A program made the position numbers and the translations under genes. Shown here in pieces: positions 1 to 64,000 of a stretch of DNA of 64,000 bases. The notes beneath the pieces are model-generated. The model was given only the letters and a program-made list of their open reading frames with translations, was not told the origin of the DNA and searched no databases. The stretch comes from an uncultured Nitrososphaerales archaeon. Lineage in GTDB: Archaea; Thermoproteota; Nitrososphaeria; Nitrososphaerales; Nitrososphaeraceae. Numbering within the stretch: the stretch's first letter is position 1; every line of letters starts with the position of its first letter. Location: the NCBI GenBank assembly GCA_963695855.1, contig CAVOHZ010000003.1, positions 64,001 through 128,000 on the forward strand. Direction: 5' to 3'.

Positions 1-76
1 TCATAGATTAATTAACACGGGGAGATATTGATAACTTTTATGTATATGGACTGTCTCCAGTAATGGTCCCCTTATT

Positions 77-205
77 TCATTCAAAACCAGACTCGTTGTT
101 GTCATCGAAATCGTCTTCTTTAATTTCTTCAAATTCATCATCTATGCCTACTTCATCATCCTCTTCATCTTCTTCTAAACCATCTTTCTCTGGCACTTCC
201 TCCAT
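77..205 (-). CDS. small, very acidic peptide (42 aa, MEEVPEKDGLEEDEEDDEVGIDDEFEEIKEDDFDDNNESGFE)
   Basis: Manual translation from ATG 205 to TGA 77; below the ORF-track cutoff; purine-rich GAR/GAY codon pattern. Confidence 0.45.
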   Translation of the reverse strand: MEEVPEKDGLEEDEEDDEVGIDDEFEEIKEDDFDDNNESGFE

Positions 206-339
206 TTTGCGATTACAAATTAATCATGTCTAAGAATATAACCGTTAGGGAATCGCATAATTTGTTGATACGTAAATTCTTGTATGGCAAGACTGAAATA
301 AATGAAGGATATATTTAGAATAGAGAGGAAGAGAAAATA

Positions 340-1098
340 ATGATTGACCGTTTAGAAGAACACAAGATTGTTTCCAAGGAAGAGTGGATCGAGGCTCGTA
401 AGGCACTACTCAAGAAGGAGAAAGAGTTTACAATCTTGCGCGACCAACTTAGCCAGCAACGACGCGATCTCCCGTGGGTAGCCGTTAATAAAGAGTATGT
501 TTTTGAGGGAGAGAATGGAAAACAAACTCTCTCAGAGCTTTTTGACGGAAGAAGTCAATTAATAGTATATCATTTTATGTTTGATCCAAGCTGGGAGGCA
601 GGATGTTTGCATTGTTCCTTTTGGGCGGACAATTTCAATGGAATAATTGTGCACTTGAACCATAGGGATACGACCATGATCGCTGTTTCACGGGCGCCGT
701 ACAGTAAGCTGGCAGGGTACCAAAAGCGGATGGGGTGGGATTTCAAGTGGGTTTCTTCTTATGATACAGATTTCAATTTCGATTACCACGTTTCATTCAC
801 GCAGGAAGAGTTAGCCAAGAAGAAAGGCTTCTACAACTTCGTTGCCCAAGACACAAATAGTCCAGAGCGAGAAGGAGTAAGCGTATTTTTTAAAGACCCT
901 ACTGGTCGCATCTTCCTCACCTATTCAGCATATGCCCGTGGCATCGATATGTTAAATGTTGCGTACCACTATCTTGACCTGGTTCCCAAGGGTAGAGATG
1001 AGACTGGTCACGAATTTCGTCAATTCTGGGTACGCCGCCATAATGAATACAACGAATCCTCTTTCTCCACCTGGCTCCCTTCCTCAAACTATAAATAG
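340..1098 (+). CDS. DUF899 thioredoxin-like family protein
   Basis: Motifs EW..AR..LL.KEKE.T..RD.L...RR.LPW, LF.GRSQLIVYHFM, C..CSF, MGW.F.W.SS, YLDL.P.GRDE. Confidence 0.9.
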   Translation: MIDRLEEHKIVSKEEWIEARKALLKKEKEFTILRDQLSQQRRDLPWVAVNKEYVFEGENGKQTLSELFDGRSQLIVYHFMFDPSWEAGCLHCSFWADNFNGIIVHLNHRDTTMIAVSRAPYSKLAGYQKRMGWDFKWVSSYDTDFNFDYHVSFTQEELAKKKGFYNFVAQDTNSPEREGVSVFFKDPTGRIFLTYSAYARGIDMLNVAYHYLDLVPKGRDETGHEFRQFWVRRHNEYNESSFSTWLPSSNYK

Positions 1099-1429
1099 GT
1101 AATATTAATACTACTCGTGTTCGTAGTTTAAGACAATTTACGATACTCTCGTTCACACAAGATAATCATGATAAATGGTAATACCTAGCGCAATCTTTTT
1201 TTGCACGCATGGCAAATCATATTCAAAACAAACAGACAAGATTGTCAAAATACTGGTGGATAATCTCGTTCAGGTCTATCTTAAACTAGCAATTTGTGTT
1301 AAAATCTCTCCACCTTTGTATGGATCTTTACATTCTCTATATTTCATCCTCATCTCTTTTTCAATAAACTCTGCTTTGTCTATCTTATCTAAATGCTGAT
1401 CCACAAATCCTACTTCTGCCTTTAGGTAG

Positions 1430-1950
1430 AGTCTTTCCATCTTCATCTTTCATGGGACTAATATGTTTCCATTGAAGCTGTTCCCATTGCACCCATCCTG
1501 ATCCCAGATGAGAGCATTACAGTACGATGGGTTTTAGTCTCATATCTAGAGCATTTAATAATTTTTTATTTCCGTAAATTGTGGAATTCTATCTACTGCA
1601 AACTTTCTACCATTTGGAACTCCTTTTCTTATGTATTTCCAATTTAGTAAAATATTATCCACATCACAGAACGTCTTCAAGGGTTTGATGTAGTTGATCA
1701 TTGTAGTATTGGTTATCTCCTTGTTTTTAACCCGCTCTTTTTGGAAATATATAAAATCTATAAGATGAGATTGAAGCCATTCTCTACCTTCTGACAGAAT
1801 CAAATCTTAAAGTTTGTTGGTTCGTTCTTTTACGTTTTCGCCATCTAACTGTAAAAATGTAAGAAAAACATCTAACCTTCTTGGCCACTGCCTCTTCGTT
1901 TCAGGAGCCCTTTAGAGCTTACTCAAATGAGGAAAAAGCGTCTTTTTTGT
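1430..1950 (-). pseudogene. tyrosine integrase remnant (frameshifted, truncated)
   Basis: Fragments in several frames: APETKRQWPRRL, NYIKPLKTFC..N...NWK.I.KG.P, DRIP, MLSSGIRMGA (catalytic Arg motif), QWKHI; lies next to the att copy at 2014. Confidence 0.8.
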
Positions 1951-2013
1951 TATCTGCCTAAGCGTTTTAATAATTATAATAGCGTGGGCCTAAATAAAGT
2001 TACAGATTCGCAA

Positions 2014-2059
2014 TGGGCCTAAAGGGGTTTGAGCACTGCGTGTAATAGGGTTCAATAAC
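2014..2059 (-). repeat. att site (tRNA 3'-end duplication); family A att-like repeat
   Basis: 19 bp identical to the tRNA-CAT 3' end; the whole site aligns ungapped with 6497 at 32/46; a shorter copy GTGGGCCTAAA lies at 1984-1994. Confidence 0.85.
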
Positions 2060-2347
2060 CTTGAATAAAACCTTAAGAGTTTATTTATAAACAAAGTAAA
2101 ATCAAAGAACTTTAAATAATAAATCAGTCATTAAGAGAGAATGACAAGGTAAAAGAAGATGATGCATTGACTCGTTTATCTGGCTAATTATTACTTCTTT
2201 TAAGTCAAAGAATATACAACAACAGTTAGAAAGAAAACAAATGATATAATCTGTAAAAATTCTATCTATGAAAATGAGTTAAGAAGAATTTGAACCCAAT
2301 TTCTTATATTCACTGATGTATTCTTTTGTAATTGTAATTTCACTTAT

Positions 2348-3343
2348 TTATTTACATGAACTATCTATTCTTGCACATACATCAGCCACTTTGTACAAAT
2401 CTTTTATTACTCTTTTTTCACAATCTGAATTTTGATCAGGAAAATCATCAGAAGTAACACATCCAAAAAACATATCACCTCGTACTATAGGTCCAACTTC
2501 TGTATTTCTATTAAAGGTAAATGGGATTGCAAGTCTATTACTATTGCTTTTTCCTCCTTCTCCTCCTAGTTCATTTTGTACATTAACTTTTTTAATTTGA
2601 CTTTCACCTTTTACCATTGCAACAACATACATATCGTTTATGTCTTTGCTATCAAATATAGGAACATTTATTGTAATTTTTACATCTTTTGGACTTTTTT
2701 GTGTATTTGGAACAGTACCAGAGGTTTTGTAAAGTAAATTAGATTCATTATATTTTTTTAGTGTATAAAATAGTTTAACTGTATCTTTATCAGTAGAAGT
2801 TAAACCAATATTACCTTCATCACAATCATACAATGGAAGGTTAGTAGATGTTGTTGTTGTAGTAGTAACAGCATTACTAGCATTTAGTTTACCATCAAGT
2901 ACATATCCACATACATAATATTCATCATCAAACATTACTTGAGAAATATCATTACTTTTCTTGAATTTTAAATCAACGGTTAAAGAATTATCTTGTAAAT
3001 TTATATTATTATTATGATTATTTTTATTATTATCTTTTTTTAAATCTACATATATTGTTTTTCCTTCACCATTAAGATAACCAACTATTTTTAATGAATC
3101 ATGGTTTTTAATATCACTATTATTTAAATTTATTTTTGTCTTTATAATAGTGAGATCAGAAGCAGTAGTAGAAGTAGTAGCACCATTGTTGTTGTTCTTT
3201 TCATAGTCATTTTTATTTTCATAGGGTTGTGCAGTTATAGAATTAGCCTGCTGCTCAACAAATAACAATATAGAGGAAGATACTAAAATAAAAAATAATC
3301 CTAATCCAAAATAAAATTTATTTATCTTTATTTTCAAATTCAT
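2348..3343 (-). CDS. secreted or membrane-anchored hypothetical protein with two similar Cys-pair domains
   Basis: N-terminal hydrophobic helix; YYVCGY...DCDEG and FFGCVT...DCEKR are repeated motifs. Confidence 0.75.
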   Translation of the reverse strand: MNLKIKINKFYFGLGLFFILVSSSILLFVEQQANSITAQPYENKNDYEKNNNNGATTSTTASDLTIIKTKINLNNSDIKNHDSLKIVGYLNGEGKTIYVDLKKDNNKNNHNNNINLQDNSLTVDLKFKKSNDISQVMFDDEYYVCGYVLDGKLNASNAVTTTTTTSTNLPLYDCDEGNIGLTSTDKDTVKLFYTLKKYNESNLLYKTSGTVPNTQKSPKDVKITINVPIFDSKDINDMYVVAMVKGESQIKKVNVQNELGGEGGKSNSNRLAIPFTFNRNTEVGPIVRGDMFFGCVTSDDFPDQNSDCEKRVIKDLYKVADVCARIDSSCK

Positions 3344-3998
3344 AATTCAAAATCTATTCAATAAATAATATAACGATCAAGATCAATTTCATTATAGAGA
3401 TAAGTGAATCTAATTTAACTTTTATAATTGATATATATTATTGACTTAAAATTGTGTGTATAATAGTTGTCATAGCCTGAACTAGATTTATTGATTGGGA
3501 TTATAGATACATACGAGTCCAGACTATATGATGACAACGACGACTTGGTGGTTTGCCTCTTGATTTAAGAGCGAAGTCATTTAGTGATAAATGAGGAATT
3601 TATTAATTTCTAAATTCCTTGTTTTCTATTTTGAAATTCGATAATATTTCTGATGAAATAATTTTTATTTTATTAGAAGCAACCAACCATTTACTAGTAT
3701 ATAGGTCTAATTACTCAGTAAAAAACACTAGCGATATACAAGTTTTATGACTAGTACATTTTAAGGGCTGTACTCTTCTTTAACAATCTTATGCGAAATA
3801 AAAATCTAGTCATTCTTTACGACGAAAACATTTACATATATCTTGATAAATCACTATTATCATCATCATCCTTCTTATTTTGTTATCTATATAGAATATT
3901 AAATTATTTTTAGAATAGTCCAGTGATAATTAAAACTTGATAAGATTGATTTTAAATACTTAAGAAAGTATATAAATGTGAAATAGATACAAGAGGCA

Positions 3999-4031
3999 AG
4001 TAATACCGATAGCGGTTCTAAAATATGGGTC
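3999..4031 (-). repeat. family B att-like repeat
   Basis: AGTAATACCGATAGCGGTTCTAAAATATGGGTC matches 9643, 13187, 14567 and 18739. Confidence 0.85.
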
Positions 4032-4113
4032 TTAGATATGTTAATACAGAGGATATAACATTTACGGATTAACGTTATATAGAAATAATGATAAAAGTTG
4101 AATTGTACTACTT

Positions 4114-5229
4114 TCACAATTTTTTAATAGTATTTAATAATACCTTTTTCTCAACTGGTTTTATCAATATTTGTTCTTTGGCTAAACCAGGAACTATAGT
4201 TAATATTTCATCTGATATATCTAAAACAGTTATAAAAAGAATTTTAATTGTTGGGTCTATAGCTTTTATTTGTTGGTGTAATTGAAATCCATTCAAACCT
4301 TTCATTCGGATATCAAGTGTCACTAGTAAATCATCAAAATTTGAAAGGGCTTTGATATAATTCAATGCATCAGTAGAGTCTGTAAATGTAATTGTTTCAT
4401 AACCACTTTCATTTAAAAATGATTTAAAAGTAAGAAGTATTTCTGGGTCATCATCGACTAAAATAATTTTTTTGTTATTATTTTTTTGTTGAATAAAAAA
4501 TAAATCTTTTTTATTTTTAGTTTCTATAAAATCATCAGTAGAGTAACCTAAGCATTTATTCCTAAGAGCGGGTTTAATACTACTATCATCAATCAACGAC
4601 AATTTAACTCTTTTTATACTATATGTGGAATAGACAAAAGTTTCAGTTATTTTACATCCACCATTATTTATGAAATTGTAATCGTTAGCAATATTAGAAA
4701 AAGATTTTAGTATTCTATAACAATTATCTCCTATAATTATTTGATTAGCGATAGAATTAGGAGAAGAAGAAGAATTTATCTTCGAACAGAGGTTTACAGT
4801 TGACCCGAATAAATCTATCTGGCTATAATCTCCCGTTAATGCTAAATCTACAGTACCATAATCCATACTAATTCTATAGCTGAATAGAGGCAAGTTTTGC
4901 TTTGATAATTCTTGATTAACAAGATGACGGACATCTAAGATTTCCAAACCACATTCAATAACTTCTCTAAATGCTTTTTCGTTTTTATTATCAGATGTTT
5001 TAGGAAAATATAATAATAAAGAATCACCCATATTTTTAATAACTTTCCCACCATAACTTTTAACTATTTCTGATATTGAATTTATAAATTTAGAATAATA
5101 GATTCTAATATGTTCTAAATTGTCTATGGTAATTGTATTTTTAGTTGAATCTACTAAATCAATAAAAACTACACAACTCTTTACTGTATCACCAGAAAAT
5201 CTAATTTCTTTTGAAGAAAAATTTTTCAT
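4114..5229 (-). CDS. class III adenylate/guanylate cyclase domain fused to a C-terminal receiver domain
   Basis: FIDLVDST, VIKNMGD, DLFGSTVNLCSK; REC motifs IILVDDD, LDIRM..LNG, FIT, KP. Confidence 0.9.
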   Translation of the reverse strand: MKNFSSKEIRFSGDTVKSCVVFIDLVDSTKNTITIDNLEHIRIYYSKFINSISEIVKSYGGKVIKNMGDSLLLYFPKTSDNKNEKAFREVIECGLEILDVRHLVNQELSKQNLPLFSYRISMDYGTVDLALTGDYSQIDLFGSTVNLCSKINSSSSPNSIANQIIIGDNCYRILKSFSNIANDYNFINNGGCKITETFVYSTYSIKRVKLSLIDDSSIKPALRNKCLGYSTDDFIETKNKKDLFFIQQKNNNKKIILVDDDPEILLTFKSFLNESGYETITFTDSTDALNYIKALSNFDDLLVTLDIRMKGLNGFQLHQQIKAIDPTIKILFITVLDISDEILTIVPGLAKEQILIKPVEKKVLLNTIKKL

Positions 5230-5288
5230 TTAATATTGCTCACAAAATTAAATAACTGAATGTTTTATTCTAGAATAAAAAATAAGTA

Positions 5289-5858
5289 TTAGTAGGATTT
5301 TTGAATATTATTTACAAAGCTAAGGAAGTTTTGAACTGAGTTGTTATAGTATTTTTGTCCAAGTTCTATAGATTTGTTAAAGTTTTCTATATATTCTAAT
5401 ACATAGTCATGTATTCTTCCTGTAGTATTTACTACTGTATTATTTGTAGTATTGTCGTTGGCATTATTATAAACATCTGTATATTTTTGTGGATAGATAA
5501 ATTTATTCCAATAAGATTTGTTATTGTTGAATGTATTATCTATAAATTTAGAAAATACTGATTGATAGGTAATAAGTATATTCTTTTGTAAATCTACGTA
5601 ATTGTCTGAGATTGAATGAATTACGTTAATGGTTTGTTGTTGATATTTGTTTGCAGTATCTATACTTTTTTGAAGATTATAATTATTTGTATTTTGAGAT
5701 TCATTGATAGCATTAGTAACCTTATTTGTAGTATCTTGAATATTTGATGTTGACTTTTCTACCTGTCGTTTTTGTTGGTTTGCAAAGTTCTCTGCTTCTT
5801 CTTTTATATAGTTACTTGGTTTTTTATTTTCTTCTTTTAAATTTGTCATATTAAACAA
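5289..5858 (-). CDS. N/Q-rich helical hypothetical protein (phasin-like)
   Basis: Shares YQ.QTI....I..(N/D)(Y/F)...QK with ORFs 17844 and 24584; the phasin assignment is inference. Confidence 0.7.
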   Translation of the reverse strand: MFNMTNLKEENKKPSNYIKEEAENFANQQKRQVEKSTSNIQDTTNKVTNAINESQNTNNYNLQKSIDTANKYQQQTINVIHSISDNYVDLQKNILITYQSVFSKFIDNTFNNNKSYWNKFIYPQKYTDVYNNANDNTTNNTVVNTTGRIHDYVLEYIENFNKSIELGQKYYNNSVQNFLSFVNNIQKSY

Positions 5859-6496
5859 AGTTACGTGAGCTTAGGTACCTTATAAATTATAATAAAATAG
5901 AAAAATAAAAGTAAGAATTAGATAATATTATACTAAAATATGTATAAAATAGATATTAGTTCATATGTTTTATATTACTAACAAGTTAACTGTTTATTTT
6001 AGCAAAAAATGGAAATTATCTTCTAGTCCACTTACAATAAGCCCTTTTTGGATGACAAATTCTAAAGAGAATTTAATTAAATTAAATATACTTTTTGTGA
6101 TATAATAGAACTATTAGCAAATGATTCATTTTCTTTTCCAAACTTAAGGTAAATTCATAAATTTAACAGAACTCTCTCAATTGACTATAATATAGTTATA
6201 GTAAATCTTATGAATCGTGATATATCTAATCAAAGATTGTAATATTCTCGTCTAAAGATTTCATATCAATAAATTTTAAATTTTATCTGAATAAGAAATG
6301 TAGTAACTACTAGTAGTCTGTCAATTGTAACGAAAAAACCGTAAGTAGTTGAATAAGTTGTAGAACTGAATCATTTATAACACAATTCTTTGGTATTCAA
6401 GCTATTAATAATAAAAAGAAATCCTATAATAAGGAGTATTAGTCTGACTACCTTTTTTTATACTTGTTTTCAAAATAGATGAATCCGACAAAACTG

Positions 6497-6576
6497 TGGG
6501 CACATCGGGATTAGAATCCTCCATGTAGTAGGGTTCTATTACATACTGTTTAGCTTTTATTATTAGAAACTTAATT
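6497..6576 (-). repeat. family A att-like repeat
   Basis: TGGGCACATCGGGATTAGAATCC...GTAGTAGGGTTCTA...TTTAGCTTTTATTATTAGAAACTTAATT; homologous to 14442-14522 and 2014-2059. Confidence 0.8.
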
Positions 6577-6881
6577 AAAATATAAAAATCAAAATCCGTT
6601 TAAAAGTTTGTCATTTATCTTACTGAGATTTATTATGGAGAGCATCTTTTTGAATTAATATGAACATCATTTTATAAAAAGAAATCCCTAATTTGGATGC
6701 CTCAAAATCTATATTTTTTATTGTTTCATTATTTGATGAAGATAGTATAAATTCATCAATAATTTTTTTGAATTTAAAATCATCATGGTGTTGGAACACA
6801 AGCCTAGTCTATCAATATAGTTATTATTAGTTTCTTAGAAATGTTAATGACAGGCATGCATAACGTTTGACTAATAGTATT

Positions 6882-7079
6882 CTAGAAAGACCAAAGATAA
6901 ATGAATACTATATAAGAAATCGCATACCATAATATACTATTTACTATTAGAGTAAATAAAAAACCAAAATAATATGTCATAATAATTCCAGTAATAGTAC
7001 CACCTATCAGATAAGGGATTTGTCGTTTTATTATTGACTTTAAAATTGCATCCAAATTACAACAATAAATACACAACAT
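6882..7079 (-). CDS. small membrane protein (possibly a fragment)
   Basis: Hydrophobic PYLIGGTITGIIMTYYFGF...W segment. Confidence 0.45.
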   Translation of the reverse strand: MLCIYCCNLDAILKSIIKRQIPYLIGGTITGIIMTYYFGFLFTLIVNSILWYAISYIVFIYLWSF

Positions 7080-7336
7080 CCTATAATAGTAGCAGTAGCA
7101 GCCCAGTTTTGCAGTCTTTTTCTTTTTTTGATAAACTTAATCTTCCTTCATGAATCTCTATAAAAATTCTAAAACGGAGAGAATTAACATAAGTATAAAA
7201 TAAACTCTGAAATAACTTATTATATGTCACAAGCTGAATGGTTTACGACTTATTTACAATACGAAAATCTTAAAGATATGTTAAGTGTTATACTCTATAC
7301 ATCATAATCCTTTATGACTATAACCCCATTACTTTA

Positions 7337-8263
7337 GGTAATACCTACATAGTTGGAGCAGATTTTATCATTAATTTTGATAATTCATAGAAAATATCCT
7401 TCTCCCTGTTATTGAATCTGAATTCTATCTCTTTTAGATATACATGAAAATACTGTTTAGGTACTCCCCTGTAATGATACAACCATGTCTTGGCATAACT
7501 CCAGAATCCTTCAATTCTATTAATATGGGTATCTTCTCTTACATATTCATCTCTTCCATGTGCAACGACTTGATGTTTTCCAATCATATTCAACATTGCA
7601 TATGCAGTATGGTCATCAGAATAGTACAACGATCCTTTCTTGGTATATTGTTTTATCAAGGGAATAAGTGTCTCATGTTTTCTATCAGATACTGGAAATG
7701 TAATAACAATTCCATTTCTCTTGTAGATACCAAATACCAGATTTTTGTGCTCAATTACACCCCATCCTCTCTTGCCACCTTTTCTATAACCACCAAATAA
7801 CGCTTCATCAATTTCAATCTCACCAGATAACTTTAATTCATGTAGTTGTTGTAGCGATTTATCATATATCGTTTGTCTAAATAATCGAAATGTTCTTTCT
7901 ATTGTTGATAGATCACATGATACATAAAATCTAATTCTATATGCAGGTACTCCTAATGTAAATAGATAAAGTAAGTGTATGATATTGCTAAGCGATGTTC
8001 GTATCTGTCCGAGATATGTACCTGTAAATTCACTAAAATTATATCTGCAACGTTTACAGCCATACCTATTTGATTTCAGATAATATAGAAGTCTATACCT
8101 ACATCTAGGACATATTCTTTTTCCATTCCATCTAAGATTACGAAAATATATACTACTTTTCTTATCGCTTGATGCTAGGTCTATTGGATCATATTTACGC
8201 ACAAATATGTATAAAATAACATATCATGTGTTTATTTTTTGCTCCAAATGTACAGGTATTACC
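7337..8263 (-). mobile_element. complete IS1595-family insertion sequence (927 bp)
   Basis: 24-bp imperfect TIRs GGTAATACCT..A.A.TTGGAGCA; 8-bp TSD TTACTTTA at 7329-7336 and 8264-8271. Confidence 0.95.
7345..8202 (-). CDS. IS1595/ISXO2-like transposase
   Basis: Zn finger CPRC..CKRC; EIDE, YSDD, HIN.IEGFW, YL.E..FRFN.R. Confidence 0.95.
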   Translation of the reverse strand: MRKYDPIDLASSDKKSSIYFRNLRWNGKRICPRCRYRLLYYLKSNRYGCKRCRYNFSEFTGTYLGQIRTSLSNIIHLLYLFTLGVPAYRIRFYVSCDLSTIERTFRLFRQTIYDKSLQQLHELKLSGEIEIDEALFGGYRKGGKRGWGVIEHKNLVFGIYKRNGIVITFPVSDRKHETLIPLIKQYTKKGSLYYSDDHTAYAMLNMIGKHQVVAHGRDEYVREDTHINRIEGFWSYAKTWLYHYRGVPKQYFHVYLKEIEFRFNNREKDIFYELSKLMIKSAPTM

Positions 8264-8678
8264 TTACTTTATAATATTACATATCAAAATAAAGAAATAC
8301 TGTTTGTCCACACAGGAATAGTTGGAGGCATTATTTCTCATTATTATGTAATTCAAGATAAACCAAATAAGAGGTATATTGAATTAAATAAAATCACAGG
8401 AGACTTCAATTTTATAGATACTATTGGTAATAATACTCAATCAATTTATATTCCAATAGTAAAATTGATAAAATCTACACTTAAGTTTCCGATAGATTCT
8501 GTGGATGAAGATTAATGTACATACTTGACAAAAGAGATTTGGCATTTATTAATAACGGCGAGTAATTACCGTCAAACTTTCAAGAAAGAATTTTTTCACA
8601 ACAAATTTAGTTCCCACTACTACATTAGAGGGATTGGTGTCAGGGTCATCATTATCACATTTTAATTTCATTACAACA

Positions 8679-9020
8679 TCATTTCTTTAAAAAATCTATT
8701 GTAGATTTAGTATCTTGAAAGATTTTTGATTCTTTTAATATAAGATTATTGAAATCAGATGAAATATCAAGAGGAGTATTGTTAAGGGTGATTATACATT
8801 TGATACCAGCCTTGTTTGCTGCTTCTACTCCCAAAGGACCGTTTTCTACTACTATGCATTCAGATGGTTTTAGATTGATTTTCTGTAATGCTTTAACAAA
8901 TGGTGTAGAATGTGGTTTCCCCTCATCTATATCATCAGCAGAGATTAGAATATCAAAATTTTTCAATCCAATCAATTTATCAATAGTTGTTTCTATCTCA
9001 TTCTTTTCTCTGACACTCAA
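8679..9020 (-). pseudogene. HAD-superfamily hydrolase, C-terminal fragment
   Basis: GKP..TPF, C.VVEN.P.GVEAA..AG are present; the N-terminal DxD motif is missing. Confidence 0.75.
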
Positions 9021-9224
9021 AAATCAATACTATACAACAATTATATATTTAACCGTATACAGTACACAAAATTTGATAATTGTTTCATCTATTGATCTAA
9101 ATAAGATAGTAAATTCAATATTTATTCTGTTTACTGTTAAATATTTATTTATTAGGTTTATTTATCTTACATCTTTTTAATTATCTTTGTTGAAAATGAA
9201 TAAAATAAAGCTTTTTCCTATAAG

Positions 9225-9574
9225 TCAACTTAATAACTTTAACACATTGCTAATAATTTGTGCATGATCTGCTTCTACTTCTGTAGTAATAAGCATAAAT
9301 GCTCATCATCTAATGGAATAGTAATTCGTTTAATTTTTTCATATTCTGTCATTGAATATTTTCCTTTTCCTGTTTTTGGAGATAAGAACTTTCTCAATCC
9401 CCATCCTTCTAAAGCTTGTAAATTTGATTTTCTTGTTTCTTCATTAGTTAGGATATTTTTTACTCCTTCTTTTTGACCACCATGTTTTATATTTCCAGAT
9501 ACACCACATATTCATGCAAATCTTACTTTAGAATCCATCTGTAAAATAGATCTACATAAATTATCATAGTCCAT
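9225..9574 (-). pseudogene. thaumarchaeal roadblock-like (DUF6659-type) protein pseudogene
   Basis: MDYDNLCRSILQMDSKVRFA*ICGVSG...GKGKYSMTEYEKIKRITIPL; internal TGA plus a 3' frameshift. Confidence 0.65.
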
Positions 9575-9642
9575 ATATTAAATATTCAAAAATACAAATA
9601 TTAATAGTTTTTAGATACTTATTAATTTAGCGAATACACAAC

Positions 9643-9687
9643 GGGCCCGTCGGGAGTAACACCGATAGCGGTGCTAAAATAAGAGTC
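9643..9687 (-). repeat. family B att-like repeat with tRNA 3'-end-like part
   Basis: GGGCCCGTCGGGAGTAACACCGATAGCGGTGCTAAAATAAGAGTC; 40/45 identical to 13187-13231. Confidence 0.9.
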
Positions 9688-9856
9688 CAATTTTATATAA
9701 TATATATGTAAATTTAAGATTATATTGTATGTTTATAGTTATAGAAATTAGAATTCTAAATAAAATAGAATAAAACTCGAATATAATAGTGATTGCAAAA
9801 TGTTATAGAAAATAGTTATCTCCGTTTATAGCCAATCGCTAAAAAGGAATTTGAAT

Positions 9857-10501
9857 TTATTGTATTATCAAAACAGGTTTACTAATATGATTCATTATTT
9901 TTCTGACATCACTAAATAATGAGCTAAACCATGAATCTATATGATAAGTTAACATAACGACCAAATCATAGCTATTATTATTAATTTCATTCACTATTTC
10001 GTCAACTACATTACCAGTTAGAAATTTATAAGAAATTTTATTTTGACATCCAGCTTCTTGACATTTCTTTATTTTTTCTTCCATAGCATCTATTACATCA
10101 CCTTTGATATTTCTATGAAACTCTTTTTGATTATCCTTTTCTGATTTCTCATATGAGCCTTCTAAGGAAACATTTCCAAATTTTTCAAAATCGTGTAATA
10201 TACGAAGTATAATTAATTCTGCTCCAGTGGAATTGGATAAAGAGACAGCATAATTAAGTGCTTTATTTGATATATCTTTTCCATCATCAGTAACTAGTAT
10301 TTTCTTAAAAGAAGGAAGGTTATCTTTTGAAATTGAATAATCTTGTAATTCCCTGGATTTATTTCCTAATTGTGATTGTTGTTCTTCTTGTTCTATTTCT
10401 GGTGTAACACTTCCGTCAGGATGAATTGATTCACTTACTTCCATATCTAAAAGATTTTCTTTAGCATCTGAAGATATAGAAGGAGCTTTATCACTACTCA
10501 T
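9857..10501 (-). CDS. universal stress protein (USP)
   Basis: KKILVTDDG...S.KAL.YA..L; G...DEIV, DLVVM, KPVLII. Confidence 0.9.
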   Translation of the reverse strand: MSSDKAPSISSDAKENLLDMEVSESIHPDGSVTPEIEQEEQQSQLGNKSRELQDYSISKDNLPSFKKILVTDDGKDISNKALNYAVSLSNSTGAELIILRILHDFEKFGNVSLEGSYEKSEKDNQKEFHRNIKGDVIDAMEEKIKKCQEAGCQNKISYKFLTGNVVDEIVNEINNNSYDLVVMLTYHIDSWFSSLFSDVRKIMNHISKPVLIIQ

Positions 10502-10960
10502 AATATAATGGTTGATTACAAATATATAACTATATTTTAATTCATAAAAATATAAATCCTAATTATTTTATAATACAAGACAGATCATTGCAATATGGGT
10601 AACTGTATACGTAATTATCAAAGTTACAGAAATTAGTATAAAATTTAATAAGCTAAGCAAAATGTTAAAATAACAATTTTTAAATGAAAAATCTAGTCTA
10701 TCAAAAAATGAATAAATTATCATACTATTTTTATTATGTTCATTAGGAAGTAACAATTTTTTTCACATTATACAATTATGAAAATAAATTTTGCAAAAGA
10801 TTGAAATAGATGATTAGGAACCAAATGCCATTGTAATTAAATTAAATCTTATTATCATTGTAACTATTTAATATAAATTACTAACCATCTTCTCATTCAG
10901 GTGAATTGGCTCTTTAAAAGACATAAAGAGGTGTGTGTATAGATAATTGTTATTTGTTAT

Positions 10961-11497
10961 TTGGGGAAAAAAAATAATATAAGTAATAATAGAATTTTCA
11001 ATAGATTTCTTACTAATTTTTACAAGAAATATAGAGAAACTATTTTAATGAATAAGGATTTACTTATTGCTGGGACATTTGGATTTTTAGCTAGTGCTGT
11101 TATAGCTGAACTATATGCGATTTATTCTCCTAATGACGTATTAACTTCTACAGTAACAGTATTGGTTGGATTTATAATATACAAGATAATTTTTATAATT
11201 CTTTTTCACATCGACAACAGACAAAAATATACCGATAAATTCACTAGCCAGATTAATTTCAATATTCTAAAACAAATAATAAAGAAGATGGTATTTGCTT
11301 GGTCTATATTTGACATTGTTAACAATCTATCACGATGGATAATACTATTTGAATTATTATTAACAGGATTCAGACCCTTTGAAGCAGCTATGATATCTTC
11401 TATAACTGCTTCTTCTATATCTTATTTAGCAATAAATATAATCTCAAGACGTATCAAAATCTTCTCATCATTAAAGAAGAAGAAAAGACCAAAATGA
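10961..11497 (+). CDS. hypothetical integral membrane protein
   Basis: About four hydrophobic segments; intact ORF. Confidence 0.75.
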   Translation: MGKKNNISNNRIFNRFLTNFYKKYRETILMNKDLLIAGTFGFLASAVIAELYAIYSPNDVLTSTVTVLVGFIIYKIIFIILFHIDNRQKYTDKFTSQINFNILKQIIKKMVFAWSIFDIVNNLSRWIILFELLLTGFRPFEAAMISSITASSISYLAINIISRRIKIFSSLKKKKRPK

Positions 11498-11937
11498 AAA
11501 TAATGCAAAAGATTTCTTATAATTTAAAATAAAACATTCCCAAGATGTCTAGAACTTATACAATAAACAAAGTGTATCTACACAGAATGATTATGCGCTA
11601 GATACTATTACATTAGTTAATATACGCAGGTAACTTATGTACAATTATATCACCAAAAGAGGAAAAAAATACAACTAAATTTAGGACAGACAACACCTTT
11701 TATTATTTAGAAATATATTTTAAAATTAATTTCTGCATTGAATCTAACTTTAAATATTATGCTTTAAATTAACTATATACTATATAATTCATTTATATTA
11801 TTTAATTCTACTTTATGTTATGTCCTATATACACAAAAGCATCCGAAACAACGGATGGCCATACATAACATTTAAAAAATTAAATATTAATAAAATTCGC
11901 TCTAATAGAAAATATATCAATAATATTTAGGAATTAA

Positions 11938-11969
11938 AAAATAATGTAACAATATTGTTACATTATTTT
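11938..11969. terminator. perfect 32-bp palindrome directly after a stop codon (possible terminator or operator)
   Basis: AAAATAATGTAACAAT|ATTGTTACATTATTTT abuts the stop of ORF 11970-12392. Confidence 0.5.
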
Positions 11970-12392
11970 CTATTCAACTAGATTTCCGCCGTGAATTTTT
12001 AATAATCTTTGTAGAATCTCAGCAGCAATATATCCTTTAACAGTTTGTTTGAGATCAAGACCCGATAATTCTTGGACAATTGTAGCAAATTTTGGATGTT
12101 TTGCCTTGATTTCTGATGCTTTTGCCTTGATTTCTTCTTCTGTCATATATTCCTCTAACGGTGAACGACTCTGACCAGTTCTTTTTTCCTCAACTAGATT
12201 TCTGGCATGTGATTTTAGTATTCTCTGTAAAACTCCCGCTACAAAATAAGCTCTGAAAGTTTCTTTCAGATCAAGATCAGGAATTTCTTCAACAATTGTA
12301 GCATACTTTGGATGATTTGTTTTAAATTCTGATGCTTTTGACTTAAATTCTTCTCTTGTCATTCTAATATCTTCTAAAATGGTTGTCATCAT
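11970..12392 (-). CDS. hypothetical protein with two 58-aa internal repeats
   Basis: MT.EE.K.KASE.K..HPK.ATIV.E...LDLK.T...Y..A..LQR.LK.H..NLVE occurs twice. Confidence 0.8.
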   Translation of the reverse strand: MMTTILEDIRMTREEFKSKASEFKTNHPKYATIVEEIPDLDLKETFRAYFVAGVLQRILKSHARNLVEEKRTGQSRSPLEEYMTEEEIKAKASEIKAKHPKFATIVQELSGLDLKQTVKGYIAAEILQRLLKIHGGNLVE

Positions 12393-13186
12393 AATGTGTA
12401 TATAATAATGGATATATAACTATTTGTATCTCTGGAATAGATATATTTATATATATTGAAGAATCGAAGAAACATATTGCATAGTATTGCAAAACATTAC
12501 AATATATGTCAATAACAAAGTATTAAATTTACAAATCTATACTTGCATACGATTTTATATAACCCAATTAAAATACTATTATTCATATATTTAGCTAATC
12601 TGAATGACTTTAGTAATACTATGTGAGGTATAAACCGACCCTGGCGAAGAATGGTAATCAGGCATTAATACAACACAAAAAAGTTCTCCATTCTTGAACA
12701 CTTAAATAGCTGTAATGGCATATTATAGTACCACTAAAATCTCTATAGCGTATTTTTGCGGCACTAACCTTAATCAATCTGATGCGGAGAGAAAAAAAGA
12801 AGTATATAACATTAACCTATGGAGAATCTTTATGCCCATTTGGTGGATTACTTAATACATTTGTCTCCTAGATGACTAGATGTTGTCTCCTTTTTTTAAT
12901 ATATTTGAACGGATTTAAAGAAACATTAAATGGACCAACACCTACTGCGCCTCCAATATTAATTTCTCTTGCTGTACTTTCAGTTGATGCAACTTCGCCA
13001 ATTATTAAATCATACCCACAAACACGACAAAAGGATACTAAATTCACATGAAGAAGTATAACAGTAAATCTAAAAAAATTTAAGTTTAATAATTTTTGTG
13101 ATAATACATACCGAACTTAAGGAAGCATTATTTGAATAATTCAATTATTGTTTGAAAATCCAAAGAGGTGGGCCATAGAATACTTC

Positions 13187-13231
13187 GGGTCCGTCGGGAG
13201 TAATACCGATAGCGATGTGAAAATAAGAGTC
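13187..13231 (-). repeat. family B att-like repeat with tRNA 3'-end-like part
   Basis: GGGTCCGTCGGGAGTAATACCGATAGCGATGTGAAAATAAGAGTC. Confidence 0.9.
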
Positions 13232-13282
13232 TTCTGTTAAGTAAATAAAATAATATTTATGAATTCTTTTATGATAGTATAC

Positions 13283-14233
13283 TTATCTTAACAATTTGTT
13301 TGAAATAAATTCATGTAATTGTGAATCAGACATATTCTTTTTTGCTTGTGCAAAGGTTTTAGCATCTTCTCCTACTGTATATCTGAACAAATATTCTGAA
13401 GAATTTGAAATATTTTTAATTGCTTCAAGTATTACAGTAGCAACTTCTTTTGGTGATGGAGCATTATTCATAGCAGAATAATAATGAGATAGAAATGTAT
13501 CGATAGTATTGGAATAATATGAAGAATTATTTTTCTTAGTATCATTATTAGAATAATTAACTTTTAGTTCTTCTTTCTGTTCATCTTTCAATAGAGGTTC
13601 TTGTAATTTATTGTCAATTTGATTTGGAAATTTAATATTTGGTACAAAATTAGTATTGATAACACCTGGTTCAATAAGGATTACTTTAATTCCATATGGC
13701 TGAAGCTCATAGGATATAGAGTCACTTAATCCTTCTAATGCAAATTTTGTACTTACATATATGCATTCTGCAGGTATTCCTACTACGCCTGCAAGAGAAG
13801 TTACATTTATGATTATCCCATTTTTTTGTTTTCTCATAGCGGGCAAAGTTTCTTTAATAGTTCTCATTGCTCCAAAGAGATTTGTTTCGAACTGTTTCTT
13901 TGCTTCGTCTATAGATATCTCTTCCAAAGCACCAAATAAACCATATCCGGCATTATTTATCAAAATGTCAATTTTCTTTTTTTCATCAAGTATTTTGTGT
14001 ATCGCATTTCTTACTGAATCATCATTATCAACATCCATGGATAAAACTTTTAAAGGAAGATTCTCATTATTTGCAATTTTTTCGATTTTATCTCCCTTAA
14101 GTGTATCTCGCATTGTAGCATATGTATAAAACCCATTTCTTGCAAGAAATAATGAAGTTTCAAATCCTATTCCAGTTGAACTACCGGTAACTACTGCAAT
14201 ACTCTGTTGTTTTTCCATTCTAATCTTAGGCAA
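13283..14233 (-). CDS. short-chain dehydrogenase/reductase
   Basis: TGSSTGIG, NNAG, YVSTK (YxxxK), IEPG. Confidence 0.95.
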   Translation of the reverse strand: MPKIRMEKQQSIAVVTGSSTGIGFETSLFLARNGFYTYATMRDTLKGDKIEKIANNENLPLKVLSMDVDNDDSVRNAIHKILDEKKKIDILINNAGYGLFGALEEISIDEAKKQFETNLFGAMRTIKETLPAMRKQKNGIIINVTSLAGVVGIPAECIYVSTKFALEGLSDSISYELQPYGIKVILIEPGVINTNFVPNIKFPNQIDNKLQEPLLKDEQKEELKVNYSNNDTKKNNSSYYSNTIDTFLSHYYSAMNNAPSPKEVATVILEAIKNISNSSEYLFRYTVGEDAKTFAQAKKNMSDSQLHEFISNKLLR

Positions 14234-14441
14234 TTACAAAATATACAAAAATATAATTCTATAGTTGACTATTACAATAGATTTATGGTAATTATTGTTA
14301 TTTTTTAAAAATAGTTCAAATTTATTATTAGTAGCAATTAAACGCACTATGTATCTTGACTTTAATCTTTTAATTCTTCTAAATATTTCATAATACTATA
14401 ATCGTGTTCCACCTTAATAGTATGGTTCATCCACATATTCA

Positions 14442-14522
14442 TGTAGTTCATCGGGAGTTAGAATCTGCACGTAGTAAGGTTCTACAACATTGTATTTAGC
14501 TTTTATTATGAGAAACTTAATT
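14442..14522 (-). repeat. family A att-like repeat
   Basis: CATCGGGAGTTAGAATCTGCACGTAGTAAGGTTCTA...TTTAGCTTTTATTATGAGAAACTTAATT, homologous to 6497. Confidence 0.8.
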
Positions 14523-14566
14523 TTAATTATTTTTCAATTATTCACAAAGTATAGGAACTTGAAATG

Positions 14567-14611
14567 TGCCGCGGAGGAGGTAATACCGATAGAGGTGCAA
14601 AAATACGAGTC
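14567..14611 (-). repeat. family B att-like repeat carrying a different tRNA-like 3' end
   Basis: TGCCGCGGAGGAG followed by GTAATACCGATAGAGGTGCAAAAATACGAGTC. Confidence 0.85.
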
Positions 14612-14783
14612 GAATAAGGAGGATAATATTTATGATTATTTATAATTGAGTTATTTGAAATATTAATAATTCAAAATTCATAGATAATATTAATTAAGAT
14701 TTATGGAAAATATACAAGAAGAAGAAACTAAAAAGACTAAAATTGAAAGTGAATAATATTAATTTAGAAATTGAATTAATATG

Positions 14784-16400
14784 TTAATCTGCAATTGGCA
14801 ATGTAAATCTAAATGTTGCCCCCTTACCATCCAAATTATTTTCTGCCCAAATTTTACCACTATATGCTTCTATAATATTCTTACAAATATATAGTCCCAA
14901 TCCTGTTCCTGTACTAGAATCGCCAGTTGTAAACTTTGAAAATAATTTGGGTAATACTTCTTTTGAAATACCCGCTCCAGTATCCTTAACACTTACAATG
15001 GCTTGTTCTATTCCTTCTTCTTTTTTCATTTTATCTACAATAACAAATATTGTTTGATTGTTATACTTAGTAGTAAATTTTATAGCGTTATCTACAAGAT
15101 TGCGAATTACTTGAGCTAATCTATCTCTATCTGATTCTACAATAATATCATTAACATATTTGAAATCATAACAAATTTTTATCGTTTGTTGTTTTAATTC
15201 CTTTTTCACATATTCCTTTAAAACTTCAGATATCAAAACATTAAGATTTAATTTTTCTTTTTTAAGCATTAAAGATTGACCTTCTATTTTTGTAACATCC
15301 AACAGGTTGTCACTAAGCCGTTTTAGTCTGTATGCATTTCTCATAATAATGTCTAACAATTCATGTTGTTCTTTATCTTTAACCTTTGAATAGATAATAT
15401 CTGTTAATCCTAGTATAGGCTGAATAGGAGTTCTCAATTCATGTGCAGCTATATTAATAAATTCTGACTTCATTATTTCAGATTCCTTTACTTTTTCATA
15501 TTGTTGGCTAAGCATCTCATTGCTTTCTCTTAATTTAATATTATAGTGAATACTTGATAAGGCTAATCCAATAATATTGATAAAATAACTTGAATCTTTT
15601 AAGACATGAGCAATATTATGTGCAGTGTCAAAGTGTTGTGACGAGTATGACATTATTATTTGTGCAAAAACGTCGAATACGAGGGAAATAACTATGCTAA
15701 TATAGAGAACATCTCTATTTTTATAAATTCTATTCTTATAGAAATAATATAAGGAAAATAATAATAATGCTAATGGAAAAAGTTCATAAGGTCTATGTAT
15801 AGGAATATTGTCAATCACAGAAAAAGGAAAAATAACATAAAGTGAGCTTATAGTTACAATAGAAACAAATAAAGTAATTGCTATTAAGTAAAGTAAAATC
15901 GGTTTTGATAATATACTTTCATTATTCTGGTGAGAGAATACTTGTTGTCCTTGTTGTTTTTGTTGTTGTTTACTTGAATTAACAGATAAAAAAGAATTAT
16001 ATTTAAAAATTGCTATAGCAAACATTGCACTAAGAAATAATCTTCCAGCAAACCAAGTCTGTGGAATAAAATATTTCAAGAATAAAATATTATCCATATT
16101 GAGCAAAGAAATTGTAACATGTAACAAATCAATTAAAGCATTAACTAGAAAACCAATGCCAATGAATAGACTAAATTTATCATCAAATGCAAGAGCTCTA
16201 GAAATATAATAGAATGCAAGTATTCCAGCAAAAATTGTTCCAAATAGTTCTATATAAAAATGATGTATAGGTGATGACACCCATAAATATGGGTTGGCAG
16301 ATATCACAGCAATTACTGAAAGAGAAATTGAAGGAATTAAAATATATTTTAATATATGACTCGTCTTATCATTAGTCTTTAAAAGTAAATTTAGTGGCAA
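14784..16400 (-). CDS. membrane sensor histidine kinase (MASE3-like multi-TM domain + HisKA + HATPase)
   Basis: AAHELRTP, NLVDNAIKF, D.G.GI, GTGLGL; many TM segments. Confidence 0.95.
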   Translation of the reverse strand: MPLNLLLKTNDKTSHILKYILIPSISLSVIAVISANPYLWVSSPIHHFYIELFGTIFAGILAFYYISRALAFDDKFSLFIGIGFLVNALIDLLHVTISLLNMDNILFLKYFIPQTWFAGRLFLSAMFAIAIFKYNSFLSVNSSKQQQKQQGQQVFSHQNNESILSKPILLYLIAITLFVSIVTISSLYVIFPFSVIDNIPIHRPYELFPLALLLFSLYYFYKNRIYKNRDVLYISIVISLVFDVFAQIIMSYSSQHFDTAHNIAHVLKDSSYFINIIGLALSSIHYNIKLRESNEMLSQQYEKVKESEIMKSEFINIAAHELRTPIQPILGLTDIIYSKVKDKEQHELLDIIMRNAYRLKRLSDNLLDVTKIEGQSLMLKKEKLNLNVLISEVLKEYVKKELKQQTIKICYDFKYVNDIIVESDRDRLAQVIRNLVDNAIKFTTKYNNQTIFVIVDKMKKEEGIEQAIVSVKDTGAGISKEVLPKLFSKFTTGDSSTGTGLGLYICKNIIEAYSGKIWAENNLDGKGATFRFTLPIAD

Positions 16401-16507
16401 TAGATTAATCTATTCCTTTATATTTTTGTTAATATATTTATATGAACGAAAAAAATAGACATGGAGTTAATTATTAATATATTATTCAATACTGAATGCA
16501 ATTTTTA

Positions 16508-17676
16508 TTAATTTAATAATCTATTTACAGTATTTGTAAATAGCTTTCTATCAACAGGCTTTCTCATTATTTGTTCTTTTGATATACCAGGAACTACACT
16601 CAACAATTCGTCTAATATATCCAAAGCTGTTACAAACATAATCTTAATTGTTGGGTCTATAGCTTTTATTTGCTGATGTAATTGAATTCCATTCAAATCT
16701 TTCATTTTGATATCAAGTATTAATAATAAATCATTAAAATTTGAGAGGTCTTTGATATAATTCAATGCATTAGAAGGGTCTGTAAAAGAAATTATTTCAT
16801 AACCATTATCCTTTAAAAATGATTCAAAAGTAAAAAGTATATCCGGTTCATCATCAACTAAAATGATTCTTCTTTTGTTTTGTTATTGTTATTGTTATTG
16901 TTATTGTTATTGTTATTGTTATTGTTTTTTTTATGAAAAAAAGATGATTCTTTTTCTTTACTTTTAGTTTCTATAAAATCCTCAACAGGGGAACAGAACA
17001 ATTTCTTGCTAAAAGAAGAATTTATAGTACTAATATCATCAATCGACAATGATTTGTTAACTTTTTTTATACTGTATGTAGAGTATCTAAATTTTTCATT
17101 TATCTTATATTCACCATTATTTATAAAATTATAATTGTTAGCAATATTAGAAAAAGATTTTAATATCCTATAACAATTGTCTCCAATAATTATCTCATTA
17201 GGAATAGACAGTGAAGAAGAATTAATCTCTGAACAAATATTTATAGTTGAACCAAATAAATCTATCTGGCTATAATCACCAACTAAAGCTAAATCTAGAA
17301 GACCATAATCCATACTAATTCTATAGCTAAATGGGGGAAGATGCTGCTTGGACAATTCTTGATTAACAACATATCGCTCATCTAAGATTTTCAACCCGCA
17401 TTCAATCACTTCTCTAAAAGCGTTTTCGTTTTTAGTATCAGATGCCTTTGGAAAATAGAATAATAAACAATCACCAATATTTTTAATAACTTTCCCACCA
17501 TAATTTTTAACTATTTCTGATATTGAATTTATAAATTTAGAATAATAGATTCTAATATGTTCTGAATTGTCTATGGTAATTGTATTTTGAGTAGAATCTA
17601 CCAAATCAATAAAAACTACACAACTCTTTATTGAATCCCCTGAAAATCTTATTTGTTTTGAAGAAAAGTTTTTCAT
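16508..17676 (-). pseudogene. cyclase-REC paralog of 4114-5229, split by a 1-bp frameshift
   Basis: The other frame continues KRRIILVDDEPDILFTF into ORF 16508-16765; the break is at the end of the (AACAAT)n tract. Confidence 0.85.
16882..16926 (-). repeat. (AACAAT)7 AAC microsatellite encoding poly-Asn15
   Basis: Counted directly in the sequence. Confidence 0.95.
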
Positions 17677-17843
17677 TTACAGTTTTGCTCCTTAAAATTA
17701 TTAATTAAAAATGGAATTTATATTTTATTATTATTAGTATAAGGTATTAGATTTAATAAAATCTTTTTTTTCTTATCTTAAAATAATACCAACATTATTG
17801 GGCTAGGTTAAATATTAAAACCTAGTTAGTCGGTCTTCCATTG

Positions 17844-18470
17844 TTAATGACTAGTAGTAGTATTTCCCTCTTTATTTTGGCTATTGACTGATTGTACTAC
17901 TGATGTTATATAATCAGTATTTGTTTTTGTCAAAACCTTCACATTATCACGTGTTTGTTCAAGTGCTGTGTTATATACTTTCATATTTGATGCTAGAGTG
18001 TTATTTATAAGATTAGTGGCATTTAACAGGTAACTCGTAAAGTTATTTACCATTACCGCATTATTCTCAGCAATTCTTTGTGGATTAAAAAAATCCCATA
18101 ATCTATTGAAGTTTACATTACTATTATTATCTGCTTGTTGTGATTGAAAAGAGCTTACTACTTGTTTTTGTGCTTCAATAAAGTCAGAAGCAATATCTTT
18201 TACAGTTTGGATAGTTTTTTCTTGATATTCAGCAATACGTTGTGTATATTTTGGAATTTCCCGACTAGCTTCATCTGTACTTCTTTTTATATTATGTAGA
18301 GTGTTATCTAGAGTCTTGTTTATTGCATCTTGTTGTTGATTTAAGGTGTTATTTGTTCTTTCATTGAAATTATTATTGTCTTTGTTAAATTTAGTTGTAT
18401 TTTTTTCATTAAATTCTGGTTCATTTACAGCTATATTTTCGTTTATTTTTACTTCTTTTTTTGCTGACAT
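17844..18470 (-). CDS. N/Q-rich helical hypothetical protein (phasin-like)
   Basis: Close paralog of 24584-25189; likely start MSAKKE. Confidence 0.75.
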   Translation of the reverse strand: MSAKKEVKINENIAVNEPEFNEKNTTKFNKDNNNFNERTNNTLNQQQDAINKTLDNTLHNIKRSTDEASREIPKYTQRIAEYQEKTIQTVKDIASDFIEAQKQVVSSFQSQQADNNSNVNFNRLWDFFNPQRIAENNAVMVNNFTSYLLNATNLINNTLASNMKVYNTALEQTRDNVKVLTKTNTDYITSVVQSVNSQNKEGNTTTSH

Positions 18471-18738
18471 AATTATAGTTACATTACTAATGTTATATAA
18501 ACTCATGTAATGATGTCTTTTTAATAGTCATATTTACATAGGTATATATAATTTATTTATTTATTTATATAATTGAAGGTAATATAATTTATAATACAGC
18601 AATAAAAAGCAGAATCATGTAATTCTTACTATTTGATTCATACGATTCAGACATCTTATAAATTTAATAATTCATGATAAAACGCTGGTAGGTAAGTAAG
18701 TATTGATATTGATATAAAAGATGAAATATGTCTAGCAT

Positions 18739-18774
18739 GGACTAATGCTTATAGTGGTACTAAAATAAGAGTCT
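18739..18774 (-). repeat. family B att-like repeat (degenerate)
   Basis: 29/36 identical to the 9652-9687 copy. Confidence 0.75.
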
Positions 18775-18903
18775 AAGGTATGGTAATAAAGAAGATAATA
18801 CCTAGGATTTACTTTTCATATTTTTAAAATAGATATTAATGTACAGTTACTATAAAAATTAATATTGTGTATGTTTTTCAGTATGTCGAAAAATATTAAA
18901 TTA

Positions 18904-19170
18904 TTAGTCATTTTTGATGGTAGTAGTAGCTTGTAATAATTCGCCCATTTCATTATGCATTTTGAGATAGTTTAGTCCTTTTTCTGTAGTCTTGAATGTT
19001 TGAGTCACATCAAGATATTCTATTAGATTGTTTTCTGTCAAAACAGAAAGATATTCCTTTAATTGTGCATAACTTAGAAAAGCTTTGTACATAATTTTTG
19101 TCTTTGTTGCTCTTCCATTTGCAGCGTCCAGTATATTACCCACTATTTCCGTTCTACTTCTATATTTCAT
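18904..19170 (-). CDS. winged-helix transcriptional regulator
   Basis: MKYRSR.EI..IL.A...KTKIMYKA.LSY.QLK.YL...TTEKG. Confidence 0.9.
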   Translation of the reverse strand: MKYRSRTEIVGNILDAANGRATKTKIMYKAFLSYAQLKEYLSVLTENNLIEYLDVTQTFKTTEKGLNYLKMHNEMGELLQATTTIKND

Positions 19171-19279
19171 ATTATTATAAGGTTATTTAATTATTTTAGT
19201 TTAATATCACAGTCAAAGGTAAGATAATTATAGTACAAACATTCTAAATATTATTTGCAAATAAAGAAAATATATAAGA

Positions 19280-19531
19280 AAAGCTAATGCCTTAGCACTC
19301 AATAAAAATGAAGAGGCTTTACCACTTATTGAAAAAGCGCTTGAATCCGATTCAAATAATGAATAATATCTCACAACGACTGTCTTTACAATGTACAATC
19401 TAAAAAAATATGATGATGCCAGATCATATTTTGAAAAAGCATTAAAAATAAATAGTAATTTAACTTCAATTTTGTCTGAAAAAGAATTAAAGACATTTAA
19501 TGAATTGATGAATAATAATACAAAACAATAA
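19280..19531 (+). pseudogene. TPR protein remnant
   Basis: KANALALNKNEEALPLIEKALE...*...KYDDARSYFEKALKIN with an internal stop. Confidence 0.55.
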
Positions 19532-19820
19532 GGAGTTAAATTTATTTAAATACTAGAAATTTTCTAATGTAAACCTCTCTATTTTAGTAACATTTCGAAA
19601 ATTGTATTGATTCTAATTATATTTTAATAAATTGAGAATTCTATTCTATCTATTACATAAAAAAATATCTGTTCTCAAATTAAATCAAAAGATTTTCTAG
19701 AATTACATTATTAGATAAACGTGAAATTATGTAACAATTAAAATAAAATAATTATCAATTCCTTATTATAAAGATAATACTAATAATAGCTATATGATAT
19801 ATATAGTATATAGTTTTTTT

Positions 19821-19880
19821 CTGACTATTTTGACAGTTTATTTGACTGATTTGACAATTATTCTGACTTAACTGACTCAT
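19821..19880 (+). promoter_or_regulatory. phased TGAC array (three 21-bp units) upstream of the HTH/coiled-coil gene
   Basis: TGAC at 19822, 19831, 19843, 19852, 19864, 19873 (spacing 9,12,9,12,9). Confidence 0.55.
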
Positions 19881-19909
19881 GTTTTAATGTATAAAAGTAA
19901 AATAATGAT

Positions 19910-21317
19910 ATGCCCAGAATTATATCTCCCAATGAGAAGTCATCTGTAATTGGAGATTGGCTTGAAGGAAAAACCAGGGAAAAAATTGCTTTAAAACATA
20001 ATATTGAAAGTGGAACTGTTTATAATATTGTTCAAGAATGGAGCAATAAACTTGGTATTGAAAAAACAGATTTATTGAGAGAATTAGCGGTAAATTTAAA
20101 CAAAAATGGATTGACTGTAAATGATTGTGCTAAAGGATTTAGAATGGTGATGATTTTTAAAAAATATAGAATAAAAGAAGATGAACTAGAAGATGGAATT
20201 ACTTATTTTTTAAAGGAAATTTACTTGAAATGTCAAGAACACAATTTAACAATTGAAAAAGTCTTTATGTATATTTATGATATCGTTAATTTTTCGAATG
20301 AACTACCATTATCTCAAATACCTCAATTTCTTAAAGAGAAGAAAAAGGAAAAAGAAGAATTAGAGATTTCTATCCAAAATTTGTATCAAAAAATAAATGA
20401 ACTCGAAGAAACTCAAAAAGAAAAAAGGCAAGAAATACAAAGATTGTCTGAAATTACAAACAAATTGTCCAGTAGTTATAGATTATTTACCATATTAAAA
20501 TACAGATTGGGCCAATATGGTATAAGTATGGAAAATTTAGATCAATTTGCAAATTGTGTAGTTGGAATATCAAAGGAAAATTATAGTGTTACCAAAGTTC
20601 TAGAATTAATAGGAGATTATGATAATTTACTAAACTATATACAACTTTATAAAAATGAAGTAGAAGTAAAGAGAAATGAATTGAATTTATTGAATCAAGA
20701 GATAAACTCTCATAAAGGATTGCTAGATTCTTATAGGATCAAATCAGATATCGCCGAAAATTTGGAAAGAATGAATTTTGGGATCAATGAATTACGGGTT
20801 TTATATGATACTTTGATGGAAATTGGTAGAGAAAACAATACTGAAAATAAAACTTTTGAACAAATAAAAAAAATTCTTTGATGATCTCAAAAGTTATGAT
20901 GAAATACTAGGATCACGAAATGAAAAAGATAGGTTAAAAAATGAAATTAAAAATTTAGAAATACAGTTAATAAAAGAAAAAGAAAGATATAATTCATATC
21001 CAAAAGTGATGAAGAGCATAGAAAGATTATCACATGCAGGAATTTCTGAAAATGATATTTTAACAATAGATAAACTTGTATCGATGAGTGGTACAAATCA
21101 TTATCGTCTGTACAAGGATAAACGTAGAAATAAACAAAATTTGATTGATGATTTACAAAAATATGAAAATTTAAAGTTAGCCATAAAAAATCTTGAAGAT
21201 AAAAGAAAGAAAATAAATTCAAAAGATGGGAAAAAGACAGGATATCAAGAACAATTACATCAGAAACAAAAAAGAAAGAACAAATCATCGAAAGTTAAAG
21301 ATACAATTGAAGAATAA
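19910..21317 (+). pseudogene. N-terminal HTH plus long coiled-coil protein, frameshifted at an A8 run (20866-20873)
   Basis: WL.G.TR..IA....I..GTVYNIV.EW is HTH-like; the +1 frame continues FFDDLKSYDE... into ORF 21006-21317. Confidence 0.7.
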
Positions 21318-21399
21318 AATAAGTATTTGTTATCTCTTTCTTATTTTATAAAAATTAAACAATTTCTTTTGATATAAAAATTTTCATATTTTTCAGATT

Positions 21400-21660
21400 A
21401 ACAAATATTAATCCCAAAATTGTTCCAAGCATTTGTATATTTTTCTGCTAACTTTTCTGGATCATGTAATACATAATGTCTTCCACTAACTGAACTAAAT
21501 CTTCCAGCAAGTACTTCGGCCTCATCAACATTTAATGTATCTCTGAACCGCATTACATTATAATGAATTTTTCTTAATACTATATATGTAACACTAGTTT
21601 CTCTTTTTAGGATTTTATATGTCTTATGGAGGTGACATAATTAAATCTTTGCATTCATTG
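21400..21660 (-). pseudogene. SSV1-like integrase C-terminal remnant
   Basis: VLRKIHYNVM...AEVLAGRFSSVSGRHYVL (LRK...GR...HY catalytic layout). Confidence 0.65.
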
Positions 21661-22117
21661 CTTTATTATGTTTTTTATTCATTAACATCATTGGTATATT
21701 GTCTATTTCATTAGCTTATGTAATTTTACCTTGTAATATATTTTCTGAATAACCATTATGTTGTAAAAATATCTCTACCGCTTAACAAAAGTCAGTTTAC
21801 AGATTATTTATACTAAAATGTTTTTTTTGTTAAGATCTTGATTTTCTAGATTCCCAAAAAATATCTGAAGTTAATTCAAGCGATATCCTTTTTACTCTAT
21901 GAATTAGATTAAATTCTCCTGTTTGTAATTCTATTTGATTATGTGGTTCCTATCGAATTTCGAAGTATTTTCATCATGCAAATAAACTGGCAATCCATGT
22001 TTGTAAATACAACAATTACCCACGTAAACAAGCACAATTGGTGTCTATACTTTTAAATAATAACAGGAGTAAATTCATATACTTTCAACACAAATATTTT
22101 TCAAATATCTGATTGAT

Positions 22118-23536
22118 TTGGCTAATGGACTAGATATCTTTATTTCATATAAGCGCGGAGAAGGGGATAATGCGGCCAGAGAGATAGAGAATTACCTTAC
22201 TCACAAAAAAAATTATTCAGTATTTAGAGATGTTGACAGGATAGATGGAGAAGAAGACTGGAAGCAGAAAATTATAAGATCAATAAAAAAATCAGATATT
22301 TTCATACTAGTATTAACTCCTTTTGCTTTATCAAGTGTAGAAGTACAGAAGGAGGTAAGAGAGGCCCAGAGATGGAAAAAAAGAATTCTTCCATGCAAAC
22401 TAGATACTATACATATCGAGGAACTGAAATGGAATCTGGGAAAATTAACTATAATCGAGTATTCTGAAAGAAATATTTCTGCTCTCTTGCTATCCATCGA
22501 TAATTCAATCGACACTTTTTTATCTGAAAAAAGAAAACAGTTAGTAAAAAAAGGAATCTCGACAGCTCTATCGATAGTAGCAATAGGATTGGTTACGTAT
22601 ATTTTACTGGGTTATTTTTTAAATCCACAAATAGAGATCAGTTACGAGTCTAATCTTAATATTATAATAGGAACAGATTATGCCCAAATGTTTGTAAATC
22701 TTTCCAGACCTTTTGGTATATCAGTAGATACCTTAGATAACGTGTATGTCGCTGACACCGGAAACAATAGAATTCAAAAGTTTACATCTGATGGTAACTT
22801 TATTAAAAAATGGGGAAGACTTGGTACAGATCCAGGTAAATTCTCCAGACCTAACGGTATAGCAGTAGATACCTCAGGTAACGTGTATGTCGCTGACACC
22901 GACAACAATAGAATTCAAAAGTTTACATCTGATGGTAACTTTATTAAAAAATGGGGCGGAGAGGGTACAGATCCAGGCAAATTCTCCTTTCCTAACGGTA
23001 TATCAGTAGATACCTCAGGTAACGTGTATGTCGCTGACACCTACAACAACAGAATTGAAAAGTTTACATCTGATGGTAACTTTATTAAAAAATGGGGAAG
23101 ACTTGGTACAGATCCAGGCAAATTCTCCAGACCTTCCGGTATAGCAGTAGATACCTCAGGTAACGTGTATGTCGCTGACACCGGGAACAATAGAATTGAA
23201 AAGTTTACATCTGATGGTAACTTTATTAAAAAATGGGGAGAACTTGGTAAAGACATATTTGAATTCTCCTTTCCTTCCGATATAGCAGTAGATACCTCAG
23301 GTAACGTGTATGTTGCAGACACCGACAACAATAGAATTCAAAAGTTTACATCTGATGGTAACTTTATTAAAAAATGGGGCGGAGAGGGTACAGATCTAGA
23401 CAAATTCTCAGGTCCTTCCGGTATATCAGTAGATACCTCAGGTAACGTGTATGTCGCTGACACCTACAACAACAGAATTGAAAAGTTTGCATCTGATGCG
23501 ATATCTATACGTAATAACATCATTGATAGACCTTAA
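22118..23536 (+). CDS. TIR domain + single TM + 6x NHL beta-propeller protein
   Basis: DIFISYKR, VF.D, W...I...I..S..FI.VL, S..V.KE; TM at about aa 146-168; six P.GI.VD..GNVYVADT.NNRI.KF repeats. Confidence 0.92.
   Translation: MANGLDIFISYKRGEGDNAAREIENYLTHKKNYSVFRDVDRIDGEEDWKQKIIRSIKKSDIFILVLTPFALSSVEVQKEVREAQRWKKRILPCKLDTIHIEELKWNLGKLTIIEYSERNISALLLSIDNSIDTFLSEKRKQLVKKGISTALSIVAIGLVTYILLGYFLNPQIEISYESNLNIIIGTDYAQMFVNLSRPFGISVDTLDNVYVADTGNNRIQKFTSDGNFIKKWGRLGTDPGKFSRPNGIAVDTSGNVYVADTDNNRIQKFTSDGNFIKKWGGEGTDPGKFSFPNGISVDTSGNVYVADTYNNRIEKFTSDGNFIKKWGRLGTDPGKFSRPSGIAVDTSGNVYVADTGNNRIEKFTSDGNFIKKWGELGKDIFEFSFPSDIAVDTSGNVYVADTDNNRIQKFTSDGNFIKKWGGEGTDLDKFSGPSGISVDTSGNVYVADTYNNRIEKFASDAISIRNNIIDRP
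22700..23497 (+). repeat. tandem 141-bp NHL-coding repeats (5 full + 1 partial), near-identical DNA
   Basis: Unit starts at 22700, 22841, 22982, 23123, 23264, 23405. Confidence 0.95.
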
Positions 23537-23585
23537 CAGATACTTTATAATCTCTAGACTGAATCTTGTAGTTCTGTAATAACTA

Positions 23586-24240
23586 TACTGCCTAACATAA
23601 TTTCGCTAATCTATTGTTCTCATTAGATATTTTACAATATTCAGATTGAATCTTGTTGTTCTGTAATAACAACAAATATTGTATTTTAGATCGTCAAACA
23701 TAGGATAATAAGTAGAAAGTATATGATACTTACCCTGTCTCCAGCATTCTTCTACTGCATTAAACTCCGGTGAACCAACAGGAAAGTATTCCAATCTGAT
23801 GGTATTTTTATTTATTTGAATCAAGAAATCGTCTTGTAATCTTTGAACAGTGAGGTGTTGCTCTATCCACAACAATTACAATTTTACCAAATGTTTCTTT
23901 CTGTACATGTTTTAGGCAGTCAACAAATGTACTGCTATTAAATTTATCATATTGTTTGAATAATTGTTTACCATCTAAAGATAAACAACCAAATACAATT
24001 GTTCTTTTACGAGAACCAGTTACTATAAGCACAGGTCTTTTTCCTTTTGAGATCCATTTCTTTCTTTTAACTACATAATCGTATACAAATATTGATTCAT
24101 CCTGTACAAGTACAGTCCAATCAGAATTTAGATTCTCAAGAATCTGTTTTATTCTTTTTTGAATTTCATTTTGTCCTTGCATGATACAGTATTTACAAAT
24201 CTTTTCTGCGGTACTTTAGACTTGAATCCATACACTTGGC
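23586..24240 (-). mobile_element. IS630-family transposase remnant (frameshifted)
   Basis: QDES, VVDRATPH, P..SPEFN.VEECW in two frames. Confidence 0.85.
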
Positions 24241-24583
24241 TTAAATCTAAAATTTGCTTTTATTTATTCTAAAAATAGGAGTAAAAATCCCTCGCAACCC
24301 AACGGACCAGTACTTTTCTCGGGTTCATCCACTTCAATTCTTTTTTATCTATGATCTGTCTCGCTGTCTCTAAAGTGATTCTGCCCTTGATACTGACTTC
24401 TTGGAGTATCCAAATGATAATGATAATATCTAATGAAATGACTTAGAAAATATTGATGAATATATGTAATTGCTAATATATTACCTTCAATTATACAAAT
24501 AAATAGATCATACATACAGAAATATGACTATCCAATGGACATCAGTACATACGTTTGTATATCTTAGTAACGTATATATAATC

Positions 24584-25189
24584 ATGTCAACAAAAGAAGA
24601 AATAAAAAGAAATGAAAATATAGCTGTAAATGAACTAGAATTTAATGAAAAAAATACAACTAAATTTAACAAAGACAACAAGAATTTCAATGAAAGAACA
24701 AATAGAGACTACAATAATACCTTAAATCAACAACAAGATGTAATAAACAAGACACTTGACAACACCTTACATAATATAAAGAGAGCTACTGATGAAGCTA
24801 CACGAGAAATTCCAAAATACACACAACGTATAGCTGAATATCAAGAACAAACTATTCAAACTATAAAAGATATTGCCTCTGACTTTATTGAAGCAGAAAA
24901 AGAAGTAATAAACTCTTTTCAATCACAAGTAGAAAGAAATAGTGGTGTAAACTCCACCGGATTATGGGACTTTTATAATCCACAGAAAATTGTTGAAAAT
25001 CACGCAGTACTGGTGAATAACTTTACAAGTTACCTGTTAAATACCAGCAATCTCATAAATAACGCTCTAGCATCAAATATGAGAGTGTATAAAACAGCAC
25101 TTGAACAAACACGTGAGAATATAAAAGCTTTGGTAAGAACAAATACCAGTTACATAAAATCAGTAGGAGAATCAGTTAATAGACAATGA
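24584..25189 (+). CDS. N/Q-rich helical hypothetical protein (phasin-like); inverted paralog of 17844-18470
   Basis: Near-identical protein; flanking DNA is also conserved. Confidence 0.75.
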   Translation: MSTKEEIKRNENIAVNELEFNEKNTTKFNKDNKNFNERTNRDYNNTLNQQQDVINKTLDNTLHNIKRATDEATREIPKYTQRIAEYQEQTIQTIKDIASDFIEAEKEVINSFQSQVERNSGVNSTGLWDFYNPQKIVENHAVLVNNFTSYLLNTSNLINNALASNMRVYKTALEQTRENIKALVRTNTSYIKSVGESVNRQ

Positions 25190-25327
25190 TTTAGAAATAA
25201 TACCAGTAACTAAAAATCTACTAGGTTTTAATATATAACCTAGTCTAATAATCTTTGGTATTTTTTTTAAATTATATTATTATTAATATTTATTTTATTT
25301 TATAAGCAAATTAATAATTATTACTTA

Positions 25328-26243
25328 GAGCCTATCCCAAAAATAGATAGGAATATAGCTCATTGATTTCTTTATCATATCTAATAATGTTTGAGTAAGA
25401 ATAAAAAGTATGGTAGAACAATTATACGTATTGCAGGCGATCTGTGGAATGAAATTAAAAATATTTTACCTGTTGAAAAACCAGACAATACAATAGGTCG
25501 TCCAATTGTTCCATATCGAAAAGTATTTGATGGCATCATGTTTATCCTGAGAACTGGATGTCAGTGGAAATTGTTACCCAAAGACTATGGTTCTGGTTCA
25601 ACATGTCACAGAAGATTTCAGGAATGGAGGCAATCAGGTATCTTTGATAAATTATGCATCAGATTACTAAAATTATATGATGACAAGAAGGGAATTAAGT
25701 GGAACTGGCAATCACTTGACAGCATCTCGATAAAATCACCTTTAGGGGGGGCATTGACAGGTCATAATCCTACTGATAGAAGCAAATTAGGAACCAAAAG
25801 ACATATTTTAACAGATAAAGAAGGAATTCCCCTTTCCACTGTTATAACATCTGCAAATACTCACGATGTTACCGCTGTCATTGATACAGTTAACAGCATG
25901 GTTATCAAAAGACCGTTTTCAAAATCAACAACAAAATACAGAAACAAGAACAAGAAGAAAAAACAGAATCTATGTCTTGATAAAGCATATCATTCCAAAG
26001 AAGTAGAACAAGAAGTTATCAAAAGAGGATACATTCCACATATACGACATAGAAGACAAGAAAAGAAACTCAACAAGAACCATCCTGCAAGAAGATGGGT
26101 GGTAGAGGAGAGAACAAATTGATGACATAACAGATTCAGAAAGTTATTTACAAGATATGAAAAGAAGGATGAGAACTATCTCGGTCTTGTACAATTGGCT
26201 AATAGCATAATTGTTTATAGGAGGTTAATTTTGGGATAGGCTT
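25328..26243 (+). mobile_element. IS5-family element with a nonsense-disrupted transposase (25391-26239)
   Basis: 14-bp TIR AGCCTATCCCAAAA; TTA TSD; LRTGCQW..LP..YG..ST.HRRF..W, DKAY, RWVVE.RT; TGA-TGA at 26120-26125, then HNRFRKL..RYEK. Confidence 0.9.
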
Positions 26244-26329
26244 TTAATATATTTTCACAGATAAGGTAAACGTAATACAATTTTTATCTTTGACAGTTCT
26301 CATAGCTTATTTTTAACTTTTGGTTTTAT

Positions 26330-27148
26330 CTTCAAGGTTGGGATTAAAAAACAGATCAAAGAATGGTAGACCACCAGAAATACCACAAGAGATAGTACAC
26401 GAGATAAAAAATGAACTATCTTCCAGCAAACAAGGTGGACTACAAAACAGGTAGAAGATCTGATTGTGAACAAGAGTGGTGGAATCAGATATCATTATAC
26501 ACATATATACAGACTCATGCACAAGTGGGGATTCAAGCAGAAGGTACCAAGAAAGGTACATGTTAATACAGCATCAAAAGAAGAGAAAGAAAATTTTAAA
26601 AAACAGCCAGAACGATTCTGGATAATCTAAAAGATGAATTTACTGCTGTATCGCTTGATGAATGATTCTTTTTCTATGATTCACTTGTAAGAAGAAGAGT
26701 ATGGATAAGAAAAGATGAAAGACCAGTCGTAAAAATTACAGGATCCCATCAGGGATCAGTTCTATTTGGTGCCACAAGTTTAGAAGGAAAAAAGTTATTC
26801 AGACAGTATGACTGGTTTGATGAAAATACCTTTTTACATTACCTAAAACAGATACACAGAAAGTTTCCAAAATGTTATCTGTTTCTTGATAAGGCAAAAC
26901 AGCATTACAGATCAAAAAAGGTACTGAGATATTTTGCTGTCAATAAAGATAGTTTGATTCCAGTTTATCTTCCAACAGCATCTTCTGAATTTATGGTACT
27001 GGAAGAGATATGGCATATAGCCAAGAATGATCTGCTTGTTCTACAATACTATTCATCATTTACAGATTTTAAAAATAAAATATCCACATATTTTAGAACA
27101 AAAAGATTCAATCTGGATATGAGGAATTACTTAGTTGGAGGGGAGTAA
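26330..27148 (+). mobile_element. IS630-family transposase remnant
   Basis: GRPP, YRLMHKWGF..KVPRK.H, LDE, FLDKA..H, YLP..S.E...EE.W in broken frames. Confidence 0.85.
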
Positions 27149-27159
27149 GCATACTTATC

Positions 27160-27468
27160 CTAATTGGTATTGTAAAATATGTCTGAACTAGTTGATCCTA
27201 ACTGGTCGTCATCTTTTTGTTTTCTCTTGGTTTTAAGATATCTTAAAATTATTTCACTACTTTTGATATCTGAGAATTTAACTTGATTTTCTGAATCTGA
27301 ATCTAAGTAATTCGCGAAGGAAAGCATCACTTTTAGATTGTTATTTAGATGACGTTCGGACACTTCACAGGATTTCATGAATTCATGATAGTTTCTTACA
27401 AGTAATTGGTTCTCCTTATTTGATATTCAGTCTATTTTTTTTACAGTTGTAGATAGGTTTACTGGCAT
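27160..27468 (-). pseudogene. tyrosine integrase N-terminal remnant adjacent to the tRNA
   Basis: MPVNLSTTVKKID*...FMKSCEVSERHLNNNLKVMLSFANYL resembles thaumarchaeal integrase N-termini; truncated near the IS630. Confidence 0.65.
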
Positions 27469-27568
27469 ACTAGTTTTTCCCTCTCCTTTTTCTGGTTGTC
27501 TGAGTTGATATCACAACTACTACTGTCTATTTTATTGTACGAATTAGTATTTAATCCCAATTGGTCAG

Positions 27569-27642
27569 TGGGCCTAAAGGGGTTTGAACCCTTGACCTAC
27601 CGGTTATGAGCCGGTCGCTCTGCCAGGCTAAGCTATAGGCCC
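27569..27642 (-). tRNA. tRNA-CAT, most likely tRNA-Ile2 (agmatidine type)
   Basis: GGGCCTA...CCGG-CTCATAA-CCGG...GGTTCAAA...TAGGCCCA cloverleaf; the GGGCC acceptor is Ile-like. Confidence 0.9.
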
Positions 27643-27764
27643 AAATTTTTTATATTTTAATAGTATCAAAATTCATTGGATATAAAAATTTTAAGTTTAT
27701 CCAAGTTATTTTTATCTTTTTTTCTGCGAATAATATTTATTCTAAACAATAAAAAGAAAAATCT

Positions 27765-28523
27765 TTAACTACAGACATATTTTTCATATACAGAATCAAG
27801 AACAAGATTTTGTAATTGTAATGATTGAATTGCTGTATTTATTATGTCATCGTTTTCTAGCCCATCCTTTAGTGAATGTATATTTGAATCAGTCATAATA
27901 GTTTCCCAGAGCTTCGAGTGTTTTATATCTACTGTCTGATGAATCTTGAAGTAGTTGAGAGCAACATCACTATTGATTCCATAAAACTTATCCAAGCCGT
28001 CTATTTTGATAGAACTTATTTTTGGAATTTGTTTTTCCAGGGAATACATTGCAGCAGCTCCATTTAGAAAAGATAAAGAGGATAATTTTTCTAACTTATT
28101 TATTGCTTGATCAATCTCTTTTGTTCCGTCATATTCAATTATTTCCTTTCTAGTTAATCCCAATGAAAGAGCAAAGTTGATCCACGGTTCAATATGTTCA
28201 GATTCTTCAATTTGCACCTGTTTAATATTTTCCAAGTACTTGGTTCTATAATCATTGGTTTCCAGATCTAAATTAACATTATCACCTGACATCTGAGTGG
28301 ATCCATTGTAATAAATATTTTCTACGAATTTTGGTACTGCTTTTACCAACTGGAAATATTCTTTTGAATACCCTCGTAGATGATCAATAGTCAATTTTCC
28401 TTTTGTCCACATTGTATAAAAACGATGTTTAAGTAAACTTCTTTGTTCAATCTCATAGTCAATCTCTTCTATAATAAACATTAAATTATTTGGAAATGTT
28501 AAGGTATTATCGCGGTTTTTCAT
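27765..28523 (-). CDS. CADD/PqqC/TenA heme-oxygenase-like protein
   Basis: LLKH.FY..W..G.L, EE..H..W, Y..E.QIP, YF..H...D..H diiron ligands. Confidence 0.85.
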   Translation of the reverse strand: MKNRDNTLTFPNNLMFIIEEIDYEIEQRSLLKHRFYTMWTKGKLTIDHLRGYSKEYFQLVKAVPKFVENIYYNGSTQMSGDNVNLDLETNDYRTKYLENIKQVQIEESEHIEPWINFALSLGLTRKEIIEYDGTKEIDQAINKLEKLSSLSFLNGAAAMYSLEKQIPKISSIKIDGLDKFYGINSDVALNYFKIHQTVDIKHSKLWETIMTDSNIHSLKDGLENDDIINTAIQSLQLQNLVLDSVYEKYVCS

Positions 28524-28640
28524 ATGTTGATTTAATCCAATTGAGAATAGAAAAACCTTTTGAATTTTATTTTTTATTAAAAGAAGATTTTTCCTATTAA
28601 GAAAAGATTTTATTAGAATCCAAACAAGAAAGTTTTGCAT

Positions 28641-28736
28641 GCTCCGGTGGTGTAGTAGCTAAATATGCTGCATAGTCCGGTCAAGCATTGTGGCCTTTCG
28701 AGTCGCAGATCCCGGGTTCAAATCCCGGCCGGAGCA
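28641..28736 (+). tRNA. tRNA-Glu(TTC) with a 20-nt non-canonical intron in the D-arm
   Basis: GCTCCGG acceptor; GTGGC-CTTTCGA-GTCGC anticodon arm; removing about 28653-28672 gives a 76-nt tRNA. Confidence 0.88.
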
Positions 28737-28841
28737 AGATTTTAGATTAAACCATATTCTCATAATTCGAGCTTTTCAGATTCAATTTCATAGTAGCATT
28801 AATATGCTAATAATTTTAAATCTAGACGTAAGTTAGAGTAC

Positions 28842-29834
28842 TTGGATGAGAATTCTACTGGTAGTAACAACATGGACCGAAAGTCAGTGAATCCATTGAC
28901 GGAACAGTTCGGTGATTTTCTTTTAAGAATTAACACTATTTTAAAAAGAGAACTAGATCTATATTCATGGTCGGAGTTTTATTCTCCTTTAAAATACGCA
29001 TGCGAGGGAGGAAAGCGGATACGTCCACTTATATTGGTTTTATCTTCTGAAATAATTGGATCAAAGAATTTTCAATCAAACAGTAACCAAGTGACCATCG
29101 GAGATAGAAGATTGGACAATAATATCTCAACAAGATATTCAGATATTATTGAGTCAAAAATAGACGAAAATACCTACCTTGCAGCCTCTGCGATAGAACT
29201 TCTACACACCGAATCTGTCATACATGATGACATTATTGACGAAGATGAAGTAAGGCGAGGTAAACCTTCCTTTCATGTAAAATATGGGTATAATAATAGC
29301 ATATTGACTGCAGATTTTGTTTTGGGAATTATTCTAAATATTACCTCAAAACTGAATAATCCTCAAATTGCTTCTGAAATAGCGAATGCTGCGATAAGAA
29401 TGAGCGAGGGAGAAATAATGGAAATTAGATTAAACAAAGATAATAGCATTACAGAAGACGATTATATCAAAGTACTAGAAAATAAGACAGCCTCATTATT
29501 TGAATCCTCTGCAAGAATTGGAGCCATTCTTGGAGGTGGAAACGAAAATGAGATCCAATCTATGGGAAATTTTGGTAATCTAATGGGTATTGCATATCAA
29601 ATTCATGATGACCTAGACGATTGGAATAATGAGGATAGATTATTTAATCTACTAATGAAACAGAATAATCACTCTAATGTAATTGTAAAAAGAATGGAAA
29701 ACTTATATAGATCTTATTCAATCAAAGCAAAGAACGAGTTAAACCTGGTAACGAATAATGTTGAAAGTAAATTAACGAAAAGACTTAGACACCAATTAGA
29801 AGAATTAACAAATTTGAATATGATATCATTTTGA
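28842..29834 (+). CDS. polyprenyl diphosphate synthase
   Basis: GGKRIRP, HDDIID...RRG, KTASLF, YQIHDDL.D. Confidence 0.92.
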   Translation: MDENSTGSNNMDRKSVNPLTEQFGDFLLRINTILKRELDLYSWSEFYSPLKYACEGGKRIRPLILVLSSEIIGSKNFQSNSNQVTIGDRRLDNNISTRYSDIIESKIDENTYLAASAIELLHTESVIHDDIIDEDEVRRGKPSFHVKYGYNNSILTADFVLGIILNITSKLNNPQIASEIANAAIRMSEGEIMEIRLNKDNSITEDDYIKVLENKTASLFESSARIGAILGGGNENEIQSMGNFGNLMGIAYQIHDDLDDWNNEDRLFNLLMKQNNHSNVIVKRMENLYRSYSIKAKNELNLVTNNVESKLTKRLRHQLEELTNLNMISF

Positions 29835-29852
29835 TAGTTTCTCCCCAATTAC

Positions 29853-29871
29853 TCCCTAATTAAATTAGGGA
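29853..29871. terminator. 19-bp palindrome between convergent genes
   Basis: TCCCTAATT-A-AATTAGGGA. Confidence 0.35.
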
Positions 29872-30067
29872 AAATTCATAAATTTACAAGATTGTCTTAA
29901 ATTGGAGCATCTATTCTAATAATTTTTTGATAAAATATAAAATTGCTATTCTTTTAACAGCTCATTTATATATATTAATTTCAGTTTCCTTTTTGTTATC
30001 TTTTTTGTTTCTAGTATTTTGACCAATAAATTTCGGTACTAAAAAGAAAATGATAGATTTTCGTAAA

Positions 30068-31603
30068 CTATTTTCCGCCAACCTGAGCTAAAATTTGATC
30101 AAATGGAGGTGGCGAAGAAAGTGATGCAAATTCCAACAACGGAGCATGCCATATTCCAAATCCTACCATAAAGATCATTCCAAATATCAGGACAGCCAGT
30201 ATTGCTCTTGGTTCTTTAATTCTTGACATATCGTTACTTTCATCTAGATACATTTTTCTAATTATCCATAAATAGTATCCAAGTGATAGTGCACTATTTA
30301 ATACTCCAGCTATGGCAAGATACGGACCCCACGATATTACGGTACCGCTATCAATAGCTGATTGAAATAGAACCAATTTGCTCCAGAATCCGTTTAATGG
30401 AGGAACTCCAGCCAATGCTAACAAAGAAATAGTAAGTGCTATTGCCGTTAGTGGCATTCGCTTGCCAAGGCCCATGTATTTATCCAGACTATAACTTGCA
30501 AGTCCTATAGCAACGGCAGCAATCGCAAGAAAGGCAACGGATTTCATTACGGCATGATTTAGAATATGAAAAAGCGAGCCGTCTAATGCCATTGCTGAAT
30601 AGGGTGCGATTGCCAAACCTATCATTATGTAACCAGCTTGCGCGATACTGGAGTATGCCATGATCCTTGGAACACTTTTCTGTATTAATGCTCCTAGGTT
30701 TCCAATAGTCATAGTAATTATTGCCAAAATCGCCAGGACAAAACTCCAGTCTAGACCAATTACAAACATCCCAATTATTACCACACGTATTGCTGCGGCA
30801 AAACCCGCTTTTTTGGTACCAGCGGCTAGCAAGGCGCCTATTGTTGTTGGAGCGCCTTCATATGTGTCTGGAAGCCACATGTGAAATGGAACAAGACCAA
30901 TCTTGAAGCCGAAACCAGCAATAAGCATACCTATTGCAAGATATGAAATTGGTATAACTCCGCCAATGATTTGTCCCGGTCCAGATTGAGATACAGTATC
31001 AGCCAATACTTTCATGGATTCCCCAATATTTGTAGTTCCTGTAGCACCATATACGAAGCCTATTGCCAACACAATCAAAGCAGAAGAAAGAGCTCCAAAC
31101 ATGAAATATTTTATTGCTGCCTCGTTGGAAATAGGATCTTTCTTTGCATATGCCGCAAGAGCATAAGTAGGAATAGACATCAATTCCCAGGCAATAAATA
31201 ACATTACAAGGTCGGTTGAGTAGGCTATTAGAACCATACCTATAGTGGATAACAGGATCAGAGAATAGTAAGAAGCAGGACTGGATATGCCTCGAATATA
31301 ATTCCAAGATGACGCTGAAACCATTATTGAGACAATCAGCAATGTAATTGCAAAGAATGATCCAAACATGTCATCTGCGACAACATCTGCACCAAGGTTC
31401 ATAGCAGGTAGTGGTTCTCCTCCAATTACTCTAGAAATGACTAAAAGTATGGAAACTATTAGAATTCCAAAGGTCATTGCACTAAATAGTTTGTTCTTGT
31501 TTCTTCCTTTTTCTTTTCTAATAGCGTCAATAACAGGTATAACAAGGCCTACTGTGCCTAACAGGATTATTATCAGTATTGGTGTTGACGAAATATCAAT
31601 CAT
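30068..31603 (-). CDS. nuoN: NADH-quinone oxidoreductase subunit N
   Basis: WELMS.P.Y, EAAIKYF, FK.GLVPFHMW.PD.YEGAP. Confidence 0.95.
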   Translation of the reverse strand: MIDISSTPILIIILLGTVGLVIPVIDAIRKEKGRNKNKLFSAMTFGILIVSILLVISRVIGGEPLPAMNLGADVVADDMFGSFFAITLLIVSIMVSASSWNYIRGISSPASYYSLILLSTIGMVLIAYSTDLVMLFIAWELMSIPTYALAAYAKKDPISNEAAIKYFMFGALSSALIVLAIGFVYGATGTTNIGESMKVLADTVSQSGPGQIIGGVIPISYLAIGMLIAGFGFKIGLVPFHMWLPDTYEGAPTTIGALLAAGTKKAGFAAAIRVVIIGMFVIGLDWSFVLAILAIITMTIGNLGALIQKSVPRIMAYSSIAQAGYIMIGLAIAPYSAMALDGSLFHILNHAVMKSVAFLAIAAVAIGLASYSLDKYMGLGKRMPLTAIALTISLLALAGVPPLNGFWSKLVLFQSAIDSGTVISWGPYLAIAGVLNSALSLGYYLWIIRKMYLDESNDMSRIKEPRAILAVLIFGMIFMVGFGIWHAPLLEFASLSSPPPFDQILAQVGGK

Positions 31604-31639
31604 TTCTATTTTTCATATCCTCCCTTCTTTCATTTTCTC

Positions 31640-33796
31640 CTATAATAACAACATCATCAAAACAATGATCATACCTGCGGCAAATACAAAAAGATAGGTC
31701 TGAGTAACTCCTGTCTGTGTAAACTTTACACATTTAGAGAGAAAAGTCATCGAAAATTGTATTGATGGATTAAGTCCTTGAGCAATCTTGCTTTCAAAAT
31801 ATTTCCATATTATACTGTAAAATTTTAATGGTATTTTTACAAATGCCCAATATAGTAGAGAATTAAGATACCATCTGTCATACAGGAACCTCCATACAGA
31901 CTGAGTAAGACCTGAATGAGATATAACTGCAGGATCTCTTGTCCTAGTTATATAAAATATTATTCCCAAGCCAGCTCCTATTCCAAATGCAAGAACTGAA
32001 GCAATTATTGCAATAATGTTTATACTTGAAGAGACAGGCTCTTCGAGATTGTTATTTGTGCCTATTCCAAACGATGCTTGAAGGTAATTTCCAAAGATAT
32101 GAAGGAGCTGATCCTCAAATAAAAAGCCTACAGCTCCGATACTTATCGTTGCCACGGCCAAAACCGCAAATGGTACCCACATTAACGCACTAACATCATG
32201 AAGATGTTTAGGTGCTTTCTCATGTGAAATGCTTTTCTTTTCATTTTTCTCACCTTCTATATTATCATGATTATCAATCTTCTTGTTATCTGATGAGGAA
32301 TTTACTACGCTGGTAGTTCCTCCATGTTGTTGTTCCAATTCTTGAAGGTACTTGCTCTTCTTACCAAAGAACACCATCCCAATCATTCTAAACGTGTAAA
32401 AAGCGGTCATTATTGCAATAACAAATGCAATAAAGAATAATGCAGTTCCAGACGATGAACCTGATTCTATTAAAGCAGCAAATATTGCATCCTTACTCCA
32501 GAACCCAGAAGTTATTAATGGAGCACCTGCCAGTGACAAACTTGATAACAGCATAAAAATGAATGTCTTGTTCATATTCTTTTTCAAACCTCCCATATCT
32601 GTCATAAATCGAGAGCCAACAACATGTAATATCGCACCCGCGGCCATGAAAAGAGATGCTTTAAACATTGCATGACTCATAAGATGGAAGAACCCTGCAG
32701 TGTAACCTTCCACAAAGTGTGTCGAAAGTCCTGCAATTCCAAGAGCCATCATCATATAACCTATCTGAGAACCTGTGGAATATGCTAATACTTTTTTGAT
32801 TTCCGGATTTACGATTGCTTGTGTAGCAAGGAGGAATGAAGTAATCGCTCCCACCCATGCAACTACTTCAAAAAATTGTGCAGCATTAAAAGCGGCAAGT
32901 GCAAAGAAGAGAGGACCTATCCTGGCAACTAAAAATACTCCTGCTTTTACCATTGTTGCAGCATGGATGAGTGCTGATACTGCTGATGGGCCTGTCATAG
33001 CTTCTAAAAGCCATTCATTAAGTGGAAATTGTGCTGATTTTCCTATTGCGCCACCAAACAGTAAAACTGCTGCAGGAACAAGAAGATTTTGTTGCATCAT
33101 TGTATGAGCCCATGTCTGATCTGCTAATAACTCTTTGAAACCAAATGTTCCGGCATACGTGAATATCAAAAACATTCCAGAAAGCATCATGACATCTCCT
33201 GCCCTGGTCATCAAAAATGCCTTAATTCCGGCATGAGTGGGAGAAGCCCACATGGCAATTCCTTTTACAAACTGACCTTCCTTCCCAACATAATATTCCT
33301 TTTTGTCTGAATACCAAAATCCAATTAACGCATAAGATGCAAGACCAACACCTTCCCATCCAAAGAAGACCATCAGTAGATTATCTGAAAGAACTATTAG
33401 CTGCATAGACCCGATAAAGAAAAGCATCCAGAACCAGTAACGCGTGATATCTTTATCTCCATGCATGTATCCAACAGAGTAGACAATAATCAAAAATGAT
33501 ACCCACCCTACTAGGTTTGTCATTATTATTGAGAGTGGATCTGCTAGTACACCTGCTTTGATATTCAAAGCAGATATCCAAGAGATCTGACTATGAGTTT
33601 CTCCCGATTGAACCATCGGAATCAAGGTAGCCGCAAAAAGAGCACTAATTAATGCAAAACCAACAGCAGAATAATTTGTTATTTTATGATTTGATATCTT
33701 AGCAATCGCTGGAATTAATGCAGCACCTACAAATGGTATTATCCACACTAGCCAAGCGTTTATCGCTATTCCTTCAAATCCAATTGATCCAACCAT
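31640..33796 (-). CDS. nuoL: NADH-quinone oxidoreductase subunit L
   Basis: GWEGVGL.SY.LIGFW, GKSAQFPL..WL..AM.GP, HAATMV.AG, HAMFKA. Confidence 0.95.
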   Translation of the reverse strand: MVGSIGFEGIAINAWLVWIIPFVGAALIPAIAKISNHKITNYSAVGFALISALFAATLIPMVQSGETHSQISWISALNIKAGVLADPLSIIMTNLVGWVSFLIIVYSVGYMHGDKDITRYWFWMLFFIGSMQLIVLSDNLLMVFFGWEGVGLASYALIGFWYSDKKEYYVGKEGQFVKGIAMWASPTHAGIKAFLMTRAGDVMMLSGMFLIFTYAGTFGFKELLADQTWAHTMMQQNLLVPAAVLLFGGAIGKSAQFPLNEWLLEAMTGPSAVSALIHAATMVKAGVFLVARIGPLFFALAAFNAAQFFEVVAWVGAITSFLLATQAIVNPEIKKVLAYSTGSQIGYMMMALGIAGLSTHFVEGYTAGFFHLMSHAMFKASLFMAAGAILHVVGSRFMTDMGGLKKNMNKTFIFMLLSSLSLAGAPLITSGFWSKDAIFAALIESGSSSGTALFFIAFVIAIMTAFYTFRMIGMVFFGKKSKYLQELEQQHGGTTSVVNSSSDNKKIDNHDNIEGEKNEKKSISHEKAPKHLHDVSALMWVPFAVLAVATISIGAVGFLFEDQLLHIFGNYLQASFGIGTNNNLEEPVSSSINIIAIIASVLAFGIGAGLGIIFYITRTRDPAVISHSGLTQSVWRFLYDRWYLNSLLYWAFVKIPLKFYSIIWKYFESKIAQGLNPSIQFSMTFLSKCVKFTQTGVTQTYLFVFAAGMIIVLMMLLL

Positions 33797-33911
33797 TCTT
33801 TTTCTTTTTCACCTTTTGTACTTTTTTTGTTCTCCATTTTTGGAAATTATCAGAGGACTTCTTCCCTTTTTCTCTTTGTCCGTATGAACCCAACAATAGA
33901 TTGCATTGGCA

Positions 33912-35732
33912 TTAATTGGGCATTCCATTAATGGCCTTGTTGGTTTTTGCTAACATCAAACCATCATCACCGTTGTTATTTGATATTTCCATATTTTTTG
34001 TGGTATCAGTTATTGGTAGAGAAACAACATCTGGAGAATCTGAGAAGATTGTTTCTGCATATCCAATAACAGGATTAACTAACGGATCTGGATAGACACC
34101 CATTAGCAATGAAAGAGCTGCTATAACTACCATAGTAGTTATTACATATCTATTTGAATCACGTAATTTATTATATTCTGGAGACATGGGTCCCAAAAAT
34201 ATATACTTAAACATCCTCAGAAGATAAGCTGACGTAAGTACAGTACATAAAATGGCAAGTGAAAACAATACTACCCTGAAGGAATCCATATTTTCCGCCC
34301 CAGTTTGTAAAGCACCGTTAAACAATATCCATTCAGACATAAATCCTCCTGTAGGTGGTACTCCTATCATTGTTAAAACACCAATCATTGCCAATGTTGC
34401 AGTGTAAGGCATTTTGCCTGCAATTCCACCTAGATTAGACATATTTCTTGTGCCTGTTCTCATTATTATCACACCGGCCATCATGAACAATATTGTCTCG
34501 CCAAGCGCATGCGAAACCCACATCATGGTACTCCCAGTTACACCAAGAATGCTTGCGCTACCAAACCCAAAAATAATGTATCCAATATGACTAATACTTG
34601 AATAAGCTAAAAGTTTCTTTATGTCGTTCTGCATCAATGCCATGGCGCCGCCAAAGATCATTGTTACTACTCCCCACAAGTTTACGTAAATACTATAATC
34701 TGAATAAGACACGGATAACAAATCTATCCAAATTCTCAATAATGCATAAACACCTATGCCGCTCATAGGTCCAGCGATTAGAGCAGATACAGGTGTCGGA
34801 GATTCAGCATAAGTATCTGGGATCCATATATGTAATCCAAAAGCGCCTAATTTTACAGCTATTCCTACCACAACTGCAAAAATAATTAAACTCATCCATT
34901 CAGAAGGGATTTTTGACGAATTTGCTTTAATCGTATCAAAGTCAAATCCACCTGCAAAAAGGCCCATTGCCAATAAACCCAAAAGCAAAAGTACTGCACC
35001 AACATGTGTCCAGAAAAAGAACATCAATGAAACTCTTTTTCTTGTCTGATAACCAAATAATGCTATTAAAAGGAACGCAGGAACTAACATTAATTCAAAA
35101 AACACGTAAAACTCTATCAGATTGGTAGAAAGAACTGTTCCCACCATACCCATAGAAAATGTAAGAAATAATGCAAAATACAATCCCATCTGTGTATTGA
35201 TTGTTTGACTTGAATATGGTTCAGTGCTGAATGAACTTTTAGAAATTTGATTCTGATGTTTCATCATACCTTTATCTGCGGATGATTCGTATCCGTTTTC
35301 TTCATTACGATTAGTGTCTATGTTGCCATAGCTACCAATATTGAAATCTTGATCATTTGCACCACCCTCTTTACCAGGACGCAAATTATCAAATTGTCCT
35401 GCTATCTTCCGTACCATGTATGGTTTTGAAAAAATGACAAGGATAGTAGATAGAACATAGATCGTCACAGCGAATGGAGAGCTAAAACCATCGAGTTTTA
35501 AACCAAAATTACCAAATTGACTCCATACATACGATTCCTGATAGATAGGATTTTCTCTAGATAATCCTATACCTGGAATAATCAATAAAATTGCTGAAAT
35601 CAATAAAACAGTAAAAGAAAACCAAGTTACAGAATCTATGCCTTTTCGTTTTCCAATAAAATAAGCCACTGGCGATAACAGTAGAGGTAAAAAAACTGCG
35701 GCCATAAGAATACCTGATGATTCATACGCCAT
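33912..35732 (-). CDS. nuoM: NADH-quinone oxidoreductase subunit M
   Basis: FY.FFE.ML.P, H.W.PD.Y.E.P, AYSSISH.G, F.SEW. Confidence 0.95.
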   Translation of the reverse strand: MAYESSGILMAAVFLPLLLSPVAYFIGKRKGIDSVTWFSFTVLLISAILLIIPGIGLSRENPIYQESYVWSQFGNFGLKLDGFSSPFAVTIYVLSTILVIFSKPYMVRKIAGQFDNLRPGKEGGANDQDFNIGSYGNIDTNRNEENGYESSADKGMMKHQNQISKSSFSTEPYSSQTINTQMGLYFALFLTFSMGMVGTVLSTNLIEFYVFFELMLVPAFLLIALFGYQTRKRVSLMFFFWTHVGAVLLLLGLLAMGLFAGGFDFDTIKANSSKIPSEWMSLIIFAVVVGIAVKLGAFGLHIWIPDTYAESPTPVSALIAGPMSGIGVYALLRIWIDLLSVSYSDYSIYVNLWGVVTMIFGGAMALMQNDIKKLLAYSSISHIGYIIFGFGSASILGVTGSTMMWVSHALGETILFMMAGVIIMRTGTRNMSNLGGIAGKMPYTATLAMIGVLTMIGVPPTGGFMSEWILFNGALQTGAENMDSFRVVLFSLAILCTVLTSAYLLRMFKYIFLGPMSPEYNKLRDSNRYVITTMVVIAALSLLMGVYPDPLVNPVIGYAETIFSDSPDVVSLPITDTTKNMEISNNNGDDGLMLAKTNKAINGMPN

Positions 35733-35797
35733 TTAACATGCTCTCCTCTTTTTGGTCTCTTACAACGCGTAGTTGATAATTGCATGAAACCATACAA

Positions 35798-36100
35798 CTA
35801 ACCCCGCAGACTCCTGTATTCTGCAACATCTATCTCTCTGTACAGTCTATAAGCGATTATTACAATAGCAAGCCCAACCGCAACTTCTGCAGCAGCAATA
35901 GCAATGGCAAATAAAGTTAATACCTGACCCTGAACGTCCCCAATATAGCGCGAAAATGCTACAAGATTAAGATTTGCGGCATTCGCGATTATTTCTATTG
36001 CAAAGATCATTCTAATAGCATTACGTTTGACTATTAACCCGTATACGCCTATTCCAACAAGGATTGTAGAAATTGTAAGGAAATTGATTAGCTCGGTCAT
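35798..36100 (-). CDS. nuoK: NADH-quinone oxidoreductase subunit K
   Basis: RN.I......E...NA.NL, AAAE.AVGLA. Confidence 0.95.
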   Translation of the reverse strand: MTELINFLTISTILVGIGVYGLIVKRNAIRMIFAIEIIANAANLNLVAFSRYIGDVQGQVLTLFAIAIAAAEVAVGLAIVIIAYRLYREIDVAEYRSLRG

Positions 36101-36768
36101 TTTATCTTAAACCGTCCCAATTTCGTAAAACTACTTTTTTTTTGGGATTTTTTCCCAGGAAAATCATCTTGTGCTATGTAGGGATTTTCAGTCGTACGCC
36201 TATTTCCAAAGCCTTCTGCACTATATGAAAATTTCAATGACTCCTCTGCTGCAAAGTCATTATCAGTATCGCTATTTTCATCTTCACGTCTTGCAAGAGA
36301 TAATGCTCCAATAATTGAGCCAGCTAACGTTAGTGCCAGTAAAATAAAAGCGGGAGAATAATAAGTTAACATTTCATTTCCAATTTTGTTAATCATTTCA
36401 GCTACTAGCGGTTTGGATTCAACTTTGGAAAATTCTGAGCTTAACAAAACTATTCCTATTCCGATCATCATTAAAACTGAAAATATCAATCCTGCTATTT
36501 TCCTTCCTCGATCTTCCGTACTAGAAAATAATGCTTGTGTTCTCACTAACATTACTATGAATATTACCAGTACAGCGACAGCTCCAACGTATACGGTTAT
36601 CTGGAACATTGCAACAAAAAGAGAATCCAATAATATGAAGAAACCTGCTATACCAAGCATACTTATTGCTAATGAAATTGCACCATAAACTATCTCTCTG
36701 CTTTCTAAGGCGAATAATGCAGAACCTATGGTCAAGACTGACAATCCTATAAATATAGTATCAACCAT
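36097..36768 (-). CDS. nuoJ: NADH-quinone oxidoreductase subunit J
   Basis: FQI.VYVGA..VL..F.VML. Confidence 0.93.
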   Translation of the reverse strand: MVDTIFIGLSVLTIGSALFALESREIVYGAISLAISMLGIAGFFILLDSLFVAMFQITVYVGAVAVLVIFIVMLVRTQALFSSTEDRGRKIAGLIFSVLMMIGIGIVLLSSEFSKVESKPLVAEMINKIGNEMLTYYSPAFILLALTLAGSIIGALSLARREDENSDTDNDFAAEESLKFSYSAEGFGNRRTTENPYIAQDDFPGKKSQKKSSFTKLGRFKIK

Positions 36769-37303
36769 GCCATGCTCCTCTTTCATCAATCTTTACTTCA
36801 ACCGTGCCATCATACTTTGGTTTGACTGCAAGTTGAGCTGGTGTATAAATAAGATTTTCTTTGGTAAACGAAGCCAATTCAAAATCATCAGTCATGAATA
36901 ACGCATAGAATGGACATGCATCTACACATAGTCCACAAAATACACACTTACCATAATCTATTTGTGGCATTATTGCTTTTTTATTTTGTTTCCATTTTTC
37001 GTTCACTTTGACCATTGCTATTGCCTCGGCTATACCTTCGCAAGTAATTGCACATAATTGACATCCCGTACATTTTTCATGAAAGAGTATGTGCCTACCA
37101 CGGGCCCCTGCAATACCAACGCCTTTTTTTGGATCGAATTGATAACCGTCACCAACAAGTTTCAATTTTTGTTCAGGAAATCTTAATGTAAATCTTCTAA
37201 GAAGCAAATGCTTTGAGCCAGATTCAATTGCTTTAATGAATCCTGAGGCGGTAGAGGTCTTTTTAATAACCGATGATGGGGAGGAAGATGATGGTGATGT
37301 CAT
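36761..37303 (-). CDS. nuoI: NADH-quinone oxidoreductase subunit I
   Basis: Two CxxCxxCxxxC 4Fe-4S motifs. Confidence 0.95.
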   Translation of the reverse strand: MTSPSSSSPSSVIKKTSTASGFIKAIESGSKHLLLRRFTLRFPEQKLKLVGDGYQFDPKKGVGIAGARGRHILFHEKCTGCQLCAITCEGIAEAIAMVKVNEKWKQNKKAIMPQIDYGKCVFCGLCVDACPFYALFMTDDFELASFTKENLIYTPAQLAVKPKYDGTVEVKIDERGAWHG

Positions 37304-37306
37304 ATC

Positions 37307-38566
37307 TTATTGTAATCCTCCTGGAGTTATTATCCCACCATATATTAGGGTTAATACAATGAATATGTTAATGAAAGAAAGAACTATTAATTTATACCAA
37401 CCTGTGTGAAGGAGAATATCGATTCTTATTCTTGGATTAATTCCTCTTGGAAGCAATATCAACATTATCATCCCAAAGGTCTTTATTGTAAACCAGAAAA
37501 TTCCATTGACAACAGTGGCATTGTAAATCATTTCTCCTGTGTAATTTGGAATCAGTTGTTGCGGAAAAATTTGTGGACCACTCCATCCACCTAAGAAAAG
37601 AACAACAAAGAGAGCGGCAAGAACATATAATTTGAGATAGGTTCCTAGCTGTATCAATCCATAAATCATACCAGTTGTTTCTGTTAACCAACCCGCCACA
37701 ATCTCACTTTCAGCTTCTGGAAGGTCAAAGGGTACCCTTTCTAGTTCCGCCAATGAAGAAATATAAAAAACAAAGGCACTCAGAGGAGCAACAGCAAAGA
37801 ACCAAAAAACGTATTGTGATTCTACCATGTCAGTTAGGTTCAATGAGCCCGCCAATAAAACAATTGGAAGCGCTGAAAGAATGAAGGGGATTTCAAATGC
37901 AATCATTTGATGAAGAGCACGCAAACCTCCGATGAAGGGATACTTGCTATTGCTGGACCATGAAAATAATAAAGCCAAAAGCGGGAAAAATCCCAATATC
38001 GCAAAAACAGCTAAAATTCCAACATCAAGATCTGATGCTACCCATCCAGGGGCTACAGGTATCAGCGCAGTAGTAGCTGCAGCCGTTGCAACAAAAATTA
38101 CAGGAGTTGCCCAAAATATCGGCTTATCAGCACCAGAAGGTATTATGATTTCTTTTGAAATTAGTTTAAAACCGTCTGCTATCAATTGTAAAATCCCTTC
38201 ATATCTTCCAGCATATAATGGACCTACCCTTAATTGCATCTTTGCCAAGAATTTTCTTTCAATGAAGATAGTAGCAGCTGCAATTATTGTACCGTATACA
38301 AACCCCGGAAATATCGCAGCTCTAAATATGTCGGTGTGAATAATGAATTTAATAATGGGAATAGTTCGTGTAGGGTCGACCATCATAGAAAAAAAGAGAT
38401 ATGGAGTAAGAACCTCATCTCCTGCATAAGGCAAAGGAAGATAAAAGAGTACTATGAAAATTACTGGTAAAACAACTAAAGTTACGATGACCAGTATCCA
38501 GAAAACAAGCCATATGATGGAACCAACAAAATTTCCAAATCTAAACCCTTTTGGTGCGGTCGCCAT
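37307..38566 (-). CDS. nuoH: NADH-quinone oxidoreductase subunit H
   Basis: ERK..A.MQ.R.GP, R.PFDLPEAESE. Confidence 0.95.
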   Translation of the reverse strand: MATAPKGFRFGNFVGSIIWLVFWILVIVTLVVLPVIFIVLFYLPLPYAGDEVLTPYLFFSMMVDPTRTIPIIKFIIHTDIFRAAIFPGFVYGTIIAAATIFIERKFLAKMQLRVGPLYAGRYEGILQLIADGFKLISKEIIIPSGADKPIFWATPVIFVATAAATTALIPVAPGWVASDLDVGILAVFAILGFFPLLALLFSWSSNSKYPFIGGLRALHQMIAFEIPFILSALPIVLLAGSLNLTDMVESQYVFWFFAVAPLSAFVFYISSLAELERVPFDLPEAESEIVAGWLTETTGMIYGLIQLGTYLKLYVLAALFVVLFLGGWSGPQIFPQQLIPNYTGEMIYNATVVNGIFWFTIKTFGMIMLILLPRGINPRIRIDILLHTGWYKLIVLSFINIFIVLTLIYGGIITPGGLQ

Positions 38567-38569
38567 CTT

Positions 38570-39745
38570 CTACCTATCTGCCTCCACAGGCCAATAATTT
38601 AATGCCCAATATATACAAGGCATGTCACCTAACTTTGATCCAATTAATAGATGAGGTAGGGCTAGTATATTCCTAAATGATCCAACAGATATTTTTACTC
38701 TATATGGTCTGGGGGATCCATCACTTATGATATAATAACCAAGAGCACCCCGACCTGACTCTACTCTCTTGTAAGATTCGCCAGGTGACCCTTTTGGATT
38801 CGATTGAAGTTTTAGTCTAACATCTCCTGACTTTGGCATTTTATCTAACAGTTCTCTAATGATGTGACACGATTCCCTCATATCCAGGAATGGTACATAT
38901 GCTCTAGCAAAGGAATCACAAGTTTTCATATACTGAACCTTGAAATCGATCTCATTATAGACATCATAAGGTTCAACTTTTCTTACGTCGTTCGGCACTC
39001 CAGATGCTCTTAATACTGAACCAGTTACTCCAAGATTTATCGCATCCTCTTTTGTCAAAATTCCCACATTTTCAGTTCTTTGTCTAAAAAGAGGATTATT
39101 GTAAAAAATATCTTCATATTCTCTTAGCCTTTTCTCAAAATAATTAACATATTCCAGGCATTTTTCCGTGAAACCTTCTGGAGCATCATTTCTTACACCT
39201 CCTGGGATATTGTATGCATGGGTAACCCTAGCGCCTGTAAGAGCTGTTAATAGATCAATGAATAATTCTCTGTCTCCAGACGGCCACATAAACATTGTAG
39301 AATGACCTAAAAATATTCCATATATTGCAAGCCAATAAAGAGTGTAAACCTGACGATTTAGTTCAGAAGCAATAGCTCTAATAAACTGACCTCTTCTTGG
39401 CACTTCTATTCCTAACAACTCTTCAACAGCAAGACTATAAGAATAGGTAATATTTGTAGAATCATGGATTACCGGCCTTTCAAGATGAGGTATATTTTGT
39501 ATGAAGTTTCTATATTCACACATTTTTTCTTCACCCCGATGAACATACCCTGGATCAGGATCACAGTACACAATATAATCACCATCTACCTTTATAGTAA
39601 ATCTGAAATGTCCAGAACCTGGATGTTGCGGACCAACACTTAAAGTCATTAATCTGTCTTCAGTTGATTCTTTTGCTATAGATAAGCCCAACTTGGTGGT
39701 CTCTTCTAGTTTCTTTTCAAATTCACTGTCAAATTTTGTAGTCAT
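38570..39745 (-). CDS. nuoD: NADH-quinone oxidoreductase subunit D
   Basis: GPQHP, GYVHRG.EK, E.DR C-terminus. Confidence 0.95.
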   Translation of the reverse strand: MTTKFDSEFEKKLEETTKLGLSIAKESTEDRLMTLSVGPQHPGSGHFRFTIKVDGDYIVYCDPDPGYVHRGEEKMCEYRNFIQNIPHLERPVIHDSTNITYSYSLAVEELLGIEVPRRGQFIRAIASELNRQVYTLYWLAIYGIFLGHSTMFMWPSGDRELFIDLLTALTGARVTHAYNIPGGVRNDAPEGFTEKCLEYVNYFEKRLREYEDIFYNNPLFRQRTENVGILTKEDAINLGVTGSVLRASGVPNDVRKVEPYDVYNEIDFKVQYMKTCDSFARAYVPFLDMRESCHIIRELLDKMPKSGDVRLKLQSNPKGSPGESYKRVESGRGALGYYIISDGSPRPYRVKISVGSFRNILALPHLLIGSKLGDMPCIYWALNYWPVEADR

Positions 39746-39757
39746 CCTTCAGATCAT

Positions 39758-40327
39758 CTACCTGCCCTTTATGCGGAAATCCTTCCTTAAAGGAGGTATG
39801 TCGGCCCAGTCTTCTGGTAACAAGAATCTCTCATTTCTTGGATGTCCTTCAAAGTAGACACCAAGCATCTCAAATGTTTCTCTTTCATGATATTCTACGC
39901 TCTTGAAAATAGGCAATAAAGATGGTAATCGTGCTTCATCTCTATCTGTTTTTGTTGACAGCGCAAGAATAATTGGAGAAATTTCTTCCCTCGAGTATGA
40001 ATTTAAGTGATATACCACTTCAATTGAATTATCTTCTGGATAATCTGTTCCAGAAACAGATTCAGCGTGATCAAAACCAATATCAGTCTTCAAGAAATTT
40101 GCAATTTCAAGTATATTCTTTGGTTCCACATATATTTTCATTCTTCTTGGTTTTAAATAGACTAATCGAATCTTGTTTTGAAATTTCGAATTAATTTGCA
40201 AATATAAAGAATTTTCTGTTTTTGAGTTTGGATCTATAAATGGAATATCATTTTCGTTTGACTTAAGGGTTAAATTGTCAGAGTTTTTATCGAACTTAGA
40301 TGAATCATTGTGGTTGGTTGAAATCAT
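39758..40327 (-). CDS. nuoC: NADH-quinone oxidoreductase subunit C
   Basis: ERE..EM.G..F.GHP, PLRKDF. Confidence 0.95.
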   Translation of the reverse strand: MISTNHNDSSKFDKNSDNLTLKSNENDIPFIDPNSKTENSLYLQINSKFQNKIRLVYLKPRRMKIYVEPKNILEIANFLKTDIGFDHAESVSGTDYPEDNSIEVVYHLNSYSREEISPIILALSTKTDRDEARLPSLLPIFKSVEYHERETFEMLGVYFEGHPRNERFLLPEDWADIPPLRKDFRIKGR

Positions 40328-40844
40328 TTATTTTATCTTCGACCTTTTGATTTTTTCCTGCAATAACATGCAACCTTGAATCAGTGTTTCAGGTCTTGGA
40401 GGACAACCTGGTACATAGACATCAACGGGTATAACGCCATCAATCCCTGGAAGAACGTTGTACGAATCAATATACAGGCCACCTGTTATAGAACATGCGC
40501 CCATTGCAATGACATATTTTGGTTCTGCCATCTGGTCGTAAACCATCCTTAGCCTTGGAGCCATCTTTCTTGTAACCGTACCTTGAACAACAATAAGATC
40601 ACACTGTCTTAATGAACCAAATGCTTCAATAATACCAAATCTTTCACAGTCATAACGCGGACTGGAAGTCAGCTCCAAATTCAACACTACAACATGCAGT
40701 TTCAAGATGAACTGGCCATAGGGACCAAATTCTTCCCCAGTTTATTGCATACCCTAATGGTTGATCAAGAGCGTTGACTAGTACATCACTAACCTTGCTT
40801 ACTAGAAGGTTAAAATTTGAAGGATTTATTAATTCTTTTAACAT
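40328..40844 (-). CDS. nuoB: NADH-quinone oxidoreductase subunit B, with a 1-bp insertion near 40670
   Basis: [10 protein letters not shown] / TSSPRYD.ERFG in adjacent frames; [13 protein letters not shown]. Confidence 0.9.
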
Positions 40845-40915
40845 CTATAGTAAATCTCCAGAATGTAATTCAAGTGTTTCATCATAATAGACATTCGTGA
40901 ACAATTCAAGGATTT

Positions 40916-41290
40916 TCACCATATTCCTTTCCTCCCAGAAAGATAAAGAGCATAGCCCATAGTAGCAAACATTATGCCTAGAAACGCAATCATAGGTAAA
41001 GTAGCTTGCTTAGGCATAGATAGAAGGGACGTACCCCAAGCATATAAAAATATTGACATTACATCAAAGACAACGAACATAAGAATATATGAATAGTACT
41101 GCATCATAAAGTGAGATCGGCCTTCACCAACAGGCATTTGACCGCATTCCACTGAAAGAAACTTCACGGGATTATATCTTTTTCTTGGAGATAATAGTCT
41201 TGATAAAATTAAAGATGGAATGCCGGCTAGAACTCCAATTCCCAAAGCATACAAGATTGGAGTAAACTGTGATCCCAACTCCCCAGCCAA
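40916..41290 (-). CDS. nuoA: NADH-quinone oxidoreductase subunit A
   Basis: ECG..P, YY....F..FDV...FLY.W. Confidence 0.95.
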   Translation of the reverse strand: MAGELGSQFTPILYALGIGVLAGIPSLILSRLLSPRKRYNPVKFLSVECGQMPVGEGRSHFMMQYYSYILMFVVFDVMSIFLYAWGTSLLSMPKQATLPMIAFLGIMFATMGYALYLSGRKGIW

Positions 41291-41326
41291 GTTAGTCTTG
41301 CTGGTCTATGCAAGATATAAAAATCT

Positions 41327-42529
41327 TTATTTTTTCAAAACTAGGTTAAATAATTGTTTTGCCACCACCTTGGGATGATTTATAGCTAATTTAATCATTT
41401 TAGCCATAGTAAAATCAGCTTTAATGAAGTCAAGAAATTCATCCATTGACATTTCTTTCAATATATCTAATTCTTCATCCCATTGATCATCAGATAAATT
41501 AATCCATCTGGATTGAACTTTTAAGGCCGATTGTATCTTCGTACCTATTATTTTTCTCCATTCTTTTTCATATTTAATTAAATATTTGAACGGATCATCT
41601 TGAACTAGTGATTCAGAACCTATTTTTCCGGCTAAACGTCCAAATTCTATAGCATGTCGAATCCCTTCAAGTACGAGTGGATTCGACTGTCCAGCTGAAT
41701 CTCCAACTAATAATATTCTATCATAAACTGTACAATCTCGTGTCCCTTGATTCGGAATATAACCATAATGAAATTCAACTGGCTCAATCCATTCTAACTC
41801 ATTAAGAGGCTTGAGTTTATTTTCAATCAATTGATTTAATAACCTTAATGGTTCTTGTGTTGATTCAGGTCTACCTATTCCTACACCAATTCTTATCCTA
41901 TTTCTAGAAAGTGGAAATGCCCAAGCATACCCAGCAGGTGAATATTGCTTTCCGACCATCAGACTCCAAGTTTCCAAATCCAAATTTTCAGAGTAACATT
42001 CGTATTCTGCACCAATCCCAAATCTCTTCCATCCTGAAAAATGGCCAAGTTTTCTACTAACAAAGCTGTTAAAACCACTCGCATCAATTATCAATTTACA
42101 TTTAAATTCCATTGTTCCCTTTGGAGTATTTACCTTCAGTCCGTTCAATCCTCCTCTGTCCTTTGGAACAGATACGTGAATTACATTACTATTTATCCAG
42201 ATTTCGGAACCAGAATTAGCTGCAAGAAATGCCAGATATTGATAAAGACCTCTAACGTCTAAGACACACGATCTATACTGAGTTCCTTTAATTAGAATAT
42301 CATTATTTGGAGATACAAACCGATAATTTTTTATCGGGTTATACAATTTCTCAGGAATTTCAAGTTTCTCCATAGCGTCGATCCATGAAACTCCACTGGT
42401 TCTAATGTTATGAGCTATGGATTTATCCCTTTCAAAAAGAATTACAGTTGCTCCGTTTCTACAGGCACTATAAGCAGCTGAAAGACCGGCAGGACCGCCT
42501 CCAACTATAGCAACATCATAAGAACGCAT
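41327..42529 (-). CDS. geranylgeranyl reductase-family FAD oxidoreductase
   Basis: VGGGPAG, GY.W.FP, LVGDSAG..NP...EGI. Confidence 0.9.
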   Translation of the reverse strand: MRSYDVAIVGGGPAGLSAAYSACRNGATVILFERDKSIAHNIRTSGVSWIDAMEKLEIPEKLYNPIKNYRFVSPNNDILIKGTQYRSCVLDVRGLYQYLAFLAANSGSEIWINSNVIHVSVPKDRGGLNGLKVNTPKGTMEFKCKLIIDASGFNSFVSRKLGHFSGWKRFGIGAEYECYSENLDLETWSLMVGKQYSPAGYAWAFPLSRNRIRIGVGIGRPESTQEPLRLLNQLIENKLKPLNELEWIEPVEFHYGYIPNQGTRDCTVYDRILLVGDSAGQSNPLVLEGIRHAIEFGRLAGKIGSESLVQDDPFKYLIKYEKEWRKIIGTKIQSALKVQSRWINLSDDQWDEELDILKEMSMDEFLDFIKADFTMAKMIKLAINHPKVVAKQLFNLVLKK

Positions 42530-42625
42530 TTCTATAATATTAACAATGAATTTGAATTAAATAAAAATTCATATGATGATAATAAACAAAAATCAATTTT
42601 TAGCAATTTAGATAAAAGGTTTTTT

Positions 42626-43147
42626 ATGTATATTAGACTTAGCAGATATAAGATGCAACGAGATAAATCAGATAAAAAAGATTTACCAAAAGAAGGAAAC
42701 GCAGCTACTAATTTCAGATTTGAGGATAAAAACGGAGTAAAAATGGCACTTTCTGATCTTCAGGGTAAGCGAGTCGTTGTCTATTTTTATCCACGTGATT
42801 TTACTCCAGGTTGCACTATTGAAGCAGACGAATTTGCGCAGGATTATGAAAAATATAATGAAAAAAATATAGAAATAATTGGAATTAGTCCGGACGATGA
42901 AGGATCTCATAAGAAATTTAGAGAGAAAATGAATATTGGGTTTTTTTTAGCATCTGACATTCGTAATGAAATATCAAATTCCTATGGAGTTTACGTACAA
43001 AAAAAATTTATGGGAAAAGAGTATATGGGTATAAGTAGGACCACATTCATAATAGATGAAAAAGGAATTATAAGAAAAATTTTTCGAAAAGTAAAACCGA
43101 AAGGACATAGTCTTGAAGTTATGAAATATTTTTCACACAATAAATAA
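42626..43147 (+). CDS. bcp: peroxiredoxin (BCP/PrxQ)
   Basis: YFYP.D.TPGCT.EA, GISPD, R.TF.ID..G. Confidence 0.93.
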   Translation: MYIRLSRYKMQRDKSDKKDLPKEGNAATNFRFEDKNGVKMALSDLQGKRVVVYFYPRDFTPGCTIEADEFAQDYEKYNEKNIEIIGISPDDEGSHKKFREKMNIGFFLASDIRNEISNSYGVYVQKKFMGKEYMGISRTTFIIDEKGIIRKIFRKVKPKGHSLEVMKYFSHNK

Positions 43148-43201
43148 TTTATAAGAATGTTTAAGAAATACTTCCCTTCAAAAATCTAATATCAGATAAT
43201 T

Positions 43202-43744
43202 TCATAGATAAAGATCCTTCAATGCATCGTCAATTCTTTCAAGGTCCAACCCAAAGAATATGAAAAAAGACGTAGCTTTATCCAATGCGCTCTGATGGTT
43301 TTCGAGACCGTTATTTGAGCGATATGAAACTATGGTAGTGGAAACTATCTCCAATAGAGATCCCGAGATTTTATTCCATTGCCCAATTCCACTTTTATCT
43401 AAGCACCAGATTAGTCTAGATAACTTTGAAAATGCTCCTAATATTAAAATTCTGAGTTTTTGTAGAATGGTTTTTAACGGATTGTTATCAGCGAGGTTGG
43501 GTATCGTTTTACAAATCAAATCTTGATAATAATCCAAGTTCTTGATAATACTTATGGATTCACCAATAGAAGGGATTGTTCTCCTTAACGAAACAGTATG
43601 AAATTCAATTGCATCAAAAATATTTGCATACTTGCCAATCAGAAAAAAATCAGAGGCTATTCCGTCTTTAATAATTAATTTGCAACATTTTTTTATATCA
43701 TATTTATATAAACAATTATCTAGTATTAACGATGTTAGATCCAT
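43202..43744 (-). CDS. hypothetical protein
   Basis: 180-aa ORF co-oriented with its neighbour, short spacer. Confidence 0.6.
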   Translation of the reverse strand: MDLTSLILDNCLYKYDIKKCCKLIIKDGIASDFFLIGKYANIFDAIEFHTVSLRRTIPSIGESISIIKNLDYYQDLICKTIPNLADNNPLKTILQKLRILILGAFSKLSRLIWCLDKSGIGQWNKISGSLLEIVSTTIVSYRSNNGLENHQSALDKATSFFIFFGLDLERIDDALKDLYL

Positions 43745-43755
43745 TCTAAAGTTAC

Positions 43756-44193
43756 TTATTTTGCTTGCCTTTTAGAATAAGTTTCTATTAGCTGTCTTAC
43801 GTGTTTTAATATCTGTATATGATGTTCCTCATCGACAACAACACTCTTGATAAGTTCCTTTATTTCTTGATCTTCAGCTAGATCGACGCATTCTGACAAT
43901 ATGTTTCTGGATTGAAGTTCTTCTTCTATTGACTCATCAATGCCATCTTTAGTCAAATGCATACTTCCAGAAGCGCCTTCTATTTTTGACATCGCCTGGG
44001 TAATATATTGAATATGTTTAATCCCATCATTTAATAACGTATTGAAGTAATTTCTAATAAGGTTGTTCTCGATATCCTTGAGAATTGAACTGTAGTGCAT
44101 GATTTCATGTTTTTCTGCTTCATGTTGTTTTTTTAGTAATTCGTACAGTCTCTGTTTCTTTTCAAAATCTACACGATGCGTCAACATTCTCAT
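43756..44193 (-). CDS. ferritin-like/rubrerythrin-family protein
   Basis: E......Y, D..KH, E, DEEHH four-helix pattern. Confidence 0.8.
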   Translation of the reverse strand: MRMLTHRVDFEKKQRLYELLKKQHEAEKHEIMHYSSILKDIENNLIRNYFNTLLNDGIKHIQYITQAMSKIEGASGSMHLTKDGIDESIEEELQSRNILSECVDLAEDQEIKELIKSVVVDEEHHIQILKHVRQLIETYSKRQAK

Positions 44194-44282
44194 TATCCAG
44201 CTCGCTAATAAAAAAGTGACGTTTTTTATTTTCTAGTTAAATTCTTGAAAACATTATAATTACATATCGAATATTTAATTCT

Positions 44283-44411
44283 GTGTCAGGAGAAAATATT
44301 ATTTGTCAATGTACATGTCATATCAAATACGGCGATAAATCATTCTGCAGGAAATGTTTAGAAAAACATAAGGCCTCTCCATATTATAACATAATGAAAA
44401 AATTCGATTAG
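44283..44411 (+). CDS. putative 42-aa zinc-binding microprotein
   Basis: GTG start; VSGENIICQCTCHIKYGDKSFCRKCLEKHKASPYYNIMKKFD. Confidence 0.5.
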   Translation: MSGENIICQCTCHIKYGDKSFCRKCLEKHKASPYYNIMKKFD

Positions 44412-44426
44412 GATATTTTTAGTTGA

Positions 44427-44511
44427 TGCGGGAGATGGGATTTGAACCCACGAACCCCTGAGGGATAAGAGCCTCAGTCTTACGCCTTTGACCAGGCTGG
44501 GCGACCCCCGC
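44427..44511 (-). tRNA. tRNA-Leu(GAG)
   Basis: TAAGA-CTGAGGC-TCTTA anticodon arm; long variable arm; GGTTCAAATCC. Confidence 0.95.
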
Positions 44512-44611
44512 ACATTGACAAGACGTGAAATCATCTAATTTGAGTATTGTCATTAATTAAAGCCATATCTGAAAATAATAGTTTTTATATAATTTCGTTT
44601 TTCAATAAATT

Positions 44612-44845
44612 GTGTTAATTCCAGTCAGATGTTTTACTTGTGGAAATTTGGTTGCCGATAAATATTCTGAATATAAGGAACGAGTCAAAGCTGGAGAAGA
44701 GGACTCCAAGATCTTGGATTCATTGGGTATCAACAGATATTGTTGTCGAAGGATGCTTATTTCTAGCGTAGAAACAATTTACCAAGTTATTCCATACTAT
44801 GAGGTTCTAAGAAGAAGATTGACAGAAATGCAGTCAGATGGCTAA
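44612..44845 (+). CDS. rpoN: RNA polymerase subunit N (Rpo10)
   Basis: PVRCFTCG...RYCCRRM. Confidence 0.97.
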   Translation: MLIPVRCFTCGNLVADKYSEYKERVKAGEEDSKILDSLGINRYCCRRMLISSVETIYQVIPYYEVLRRRLTEMQSDG

Positions 44846-44860
44846 ATTTGATGATACAAT

Positions 44861-46108
44861 ATGCCAAATATTACGGGCATCAAAGGAAGAATTGTTTTTA
44901 ATAGTAGAGGAAGTAAAAGCATCGAAGTCGATGTTGTTTCAAATGACAGATTCATAGGAAGGGCGTGTGCGCCGTCAGGTGCTAGTGTTGGAAAATTTGA
45001 AGCAATAAGTTTCAAGGAGAACAGTCCAGAAAAATCATTGGAAGAATTAAGGAATAATTTGCCTAAGTTTATAGGAATTGAATCTCAAGATCCAAAATCA
45101 ATTTATGATGTTTTAAAAACTATAGATGGTTCTGAAAATTATAATAAAATAGGTGGTTCTATTGCTTACGCTCTAAGCGTTGCCTCCTTGGAATCAGCTT
45201 CCAAAGCTCTAGAAATTCCTTTATTTAGATTAATCAAAGATTCTGGGGATTATAAATTTCCTTTTCCACTAGGCAATATTATTGGTGGTGGCTCGCATGC
45301 TGGACCTGGAACCCCTGATATTCAAGAGTATTTAGTTTGTCCTATAGGAGCGAAATCAATAATGGAGGCACTTGAAATGAACTTCAAGGTTCATCACGAG
45401 ACAAGAAAAATTTTGGAAACCAAGGATTGGAAATTCACATATGGAAGGGGAGATGAAGGTGCGTGGGCTCCGAATATTAATAACGATGAAGCGATAGAAA
45501 TTTTAGAAAGAGCTATTGAAAATTGTGGATATAGAATAAGAAAAGAAGTGGCATTAGGTTTAGATTTCGCGAGCTCGTCTTTATGGAATGAAAAAAATAA
45601 AGTTTATGAATATACAAGACAAGGTTTGACGAGATCTAAACAGGATCAAATTGATTTCGTAAATAGTCTAATTAGTAATTATCAGCTCATATATGCGGAA
45701 GATCCGGTGAATGAAGAAGATTTTGACGGCATGTCAACAATTTCACGAAACAATCCCAAATGCTTGGTTACTGGAGACGACATGTTGGTAACGAACAAAG
45801 ATAGAGTAAAGGAATTAGTTAATTTCGGATCATGTACTGGCGCTATATTAAAAATAAACCAAGCCGGAAGTGTATATGACGCCTTAGAATTTGCTAAAGA
45901 ATGTCACCGTAATACCATCAAAATAATTACATCCCACCGCTCTGGTGAATCGGTTGACTCTCATATCGCAGATGTGGCGATAGCAACTAGTTCTAAAATG
46001 TTGAAGACAGGTGTACTTGGAGGAGAGAGGATATCCAAATTAAATCAATTAATTAGATTAAACGAGTATGGTTTAATAAAAGGTATGGCTGATGTTTTCA
46101 CATCCTAA
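44861..46108 (+). CDS. eno: enolase
   Basis: SRG, PSGAS.G..EA, GDEG, ED.., GDD, LKINQ.G, SHRSGE. Confidence 0.95.
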   Translation: MPNITGIKGRIVFNSRGSKSIEVDVVSNDRFIGRACAPSGASVGKFEAISFKENSPEKSLEELRNNLPKFIGIESQDPKSIYDVLKTIDGSENYNKIGGSIAYALSVASLESASKALEIPLFRLIKDSGDYKFPFPLGNIIGGGSHAGPGTPDIQEYLVCPIGAKSIMEALEMNFKVHHETRKILETKDWKFTYGRGDEGAWAPNINNDEAIEILERAIENCGYRIRKEVALGLDFASSSLWNEKNKVYEYTRQGLTRSKQDQIDFVNSLISNYQLIYAEDPVNEEDFDGMSTISRNNPKCLVTGDDMLVTNKDRVKELVNFGSCTGAILKINQAGSVYDALEFAKECHRNTIKIITSHRSGESVDSHIADVAIATSSKMLKTGVLGGERISKLNQLIRLNEYGLIKGMADVFTS

Positions 46109-46109
46109 A

Positions 46110-47120
46110 ATGAATGATAATACAGATATTGCGAATAATGAAAGAGAACCAATTAACTGCTTAAATATAGAAATGAACAATAATTTAGATCCTAATTCCG
46201 AAAATAAATTTGAAAAAAAGGAAAATTTTGTTGATACAGGTTCTGTAGAGGATACAGGTTCTGTAGAGGATACAGGTTCTGTAGAGGATACAGGTTCTGT
46301 AGAGGATACAGGTTCTGTAGAGGATACAGGTTCTGTAGAGGATACAGGTTCTGTAGAGGATACAGGTTCTGTAGAGGATACAGGTTCTGTAGAGGATACA
46401 GGTTCTGTAGAGGATACAGGTTCTGTAGAGGATACAGGTTCTGTAGAGGATACAGGTTCTGTAGAGGATACAGGTTCTGTAGAGGATACAGGTTCTGTAG
46501 AGGATACATATCCAGAAACAGAAAACTTAGAAAAGATGATTTTGTCAACCGGAATAAGAGTAGGTACTCCAGTAAAAACTAAATCCATGTCACCCTATAT
46601 CATTAGATCTAATCCTGAAGGTCTTTACATTTTGGATATAAGTAAAACACTACAACGAATAGATATCGCGGCTAAATTCATAGGCAGAACTGCTATATCC
46701 AAGGTAGCCGTAACTTCAGCTAGAGAATATGGGAAGAAACCAGTTGAAAAATTCTGTGAAGCAACGGGTGCTATTCCTATCCTAGGACGTTTTATGCCTG
46801 GAACATTTACAAATCCATCATTACCAAAATATCTTGAACCAGAAATTGTGATTGTGACGGATCCACAGGCTGATCATCAAGCTGTTATAGAATCTACTAG
46901 GGCAGGTGTTCCAGTAATTGCTGTTTCAAATAGCGATAATGTTATTTCGAACATAGATCTAGTTATTCCTGCAAACAATAGAGGTAGGAAGGCGTTAGCG
47001 ACTGTTTATTGGTTACTTGCTAGAGAGGTAATGAAGAAACAAGGAAAGATCAAATCAGATAAAGAAATGAAAGTAAGTATAGATGATTTCGAAACCAAAT
47101 TAGTAGAAGAAATGGTTTGA
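46110..47120 (+). CDS. rps2: 30S ribosomal protein S2 with an acidic N-terminal repeat extension
   Basis: GRF.PGTFTNP, DP..D.QA..E, DLVIP.NN.GRKAL. Confidence 0.95.
   Translation: MNDNTDIANNEREPINCLNIEMNNNLDPNSENKFEKKENFVDTGSVEDTGSVEDTGSVEDTGSVEDTGSVEDTGSVEDTGSVEDTGSVEDTGSVEDTGSVEDTGSVEDTGSVEDTGSVEDTGSVEDTGSVEDTYPETENLEKMILSTGIRVGTPVKTKSMSPYIIRSNPEGLYILDISKTLQRIDIAAKFIGRTAISKVAVTSAREYGKKPVEKFCEATGAIPILGRFMPGTFTNPSLPKYLEPEIVIVTDPQADHQAVIESTRAGVPVIAVSNSDNVISNIDLVIPANNRGRKALATVYWLLAREVMKKQGKIKSDKEMKVSIDDFETKLVEEMV
46233..46508 (+). repeat. perfect tandem repeat GATACAGGTTCTGTAGAG x15 (+6 bp), encoding (DTGSVE)15
   Basis: Counted directly: 270/18 = 15 units. Confidence 0.97.
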
Positions 47121-47965
47121 GAGATCTAATCAGGTCTCCCAATTTTGCAGGAATATTCTATCCTTCTAAAAAAGATGAGCTCTTAGATCTACTTAACAAA
47201 TGTTTTTACAAGAGCTATTTTGGTCCGAAAGAGAAATCTAACAAGTTATTCAAACAAAAGATTTATGGATTTGTGGTACCTCATGCAGCATATGAATTCT
47301 CTGGATCTATTGCTGCTCAAGCATACTATGAAATTTTAGACCTAAATACAGACACATTCATAATAATTGCTCCTGACCATAATGGAATAGGAAGTAAAAT
47401 ATCTATCCTAACTCAGGGATCATGGCAAACACCTCTTGGATTTATAAAAATAAATACTGATATCGCATCCAAAATAATGAAAAATTCAACAAAAATTGAG
47501 GTGAATGTAAGTGCTCATAAAATAGAACATTCGATTGAAATACAAATACCCTTTATCCAGTTTTGTAGAAAAAATCAATTCAGAATAGTTCCAATTCTAG
47601 TAAGGGACCAAGATGTAGAAACTGCTATTGAACTAGGAAGATCGATCGCTGAATCAATATACGATGAAAATGTTATCATTATCGCTACCTCTGATTTTAC
47701 TCATTATGAATCTCATGAACAGGCACATAATAAGGATCTGGAATTAATTAAAACAATAGAAAATTTAGAAATAAATTCATTTTATAGTACAATCAAAGAT
47801 ATGAACATTTCCTTGTGTGGACATGGGGCCATTGCTTCAGTTGTAAAAGCTGTGCAAATACAAGGAGCAAAAAAAGGGACCCTATTAAAATATGCCACTA
47901 GTGGTGAAATTCAATCAGATTATAGGAATACTGTAGTTGGATATTGTGCAATAGCATTCACATGA
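47117..47965 (+). CDS. MEMO1 / AmmeMemoRadiSam protein B
   Basis: R.P..AG.FYP, PHA.Y..SG, EHSIE.Q.PF, SDFTHY, CG.G, VGY. Confidence 0.93.
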   Translation: MRDLIRSPNFAGIFYPSKKDELLDLLNKCFYKSYFGPKEKSNKLFKQKIYGFVVPHAAYEFSGSIAAQAYYEILDLNTDTFIIIAPDHNGIGSKISILTQGSWQTPLGFIKINTDIASKIMKNSTKIEVNVSAHKIEHSIEIQIPFIQFCRKNQFRIVPILVRDQDVETAIELGRSIAESIYDENVIIIATSDFTHYESHEQAHNKDLELIKTIENLEINSFYSTIKDMNISLCGHGAIASVVKAVQIQGAKKGTLLKYATSGEIQSDYRNTVVGYCAIAFT

Positions 47966-48957
47966 AACATAGCCACAAAAATAACACTTCAGCATCAGCA
48001 CCAGGAAAAATAATTCTGTTTGGAGAGCATTTTGTTGTTTATGAGAAGCCAGCGATTCTTGCATCACTCAATAGAAGAATCTATGTCGAGGTAATTAGAA
48101 AACATTATGGAATAAATAACGAGATAGTAATTAACAACGAATTATTTGGAAATAAATCTTATCCTATTTCTATTATTGGTAATTTGAAAGAACAAAAAAT
48201 AATGAGCGATGAATATTATCCGATTCTATTCATAACAAAAAAAATTTTTAATGAAAATAAATATAAAGAAGGTTTAAAATTCACTTTCAAATCTGATATT
48301 CCTTATGGTATGGGCTTGGGTTCCTCTGCTGCTTCAGCAGTTGCTACAGTTGCAGCATTATCAAAGATATTTAATAAGAAAGTCGACGATAAAAAAATAT
48401 TAAAATTAGCAATAGAAGCTGAAAAATTAGTACACAAGAATTCGTCAGGAGCAGACTGTATAATTTCTGCTCACGGTGGTCTAATATTCTTTCAGAAGCA
48501 TACTAGATTCAAAAAGGTATACCCGAAGAAAGAACTATCATTTATTCTAATAAATACTGGGATCAGACATTCTACTGGACAGCTTGTAAATATTGTAAAA
48601 AAATATCAACAACAAAATTCAAGAGAGTTTGTTAATTTGTGCAAAACATCAGAAGAAATTACAAAAAGGGCAGCAAGAGCAATAGAAGAAGGTGATAACA
48701 TTATGGTAGGTGAACTAATGACTGAAAATCAAATAATATTAGACAAAATCGGTGTATCTAATAAAATAATCGATAGAATCATTAATTTATGTTCAGGATA
48801 TGGTGCTCTTGGATCCAAGATAACGGGTGCTGGCGGGGGAGGATGTATTTTGGCATTAACAGAACAAGAGAATAGAGAAAATTTTATATCAAAAATAAGA
48901 AAAGAAGGACTTAAGTGTATATCCGTAACTTTAGAAAGTAAAGGATTGTTATATTAA
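47962..48957 (+). CDS. mvk: mevalonate kinase
   Basis: APGKIILFGEH, GLGSSA, SGAD, GAGGGG. Confidence 0.95.
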   Translation: MKHSHKNNTSASAPGKIILFGEHFVVYEKPAILASLNRRIYVEVIRKHYGINNEIVINNELFGNKSYPISIIGNLKEQKIMSDEYYPILFITKKIFNENKYKEGLKFTFKSDIPYGMGLGSSAASAVATVAALSKIFNKKVDDKKILKLAIEAEKLVHKNSSGADCIISAHGGLIFFQKHTRFKKVYPKKELSFILINTGIRHSTGQLVNIVKKYQQQNSREFVNLCKTSEEITKRAARAIEEGDNIMVGELMTENQIILDKIGVSNKIIDRIINLCSGYGALGSKITGAGGGGCILALTEQENRENFISKIRKEGLKCISVTLESKGLLY

Positions 48958-48991
48958 AATTTAAATCAAGTGTTTTTTTTCTATCTCTTAA

Positions 48992-49780
48992 TTGAGTAGC
49001 CAAGTTGTTTTAATAAAATTAGGTGGGTCAATTATAACTAATAAAGATAAACCTCTGAGTGCAAATCATCATGCAATTACAGATCTTGCAAAATCCATAT
49101 CAAAAATCAAACGTCCGTTAATATTAGTACATGGAGGAGGTTCATTCGGTCATTACTGGTCAGTTAAATTTGACATGCATACTAAACCAGAAAAATATAG
49201 TTCAAAAGGCATATCAATAGTTCATTCCTCGATGTTAGATCTTAATAAGATAATTAATGAAATTTTTGAAGAAGAAGGGCTTTATCCTTATAGCGTACCA
49301 CCATTTTCGTTCCTAAACAACGGAAAGCCATCAAGACTTAAAATAAAAGAATTAGAAAAAATGACTGAACATAATATTATTCCTATAACATACGGAGACG
49401 TCGTCCATATGCATGAAAATAAATATTCTATACTTTCAGGTGACGTAATTATGAGGTTATTAAGTAATATTCTAAACCCGTACAAAGCTATCTTTACAAT
49501 CAATGTAGATGGTTTGTACAATAATTTAATAGAAAAAAAAATAATAGAAGAAATAAAACCATCGAACTTCAATATAAAGAATAAAAAGATAATAATGAAA
49601 CAAATTGGTGAAATCAATGATGTGACAGGAGGTATGAAAAGAAAAGTTGAAGAAGCTATAAAGATTGCTAAACATGGAAATGATGTTATTTTTCTCAATG
49701 GATTGCATCCATATAACCTTGAAAAAGTATTCAAAGGAAAAAAAATCAAAGGTACAATTTTTAAAGCCAATAACAAGTAG
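48992..49780 (+). CDS. isopentenyl phosphate kinase
   Basis: KLGGS.IT.K, HGGGSFGH, SGD, DVTGGM. Confidence 0.92.
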   Translation: MSSQVVLIKLGGSIITNKDKPLSANHHAITDLAKSISKIKRPLILVHGGGSFGHYWSVKFDMHTKPEKYSSKGISIVHSSMLDLNKIINEIFEEEGLYPYSVPPFSFLNNGKPSRLKIKELEKMTEHNIIPITYGDVVHMHENKYSILSGDVIMRLLSNILNPYKAIFTINVDGLYNNLIEKKIIEEIKPSNFNIKNKKIIMKQIGEINDVTGGMKRKVEEAIKIAKHGNDVIFLNGLHPYNLEKVFKGKKIKGTIFKANNK

Positions 49781-50878
49781 TTGAGAGATATGTCTGATCG
49801 TAAGGAAGAAGAGATTAAAATCATTATGCAACGAAAGAAGGACGGAATAGATATTCCTCTTTCTAATAATGTTCAATCTAGGTTTTCTTCTACCTATTTA
49901 GAATATGTAAAACTAATTCACAACGCATTACCTGAGATTAATTATCAAGATATAGATCTTTCCACCAGTTTCCTAAATCACAAATTTGCATCTCCTATAA
50001 TAATAGATTCAATGACAGGGGGGACACAAGAAGCTTCAAAAATTAATTTGCGCTTAGGAAGGATAGCAGAAAAATACCAACTGGGCATGGGACTCGGAAG
50101 TCAGAGGGCAGGATTAAAAAGTGAGTCCCTGGCGGAAACATATTCTATTGCAAGAAAAAATGCACCATCGGCATTCTTGATAGCAAATATTGGAGGAGCT
50201 CAGCTTGCTGAAGGACTAGATATTAATATGATCGAAAAAATCATTTCAATGATAGAAGCGAATGCTTTAGTTATTCATCTTAACCCGCTACAAGAACTAA
50301 TTCAACCAGAAGGGGAACCTCGTTATAAAGGTGTAGTTGATAAAATATCCTATCTTAAAGAAAAAATAGATGTACCTATTATAGTAAAAGAAGTTGGATC
50401 AGGAATTTCGAAAGAGGTAGCGGTCAAGTTAGAAAACATTGGAGTAAATTGCATCAATATTTCCGGTTCAGGAGGAACGAGTTGGGCAGGAATAGAAGGG
50501 ATTCGGGCAGGACGAGCAAAAAATACAATAAAAGAACATCTTGGAGAATTGTTTTGGGATTGGGGCATTCCTACTGCTCTTAGCCTCATAGAAGTAAAAA
50601 AATCGGTACACATTCCATTGATTGCATCAGGGGGAATTAGAAATGGTTTGGAGATCGCGAAATGTTTAGTGTTAGGAGCAAAAATGTGCGCACTAGCCTA
50701 TCCCTTTCTCTATGCAGCTTCCCAATCAGAAGAGACTCTTGTTGAATTTACAGAATTGATCATTGCTGAACTTAGGAGTGTAATGTTTCTTACAGGCTCG
50801 TCAAATATTTCTCAATTACCAACATTAAGATATATATTAACAGGAGAATTAGCAGATAGGGTTACCAAAAATGAATAA
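49781..50878 (+). CDS. fni: type 2 isopentenyl-diphosphate delta-isomerase
   Basis: MTGG, GSQR, HLN.LQE..QPEG, KEVG.G, GGTSW. Confidence 0.95.
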   Translation: MRDMSDRKEEEIKIIMQRKKDGIDIPLSNNVQSRFSSTYLEYVKLIHNALPEINYQDIDLSTSFLNHKFASPIIIDSMTGGTQEASKINLRLGRIAEKYQLGMGLGSQRAGLKSESLAETYSIARKNAPSAFLIANIGGAQLAEGLDINMIEKIISMIEANALVIHLNPLQELIQPEGEPRYKGVVDKISYLKEKIDVPIIVKEVGSGISKEVAVKLENIGVNCINISGSGGTSWAGIEGIRAGRAKNTIKEHLGELFWDWGIPTALSLIEVKKSVHIPLIASGGIRNGLEIAKCLVLGAKMCALAYPFLYAASQSEETLVEFTELIIAELRSVMFLTGSSNISQLPTLRYILTGELADRVTKNE

Positions 50879-51872
50879 CGATATTAAAAATGATATAGAA
50901 TCTCACATTAACACTGTTAACAATTATCTTGTTTCTTTACTGAGAGGTAACCCTCAAGAACTCTACCAGGCATCATCACATTACATCATAAGTGGAGGAA
51001 AACGCCTGAGACCTATAATGACAATAAAATCATGCGAAATGTTTGGAGGGTCAGAACAGGATGCGTTGCCAGCTGCATCAGCAGTAGAATTTATTCATAA
51101 TTTTTCCTTAGTGCATGATGACATAATGGATAATGATGATTTTAGACACGGCATACCAACCGTACATAAACATTTTGGTATCCCTTTAGCCATATTATCA
51201 GGAGATATTCTATTTTCAAAAGCATTTCAGATACTGTCATGTAATAGTAACAATTCGATAAAGGATAGTTCTTTGTTGAATATGGTTCAAAGACTTGCGA
51301 CAGCGTGTATAGATATATGTGAAGGACAGTCGCTAGATATGCAGTTATCTAGATTAAAATCATTCCCTACAGAAGCAGAGTATATAGAAATGATCTCTAA
51401 AAAAACTGCAGCGCTTTTTGAGGTCTCTTGTTCTCTTGGAGCTCTCTCTTCTAAAGACGCAACAGAAGAAGATGTGAATAATTTAGCATCATTTGGAAGA
51501 AATTCAGGAATCGCCTTCCAATTGATAGACGATTTAATTGGAATTAAAGGTGATTCAAGGGAAACCGGTAAATCAGTTGGCAATGATGTTAGAGAAGGTA
51601 AAAAAACCTTTCCTATTCTTTTATCAATTAAAAATGCTGACTCATACCAGAAACAAAAAATTTTAAATGTTTTTGGAAATAAAGACTCTAACAGTAATGA
51701 GATGGAGGAAGTCGTAAAAGTAATATCTTCTCTTCATATAGAACAAATTGTTAGAGATACAGCTATGAATTACATAAAAAAAGCAATGGATTCAATAACT
51801 AGCTATGAACAATCAAATTCCAAAAAAATACTGCAAGAAATCTCTTTTTTTATCATGAATAGGAGTAAGTAA
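50871..51872 (+). CDS. geranylgeranyl diphosphate synthase
   Basis: GGKRLRP, HDDIMD.D..R, FQ..DD, EGKKT. Confidence 0.93.
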   Translation: MNNDIKNDIESHINTVNNYLVSLLRGNPQELYQASSHYIISGGKRLRPIMTIKSCEMFGGSEQDALPAASAVEFIHNFSLVHDDIMDNDDFRHGIPTVHKHFGIPLAILSGDILFSKAFQILSCNSNNSIKDSSLLNMVQRLATACIDICEGQSLDMQLSRLKSFPTEAEYIEMISKKTAALFEVSCSLGALSSKDATEEDVNNLASFGRNSGIAFQLIDDLIGIKGDSRETGKSVGNDVREGKKTFPILLSIKNADSYQKQKILNVFGNKDSNSNEMEEVVKVISSLHIEQIVRDTAMNYIKKAMDSITSYEQSNSKKILQEISFFIMNRSK

Positions 51873-51873
51873 A

Positions 51874-53601
51874 TTGGAATTTGATGATGATACCTTCAAT
51901 AAAATAAAAATCATCATCTTGAAAAATGCCGTAGAATACCAAGAAGCTAGACTTGATGCCGTTATTTCAAAGATAATAGCTATGGATCCGGATTTCAAAA
52001 AAGAAATAAAAAAAATAATTCCAAAAATAAAAGAAGAGATTGACAAAGTAAACGAGTTACCGAAAAAAAGTCAAATAGAATTACTAAAAGAAATGGATCC
52101 GACTTATGGACATAAAAAAATAGATTCGAAGGATAAAAAAGAGTTTAATCTCCCTAGATTAAACAATGCCATAGAAGGTTTCGTTGTAACGAGATTCCCA
52201 CCAGAACCAAATGGATATCCCCATATTGGACATGCAAAAGCAGCAATAATTGACGAAGAATATGCAAGACATTATAAAGGTAAATTTATTTTGAGATTTG
52301 ATGATACTAATCCATTAAATGAGAAGATAGAATATTATGATGCGATATTAGAGGGTATAAAATGGCTGAAGATCAATCCAGATATAATCAAGAATACGTC
52401 TGACGATATTAATTTGTTACATAAATATGGAAAAGAAATAATAAAATCGGACGGAGCCTACATATGTACCTGTAGACCAGAGACAATTCATAAATTGAGA
52501 GCAAATGGAATCCAATGCAAATGCAGGAAGGATTTGTCTATCACTTTAGAAAATATGGATAAAATTTTTGATGGGTATTTTCATACAAACGATGCTATTA
52601 TTAGATTCAAAGGAGATATGTCTGGAAAAAATACAGCAATGAGAGATCCAACATTATTCAGAATAATTGAAAAAGAACATCCAAAACTAGGAAATAAGAT
52701 ATTGCTTTGGCCTACTTACGATTTTGCTGTACCCATTGAAGATAGTTTGGATGGTGTAACTCATGCATTTAGAACTAAAGAATATGAATTAAGAAATGAA
52801 TTGTATCGCACGATCTTAAAGATCCTCAAATTGAGGATACCAGAAGTAATAGAATTTTCCAGATTGGAGTTTGAAGGATTACCCGTCTCAAAGAGAAAAA
52901 TAAAACCACTAATAGAAAATTCCGTTATCAAAGGTTGGGACGATCCTAGGTTACCAACTTTAATTGCATTTAAAAAAAGAGGATTTACACCTGAGGCAAT
53001 TAGACAATTTGTAATATCACTTGGATTGACCCTGTCAGAGACAAAGCCTTCGATGGAGATCCTTGAATCATTTAATAGGAAAATAATAGAACATGAATCA
53101 AAAAGACTTTTTTTTGTAAATGAACCTTTTAAAATTACTTTAAAAAACTGCCCTCCCCTAGATGTTAAAATAAAGAACCATCCATCTTTGAATATGGGTA
53201 CAAGAAATGTTTCAGTTAAGGATATCTTATATATATCTTCGGTAGATGCCAAAAAGCTAAATATTGGAAGTGAACTTCGCCTGATAGAGCTATATAATAT
53301 AGTTATTAAAGAAATAAACTTTGAAGAAAAAGAGGCTTTGGCTGAATGCACCGGAAAAATATTGAGAAATGATATTCCAAAAATTCAATGGGTATCTAAT
53401 GAAGGTTTTGTTGAATATAGAATTATTAAACCTAATGTATTGTTCATTAACGAAAAATTTAATCCTGAGAGTCTTAAAATTTTGCGTGGATTCGCAGAAT
53501 CTTTTGTGTCTACCTTATCAAAAGATACAAGGATCCAGTTTATAAGAGAAGGATTTTGTAGAATAGAAGACAGCAATACCTCAATATTCACACATAAATA
53601 G
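51874..53601 (+). CDS. gltX: glutamyl-tRNA synthetase
   Basis: RFPPEPNG..HIGH, RFDDTNP, SKRK, GWDDPRL.T. Confidence 0.96.
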   Translation: MEFDDDTFNKIKIIILKNAVEYQEARLDAVISKIIAMDPDFKKEIKKIIPKIKEEIDKVNELPKKSQIELLKEMDPTYGHKKIDSKDKKEFNLPRLNNAIEGFVVTRFPPEPNGYPHIGHAKAAIIDEEYARHYKGKFILRFDDTNPLNEKIEYYDAILEGIKWLKINPDIIKNTSDDINLLHKYGKEIIKSDGAYICTCRPETIHKLRANGIQCKCRKDLSITLENMDKIFDGYFHTNDAIIRFKGDMSGKNTAMRDPTLFRIIEKEHPKLGNKILLWPTYDFAVPIEDSLDGVTHAFRTKEYELRNELYRTILKILKLRIPEVIEFSRLEFEGLPVSKRKIKPLIENSVIKGWDDPRLPTLIAFKKRGFTPEAIRQFVISLGLTLSETKPSMEILESFNRKIIEHESKRLFFVNEPFKITLKNCPPLDVKIKNHPSLNMGTRNVSVKDILYISSVDAKKLNIGSELRLIELYNIVIKEINFEEKEALAECTGKILRNDIPKIQWVSNEGFVEYRIIKPNVLFINEKFNPESLKILRGFAESFVSTLSKDTRIQFIREGFCRIEDSNTSIFTHK

Positions 53602-53609
53602 GTGGAAAA

Positions 53610-54494
53610 ATGAAAATCGCTAGAATAAAAAACGATAAATTTGGAGAAACTTATGGAGTGGTGTCACAAGACTTGAATAAAGTAATTACAAAAACAGAGA
53701 TACAAGAACAAACAGGGGTACCTATACCGCAAAACATAAAGGATTTCATATTTGGAAATTGGATTTATGAATTAAAAAAATATGAAAGTAAATTAGTTTT
53801 TTCATTAAATATAAAAGATGTGGAATTACTCGCACCACTGCCAAACCCCAGTAAAATTATTTGTCTTGCGTTTAATTACTATGATCATGCCCAAGATGCA
53901 GGACTAACTCCCTCTCAAGAACCAGTAATTTTTATAAAGCCAAGAACTGCCTTAAACAACCCATTTAACGATATTCGTTGTCCTGCAAATGTGCAAAGAC
54001 TTGATTATGAAGCCGAAATAGCTGTAATAATCGGTAAAAAAATAAAAAATATTTCGGAAGAAGATGCAATGAACTCAATATTTGGATATATGATATTTCA
54101 TGATGTATCTGCAAGGGATATTCAATTTAAAGATAAACAATTTACCAGGGGAAAGAGCATAGACACTTTTGCTCCCTGTGGTCCTTGGATTACTACTGTA
54201 GAGGAAGTTGAGGATCCTCAGAGTTTGAGAATAATTACAAAGGTGAACGATGAGATCCGCCAGAATTCTTCTAGTAGTAAAATGGTTATACCAATAAAGA
54301 AGATCATTTCTAGTTTAAGTCAATTAATGACCATAGAAGCAGGTGATATCATTTCAACAGGAACTCCTGCAGGAGTTGCAATGTCCATGAATAATCCAAA
54401 ATATCTGAAAGATGGGGATGTTGTAGAGATAAATATTGAAACATTAGGAAAGATTAGAAATAAAGTTGTTTTTGTAGAAAAGGTCAATTTGTAA
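53610..54494 (+). CDS. fumarylacetoacetate hydrolase family protein
   Basis: NY..HA, DYE.E, D.SARD.Q, GK..DTF.P.GP, GD.I.TGTP.GV. Confidence 0.93.
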   Translation: MKIARIKNDKFGETYGVVSQDLNKVITKTEIQEQTGVPIPQNIKDFIFGNWIYELKKYESKLVFSLNIKDVELLAPLPNPSKIICLAFNYYDHAQDAGLTPSQEPVIFIKPRTALNNPFNDIRCPANVQRLDYEAEIAVIIGKKIKNISEEDAMNSIFGYMIFHDVSARDIQFKDKQFTRGKSIDTFAPCGPWITTVEEVEDPQSLRIITKVNDEIRQNSSSSKMVIPIKKIISSLSQLMTIEAGDIISTGTPAGVAMSMNNPKYLKDGDVVEINIETLGKIRNKVVFVEKVNL

Positions 54495-54806
54495 TCATAG
54501 ATCAGTTCGTTGATACTTTTCAACTATTCTATTCAGTTTAACAATTTTGGATTCCAACTCTTTAGAATAATATTCATAACATTTTATTAATTCTCCTCGT
54601 ACATTAGACAACTGAATAGTAATGTTTAAGGCGTCTAAACAAGATTCGATAGACCGTTCTGTAGCAAAGACATTCATTTTACTATTAAATTGATCGATAA
54701 GTTTTTTTTGTTCGATTTTTTGCTCGTTTATTGTATTCGCTAGATCTTTATTATCATCAAAATTTCTTGCATTTCTAATATTTGACCAATTTACCATTGT
54801 ATTCAA
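54495..54806 (-). CDS. small coiled-coil hypothetical protein
   Basis: Intact ORF filling the gap between genes. Confidence 0.6.
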   Translation of the reverse strand: MNTMVNWSNIRNARNFDDNKDLANTINEQKIEQKKLIDQFNSKMNVFATERSIESCLDALNITIQLSNVRGELIKCYEYYSKELESKIVKLNRIVEKYQRTDL

Positions 54807-54915
54807 TTTTATCGAAGAATATCAATATTTGTGTTTTGCAAAAAAAATCCTTCTAATTTTGATAAATGTAGAATAACATATATAAAGACTAGAAAGAATA
54901 TTCACGATAGTTGTA

Positions 54916-55758
54916 ATGGTAGTCGAAAATATAGCAACAGTATCTTATATTAGGGTTTTAAAAGAGGATCTTTGTATTTTACGTATAAAAACAAACGATG
55001 GTGTTATTCCGGATTTTAAGGCGGGTCAGTTTATAACACTTTCGCATATGAATCCATGGGAAGGAAAAATTGTGAGGAGGGCGTATTCTATTGCCTCTCC
55101 ACCTGAACAAAAAAAATATATTGAATTACTCATAAGATGGGTTCGTAAACCATTACCAGGTCGACTAACTACTCTATTATTTAATAAAAGAGAAGGTGAG
55201 GAAATTGGTTGGATAAAGCCAACCGGAGCATTTACAATAGATGAGAAAAGGCATGATGGATCACCTGATAATAGAAGACTTGTTTTGATTGGTGGTGGAA
55301 CAGGTTTGGCCCCCTTCATCTCTTACACCCTTCACCTAAAAGCTGTAGGAAGTAAAAGGGAAGTAGTTGTATTGCATGGAGCTAGTTTTGTTGACGAGTT
55401 AAGTTATAGGGAATTACTTAGTGATTTGGAAGAAGAAAGCTTAGACAAAGGAAAAGATAACTGGAATTTTAGATATCGTGCAAGCATAAGTAGACCCCAA
55501 GAAGGTTTCAATAGATCATGGGGAGGACAAAAGGGAAGAGTAGAGTCATTCTTAAAACCATATCCAGGCACTGACAGGTCACCTCTTGAGAAGTTAGTAG
55601 GTGAAAAAGTAACTTCTGAAAATACTTCATTTTATGTTTGCGGTTGGCAAGGTACTGTAGATGGAGTTCTTGATTATCTGGGTCCAAAAGGGTTTGTAAC
55701 TGAGAGAAACAAAAGACCGGACGGAAATTACGACATTAAATTTGAATCATATGGTTAA
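54916..55758 (+). CDS. ferredoxin--NADP+ reductase (bacterial Fpr type)
   Basis: F.AGQF, RAYSIAS, GGTGLAPF, YVCG, E.Y C-terminus. Confidence 0.92.
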   Translation: MVVENIATVSYIRVLKEDLCILRIKTNDGVIPDFKAGQFITLSHMNPWEGKIVRRAYSIASPPEQKKYIELLIRWVRKPLPGRLTTLLFNKREGEEIGWIKPTGAFTIDEKRHDGSPDNRRLVLIGGGTGLAPFISYTLHLKAVGSKREVVVLHGASFVDELSYRELLSDLEEESLDKGKDNWNFRYRASISRPQEGFNRSWGGQKGRVESFLKPYPGTDRSPLEKLVGEKVTSENTSFYVCGWQGTVDGVLDYLGPKGFVTERNKRPDGNYDIKFESYG

Positions 55759-55775
55759 TTTTTTTATTTTTTGGT

Positions 55776-56114
55776 TTGTTTGAAATGAGGTTTGAATACG
55801 AAGAATTTGTATCAGTAGATGACTTACTACTTTATATGGCTTCTATTGCACCGTATATGAAACAATTGCTTCCAATTATATGTTATAAAGGTTATATTTT
55901 TTCGATACTGCCAATATCACAATTGTCAACAGAACATTTAATGATGGTTTATACTAAGGAAGGAATCCAAGGAAATATACTAGAATTTGATATTTCCTCT
56001 AGAACACACAAGCTGGTCCAATCTGTAGAAAGAGCGGACAAAAATTATTTTGTTATAATAAGACCCAGGTTTTCAACGTTAGCTGATAAAGCAATAGAGA
56101 ATTTAGAGAACTAA
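55776..56114 (+). CDS. hypothetical protein
   Basis: Intact ORF downstream of FNR. Confidence 0.65.
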   Translation: MFEMRFEYEEFVSVDDLLLYMASIAPYMKQLLPIICYKGYIFSILPISQLSTEHLMMVYTKEGIQGNILEFDISSRTHKLVQSVERADKNYFVIIRPRFSTLADKAIENLEN

Positions 56115-56170
56115 AAGATATTTTTTCGATTTCAATTATTTTATTAGTATTTTATTTCATTTATTTGCGG

Positions 56171-57770
56171 CTATAATTTTGGTGGCATTGCAGCTGTTAC
56201 AGAACGAGCTCTAGAATAACTTGCGATAATATCTTCAGGTAATGTTCCATTAAAAAGAATCCTTAGAGAGACCTCTAAGATATTTCATTATAGCCCAAGT
56301 TCCAAACTTGATAAGCCCTGCCATAAATAATTTCATTGGTGGACCATAGGATTTATTTCGTATGATAATTGGAATAATATCATTAATAACTCTAAGATTA
56401 TGTTCCCAACATTTCCAGAATAATGTAAATTGTGCCTCATTAAGATTACCAAAATGCATGGAATTCTTTTCTGAAAAATCTTGATACAACAATGGGGCAA
56501 CCAAACCTCTCATGTTCATTTGTTTAAAGTCATCTATCAAGTCAATAGTATACTGGGTTTCATCAGGAGTTTCGTCTGGCCAACCTATAATTAGAGTCAA
56601 TGCAGGAAACCAATGGTTCTCATTCAAAATTTTACATCCCTCTCTTACCACAGATCCCCATTCTTCAGGTTGAAAGGGTTTAGTTTTTACACCTAAATGT
56701 TTCTTAACCATTCTAGGCGCCACTGTTTCTATACCAAGATTAGTAGCTAACCATCTGCCATTAGAATCCATATCATTAATACTAGAAAGCTTCTTTATTA
56801 AATTAGGAGAAGAAGATACGGCTGAAAGTGTCATGTGAGTCGTACCAATAAAATTTGCACCTACAGATTTAAGGCCTGTCCATAAATTTATTATTGCATC
56901 GCCATTAGGAATGAAATCTTTATTATCGCATCCGTATAATAACATCTCATCTGACTGAAGCCAAATTGAATCGAATCCATAGTTAAGATTAATCTTTGCT
57001 TCCTCCTGTAGTCTATTAAGAGGTATATCTTTTTTTGATCTCTTATTAACGTCGCAAAAATCACATCCTCTTCCACATCCTCTCATAGCCTCAATAAGAG
57101 AATTAATCGTAGGTCCGTTAATTTTTGGAATATTTTCGATATTGCGAACAAAGGTATGCAATAATTCTGGTGCTTCTCCTTGCTCTAAATCATGAAAAAG
57201 GTCCAAAGCAAGTTCATCAGCCTCGCCTATGACAACAGTATCTATTCCATGAATATTCATCCGGTCAGGTTTGGCTAACTCCCAAGCACCGTTGCCACCA
57301 ACAACGACTTTAAAATTATATTTCTTTTTGAGCTGAATTATTGAAGCACACATCTTTTTGAATTTCATTGCAACATAAGATAGTTTTTCTGGAGACATTG
57401 TTGTCGTTACTGGGGCCATTCCTAACGGATCCATCACATTAATACCAACAACTTTGGTATGGGGCCCTATACATTTATTTAACATATCAGGATGAGCAAG
57501 AAATACATCATTACGATCATATTCTTGTAATAAAGCACCTTCAATGCGCCTTAATCCACATTGGGCAACCTTCACCTGACCAGTAATTTTATCCGTTTCA
57601 ACACTAGGACAAAAGAGTTTATCAAACACAAACTCCGGCACCAACTCATAAGGACCACATGCAATGAAGCCATACAGAAAATTACCCCTATAATTAGTCA
57701 TTAAACTTCTATCAGCTGTTAGAACTATCCGTTTACCTGAAAATGTCAATACAGTAGCCTCGTAACACAT
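56171..57770 (-). CDS. radical SAM protein with a 1-bp frameshift near the 3' end
   Basis: RGCGRGCDFC; the other frame continues LFNGTLPEDIIASYSRARSVTAAMPPKL* to 56171. Confidence 0.88.
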
Positions 57771-57831
57771 GCTCTTTGAATCATATATAAATTTATTATC
57801 ATAAACTTACGAGTATATCGTGTAGGATCTT

Positions 57832-58254
57832 TTAGTAAAATCCTCTTTCATGACCCATAAGCATAATTGATTTCAACTGCTTTCTATTCAAATAATTGAG
57901 AGCATCATAGAAATTGGTCCATATATAATCATCATGTTCGTTGGAAAGAATAATTTCACGTATATTTGTAGTTGCATAATAGAAACTTACCTCTTTTCTT
58001 GATTTTATTCCTTCTCCTTTAAAAAAAGAATAGCGTATTCGTCCTATGAAGGATAAAATATTAAGAGAATTAATACCTGTCTCTTCTAATACTTCTCTAA
58101 ATAGTGTTTGAATTTCTGTTTCGCCGTCTTCTTTATGACCTTGTGGAAATCCCCAGTAACCTCTACGGTTTCGCAGTAGAAGAAATTCTGGATCCTTTTT
58201 ACTTAATGGTGTTTGATATTTTATGACTGCACCAACAGATTTTTCTATATTCAC
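57832..58254 (-). CDS. NUDIX hydrolase (Ap4A hydrolase-like)
   Basis: W.FP.GH.E.GE......REV.EETG; start moved to GTG 58254 because the longer ORF overlaps a tRNA. Confidence 0.9.
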   Translation of the reverse strand: MNIEKSVGAVIKYQTPLSKKDPEFLLLRNRRGYWGFPQGHKEDGETEIQTLFREVLEETGINSLNILSFIGRIRYSFFKGEGIKSRKEVSFYYATTNIREIILSNEHDDYIWTNFYDALNYLNRKQLKSIMLMGHERGFY

Positions 58255-58338
58255 ACTACGATAGTTTTTATAAAATAGAATTATAATATTGTTTCTTAAA
58301 AATATTAATATCCAATTAATTTCATTATTTTTTATATA

Positions 58339-58412
58339 GGGCCGGTCGTCTAGTCCGGTAGGATACGGCATTGGCATTGCTGAGATCGTGGGTTCAAATC
58401 CCACCCGGTCCA
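58339..58412 (+). tRNA. tRNA-Ala(GGC)
   Basis: CGGCA-TTGGCAT-TGCTG anticodon arm; G3-U70 pair; GGTTCAAATCC. Confidence 0.93.
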
Positions 58413-58458
58413 TATAATTCAAATAATACAAAGTATTTATCTCATCAGACCGAAATAA

Positions 58459-59160
58459 TTGTATTTTGTTAACTGGGAGAGAGATATTGAAAAAATCAAA
58501 ATTGGACAAAAAGTTTTTGTCATAAAGAAAAATAAACGATTTAAAACAATGAGGGATTTTATACTAATATTTATTTTTACAGCGATATCTCTTATCTCTT
58601 GTCATCCTTCTTCACCTCCACCAATTGGAAAAAAAAAAATAGAAAATGAAGGTTTCAAAAATAGAGAGAAATTAGAATTAATAGGAATTAAAACTCCAAG
58701 ACTTATTTTCATTTCAAGTAAAGAAATAATAGAGGAATATATTGAATATGGAAATCTTTATGAATATTTAGTAAAACACGATGATATTGATATTGCTAGC
58801 AAAGCCGGAATGATAACAGGTATATTACATAATTCAGGTTATACATTTACTGATAATAAGAGTCAAAATTTTTTAGTGTCAAAAGATAAAGATCTCATTA
58901 GAATAGATCTCGGTCTAATGCAAGCGAATATTTCATTATTCGCAAAAAGTATGGATATAGGCACATTTTTAGGAAGCGTTCTCGACTTAGAATCGAAGAA
59001 ATATCACGAGATCGAACGAGAGTATTTAAATGGGTATATTAAAACAACAGGCAGTGTTATTCCCTACTTGTCAGTAATTTTAAGAAATGTCCTAGCTTTG
59101 AGTTTTGTAAATGATCATAACAAGATGATGAAAAACATGACCAAGAAATATAATAGCTAG
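58459..59160 (+). CDS. protein-kinase-like (Bud32/RIO/Kdo-like) protein
   Basis: EEYIE.G.L, LH..G....D....N, RIDLGL. Confidence 0.7.
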   Translation: MYFVNWERDIEKIKIGQKVFVIKKNKRFKTMRDFILIFIFTAISLISCHPSSPPPIGKKKIENEGFKNREKLELIGIKTPRLIFISSKEIIEEYIEYGNLYEYLVKHDDIDIASKAGMITGILHNSGYTFTDNKSQNFLVSKDKDLIRIDLGLMQANISLFAKSMDIGTFLGSVLDLESKKYHEIEREYLNGYIKTTGSVIPYLSVILRNVLALSFVNDHNKMMKNMTKKYNS

Positions 59161-59570
59161 ATAGGAGGAAGTTCTTGTCTTTTGTCGAATCCACCAGATC
59201 CAAATTTACAGTAAAAACATTGATCTGATTGCATATAAGGTATTCTTTGAATAACAATGGCACCTAGTTTTAATGCAAACTTCGTCATTATTCTATGTTT
59301 AAAGGGCATCGAGGGAATGACTTCCTTAAAATAAACATCATAATGATCTGGGCAAAATTTTAAAGTAATTTGTGCACGTGGTTTATTTTGAGATTTAGAC
59401 TCGTTAATTGTTCTGGTGAGTTGTATTTGTTCTCTTATATACTCATGTTTTGGGCAAGGACAATCTTTTCCTAACGGATGTTTATATGCCGGAGTATTTT
59501 TCCAATCGAATTCGGGAAAATTCTTATCAAAATCATCCATTCTTCTCTGATATATTAGAAGTAATATCAT
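59157..59570 (-). CDS. hypothetical Cys/His-rich protein
   Basis: CPCPKH, FCPDH, CFYC. Confidence 0.7.
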   Translation of the reverse strand: MILLLIYQRRMDDFDKNFPEFDWKNTPAYKHPLGKDCPCPKHEYIREQIQLTRTINESKSQNKPRAQITLKFCPDHYDVYFKEVIPSMPFKHRIMTKFALKLGAIVIQRIPYMQSDQCFYCKFGSGGFDKRQELPPI

Positions 59571-59668
59571 ATAAATTGTGGGATGTAAAATTGGGATGTA
59601 AATATTAATATCTAATCTGATTATAAAAATATATATATTTTTGATAATTTATAAAAAGTAAAAGCGGC

Positions 59669-60658
59669 GTGAATAGAACGGAACAGAGTAATGTCAATAG
59701 CAGAGAAGATAATTCAAGGAAGAATGATCAAGAACAAAATCTTATTTCTCTCAATTTGAATCTAAATACATTAATAGACTTTAAGAATTCGTTAATAGAA
59801 GAACAGAAGAATGGAGAAACGAAGATCCAGGAAATAAATGGGAAAATAGAAAAAACAAAAAAACAAGTTGACAAGGAAAGACAGTCACTCGAAGAGCTAA
59901 GAATAAGATTAAAGGAAATAAACGATGTAAAGGATGAAGAATTTCCCAAATTTATGGAACTTAAAGATCAGGTTATGAAAGCTAGAGATCAAATGAAGGT
60001 AATTGACGAAAAAACAGGTGTAAAAAATAGTAAAGAAAGAACAAACATCAAACAATTAACTAGAACTCTAGAACAACTTGAAAGAGACATACAAACAAAA
60101 AAATTGTCGAAAGATGAAGAGAGGAGATTAGTTGTCAAATCCAAAGAAATTGCTACAAAGCTTCATGCTTTGAAAGTAATACATAAAAAAGAAGATCAAT
60201 TTAGGATGATTTCAACTCAATACGGCAGTTTAAAGTCAAAAATCAATGACATTTTTGATAAAAAATCTGAATTTGGAAACAAAATCGGTGATCTGAAAAA
60301 GGTGTTAGACAATCTCTTGGACATACGTGAGAATTTGTACGAAGAAAGGAGAAAAATAATCAGAGCAATGAGAGAAAGTACCGCAAAATTAGAAATGGTT
60401 GATACTCAAATCAATGCAATAGAATTTAGAAAATCAAAAATTACTGCTGTAGGTAGCAAGAGAAGATTTAGAGATTTACGTGATAAGCCGTACGTAGGTT
60501 TACAATCACCTAAAGAAAGAACCAGAAGAAATAAAGAAAATATCCAGATATGGAATTCTATGAAAGAGCAGGCATTAAAGAAGATGTCTAGTGGAGAAAA
60601 ACTTACTTTTGACGAAATGAAGTTGATCTATAGTGATATGAATTCATCTGAACTGTAG
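59669..60658 (+). CDS. archaeal coiled-coil protein
   Basis: Heptads; QT..L...EE..LV and C-terminal GEKLT.DE.K. Confidence 0.8.
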   Translation: MNRTEQSNVNSREDNSRKNDQEQNLISLNLNLNTLIDFKNSLIEEQKNGETKIQEINGKIEKTKKQVDKERQSLEELRIRLKEINDVKDEEFPKFMELKDQVMKARDQMKVIDEKTGVKNSKERTNIKQLTRTLEQLERDIQTKKLSKDEERRLVVKSKEIATKLHALKVIHKKEDQFRMISTQYGSLKSKINDIFDKKSEFGNKIGDLKKVLDNLLDIRENLYEERRKIIRAMRESTAKLEMVDTQINAIEFRKSKITAVGSKRRFRDLRDKPYVGLQSPKERTRRNKENIQIWNSMKEQALKKMSSGEKLTFDEMKLIYSDMNSSEL

Positions 60659-60735
60659 AAGATTTGTGTGACTTCATTTAGTTATCTTAATTTAATGTTT
60701 TAGATATTTATACAGTCATTGAAATGTAATAGTAA

Positions 60736-61911
60736 TTGAAAAATTTATACTTTACTCCGTACGGCGTGGGACTAGGACATGCTAGTCGTTTAATCATTAT
60801 AGCTGATAAATTTCAGGATGAAGAAATCAACGTAAAATTTTCTTCTTATGGGGAAGCTGTAGAATTTATTTCACGTTCTGGATATTACTGTTCAGATGTA
60901 CCTCCAGTTGAATTTTCATGGAATACTCAAGGGAGCTTTTCATTTAAAAATACTATTTCAAATATTCCTATATGGTTCACCAATTTTTCAATTCAGGTAA
61001 TAAGAGAAGTTGAAAATATGACTAAATTTTCACCACATCTAGTAGTATCTGACTCAAGATTATCTTCAATTATCTCTGCCAAACTATTAGGTATTCCTTC
61101 AATAGTAATATTAAATCAAATTAAACTGTTGCTATCTCCAAGATTACATTCTTTCAAGATTGCTCGATTATTTGAAGAGATCAACGCTGAATTTATGGGT
61201 ATCTTTTGGTCAATATCCGACGAAATACTTGTACCTGATTTACCTCCTCCATACACTATTTCAGAAAATAATACATGGAATACTGGTTCAGTAACAAAAA
61301 AAATCAAATATATTGGATTTATATCTCCTCCTTATAGAATTTCCGAAAACCAAATTACAAAAGCATTGAAATTACTTAATTTCTCGAAATCGAAACCTAT
61401 AATTTTTTTTCACATAAGCGGACCTCCCAAAACAAGAATTCCTATTGTTACTAAAATATTAAAAATGAAAGAATCATTTGATAGTAACCTTCAGTTCATC
61501 ATTTCAGAGGGTAAACCAAATGGTGAAGCGATTCCAAGAAAAATATCTGAAAATGGATGGTATTACGAATGGTGTCCAATTCGCGACGAACTTTTTGCAT
61601 TAAGTGATATTTTAGTGATAAGAGGAGGTCATACTGCAATTTCTCAAGCAATCCAATTTGGAAAGCCAATAATTTCAATACCGATTGAGAACCACGCAGA
61701 ACAAATAAATAATTCAGTTAAAATATCCAGAATTGGACTTGGTACTACACTAGATAATAATGAAATTACTCCAAAAAAAATTGTTGAATCCATTTATGAG
61801 ATATTAGATAATTCAAATTATTTGATGAAATCTAATGAAATAATGAATATAAGCAACAAATTAAATGGAGTTGAGAATGTTGTCGATATAGTTAGGTCGT
61901 ATATTAGATGA
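60736..61911 (+). CDS. glycosyltransferase (GT28/MurG-like)
   Basis: G.GLGHASR, VVSD, RGGH..I..A...GKP...IP...H.EQ..N. Confidence 0.9.
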   Translation: MKNLYFTPYGVGLGHASRLIIIADKFQDEEINVKFSSYGEAVEFISRSGYYCSDVPPVEFSWNTQGSFSFKNTISNIPIWFTNFSIQVIREVENMTKFSPHLVVSDSRLSSIISAKLLGIPSIVILNQIKLLLSPRLHSFKIARLFEEINAEFMGIFWSISDEILVPDLPPPYTISENNTWNTGSVTKKIKYIGFISPPYRISENQITKALKLLNFSKSKPIIFFHISGPPKTRIPIVTKILKMKESFDSNLQFIISEGKPNGEAIPRKISENGWYYEWCPIRDELFALSDILVIRGGHTAISQAIQFGKPIISIPIENHAEQINNSVKISRIGLGTTLDNNEITPKKIVESIYEILDNSNYLMKSNEIMNISNKLNGVENVVDIVRSYIR

Positions 61912-63019
61912 ATTCATAATAAATGTGACATTTTTAATTTCTTTTCTTAAAAATGAGGATCTGAGTAAAGATTTTTTGTCACCCGAAATGTTACTGGTTC
62001 TAATTTTTTTATTGATTTTATTTTCAAAATTATTAATCAAATCATGATTTTTGAAAAGTAGATCAATACCTTCTTCTGGATCGGAAAAAGCCATAGGAAT
62101 CCATGGAATTTTATTATTCTTGTAACACAGATTTATGATTTTTTCCATCATCCAGAAAGGATGAGTATAAAAACTAAATGGCACTAAGACGTTAGGATCA
62201 TTATTTGACATAATTATTGATTTTAACATTAAAAATTCTTCATATTGACAGTCATCAACAGTAAATTTCAAGTCGGTAGGCAATAACCTTATAGAAATAC
62301 GCCTATTTCCAATTTTAGAAAAAATCGGATACAGAAGTTTTAGTTTTTTACTAGAGATCAAAGACATTTGAATAAACAATCAATATTTCTGGAATAAAAC
62401 CAAAATTCGATATGGTTTTTATGCAATTCAATGAATAATGATTGTAATATACTGAAAAAATTTTTTTCTTATTATAATTAAATGGAAGTCCGCCTATGCC
62501 ATCAATTAATTTGATAGGTACATAAGAATTTAATTTTCCTATATAGCAATAAATTTTCTTACTATTAATTCCTTCATACTGATTTGGCTTCAAACTCTGG
62601 TATTTTGTTTTATCAATAATCAAACCAGTGACCATAAATTCTACGTCTCGTGAAATGAAATCTGGATTCTCAGATACAACCTTAACCTGAAATCGTTCGT
62701 TGGAGAGTATGATATTTTTAGTTACCGATAATACAAGACCCAATATATTTTTAATACCATTAGAAGTGGAAACAGCTAATCCGATTTTTTTGATGCCTAA
62801 AGATTTAGACAAAAGATTAAAAACATAAAGATAATTTTGAGTACTTAAAACCAAAAAAGAATTCTCTGTTGTGATTTTATAGGATTTTACATTGTTTGAT
62901 TTCAAGGTTTTTATTATAGAAACCTTTATATCTTTAACCAAATGTCGGTGAATTGGAAAAATTATTAATTTAATATCTTTGCTCAATGTCATAATATTAA
63001 CAAATTTTTCTAGGATCAC
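61861..63019 (-). pseudogene. degenerate THUMP/ThiI-like gene split into two overlapping ORFs
   Basis: THUMP-like F.V.V......SRDVE...G, then G.GGLP; frames switch near 62360. Confidence 0.5.
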
Positions 63020-63942
63020 AAATTGTCTATAGTTTCTCTAACTTGATTTTTATCACATGCCTCAGGAGATTTCTGCAAATATAAAATCAAGTCCTCTTTT
63101 GCCAGTTTATTTTTATTCTGGTTTAATCGTACAAACGCTCTGTTCTTATAGATTGGGCCATATCTATTAGGATCAATTTCAATAGCAGATGAATAATATT
63201 TTTCTGATTTTTCGTAGTCACGATTTTTAAGGTAATAATTACCTAAACCTCTAAAAGCAAGATAATAACGCGGATTAATAGAAATTGCTTTATTAAAACA
63301 AATTACTGCTTGAAAAATGTTTTTTTCACTATAACAACTTCCAAGAATTGACCACGCATGAGCATTTTCATGTTCATTTGCAAGGGACTTATTTAATTTT
63401 TCAATGGCTGAGTCAATTTTACCGACAAGAAAATCATTTTCAGCTTCAAAGCAGATCATATTTGAGTCTAAACAAGGTAATGTATTTCTTTTAATAATAT
63501 TTTTCATATCGTTTGGTAACAGAACTATAGTTATATTATCTTCTTGTTCCCATTCTGATTCAAATTTTGCTTCGGGAATAAAACCTTCAGTATCAGGCTT
63601 TGGTATATATGTCATAATTCTCTTTTCCTCTTTATCATAACCCGAGATTAACATTGCATGTTGTGCGAGGTCATACAATCCAGGAAAAATTACAATAGGT
63701 GGAATTCCCTGATCTATTCTTTTTTTAATATCTATCAATGATCCCTTATAGATATAATAACAAAAATCATTTTTTTCTGCAATTTTTAAGCTATCATAAA
63801 TCGATAATAGCGACTTAAATCTTGAAGACTCTGTAAGAAAATTTTCTTCTCCCCAATATTTAAGAACTACTGAAATTATCAGCGGTAACTTTTTATCTTC
63901 TTCAATCAAAGGTAAATTTAAATGGTTTGAAACAGATTGCAT
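63016..63942 (-). CDS. C39-peptidase-like domain + TPR protein
   Basis: VL.YWG, I..G.PPIV, HA..I.GYD; C-terminal TPRs (AW..LG..Y, A...LG..Y). Confidence 0.82.
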   Translation of the reverse strand: MQSVSNHLNLPLIEEDKKLPLIISVVLKYWGEENFLTESSRFKSLLSIYDSLKIAEKNDFCYYIYKGSLIDIKKRIDQGIPPIVIFPGLYDLAQHAMLISGYDKEEKRIMTYIPKPDTEGFIPEAKFESEWEQEDNITIVLLPNDMKNIIKRNTLPCLDSNMICFEAENDFLVGKIDSAIEKLNKSLANEHENAHAWSILGSCYSEKNIFQAVICFNKAISINPRYYLAFRGLGNYYLKNRDYEKSEKYYSSAIEIDPNRYGPIYKNRAFVRLNQNKNKLAKEDLILYLQKSPEACDKNQVRETIDNL

Positions 63943-64000
63943 TTAATATAAAATCGTACAAATCAAATAAAAATCATCCTATCGTGAAATATTTAGGAAG

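Follow-up and report, generated by a model that had tools for sequence, protein, structure and literature searches.

The family B arm and its copies

What joins one conserved intergenic sequence to several different tRNA-like 3′ ends is the question raised by the stretch of 64,000 nucleotides of Nitrososphaerales DNA analyzed here (the window). On the minus strand, this sequence, the family B arm, reads GACTC.TATTTT...ACCGCTATCGGT.TTAC in three flagged copies and continues into ...CTCCCGACGGGCCC (end 9643), ...CTCCCGACGGACCC (end 13187) or ...CCTCCTCCGCGGCA (end 14567); re-reading of the window letters showed that the sequences and coordinates given for all three tails in the original prediction are exact. 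The recurrence of the arm in the window is far from chance. When up to three mismatches were allowed, a pattern for 17 nt of the core matched at 4 places, whereas 100 shuffles gave 0.07 matches on average, and a profile search (nhmmer) found five copies, all on the minus strand, with E-values from 5e-11 to 1e-8 (the next hit had E = 1.3). Two copies, at 3986–4044 and 18728–18786, lie beyond the three noticed originally.

The arm, 38 nt long, forms the core of an intergenic repeat that is built of modules. All five cores in the window are placed downstream of the stop codon of a gene: copy 1 (3998–4035, E = 1.3e-10) after a cyclase/response-regulator gene (stop at 4114), copy 2 (9654–9691, E = 5.2e-11) 157 nt after a Usp gene (stop at 9857), copy 3 (13198–13235, E = 7.3e-10) 39 nt after an SDR gene (stop at 13283), copy 4 (14578–14615, E = 8.8e-10) after a histidine-kinase gene (stop at 14784), and copy 5, the most diverged (18740–18777, E = 1.1e-8), after a wHTH gene (stop at 18904). 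The region around copy 1 (3862–4032/4039) is 85–86% identical to three other loci (L005, L011 and L060), and its tail (3986–3999, minus strand) is of a class related to the D2 module described below. At least 195 distinct family B copies were found at 109 loci in 24 Nitrososphaeraceae-type assemblies, dispersed over many contigs and often at contig ends. The hosts are soil ammonia-oxidising archaea. Only 1 of 118 repeat units lies inside an open reading frame of at least 80 residues, and the 38-nt arm is better conserved than the surrounding genes.

The Rfam gathering scan of the whole window returned three tRNAs and nothing else, and an E-value scan of 13100–14750 gave nothing on the element below E 4.9. 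The alifold consensus of the repeat is near zero, the repeat folds no better than its shuffles (z from −1.1 to +0.75) and a small dyad is not kept across the B copies. This lack of a covariance-model match and of a stable conserved fold speaks against a structured RNA, be it an Rfam family or a tRNA-like element.

Two of the three tails are tRNA-Lys ends

Comparison of the tails with tRNA 3′ ends gave a clear result for two of them. The tail of copy 2 (9630–9655, minus strand) carries TCCCGACGGGCCCG at 9642–9655, identical in 14 of 14 positions to the 3′ end of tRNA-Lys(UUU), followed by the sub-class GTT.TGTATTCG. The tail of copy 3 (13167–13199, minus strand) is a module termed D1, in which a tRNA-Lys end matching at 13 of 14 positions (13186–13199) is followed by a diverged copy of the conserved flank found downstream of tRNA-Lys. 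The matched end comprises the 3′ strand of the T-stem (CCCGA), the acceptor strand (CGGGCCC) and the discriminator G. Both tails match the reverse complement of the 17-nt tRNA-Lys(TTT) att site of published Nitrososphaera elements, the tRNA-Lys(UUU) 3′ end being the att site of NitEve-E1, NitVie-E5 and NitGar-E5 (Krupovic et al. 2019, Table S2, PMC6563490). In the 66-nt att of NitGar-E5, moreover, TCGGGTTC follows the tRNA end after exactly 8 nt, as it does in D1.

The repeated modules extend well beyond the 14-nt tails with which they begin, and that of tRNA-Lys spans about 37 nt with the conserved downstream flank. D1 was found 52 times, 38 of them after B arms, 6 after family A arms (see below) and 8 in other contexts, without any shift of register. 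The tRNA-Lys end is thus joined in one register to three arm types that are unrelated to each other (A, B and a third), and arm and tail meet at the border of T-loop and T-stem. This position agrees with the crossing over in the T-loop region originally proposed, by a recombinase that we infer to act there. A lone D1 module in the opposite orientation (24298–24330, plus strand) adjoins an IS630-like remnant upstream of a paralogous cargo gene. Among the 188 readable B tails, 37 are tRNA-Lys-like (at most two mismatches) and 20 are D2-like, while most of the others are unclassified, a share that counts against the reading favored below.

No copy of a tRNA 3′ end was found at 14567. The tail of copy 4 (14528–14581, minus strand) is a D2-class module that runs into the next leader and A arm. 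D2 is a recurrent right-hand module of about 20 copies with the consensus TCCCTCCTTGG.ATATTTCAA, which does not look like a tRNA; its "acceptor" positions vary freely from copy to copy, the tail at 14567 is a diverged member, and the CCGCGG in it is private to the window copy. Against the six tRNAs examined this tail has 6 mismatches in 14 positions, the mode of 2000 shuffles, and it has no match in the att sites of Table S2 of PMC6563490.

Judged by sequence, the tRNA idea of the original prediction is therefore right for two of the three tails, at 9643 and 13187, where a T-stem and acceptor strand are recognizable, and at 14567 the resemblance is at chance level. Nor do the tails at 9643 and 13187 derive from different tRNAs as had been claimed, both being the tRNA-Lys end; that none of the three matches the end of the resident tRNA-Met(CAT) was borne out. 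The TCGG/CCGA hairpin described for these two copies is present in the letters (a 4-bp stem with an 8-nt loop) but gains no support from folding (z = −1.07 and +0.43), and the minimum-energy fold of copy 9643 pairs CACCG with CGGTG instead. Overall, the observation was partly confirmed and its interpretation partly supported.

Family A arms and the tRNA-Met island

The junctions share a common order: an A/T-rich leader (P1), one of the alternative arms (B, A or the third type), a shared TAC-TCCC(GAC) stretch and then the partner sequence. Both main arms contain a dyad (ACCG-N4-CGGT in B, GTAGTAG-N4-CTACTAC in A), and by our reading of the alignments a TAAATA box precedes the point at which conservation sets in by 28 nt in both. 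All family A arms in the window are on the minus strand. Copy 3, with its P1 leader (14440–14527, E = 1.8e-12), immediately follows the tail of B copy 4 and precedes the SDR gene; copy 2 with its leader (6476–6581) is followed by a diverged D1, with TCCCGATGTGCCCA at 6497–6510 and a flank-like stretch. A diverged A-type arm (2029–2090) is fused to 19 nt (2010–2028; E = 6.3e-18 for 2010–2090) that repeat the 3′ end of the resident tRNA-Met in 19 of 19 positions.

This fusion is the distal att junction of a low-GC island whose proximal att site, as seen from the tRNA scan and the comparison with 2010–2028, is the tRNA-Met(CAT) gene itself (27568–27642, minus strand), so that the gene and the 19-nt copy form a direct repeat of attL/attR type for the whole island. 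The B array (3986–18786) lies inside these bounds, and the cores of tRNA-Lys type in it would therefore be leftovers of junctions that arose at other places or at secondary att copies. Repeated integration is known to leave partial tRNAs inside islands.

Arrays and breakpoints

Neighboring B copies are co-oriented in 84 of 85 pairs (binomial P = 2e-24), with a median spacing of 2.25 kb, and 44 of 45 multi-copy loci have all their B copies on one strand. The open reading frames of at least 100 residues between B copies are more mixed (93 on the same strand, 62 on the opposite one). Their cargo is diverse and accessory, with sensor kinases, hydrolases, metal and ion transporters and regulators.

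Blocks of homology between the island and the other loci stop at the edges of the core (3999/4002, 13192–13196, 14580, 14611–14615 and 18739/40). In alignments of all pairs, those confined to the left side end at core positions 35–40 and those confined to the right side begin at −1 to +5. The unit with the SDR gene (13196–14503) recurs at three other loci (L015, L039 and L045) with 87–90% identity and different right-hand partners. Accessory genes change partners between genomes at the arm sites. On either side, the flanks belong to a small number of recurrent classes, which recombine freely.

Integrases beside the att copies

A tyrosine-integrase gene adjoins att copies in two places. In the window, the copies at 2010–2028 and 1985–1995 are directly followed by a broken gene (1427–1965, minus strand, detected by tblastn) that covers residues ~1–180 of ~440 and is 69–79% identical to proteins of which 6 of 12 carry PF00589. 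At L060 an A arm is followed by TCCCGACGGGCCCG, about 110 nt and an integrase gene, whose product shares 51% identity across 328 residues with a protein with PF00589 (P0008). One integrase family is found beside the tRNA-Met-type att copy of the window, the tRNA-Lys-type att of L060 and a tRNA-Arg(GCG) gene (L038), the integrases beside the different tRNAs being different genes, about 50–79% identical. The use of several tRNAs put forward in the original prediction is therefore seen at the level of one integrase family, not of a single enzyme.

Origin of the junctions

By the most probable reading of these data, integrated units that are small and mostly free of integrase accreted in tandem and were shuffled at the junction of arm and core. 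In this model the family B arm would be the conserved att arm at the right end (attR side) of a family of such units in low-GC Nitrososphaeraceae. Its right-hand partner in the largest class would be the tRNA-Lys(UUU) 3′ end with the conserved downstream flank, the att core used by the tRNA-Lys-specific tyrosine integrases of Nitrososphaerales, and in other classes the left end of another unit; the sequence after the shared stretch would be whatever stood across the crossover. Repeated integration into one kind of core, either a tRNA gene or the att copy of an earlier unit, would displace older units and give rise to one-strand arrays. Units devoid of integrase could be decayed elements or could be moved in trans. 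The acting enzyme would be an integrase of this kind, it or an accessory protein may bind the arm, and the units may still be mobile. Several observations count against this model: no candidate pair of occupied and empty sites among the loci compared, an integrase or fragment in only 4 of 108 non-window loci (in the DNA examined around them), PF00589 in 1 of 142 neighbor proteins scanned, an assembly (accession prefix CAWIYT01) with B matches on ~37 contigs, a scatter that exceeds one array, and a fragment adjoining tRNA-Met (27163–27426) whose identity as an integrase was not established by searches. The presence of only two tRNA genes in ~0.75 Mb of B-containing loci gives no support to arrays anchored at tRNAs, and no tRNA-Lys gene was found in the window or in 111 loci.

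The dyad symmetries of both arms, typical of repressor sites, and the archaeal promoter geometry of P1, with its TAAATA box 28 nt upstream of the start of A/B conservation, would also suit a transcriptional unit. P1 would then be a promoter (with transcript starts at TAGACTCT or ATGGA), A and B operators, leaders or small-RNA genes, and D1 a co-opted tRNA-Lys terminator region, the mosaic arising through homologous recombination between intergenic modules. The intergenic placement of the repeat agrees with this proposal, and homology breakpoints do not separate site-specific from homologous exchange within a shared core. We nevertheless regard it as unlikely. The downstream neighbor is convergent in 34 of 86 contexts and co-directional with B in 28, so that often there is nothing for P1 to drive; the co-orientation of the arms is far stronger than the gene strand mix between them, the repeat has neither a stable or conserved RNA fold nor an Rfam match, and the order of arm, core and integrase at L060 and at 2010–1427 in the window also speaks against it.

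A single promiscuous recombinase with a T-loop crossover, each tail recording a different tRNA visited (one ending ...CTCCTCCGCGGCA), appears quite improbable. Related arms are indeed joined to the tRNA-Lys end (B, A and the third type) and to the tRNA-Met end (the A-type arm at 2010), and one integrase family stands beside sites of three tRNA types; however, the tails at 9643 and 13187 share one tRNA end, the tail at 14567 is a diverged D2 with a freely varying "acceptor" and no match among the tRNAs examined, and the integrases at different tRNAs are separate genes. Least credible is a miniature non-autonomous transposon or REP/PATE-like element, mobilized by a strand-specific single-strand transposase with tRNA-Lys-like sequence as its preferred target. 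Its spread over many contigs, often at their ends, the sharply bounded 38-nt core and a small hairpin beside TTAC would fit such an element, and the strict regional strand bias could mirror replication direction. Against it, neither inverted copies, terminal inverted repeats, target duplications nor empty sites were seen, no Y1/HUH transposase was present among the 142 neighbor proteins scanned, the hairpin is not maintained from copy to copy, and the flanks are recurrent recombining classes, not unique target DNA.

Comparison with known systems

The system of integrated units favored here is of a known kind in an unusually cassette-like form. With integrons it shares arrays of short conserved sites that all point the same way and separate variable cassettes, each site at the 3′ side of its cargo, as well as units mostly without recombinase and the shuffling of modules at the site. 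The attC site of integrons is an imperfect hairpin with paired R and L boxes (motif GTTRRRY/RYYYAAC). In the material searched no IntI-type integrase was found, the integrases being ordinary PF00589 proteins of two unrelated families; an attC-like imperfect hairpin is absent and the GTTRRRY/RYYYAAC pair was not seen by eye. The units here are also larger, often with several genes on both strands, and have a tRNA 3′ end as their core. Among Streptococcus ICEs, cis-mobilisable elements are integrase-less att-flanked units that accrete beside an integrase-bearing one and can be moved by the integrase of the neighbor; those form pairs or short series, whereas the small archaeal units, with their strongly conserved arm, would stand in arrays of many. 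Integrons have also been reported in Archaea (Ghaly et al., 10.1101/2022.02.06.479319); the parts consulted of that study contain no word starting with Nitrososphaer.

The att core of the thaumarchaeal elements NitEve-E1, NitVie-E5 and NitGar-E5 (PMC6563490) is identical, the listed 17-nt att containing the 14-nt tail; in NitGar-E5 the spacing between the tRNA end and TCGGGTTC agrees as well. The tRNA-Lys(TTT) elements likewise rely on a tyrosine integrase, with insertion in the 3′ part of the tRNA, but they are single units of 16–25 kb with their own integrase at the tRNA gene (PMC6563490). Here, by contrast, each genome has many repeats of the core, which stands behind a conserved 38-nt arm, at the median spacing given above and mostly without integrases, and in the window the array lies inside a tRNA-Met island. 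The Prochlorococcus tycheposon islands (Hackl et al., 10.1101/2020.12.28.424599), according to the sections consulted, are similar in that repeated integration at one tRNA att pushes older elements inward, fragmented integrases and partial tRNAs are scattered in the island and the cargo is adaptive. They differ in being bacterial and in averaging 1–2 elements per genome, and a conserved arm common to hundreds of junctions is not described in those sections.

Significance

Scale and regularity make the system stand out, with one arm, at least 195 copies and arrays on one strand. A bolder version, which we offer as a doubtful possibility, is that low-GC Nitrososphaeraceae possess an integron-like form of gene capture based on tRNA att sites. 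Hundreds of integrase-free cassettes of 1–5 kb would each end in a conserved cis-acting arm of ~100 nt (P1 with A or B) that stops at the tRNA-Lys T-stem. Tyrosine integrases specific for tRNAs would act on them in trans, cutting them out and inserting them at any att copy, and the single-stranded arrays built and reshuffled in this way would make up much of the flexible genome. If the units are merely decayed elements, the finding still explains the structure of the island, and tRNA-Lys(UUU) still emerges as a dominant integration target of the clade. If they are moved in trans, they would constitute a cassette system for environmentally important archaea whose mechanisms of gene flow are poorly known, and the arm would be a simple tag in the sequence by which their flexible genome could be mapped in metagenomes.

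A clade-wide intergenic repeat

A profile search placed five copies of the family B arm, the 38-nt core of a modular intergenic repeat, in the window, all on the minus strand (3998-4035, 9654-9691, 13198-13235, 14578-14615 and 18740-18777; E 5e-11 to 1e-8), with a distance of 39-160 nt from a minus-strand gene stop to the copy on its 3' side. The three arm-tail strings of the original prediction are present, with minus-strand ends at 9643 (copy 2), 13187 (copy 3) and 14567 (copy 4), and the arm is conserved beyond chance, with four pattern matches in the window against 0.07 expected. The invariant part of the core reads TAGACTCT-TATTTT.G.ACCGCTATCGGTATTAC-TCCC. A degenerate core pattern scanned over species-representative genomes gave at least 113 stretches, copy numbers being lower bounds; among the matches listed, 110 of the 111 loci belong to 24 archaeal assemblies, as told apart by accession prefix, and the remaining one, a Rhizobium record, was taken as a chance match. 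The profile search over the listed loci and the window yielded at least 195 distinct copies, 77 of which lie outside the scan pattern, so that the scan undercounts. The relatives of the window's proteins and repeats lie in MAGs labelled Nitrososphaeraceae or Nitrososphaerales.

Among the matches listed, one of 118 B copies lies inside an ORF of at least 80 aa and the upstream neighbour usually has its 3' end towards B (91 of 121 at ≤400 nt). Among these matches the context of B was fully resolved in 86 cases, which are convergent (34), co-directional on the strand of B (28), divergent (16) or co-directional on the opposite strand (8); for comparison, the ordinary gene pairs of the listed loci are co-directional in 235 cases, convergent in 95 and divergent in 90. 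Copies form one-strand arrays: among the matches listed, all copies share a strand in 44 of the 45 loci with at least two of them, and neighbouring copies point the same way in 84 of 85 pairs (P = 2e-24 if both orientations were equally likely), at a median spacing of 2252 nt. The ORFs of at least 100 aa between these listed copies (93 on the same strand, 62 on the opposite one) do not explain this co-orientation.

Junction modules and the tRNA-Lys attachment site

The core is preceded on its 5' side by a leader rich in A/T, P1 (GTTTCTAATAATAAAAGCTAAATAC or a variant of it), which also stands before another type of arm, family A, containing GTAGTAGAACCCTACTAC. A profile combining P1 with the A arm gave 142 matches at E ≤1 among those listed, many of which run into B, not A. 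The sequences downstream of B group into recurrent classes. In the 188 readable copies among the matches listed, 87 tails start with TCCC, 72 carry TCCCGAC within one mismatch, 37 carry the 14-mer TCCCGACGGGCCCG within two mismatches and 18 carry it exactly, while 20 belong to D2 (TCCCTCCTTGG...), a recurrent right-hand module that is not tRNA-like. The commonest module, D1 (TCCCGACGGGCCCG-TAGTTTTC-TCGGGTTCA), occurs 52 times among the matches listed, in one register throughout: 38 times after B, six after A and eight elsewhere, three of these eight following a third arm that ends in ...GGCTATTCAAC. D1 was rejected as coding sequence after the A-arm ATG since, by eye, the common variants give an in-frame TAG and the B variants an in-frame TGA. 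Neither the B core nor the D1 strings were found in the literature searched.

The att site (A)GCGGGCCCGTCGGGATT is given for NitEve-E1, NitVie-E5 and NitGar-E5 (Krupovic et al. 2019, Table S2, PMC6563490), all integrated in tRNA-Lys(TTT). Its reverse complement contains TCCCGACGGGCCCG, which comprises the last T-loop base, then CCCGA (T-stem 3' strand), CGGGCCC (acceptor strand) and G (discriminator). Thus, tail 9643 matches the tRNA-Lys(TTT) end at 14 of 14 positions and tail 13187 at 13 of 14, the reference being the published Nitrososphaera att sites. The 66-nt att of NitGar-E5 extends past the tRNA and shows TCGGGTTC eight bases after ...GGGCCCG, the same spacing as in D1, which is therefore a tRNA-Lys end with its conserved flank. 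At one locus outside the window (L111, 394-500, plus strand) an A arm with the tRNA-Lys end runs straight into a seemingly inverted, diverged B core, an arrangement that looks like a head-to-head fusion of two junctions at CGGGCCCG, which is palindromic.

The original prediction, that the arm is joined to tRNA 3' ends at the T-loop, is borne out in that such ends do occur and in that the join falls at the T-loop/T-stem border; none of the window's four tRNAs matched a tail, in line with its statement on the resident tRNA-CAT end. Its reading of the three tails as a record of three tRNAs fails: 9643 and 13187 are both D1 or a sub-class of it, and 14567 is a diverged D2 (GCGGCAC in the window copy versus TTGG.AT in the consensus). 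Against the six tRNAs compared, the best scores of the tails were 3, 4 and 6 mismatches of 14, the exact match being found solely in the published att table; the other three window tails had no match in Table S2 of PMC6563490 and scored at chance level against the same six tRNAs. The proposed TCGG/CCGA T-arm does have four complementary bases around an 8-nt loop and is not favoured by folding. The idea that B is a degenerate half of a tRNA, made up of the anticodon and T arms, was discarded because by eye the stems do not pair; a structured RNA was likewise discarded, as neither an Rfam family nor a significant fold was found.

The island and its integrase

The source archaeon has a low GC content and the standard genetic code. 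The island (~2010-27568, ~25% GC) starts at tRNA-Met(CAT) (27568-27642, minus strand) and ends at a 19-nt copy of its 3' end (2010-2028), beside which lie a second partial copy (1985-1995) and, directly after, a broken integrase gene (1965-1427). The first 83-residue piece of this integrase shares 69-79% identity with the N-terminal ends of Nitrososphaeraceae proteins ~390-450 aa long, PF00589 being present in 6 of the 12 listed relatives, and residues 1-180 were covered by tblastn. The integrase-like ORF adjoining tRNA-Met (27163-27426) found no support as an integrase from Pfam or BLASTP; one IS630-like copy directly adjoins it. A DUF899 gene (340-1098, plus strand), in a 38% GC stretch just past the broken integrase, may mark where the accreted region ends or be part of an older element. 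At 28640-28737 (plus strand) ARAGORN called a tRNA-Arg(CCG) of 98 nt, a length presumably reflecting an intron, which falls below the cut-off of the Rfam tRNA model.

ORFs of at least 100 aa cover 61% of the island versus 95% of 30-64 kb. An alternative genetic code does not account for this, as the 61% rises by only 3-7 points when TGA or TAG is read as a sense codon. The cargo comprises two cyclase/response-regulator paralogues (one broken), a histidine kinase, an SDR, a Usp protein, a wHTH protein and a TIR-NHL protein, and is interrupted by IS1595, IS630 and IS5 remnants, as transposase genes or fragments (7345-8202 and 23606-24182, minus strand; 25391-26122 and 26415-27148, plus strand).

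In L060, a locus outside the window, the order is A arm, TCCCGACGGGCCCG, ~110 nt and an integrase gene whose product shares 51% identity with P0008, an integrase carrying PF00589, over 328 residues; the same family follows the tRNA-Met-type att copy in the window. In L038 an N-terminal fragment of an L060-type integrase follows a tRNA-Arg(GCG) gene (30-106, plus strand) whose T-stem has one mismatch. A B copy lies 2.3 kb past that tRNA (2445-2511, plus strand), and its tail, TCTCTACGGGCCCG, looks from its sequence intermediate between tRNA-Arg and tRNA-Lys ends. Near B, integrase sequence is in general scarce, being present in 4 of 108 loci, and no recurrent recombinase was found beside B copies, both among the matches listed.

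Exchange at the junction and cargo

Homology between the island and other loci stops at the core edges, as it does across all copy pairs among the matches listed. The SDR unit (13196-14503) is 87-90% identical in L015, L039 and L045, and is followed by D1 in the window versus D2-P1-A in L015. Judged from these breakpoints, both site-specific and homologous exchange within the shared core would fit. An empty-site search gave 0 candidates among the matches listed.

The wHTH protein (18904-19170, minus strand; HTH_45, PF14947, E = 3e-19) is a frequent cargo, with 19 ORFs in 16 of the loci listed, sometimes several per locus. In at least four loci, as in the window, a B copy follows it directly; the protein is a candidate for binding the DNA of the arms. 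The second commonest B neighbour elsewhere (24 ORFs in 18 loci among the matches listed) is an Asn/Gln-rich protein of unassigned family, with three window copies (5289-5858 and 17844-18506, minus strand; 24524-25189, plus strand). The cyclase/response-regulator paralogues (4114-5229 and 16508-17676, both minus strand) are 78-85% identical in DNA; the second is split, with 12-nt repeats encoding poly-Asn (16880-16927) beside the break. Directly 3' of B copy 2, a DUF6659-like ORF (9275-9574, minus strand) holds one in-frame TGA, and may be a pseudogene or contain a recoded codon; read through, it gives a 99-aa protein (Pfam E = 1e-4, below the curated cut-off), and its region is 94-95% identical to DNA in L009 and L014. 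The TIR-domain protein (22118-23536, plus strand), possibly a defence-type protein, also has six fused NHL repeats, and these are encoded by 141-nt units in tandem (22562-23566) with 73-90% mutual identity.

Interpretation

Several observations count against an att arm. P1 has a promoter-like geometry; among the matches listed, few integrases and tRNA genes lie near the arrays, copies are spread over many contigs of one assembly and no mobility polymorphism was found. The best reading is nevertheless that the arm acts in cis as the right end of small integrated units, in which case the tail would be whatever sat across the crossover at TAC-TCCC(GAC), which in the largest tail class would be the tRNA-Lys att core, and repeated use of att copies would build up the one-strand arrays. 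Growth of arrays in this way is described for Prochlorococcus islands (10.1101/2020.12.28.424599), and the same process is mentioned for archaeal tyrosine-recombinase elements (PMC6563490).

Follow-up and report, generated by a model that had tools for sequence, protein, structure and literature searches.

Can an archaeal TIR domain be connected through the membrane to a sensor outside the cell? The question is raised by one gene, at 22118..23536 (+ strand) of the window (the whole 64,000-nucleotide stretch of DNA that was analysed). Its predicted product joins a TIR domain, through a single transmembrane (TM) helix, to a propeller of NHL repeats. In the accessible text of two accounts (PMC11350192; 10.64898/2025.12.03.692087), prokaryotic TIR systems are described as operons in which TIR genes accompany intracellular effectors, and no extracellular sensor figures among them. 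If a single helix does couple a TIR domain to a propeller outside the membrane, TIR signalling would also cover sensing at the cell surface. Moreover, archaea, whose defence biology is poorly known, would gain a testable receptor-like module. Our literature search, which lay outside subscription-only papers and supplementary tables, found no description of the TIR-TM-NHL architecture.

The gene and its product

The gene encodes 472 residues, from a TTG start to a TAA stop at 23534-23536. This assignment draws on the open reading frame (ORF) list, the sequence itself, Pfam matches, and an AlphaFold2 model. The first in-frame ATG of the 22118..23536 ORF is found only at about residue 190. The TTG start is nonetheless credible, because relatives have an ATG-encoded Met at the aligned position (MAKRL.., MSERL..). 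AlphaFold2 gave a confident model of the whole protein (mean pLDDT 90.4), and the Pfam domain scores of both TIR_2 and NHL are far above chance level.

An earlier note on this DNA, made from the letters alone, had described four parts in order: a TIR domain; a basic stretch; one TM helix; and a six-bladed NHL propeller. Pfam, hydropathy, AlphaFold2, and Foldseek all agree with this order, and the archaeal host that the note had claimed is borne out as well. The TIR-TM-NHL protein is a real, uncharacterised receptor-like architecture. No second copy of either the TIR or the NHL domain was found by tblastn within the 64-kb window. A promoter and terminator scan with sigma-70 models, which are not relevant to archaea, found nothing above shuffled sequences.

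The TIR domain

The TIR domain spans about residues 6-135 (22133..22522, + strand), as judged from Pfam TIR_2, PDB sequence matches, Foldseek, and DSSP-type secondary structure. The TIR_2 profile (PF13676) matches residues 7-116 at E 3.6e-15, scoring 57 bits where the cutoff is 28. In the AlphaFold2 model the domain adopts a flavodoxin-like fold, with five parallel strands (6-10, 34-37, 61-66, 89-95, and 113-115) alternating with helices. Among solved structures, the TIR domains of SARM1, TIR-1, and SPARTA are closest in sequence and fold. A PDB sequence search matched the SARM1 TIR at E 2.6e-6, and Foldseek matched the SARM1 and SPARTA TIRs at E about 1e-7 (TMt 0.74-0.78, probability 1.00). 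The MyD88 TIR ranked only 48th in the Foldseek list.

The earlier note had singled out the Glu of an S..V.KE motif as retained. The motif corresponds to S73-V76-K78-E79, and the putative catalytic Glu79 (GAG codon, 22352..22354, + strand) lies at the start of helix 74-85. This residue is unchanged in 13 of 13 aligned family members. Alignment of the family profile ("vekev") onto SARM1 (VHKEI) and TIR-1 (VHKEL) places E79 at the VHKE Glu, so that the reading of the motif stands. E79 also occupies the position by which the NAD+-cleaving class is recognised, a Glu at the start of helix C. The family lacks the Trp found ahead of the Glu in SARM1 (DWVHKE) and shows an invariant Val, V76, three residues before the Glu. 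Together with other core TIR positions, the Glu is invariant across both of the TIR-TM clades described below. According to PMC7075850, TIRs of bacteria, archaea, and plants, like SARM1, depend critically on this Glu for NADase activity. Judged from sequence and fold, the TIR domain has the features of the NAD+-cleaving class and would probably act as an NADase; a conserved Glu is by itself no proof of that activity.

Complex prediction for two copies of residues 1-195, made with a 13-sequence alignment, scored 0.00 against a mark of 0.42 and gave no answer either way.

Membrane topology

Directly after the TIR domain comes the basic stretch EKRKQLVKK (residues 137-145; 22526..22552, + strand), on the predicted cytoplasmic side of a single TM helix at residues 146-168 (GISTALSIVAIGLVTYILLGYFL; 22553..22621, + strand). 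The helix is the sole strong hydrophobic peak in the protein (Kyte-Doolittle mean 2.23 over 19 residues, at 150-168), and it is called from hydropathy and the AlphaFold helix. AlphaFold2 models residues 120-168 as one continuous helix, in which the last TIR helix continues into the membrane.

The charged residues flanking the helix are strongly asymmetric. Five Lys or Arg occur in the 15 residues before it, versus none after. In all 19 TIR-TM proteins compared (the query and 18 others), the 15 residues ahead of the helix include three to seven Lys or Arg, and zero to two follow it. Because the positive flank precedes the helix in every one of these 19, the TIR domain is placed inside the cell. 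Furthermore, the TIR domain begins at residue 6, and therefore leaves no room for a signal peptide. The protein is a predicted single-pass, N-in/C-out membrane protein, with the TIR domain cytoplasmic and the propeller outside. The same orientation had been proposed from the positive-inside rule in the earlier note, and it holds for the query and for all 18 other TIR-TM relatives. Structure and topology prediction, suggested there as a check, returned one hydrophobic helix, a positive inner flank, and a confident AlphaFold2 model. (A polymorphic or contact-dependent toxin was also considered, and is ruled out by the N-terminal, predicted cytoplasmic TIR domain, which has no export signal.)

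A short extracellular linker follows (residues 169-195; 22622..22702, + strand). Its pLDDT is low at 169-179 and 187-192, and it includes a strand, assigned by DSSP on the model to residues 180-184, that completes blade 6. Given this linker of about 27 residues, the propeller presumably sits beneath the S-layer. Large particles may be unable to reach it there, which counts against a sensor model.

The NHL propeller

The remainder of the protein comprises six NHL blades of 47 residues (141 nt) each (22703..23500, + strand), delimited through Tandem Repeats Finder (TRF), blade listings, and Foldseek. Six stretches match Pfam NHL, for a score of 208.8 bits (E 9.6e-64). TRF reports a period of 141 nt (5.6 copies, 88% match) and also one of 423 nt (91%); the propeller is built from a three-blade unit duplicated once. 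In the model the propeller is closed and six-bladed, with strand 180-184 closing blade 6, and Foldseek matches it to the NHL domains of Thin and TRIM71 (TMt 0.93-0.95).

Blades 1-5 are near-identical, with 10-21 differences per 141 nt. The codon differences between blades are 5-11 non-synonymous versus 2-4 synonymous, which is not clearly different from neutral expectation. A diversifying binding face is therefore unsupported, and counts of this size cannot carry a claim of diversifying selection on the blades. Two further candidates were rejected. An enzymatic propeller (lactonase or streptogramin lyase) has repeat-level matches only, with Vgb(A) at 38.8 bits against a cutoff of 600. Membership in PD-T4-6 was dismissed because only the NHL repeats match the PADLOC model; the PADLOC PD-T4-6 call is a kinase-type protein in all Streptococcus thermophilus genomes analysed in PMC11514479.

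Relatives and ectodomain exchange

Close relatives are very scarce. When 185,579 species genomes were scanned with two narrow search patterns built from five close sequences, eight loci were confirmed, one of them close. The close kin are 67-78% identical to the query across the TIR-TM module, and they differ in what follows it. P0002 and P0004 have NHL-repeat ectodomains, that of P0002 ending in an aberrant tail after five blades. L001, from a Nitrososphaerales genome, has 1517 residues and a much larger number of NHL repeats (by eye, about 28). P0003 carries an Ig-like Big_9 ectodomain, and its near relative P0005 an ectodomain without a Pfam match.

A tree of 64 TIR domains places the query in a 7-row clade (SH-aLRT 99) in which NHL and Ig ectodomains are mixed. 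A second TIR-TM clade (15 rows, SH-aLRT 97) contains NHL, TPR, PKD, and unassigned ectodomains. Four or more changes are required to explain the NHL label on this tree. The relatives keep the TIR-TM module and change the outer domain. Such a survey of homologs and their neighbourhoods had been recommended with the first description of the gene; in it, kin are rare, the TIR-TM module is kept, and L001 shares only an IS630 element with the query locus.

Among the best 150 representatives, a TM segment follows the TIR domain in 15 of the 52 short ones, and at least one TM segment is present in 83 of the 98 long ones. Fourteen long representatives were scanned, and eleven proved to be (TIR)n-TM-WD40 propeller proteins. 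Thus the TIR-TM layout recurs, both with other ectodomains and in large multi-TIR/WD40 proteins, and a single experiment could therefore open a broad, overlooked class. Searching for longer versions of the TIR-TM module gave no match, a weak negative since the 1517-residue L001 form exists. The ESM Atlas returned generic TIR clusters only, all below 0.9.

Genomic setting

The TIR gene lies in a low-GC, variable region rich in insertion sequences (IS). Two 46-nt direct repeats, 85% identical (23538-23583 and 23625-23670; family D8, inverted pair I5), stand just past the stop codon, the second inside the 3' end of an IS630-like gene. This is a degenerate IS630-family transposase gene in two ORFs, both matching Pfam DDE_3 (23606..24182, - strand), and it lies tail to tail with the TIR gene, 70 nt downstream. 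A related broken IS630 copy is present at 26600-27148, and IS5-like and IS1595 elements are also near. The L001 TIR gene too is adjoined by an IS630-like gene, and the two loci have no other neighbour in common. The earlier note had spoken of an archaeal island. Composition, IS elements, and duplicated genes sustain that description as far as a variable region is meant, but not as import from elsewhere.

Proposed mechanism and alternatives

What might such a protein do? The reading we prefer, which we hold tentatively and with a little less than even confidence, is a one-protein sensor-effector: an outer ligand would cluster several copies, the TIR domains would assemble, and NAD+ would be cleaved. 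The TIR domain would lie against the inner membrane face, with an unbroken helix connecting it to the TM segment, and the short linker would hold a rigid propeller just outside the membrane. Binding of a putative multivalent or surface-bound ligand to the propeller would gather copies in the membrane, where the clustered TIR domains could form an oligomer with an active site. The earlier note had suggested a virus, a glycan, or non-self cells as candidate ligands. The outcome would be either NAD+ depletion or an ADP-ribose-derived signal, leading to growth arrest, stress, or a defence response. We infer the enzyme activity, the clustering, the ligand, and the outcome alike. In Dictyostelium TirC, a membrane tether restrains the TIR NADase (PMC13142454).

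It is doubtful that the protein is an archaeal outside-in innate-immune receptor, whose germline-encoded, cassette-swapping ectodomain (NHL, Ig, PKD, TPR) would sense an invader under the S-layer and directly switch on the TIR NADase. The candidate targets of such a receptor would be virus particles, an entry apparatus, or the surface of foreign cells. If true, however, the protein would be a counterpart of Toll-like receptors that arose by convergence, and the first TIR system in prokaryotes to sense invaders before cell entry.

Other readings differ over what the TIR domain contributes. The anchored domain might make a cyclic or conjugated ADP-ribose messenger for an effector encoded elsewhere in the genome, in a dispersed Thoeris-like pathway, rather than killing by NAD+ depletion. 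Many TIRs are signal producers with very varied effectors (10.64898/2025.12.03.692087), and weak matches exist to PADLOC ThsB (E 7.8e-7) and NCBIfam type III ThcB4 (E 5.8e-10). Both fall below their cutoffs, however, ThcB4 with 38.6 bits against 220, and Pfam ThsB_TIR reaches 18.4 bits against 21.2. No partner, regulator, or effector (ThsA-like, SLOG, Macro, SIR2, or similar) was found when PADLOC was run on 18 ORFs of the low-GC region and Pfam on 41 ORFs, and L001, the only other genomic locus, offers no shared neighbour apart from the IS630 element. Such a pathway is unlikely. It is also improbable that the protein is a non-enzymatic surface or adhesion protein, in which the propeller would serve cell-cell or cell-matrix attachment or envelope organisation and the TIR domain would be an interaction module, as in animal receptor TIRs. 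The invariance of the Glu and other core positions across both clades argues against this role, as do the nearest solved TIR relatives, which are enzymes and not adaptors (the MyD88 TIR ranks low). The ectodomains are what favour it: NHL, Ig, cadherin-like, PKD, and TPR domains are typical of adhesion or interaction; the near-identical blades look structural; and NHL and TIR are listed among the "eukaryote-like" interaction domains of Thaumarchaeota in PMC7848895.

A tethered toxin is a still slimmer prospect. Here the anchor would keep the TIR domain dilute and inactive until a host or invader protease cut the juxtamembrane region, after which the freed TIR would self-assemble and deplete NAD+; TirC is tolerated with its TM helix and toxic without it, and its authors propose proteolytic release (PMC13142454). 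The modelled link between TIR and TM, however, is a continuous helix without an exposed loop. In this reading the propeller would be a regulator or decoy; a mere tether leaves a large, conserved, swappable ectodomain unexplained. Finally, we think it very improbable that the gene, set among so many IS elements, is idle or decaying and without current function. The TTG start, the broken IS630 copies and other elements nearby, and the aberrant tail of P0002 leave room for decay; yet the 472-residue frame is intact, the core TIR residues are intact, and the model, at pLDDT 90, shows all six blades together with the strand that closes them.

Comparison with known systems

The NADase TIRs of SARM1 and SPARTA are activated by oligomerisation. 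SARM1/TIR-1 and SPARTA (TIR-APAZ) provide the best TIR sequence and fold matches to the query, with the Glu at the VHKE position. The query differs in lacking ARM/SAM or APAZ/Argonaute domains and the SARM1 Trp before the Glu; its TIR domain is N-terminal and membrane-anchored, and only 20-28% identical to theirs. Thoeris ThsB and other prokaryotic defence TIRs likewise have a TIR_2-type domain with a catalytic Glu, and ThsB is weakly matched, whereas every score against ThsB-type models is below the family cutoff and no adjacent effector gene was found among the ORFs scanned. A form with a TM helix plus ectodomain is not described for prokaryotic defence TIRs in the accessible text of PMC11350192 and 10.64898/2025.12.03.692087.

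Animal Toll-like receptors, as described in PMC7075850, resemble the query in having an ectodomain made of repeats, a single TM helix, and a TIR domain in the cytoplasm. The analogy drawn by the earlier note therefore survives for the general layout, but not for the details: the polarity of the query is opposite, with the TIR N-terminal and no signal peptide; its ectodomain is NHL rather than LRR (no LRR was found among its Pfam matches); and its TIR is nearer the enzymatic class. According to PMC11350192, features like those of Toll-like receptors seem to be missing from the bacterial TIR systems examined to date.

The multi-TIR/TM/WD40 proteins of uncultured organisms, and caspase-EACC2 proteins, also combine a death or immunity effector, a TM segment, and a repeat or sensor domain. 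In the caspase-EACC2 proteins the sensor is extracellular and linked through a TM segment; PMC8195603 describes CHASE2 architectures. These differ from the query in having three to seven TIRs or a caspase, together with WD40, FGE-sulfatase, or CHASE2 domains.

PknD of Mycobacterium tuberculosis has the same order of parts as the query: a cytoplasmic signalling domain, one TM helix, and a C-terminal outer propeller. The six-bladed NHL ectodomain is matched by Foldseek to 1rwi (E 3.3e-20, TMt 0.82), whose PDB title reads "Extracellular domain of M. tuberculosis PknD". The output of PknD is a Ser/Thr kinase, whereas that of the query, in its archaeal host, is a TIR domain, and no kinase family is among the Pfam matches of the query protein. 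PknD (kinase-TM-NHL) is the closest architectural precedent.

Architecture and topology

The reading frame lies at 22118..23536 (+), exactly as the earlier note had it, and encodes 472 residues from a TTG start. The first in-frame ATG, on reading the sequence, comes only at about residue 190; the TTG is accepted because the nearest relatives begin with Met at the same alignment position (MAKRLNIFISY.., MSERLDIFISY..). Tests of family membership place the product in both Pfam TIR_2 (aa 7-116; 57 bits versus a cutoff of 28; E 3.6e-15) and NHL (six repeats; 208.8 bits; E 9.6e-64). The TIR domain retains the Glu of the S..V.KE motif, as S73..V76.K78-E79, and the other elements that the note described are likewise present: the basic stretch EKRKQLVKK (aa 137-145), and one predicted membrane helix, seen in a Kyte-Doolittle scan as a single strong hydrophobic segment (aa 146-168, peak 2.23). 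The propeller is encoded by a tandem array of 47-aa (141-nt) units (5.6 copies, 88% identity); a single duplication of a three-blade unit (period 423 nt, 91%) describes it better. A search for a second TIR or NHL gene within the 64 kb found none.

An AlphaFold2 model, built on a 44-sequence alignment (mean pLDDT 90.4, pTM 0.62), shows the expected TIR arrangement of five strands alternating with helices. Residues 120-168 form one unbroken helix that begins as the last helix of the TIR and takes in both the basic stretch and the hydrophobic segment; the linker that follows (aa 169-192) is modelled at low confidence. Blade 6 gains its otherwise missing fourth strand from residues 180-184, so the six-bladed propeller proposed from the repeats is complete, and is not cut off by the downstream IS element. 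Its Foldseek neighbours are the NHL domains of Thin and TRIM71 (E 1e-37 to 1e-33, TMt 0.93-0.95).

Since the TIR domain begins at residue 6, the protein has no signal peptide. Five Lys or Arg residues occur in the 15 positions before the helix and none in the 15 after it, a bias common to all 19 TIR-TM proteins examined (three to seven positive residues before, none to two after). By the positive-inside rule, these unequal flanks predict a cytoplasmic TIR domain and an outside propeller, which upholds the orientation first proposed.

The TIR domain resembles enzymatic relatives. Searched as a single sequence, the protein finds only SARM1 and TIR-1 among solved structures (E 2.6e-6); the family profile matches TIR-1 at 1.3e-11 and SARM1 at 5e-10. 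In the profile alignment the family's 'vekev' falls on 'VHKEI/VHKEL' of SARM1 and TIR-1, whose Glu is the catalytic one in SARM1; the Trp preceding that Glu in SARM1, however, is not kept in this family. When residues 1-195 are modelled separately (pLDDT 81), the best Foldseek matches are the TIR domains of SARM1, TIR-1, and SPARTA (E about 1e-7, TMt 0.74-0.78), with the MyD88 TIR at rank 48. According to text excerpted from one report, NADase activity depends critically on the conserved Glu between strands C and D, both in SARM1 and in the TIRs of bacteria, archaea, and plants (PMC7075850).

Relatives and ectodomain exchange

Close relatives are few. A word-indexed protein search with residues 1-195 gave 832 candidates, among which only two proteins matched besides the query: P0002 (446 aa, 69% identical, TIR-TM-NHL) and P0003 (332 aa, 78% identical over 78% of the query), in which the TIR-TM module is followed by a Big_9/cadherin-like Ig domain. 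An exhaustive HMMER search of cluster representatives matched 2616 at E <= 1e-3, 317 at <= 1e-10, and 13 at <= 1e-30, and added four close kin: the TIR-TM proteins P0004 and P0005; a fragment, P0006; and P0013 (219 aa). The first 80 residues of P0013, up to the putative catalytic Glu, are 67% identical to the query TIR and lead straight into an NB-ARC P-loop region. The fusion is either genuine, making the gene a chimera, or an artefact of assembly or of a frameshift. The whole-query search was dominated by NHL proteins (7863 of 8000 scored at E <= 1e-10); three of the 120 matches listed carry TIR_2: the query itself, P0002, and the 690-aa TIR-TM protein P0223, whose NHL array is longer.

A genome scan with two peptide patterns (one genome per species, 185,579 species) yielded 80 candidate stretches, eight confirmed loci, and one close locus, L001 (68%), from Nitrososphaerales archaeon TH1177; the patterns are narrow, so the more distant TIR-TM clade lies outside the scan's coverage. 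The TIR gene of this locus (L001:1349-5902) encodes 1517 residues: the same TIR-TM module, then a very long NHL array in which about 28 repeats can be counted by eye. Further along the contig are two ORFs (L001:7790-8230 and 8850-9914), characterised by eye: one has three internal repeats of ricin-lectin-like appearance, and the other, which runs off the contig end, resembles a STAND-type protein with a WD40 start.

The wider pattern was drawn from the best 150 of the 2616 HMMER representatives. A hydrophobic segment follows the TIR in 15 of the 52 shorter proteins (<= 620 aa), and 83 of the 98 longer ones have at least one. A Pfam scan of 29 shorter proteins identified, after the membrane helix, NHL (P0077, P0107, P0148), Big_9/cadherin (P0089), PKD (P0129), and TPR (P0101) ectodomains, and no recognisable ectodomain in the remainder of the 29. 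Among 14 long proteins scanned, 11 have three to seven tandem TIRs, a membrane helix, and C-terminal WD40 propellers; another has an FGE-sulfatase domain at its end, and the remaining two contain TIRs only. On this sample, most long hits among P0007-P0153 are multi-TIR proteins of the WD40 or FGE-sulfatase kind, a class that is large and apparently uncharacterised.

In a maximum-likelihood tree built quickly from 64 TIR domains (127 columns), many forks lack resolution. The query's clade (seven rows, SH-aLRT 99) contains four NHL forms, two Ig forms, and one fragment; a second clade (15 rows, SH-aLRT 97) mixes NHL, TPR, PKD, and unassigned ectodomains. The NHL label requires at least four changes on this tree. 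Thus, the TIR-TM module has stayed constant through repeated exchanges of the outer domain.

Genomic surroundings

Matches in the window to archaeal/eukaryal uS2, isopentenyl phosphate kinase, archaeal GluRS, Bud32, geranylgeranyl reductase, and a nuo operon identify the host as an archaeon, as previously stated. GC content around the TIR gene is 24-30% (a stretch of about 2-22 kb), versus 35-38% in the nuo region, and the same stretch contains an IS1595 element, an IS5-like element, two degenerate IS630 copies, and duplicated cyclase genes. These features support a variable region; to that extent, and not as evidence of import, the 'island' of the earlier note stands.

Beside the TIR gene is an IS630-family (DDE_3) remnant split into two overlapping ORFs (23606-24182, -); a second remnant (26600-27148, +) has 90% protein identity to the IS630-like gene adjoining the TIR gene in L001 (L001:171-1171, -). 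Bracketing the TIR gene, about 6 kb apart, are inverted copies of a 220-aa Asn/Gln-rich gene (17844-18506, -, and 24524-25189, +; 73-91% nt identity, piecewise), which has no Pfam match and only weak PADLOC matches to ZorA models. The pair also encloses an HTH_45 gene, an IS630 fragment, and a 323-aa gene (19910-20881, +), whose product, judged by eye, may have an HTH at its N terminus and a long coiled coil. This gene and a very basic 103-aa ORF (21006-21317, +), both upstream of the TIR gene, have no match in Pfam or NCBIfam and no counterpart in L001.

Elsewhere, a direct duplication (4103-5065 and 16503-17512, 78-85% nt) spans two class III nucleotidyl cyclase genes (4114-5229, with a receiver domain, and 16858-17676), both with weak PycC-like PADLOC matches only. 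A conserved element of ~32 nt recurs at 4000-4031, 9656-9687, 13200-13231, and 14580-14611 (four matches at up to three mismatches versus none expected by chance), with a weaker copy near 18728-18786. Within the low-GC region it follows minus-strand genes at a distance of 40-220 nt, and on that strand forms a short hairpin (CACCG-CUAU-CGGUG) with no extra stability against shuffles (z -0.28). It may be a small repeat, or else mark a 3' end or act as a terminator. A tRNA-Met (27568-27642) separates the second IS630-like remnant from the housekeeping genes that follow. ARAGORN calls a 98-nt tRNA-Arg (CCG) at 28640-28737 (+), which is absent from the Rfam tRNA model report at the gathering threshold and may be intron-bearing or a false call.

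Proposed mechanism

Work on SARM1, plant TIRs, and SPARTA has established that TIR NADases lack activity as monomers and that assembly creates their active site. The present protein has the anatomy of a one-component transmembrane sensor-effector and may cleave NAD+ after ligand-driven clustering, a reading to which we assign slightly less than an even chance. The rigid external propeller would contact ligand on the outer side; since its linker has only about 27 residues, it should lie in the space under the S-layer. In the model, one helix joins the membrane span straight to the last helix of an enzymatic-type TIR. Given the assembly dependence of these NADases, the simplest mechanism would be that ligand gathers several copies in the membrane plane, whereupon the gathered TIRs cleave NAD+. 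Excerpts on Dictyostelium TirC indicate that a membrane helix is able to restrain a TIR NADase (PMC13142454).

Smaller weight goes to four other explanations. The protein could generate a signal for a dispersed Thoeris-like pathway; neither PADLOC nor Pfam detected any known effector, ThsA-like or other, in the neighbouring genes. It could instead be a non-enzymatic adhesion or scaffold protein, a toxin released by cleavage, or the product of an idle gene.

Comparison with known systems

Full-text literature searches on this layout yielded no description of a prokaryotic TIR-TM-ectodomain protein, although supplementary domain tables could list such proteins. Related ideas appear in excerpts on caspase or STAND proteins with extracytoplasmic sensors (PMC8195603, PMC10907252), and NHL and TIR domains are listed for Thaumarchaeota in a passage of another report (PMC7848895). 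The protein falls outside Thoeris, because it misses the family cutoffs and has no known effector among the neighbours scanned. Lower in the propeller's Foldseek list is an entry titled 'Extracellular domain of Mycobacterium tuberculosis PknD' (E 3.3e-20), but lack of a kinase domain excludes a PknD-type kinase. Excerpts from one report state that the bacterial TIR systems studied seem to lack TLR-like features (PMC11350192). The present protein is not a Toll-like receptor, because it has no LRR and its polarity is reversed; what survives of the likeness drawn in the earlier note is a receptor-like layout, and the protein may work like a receptor by analogy only.
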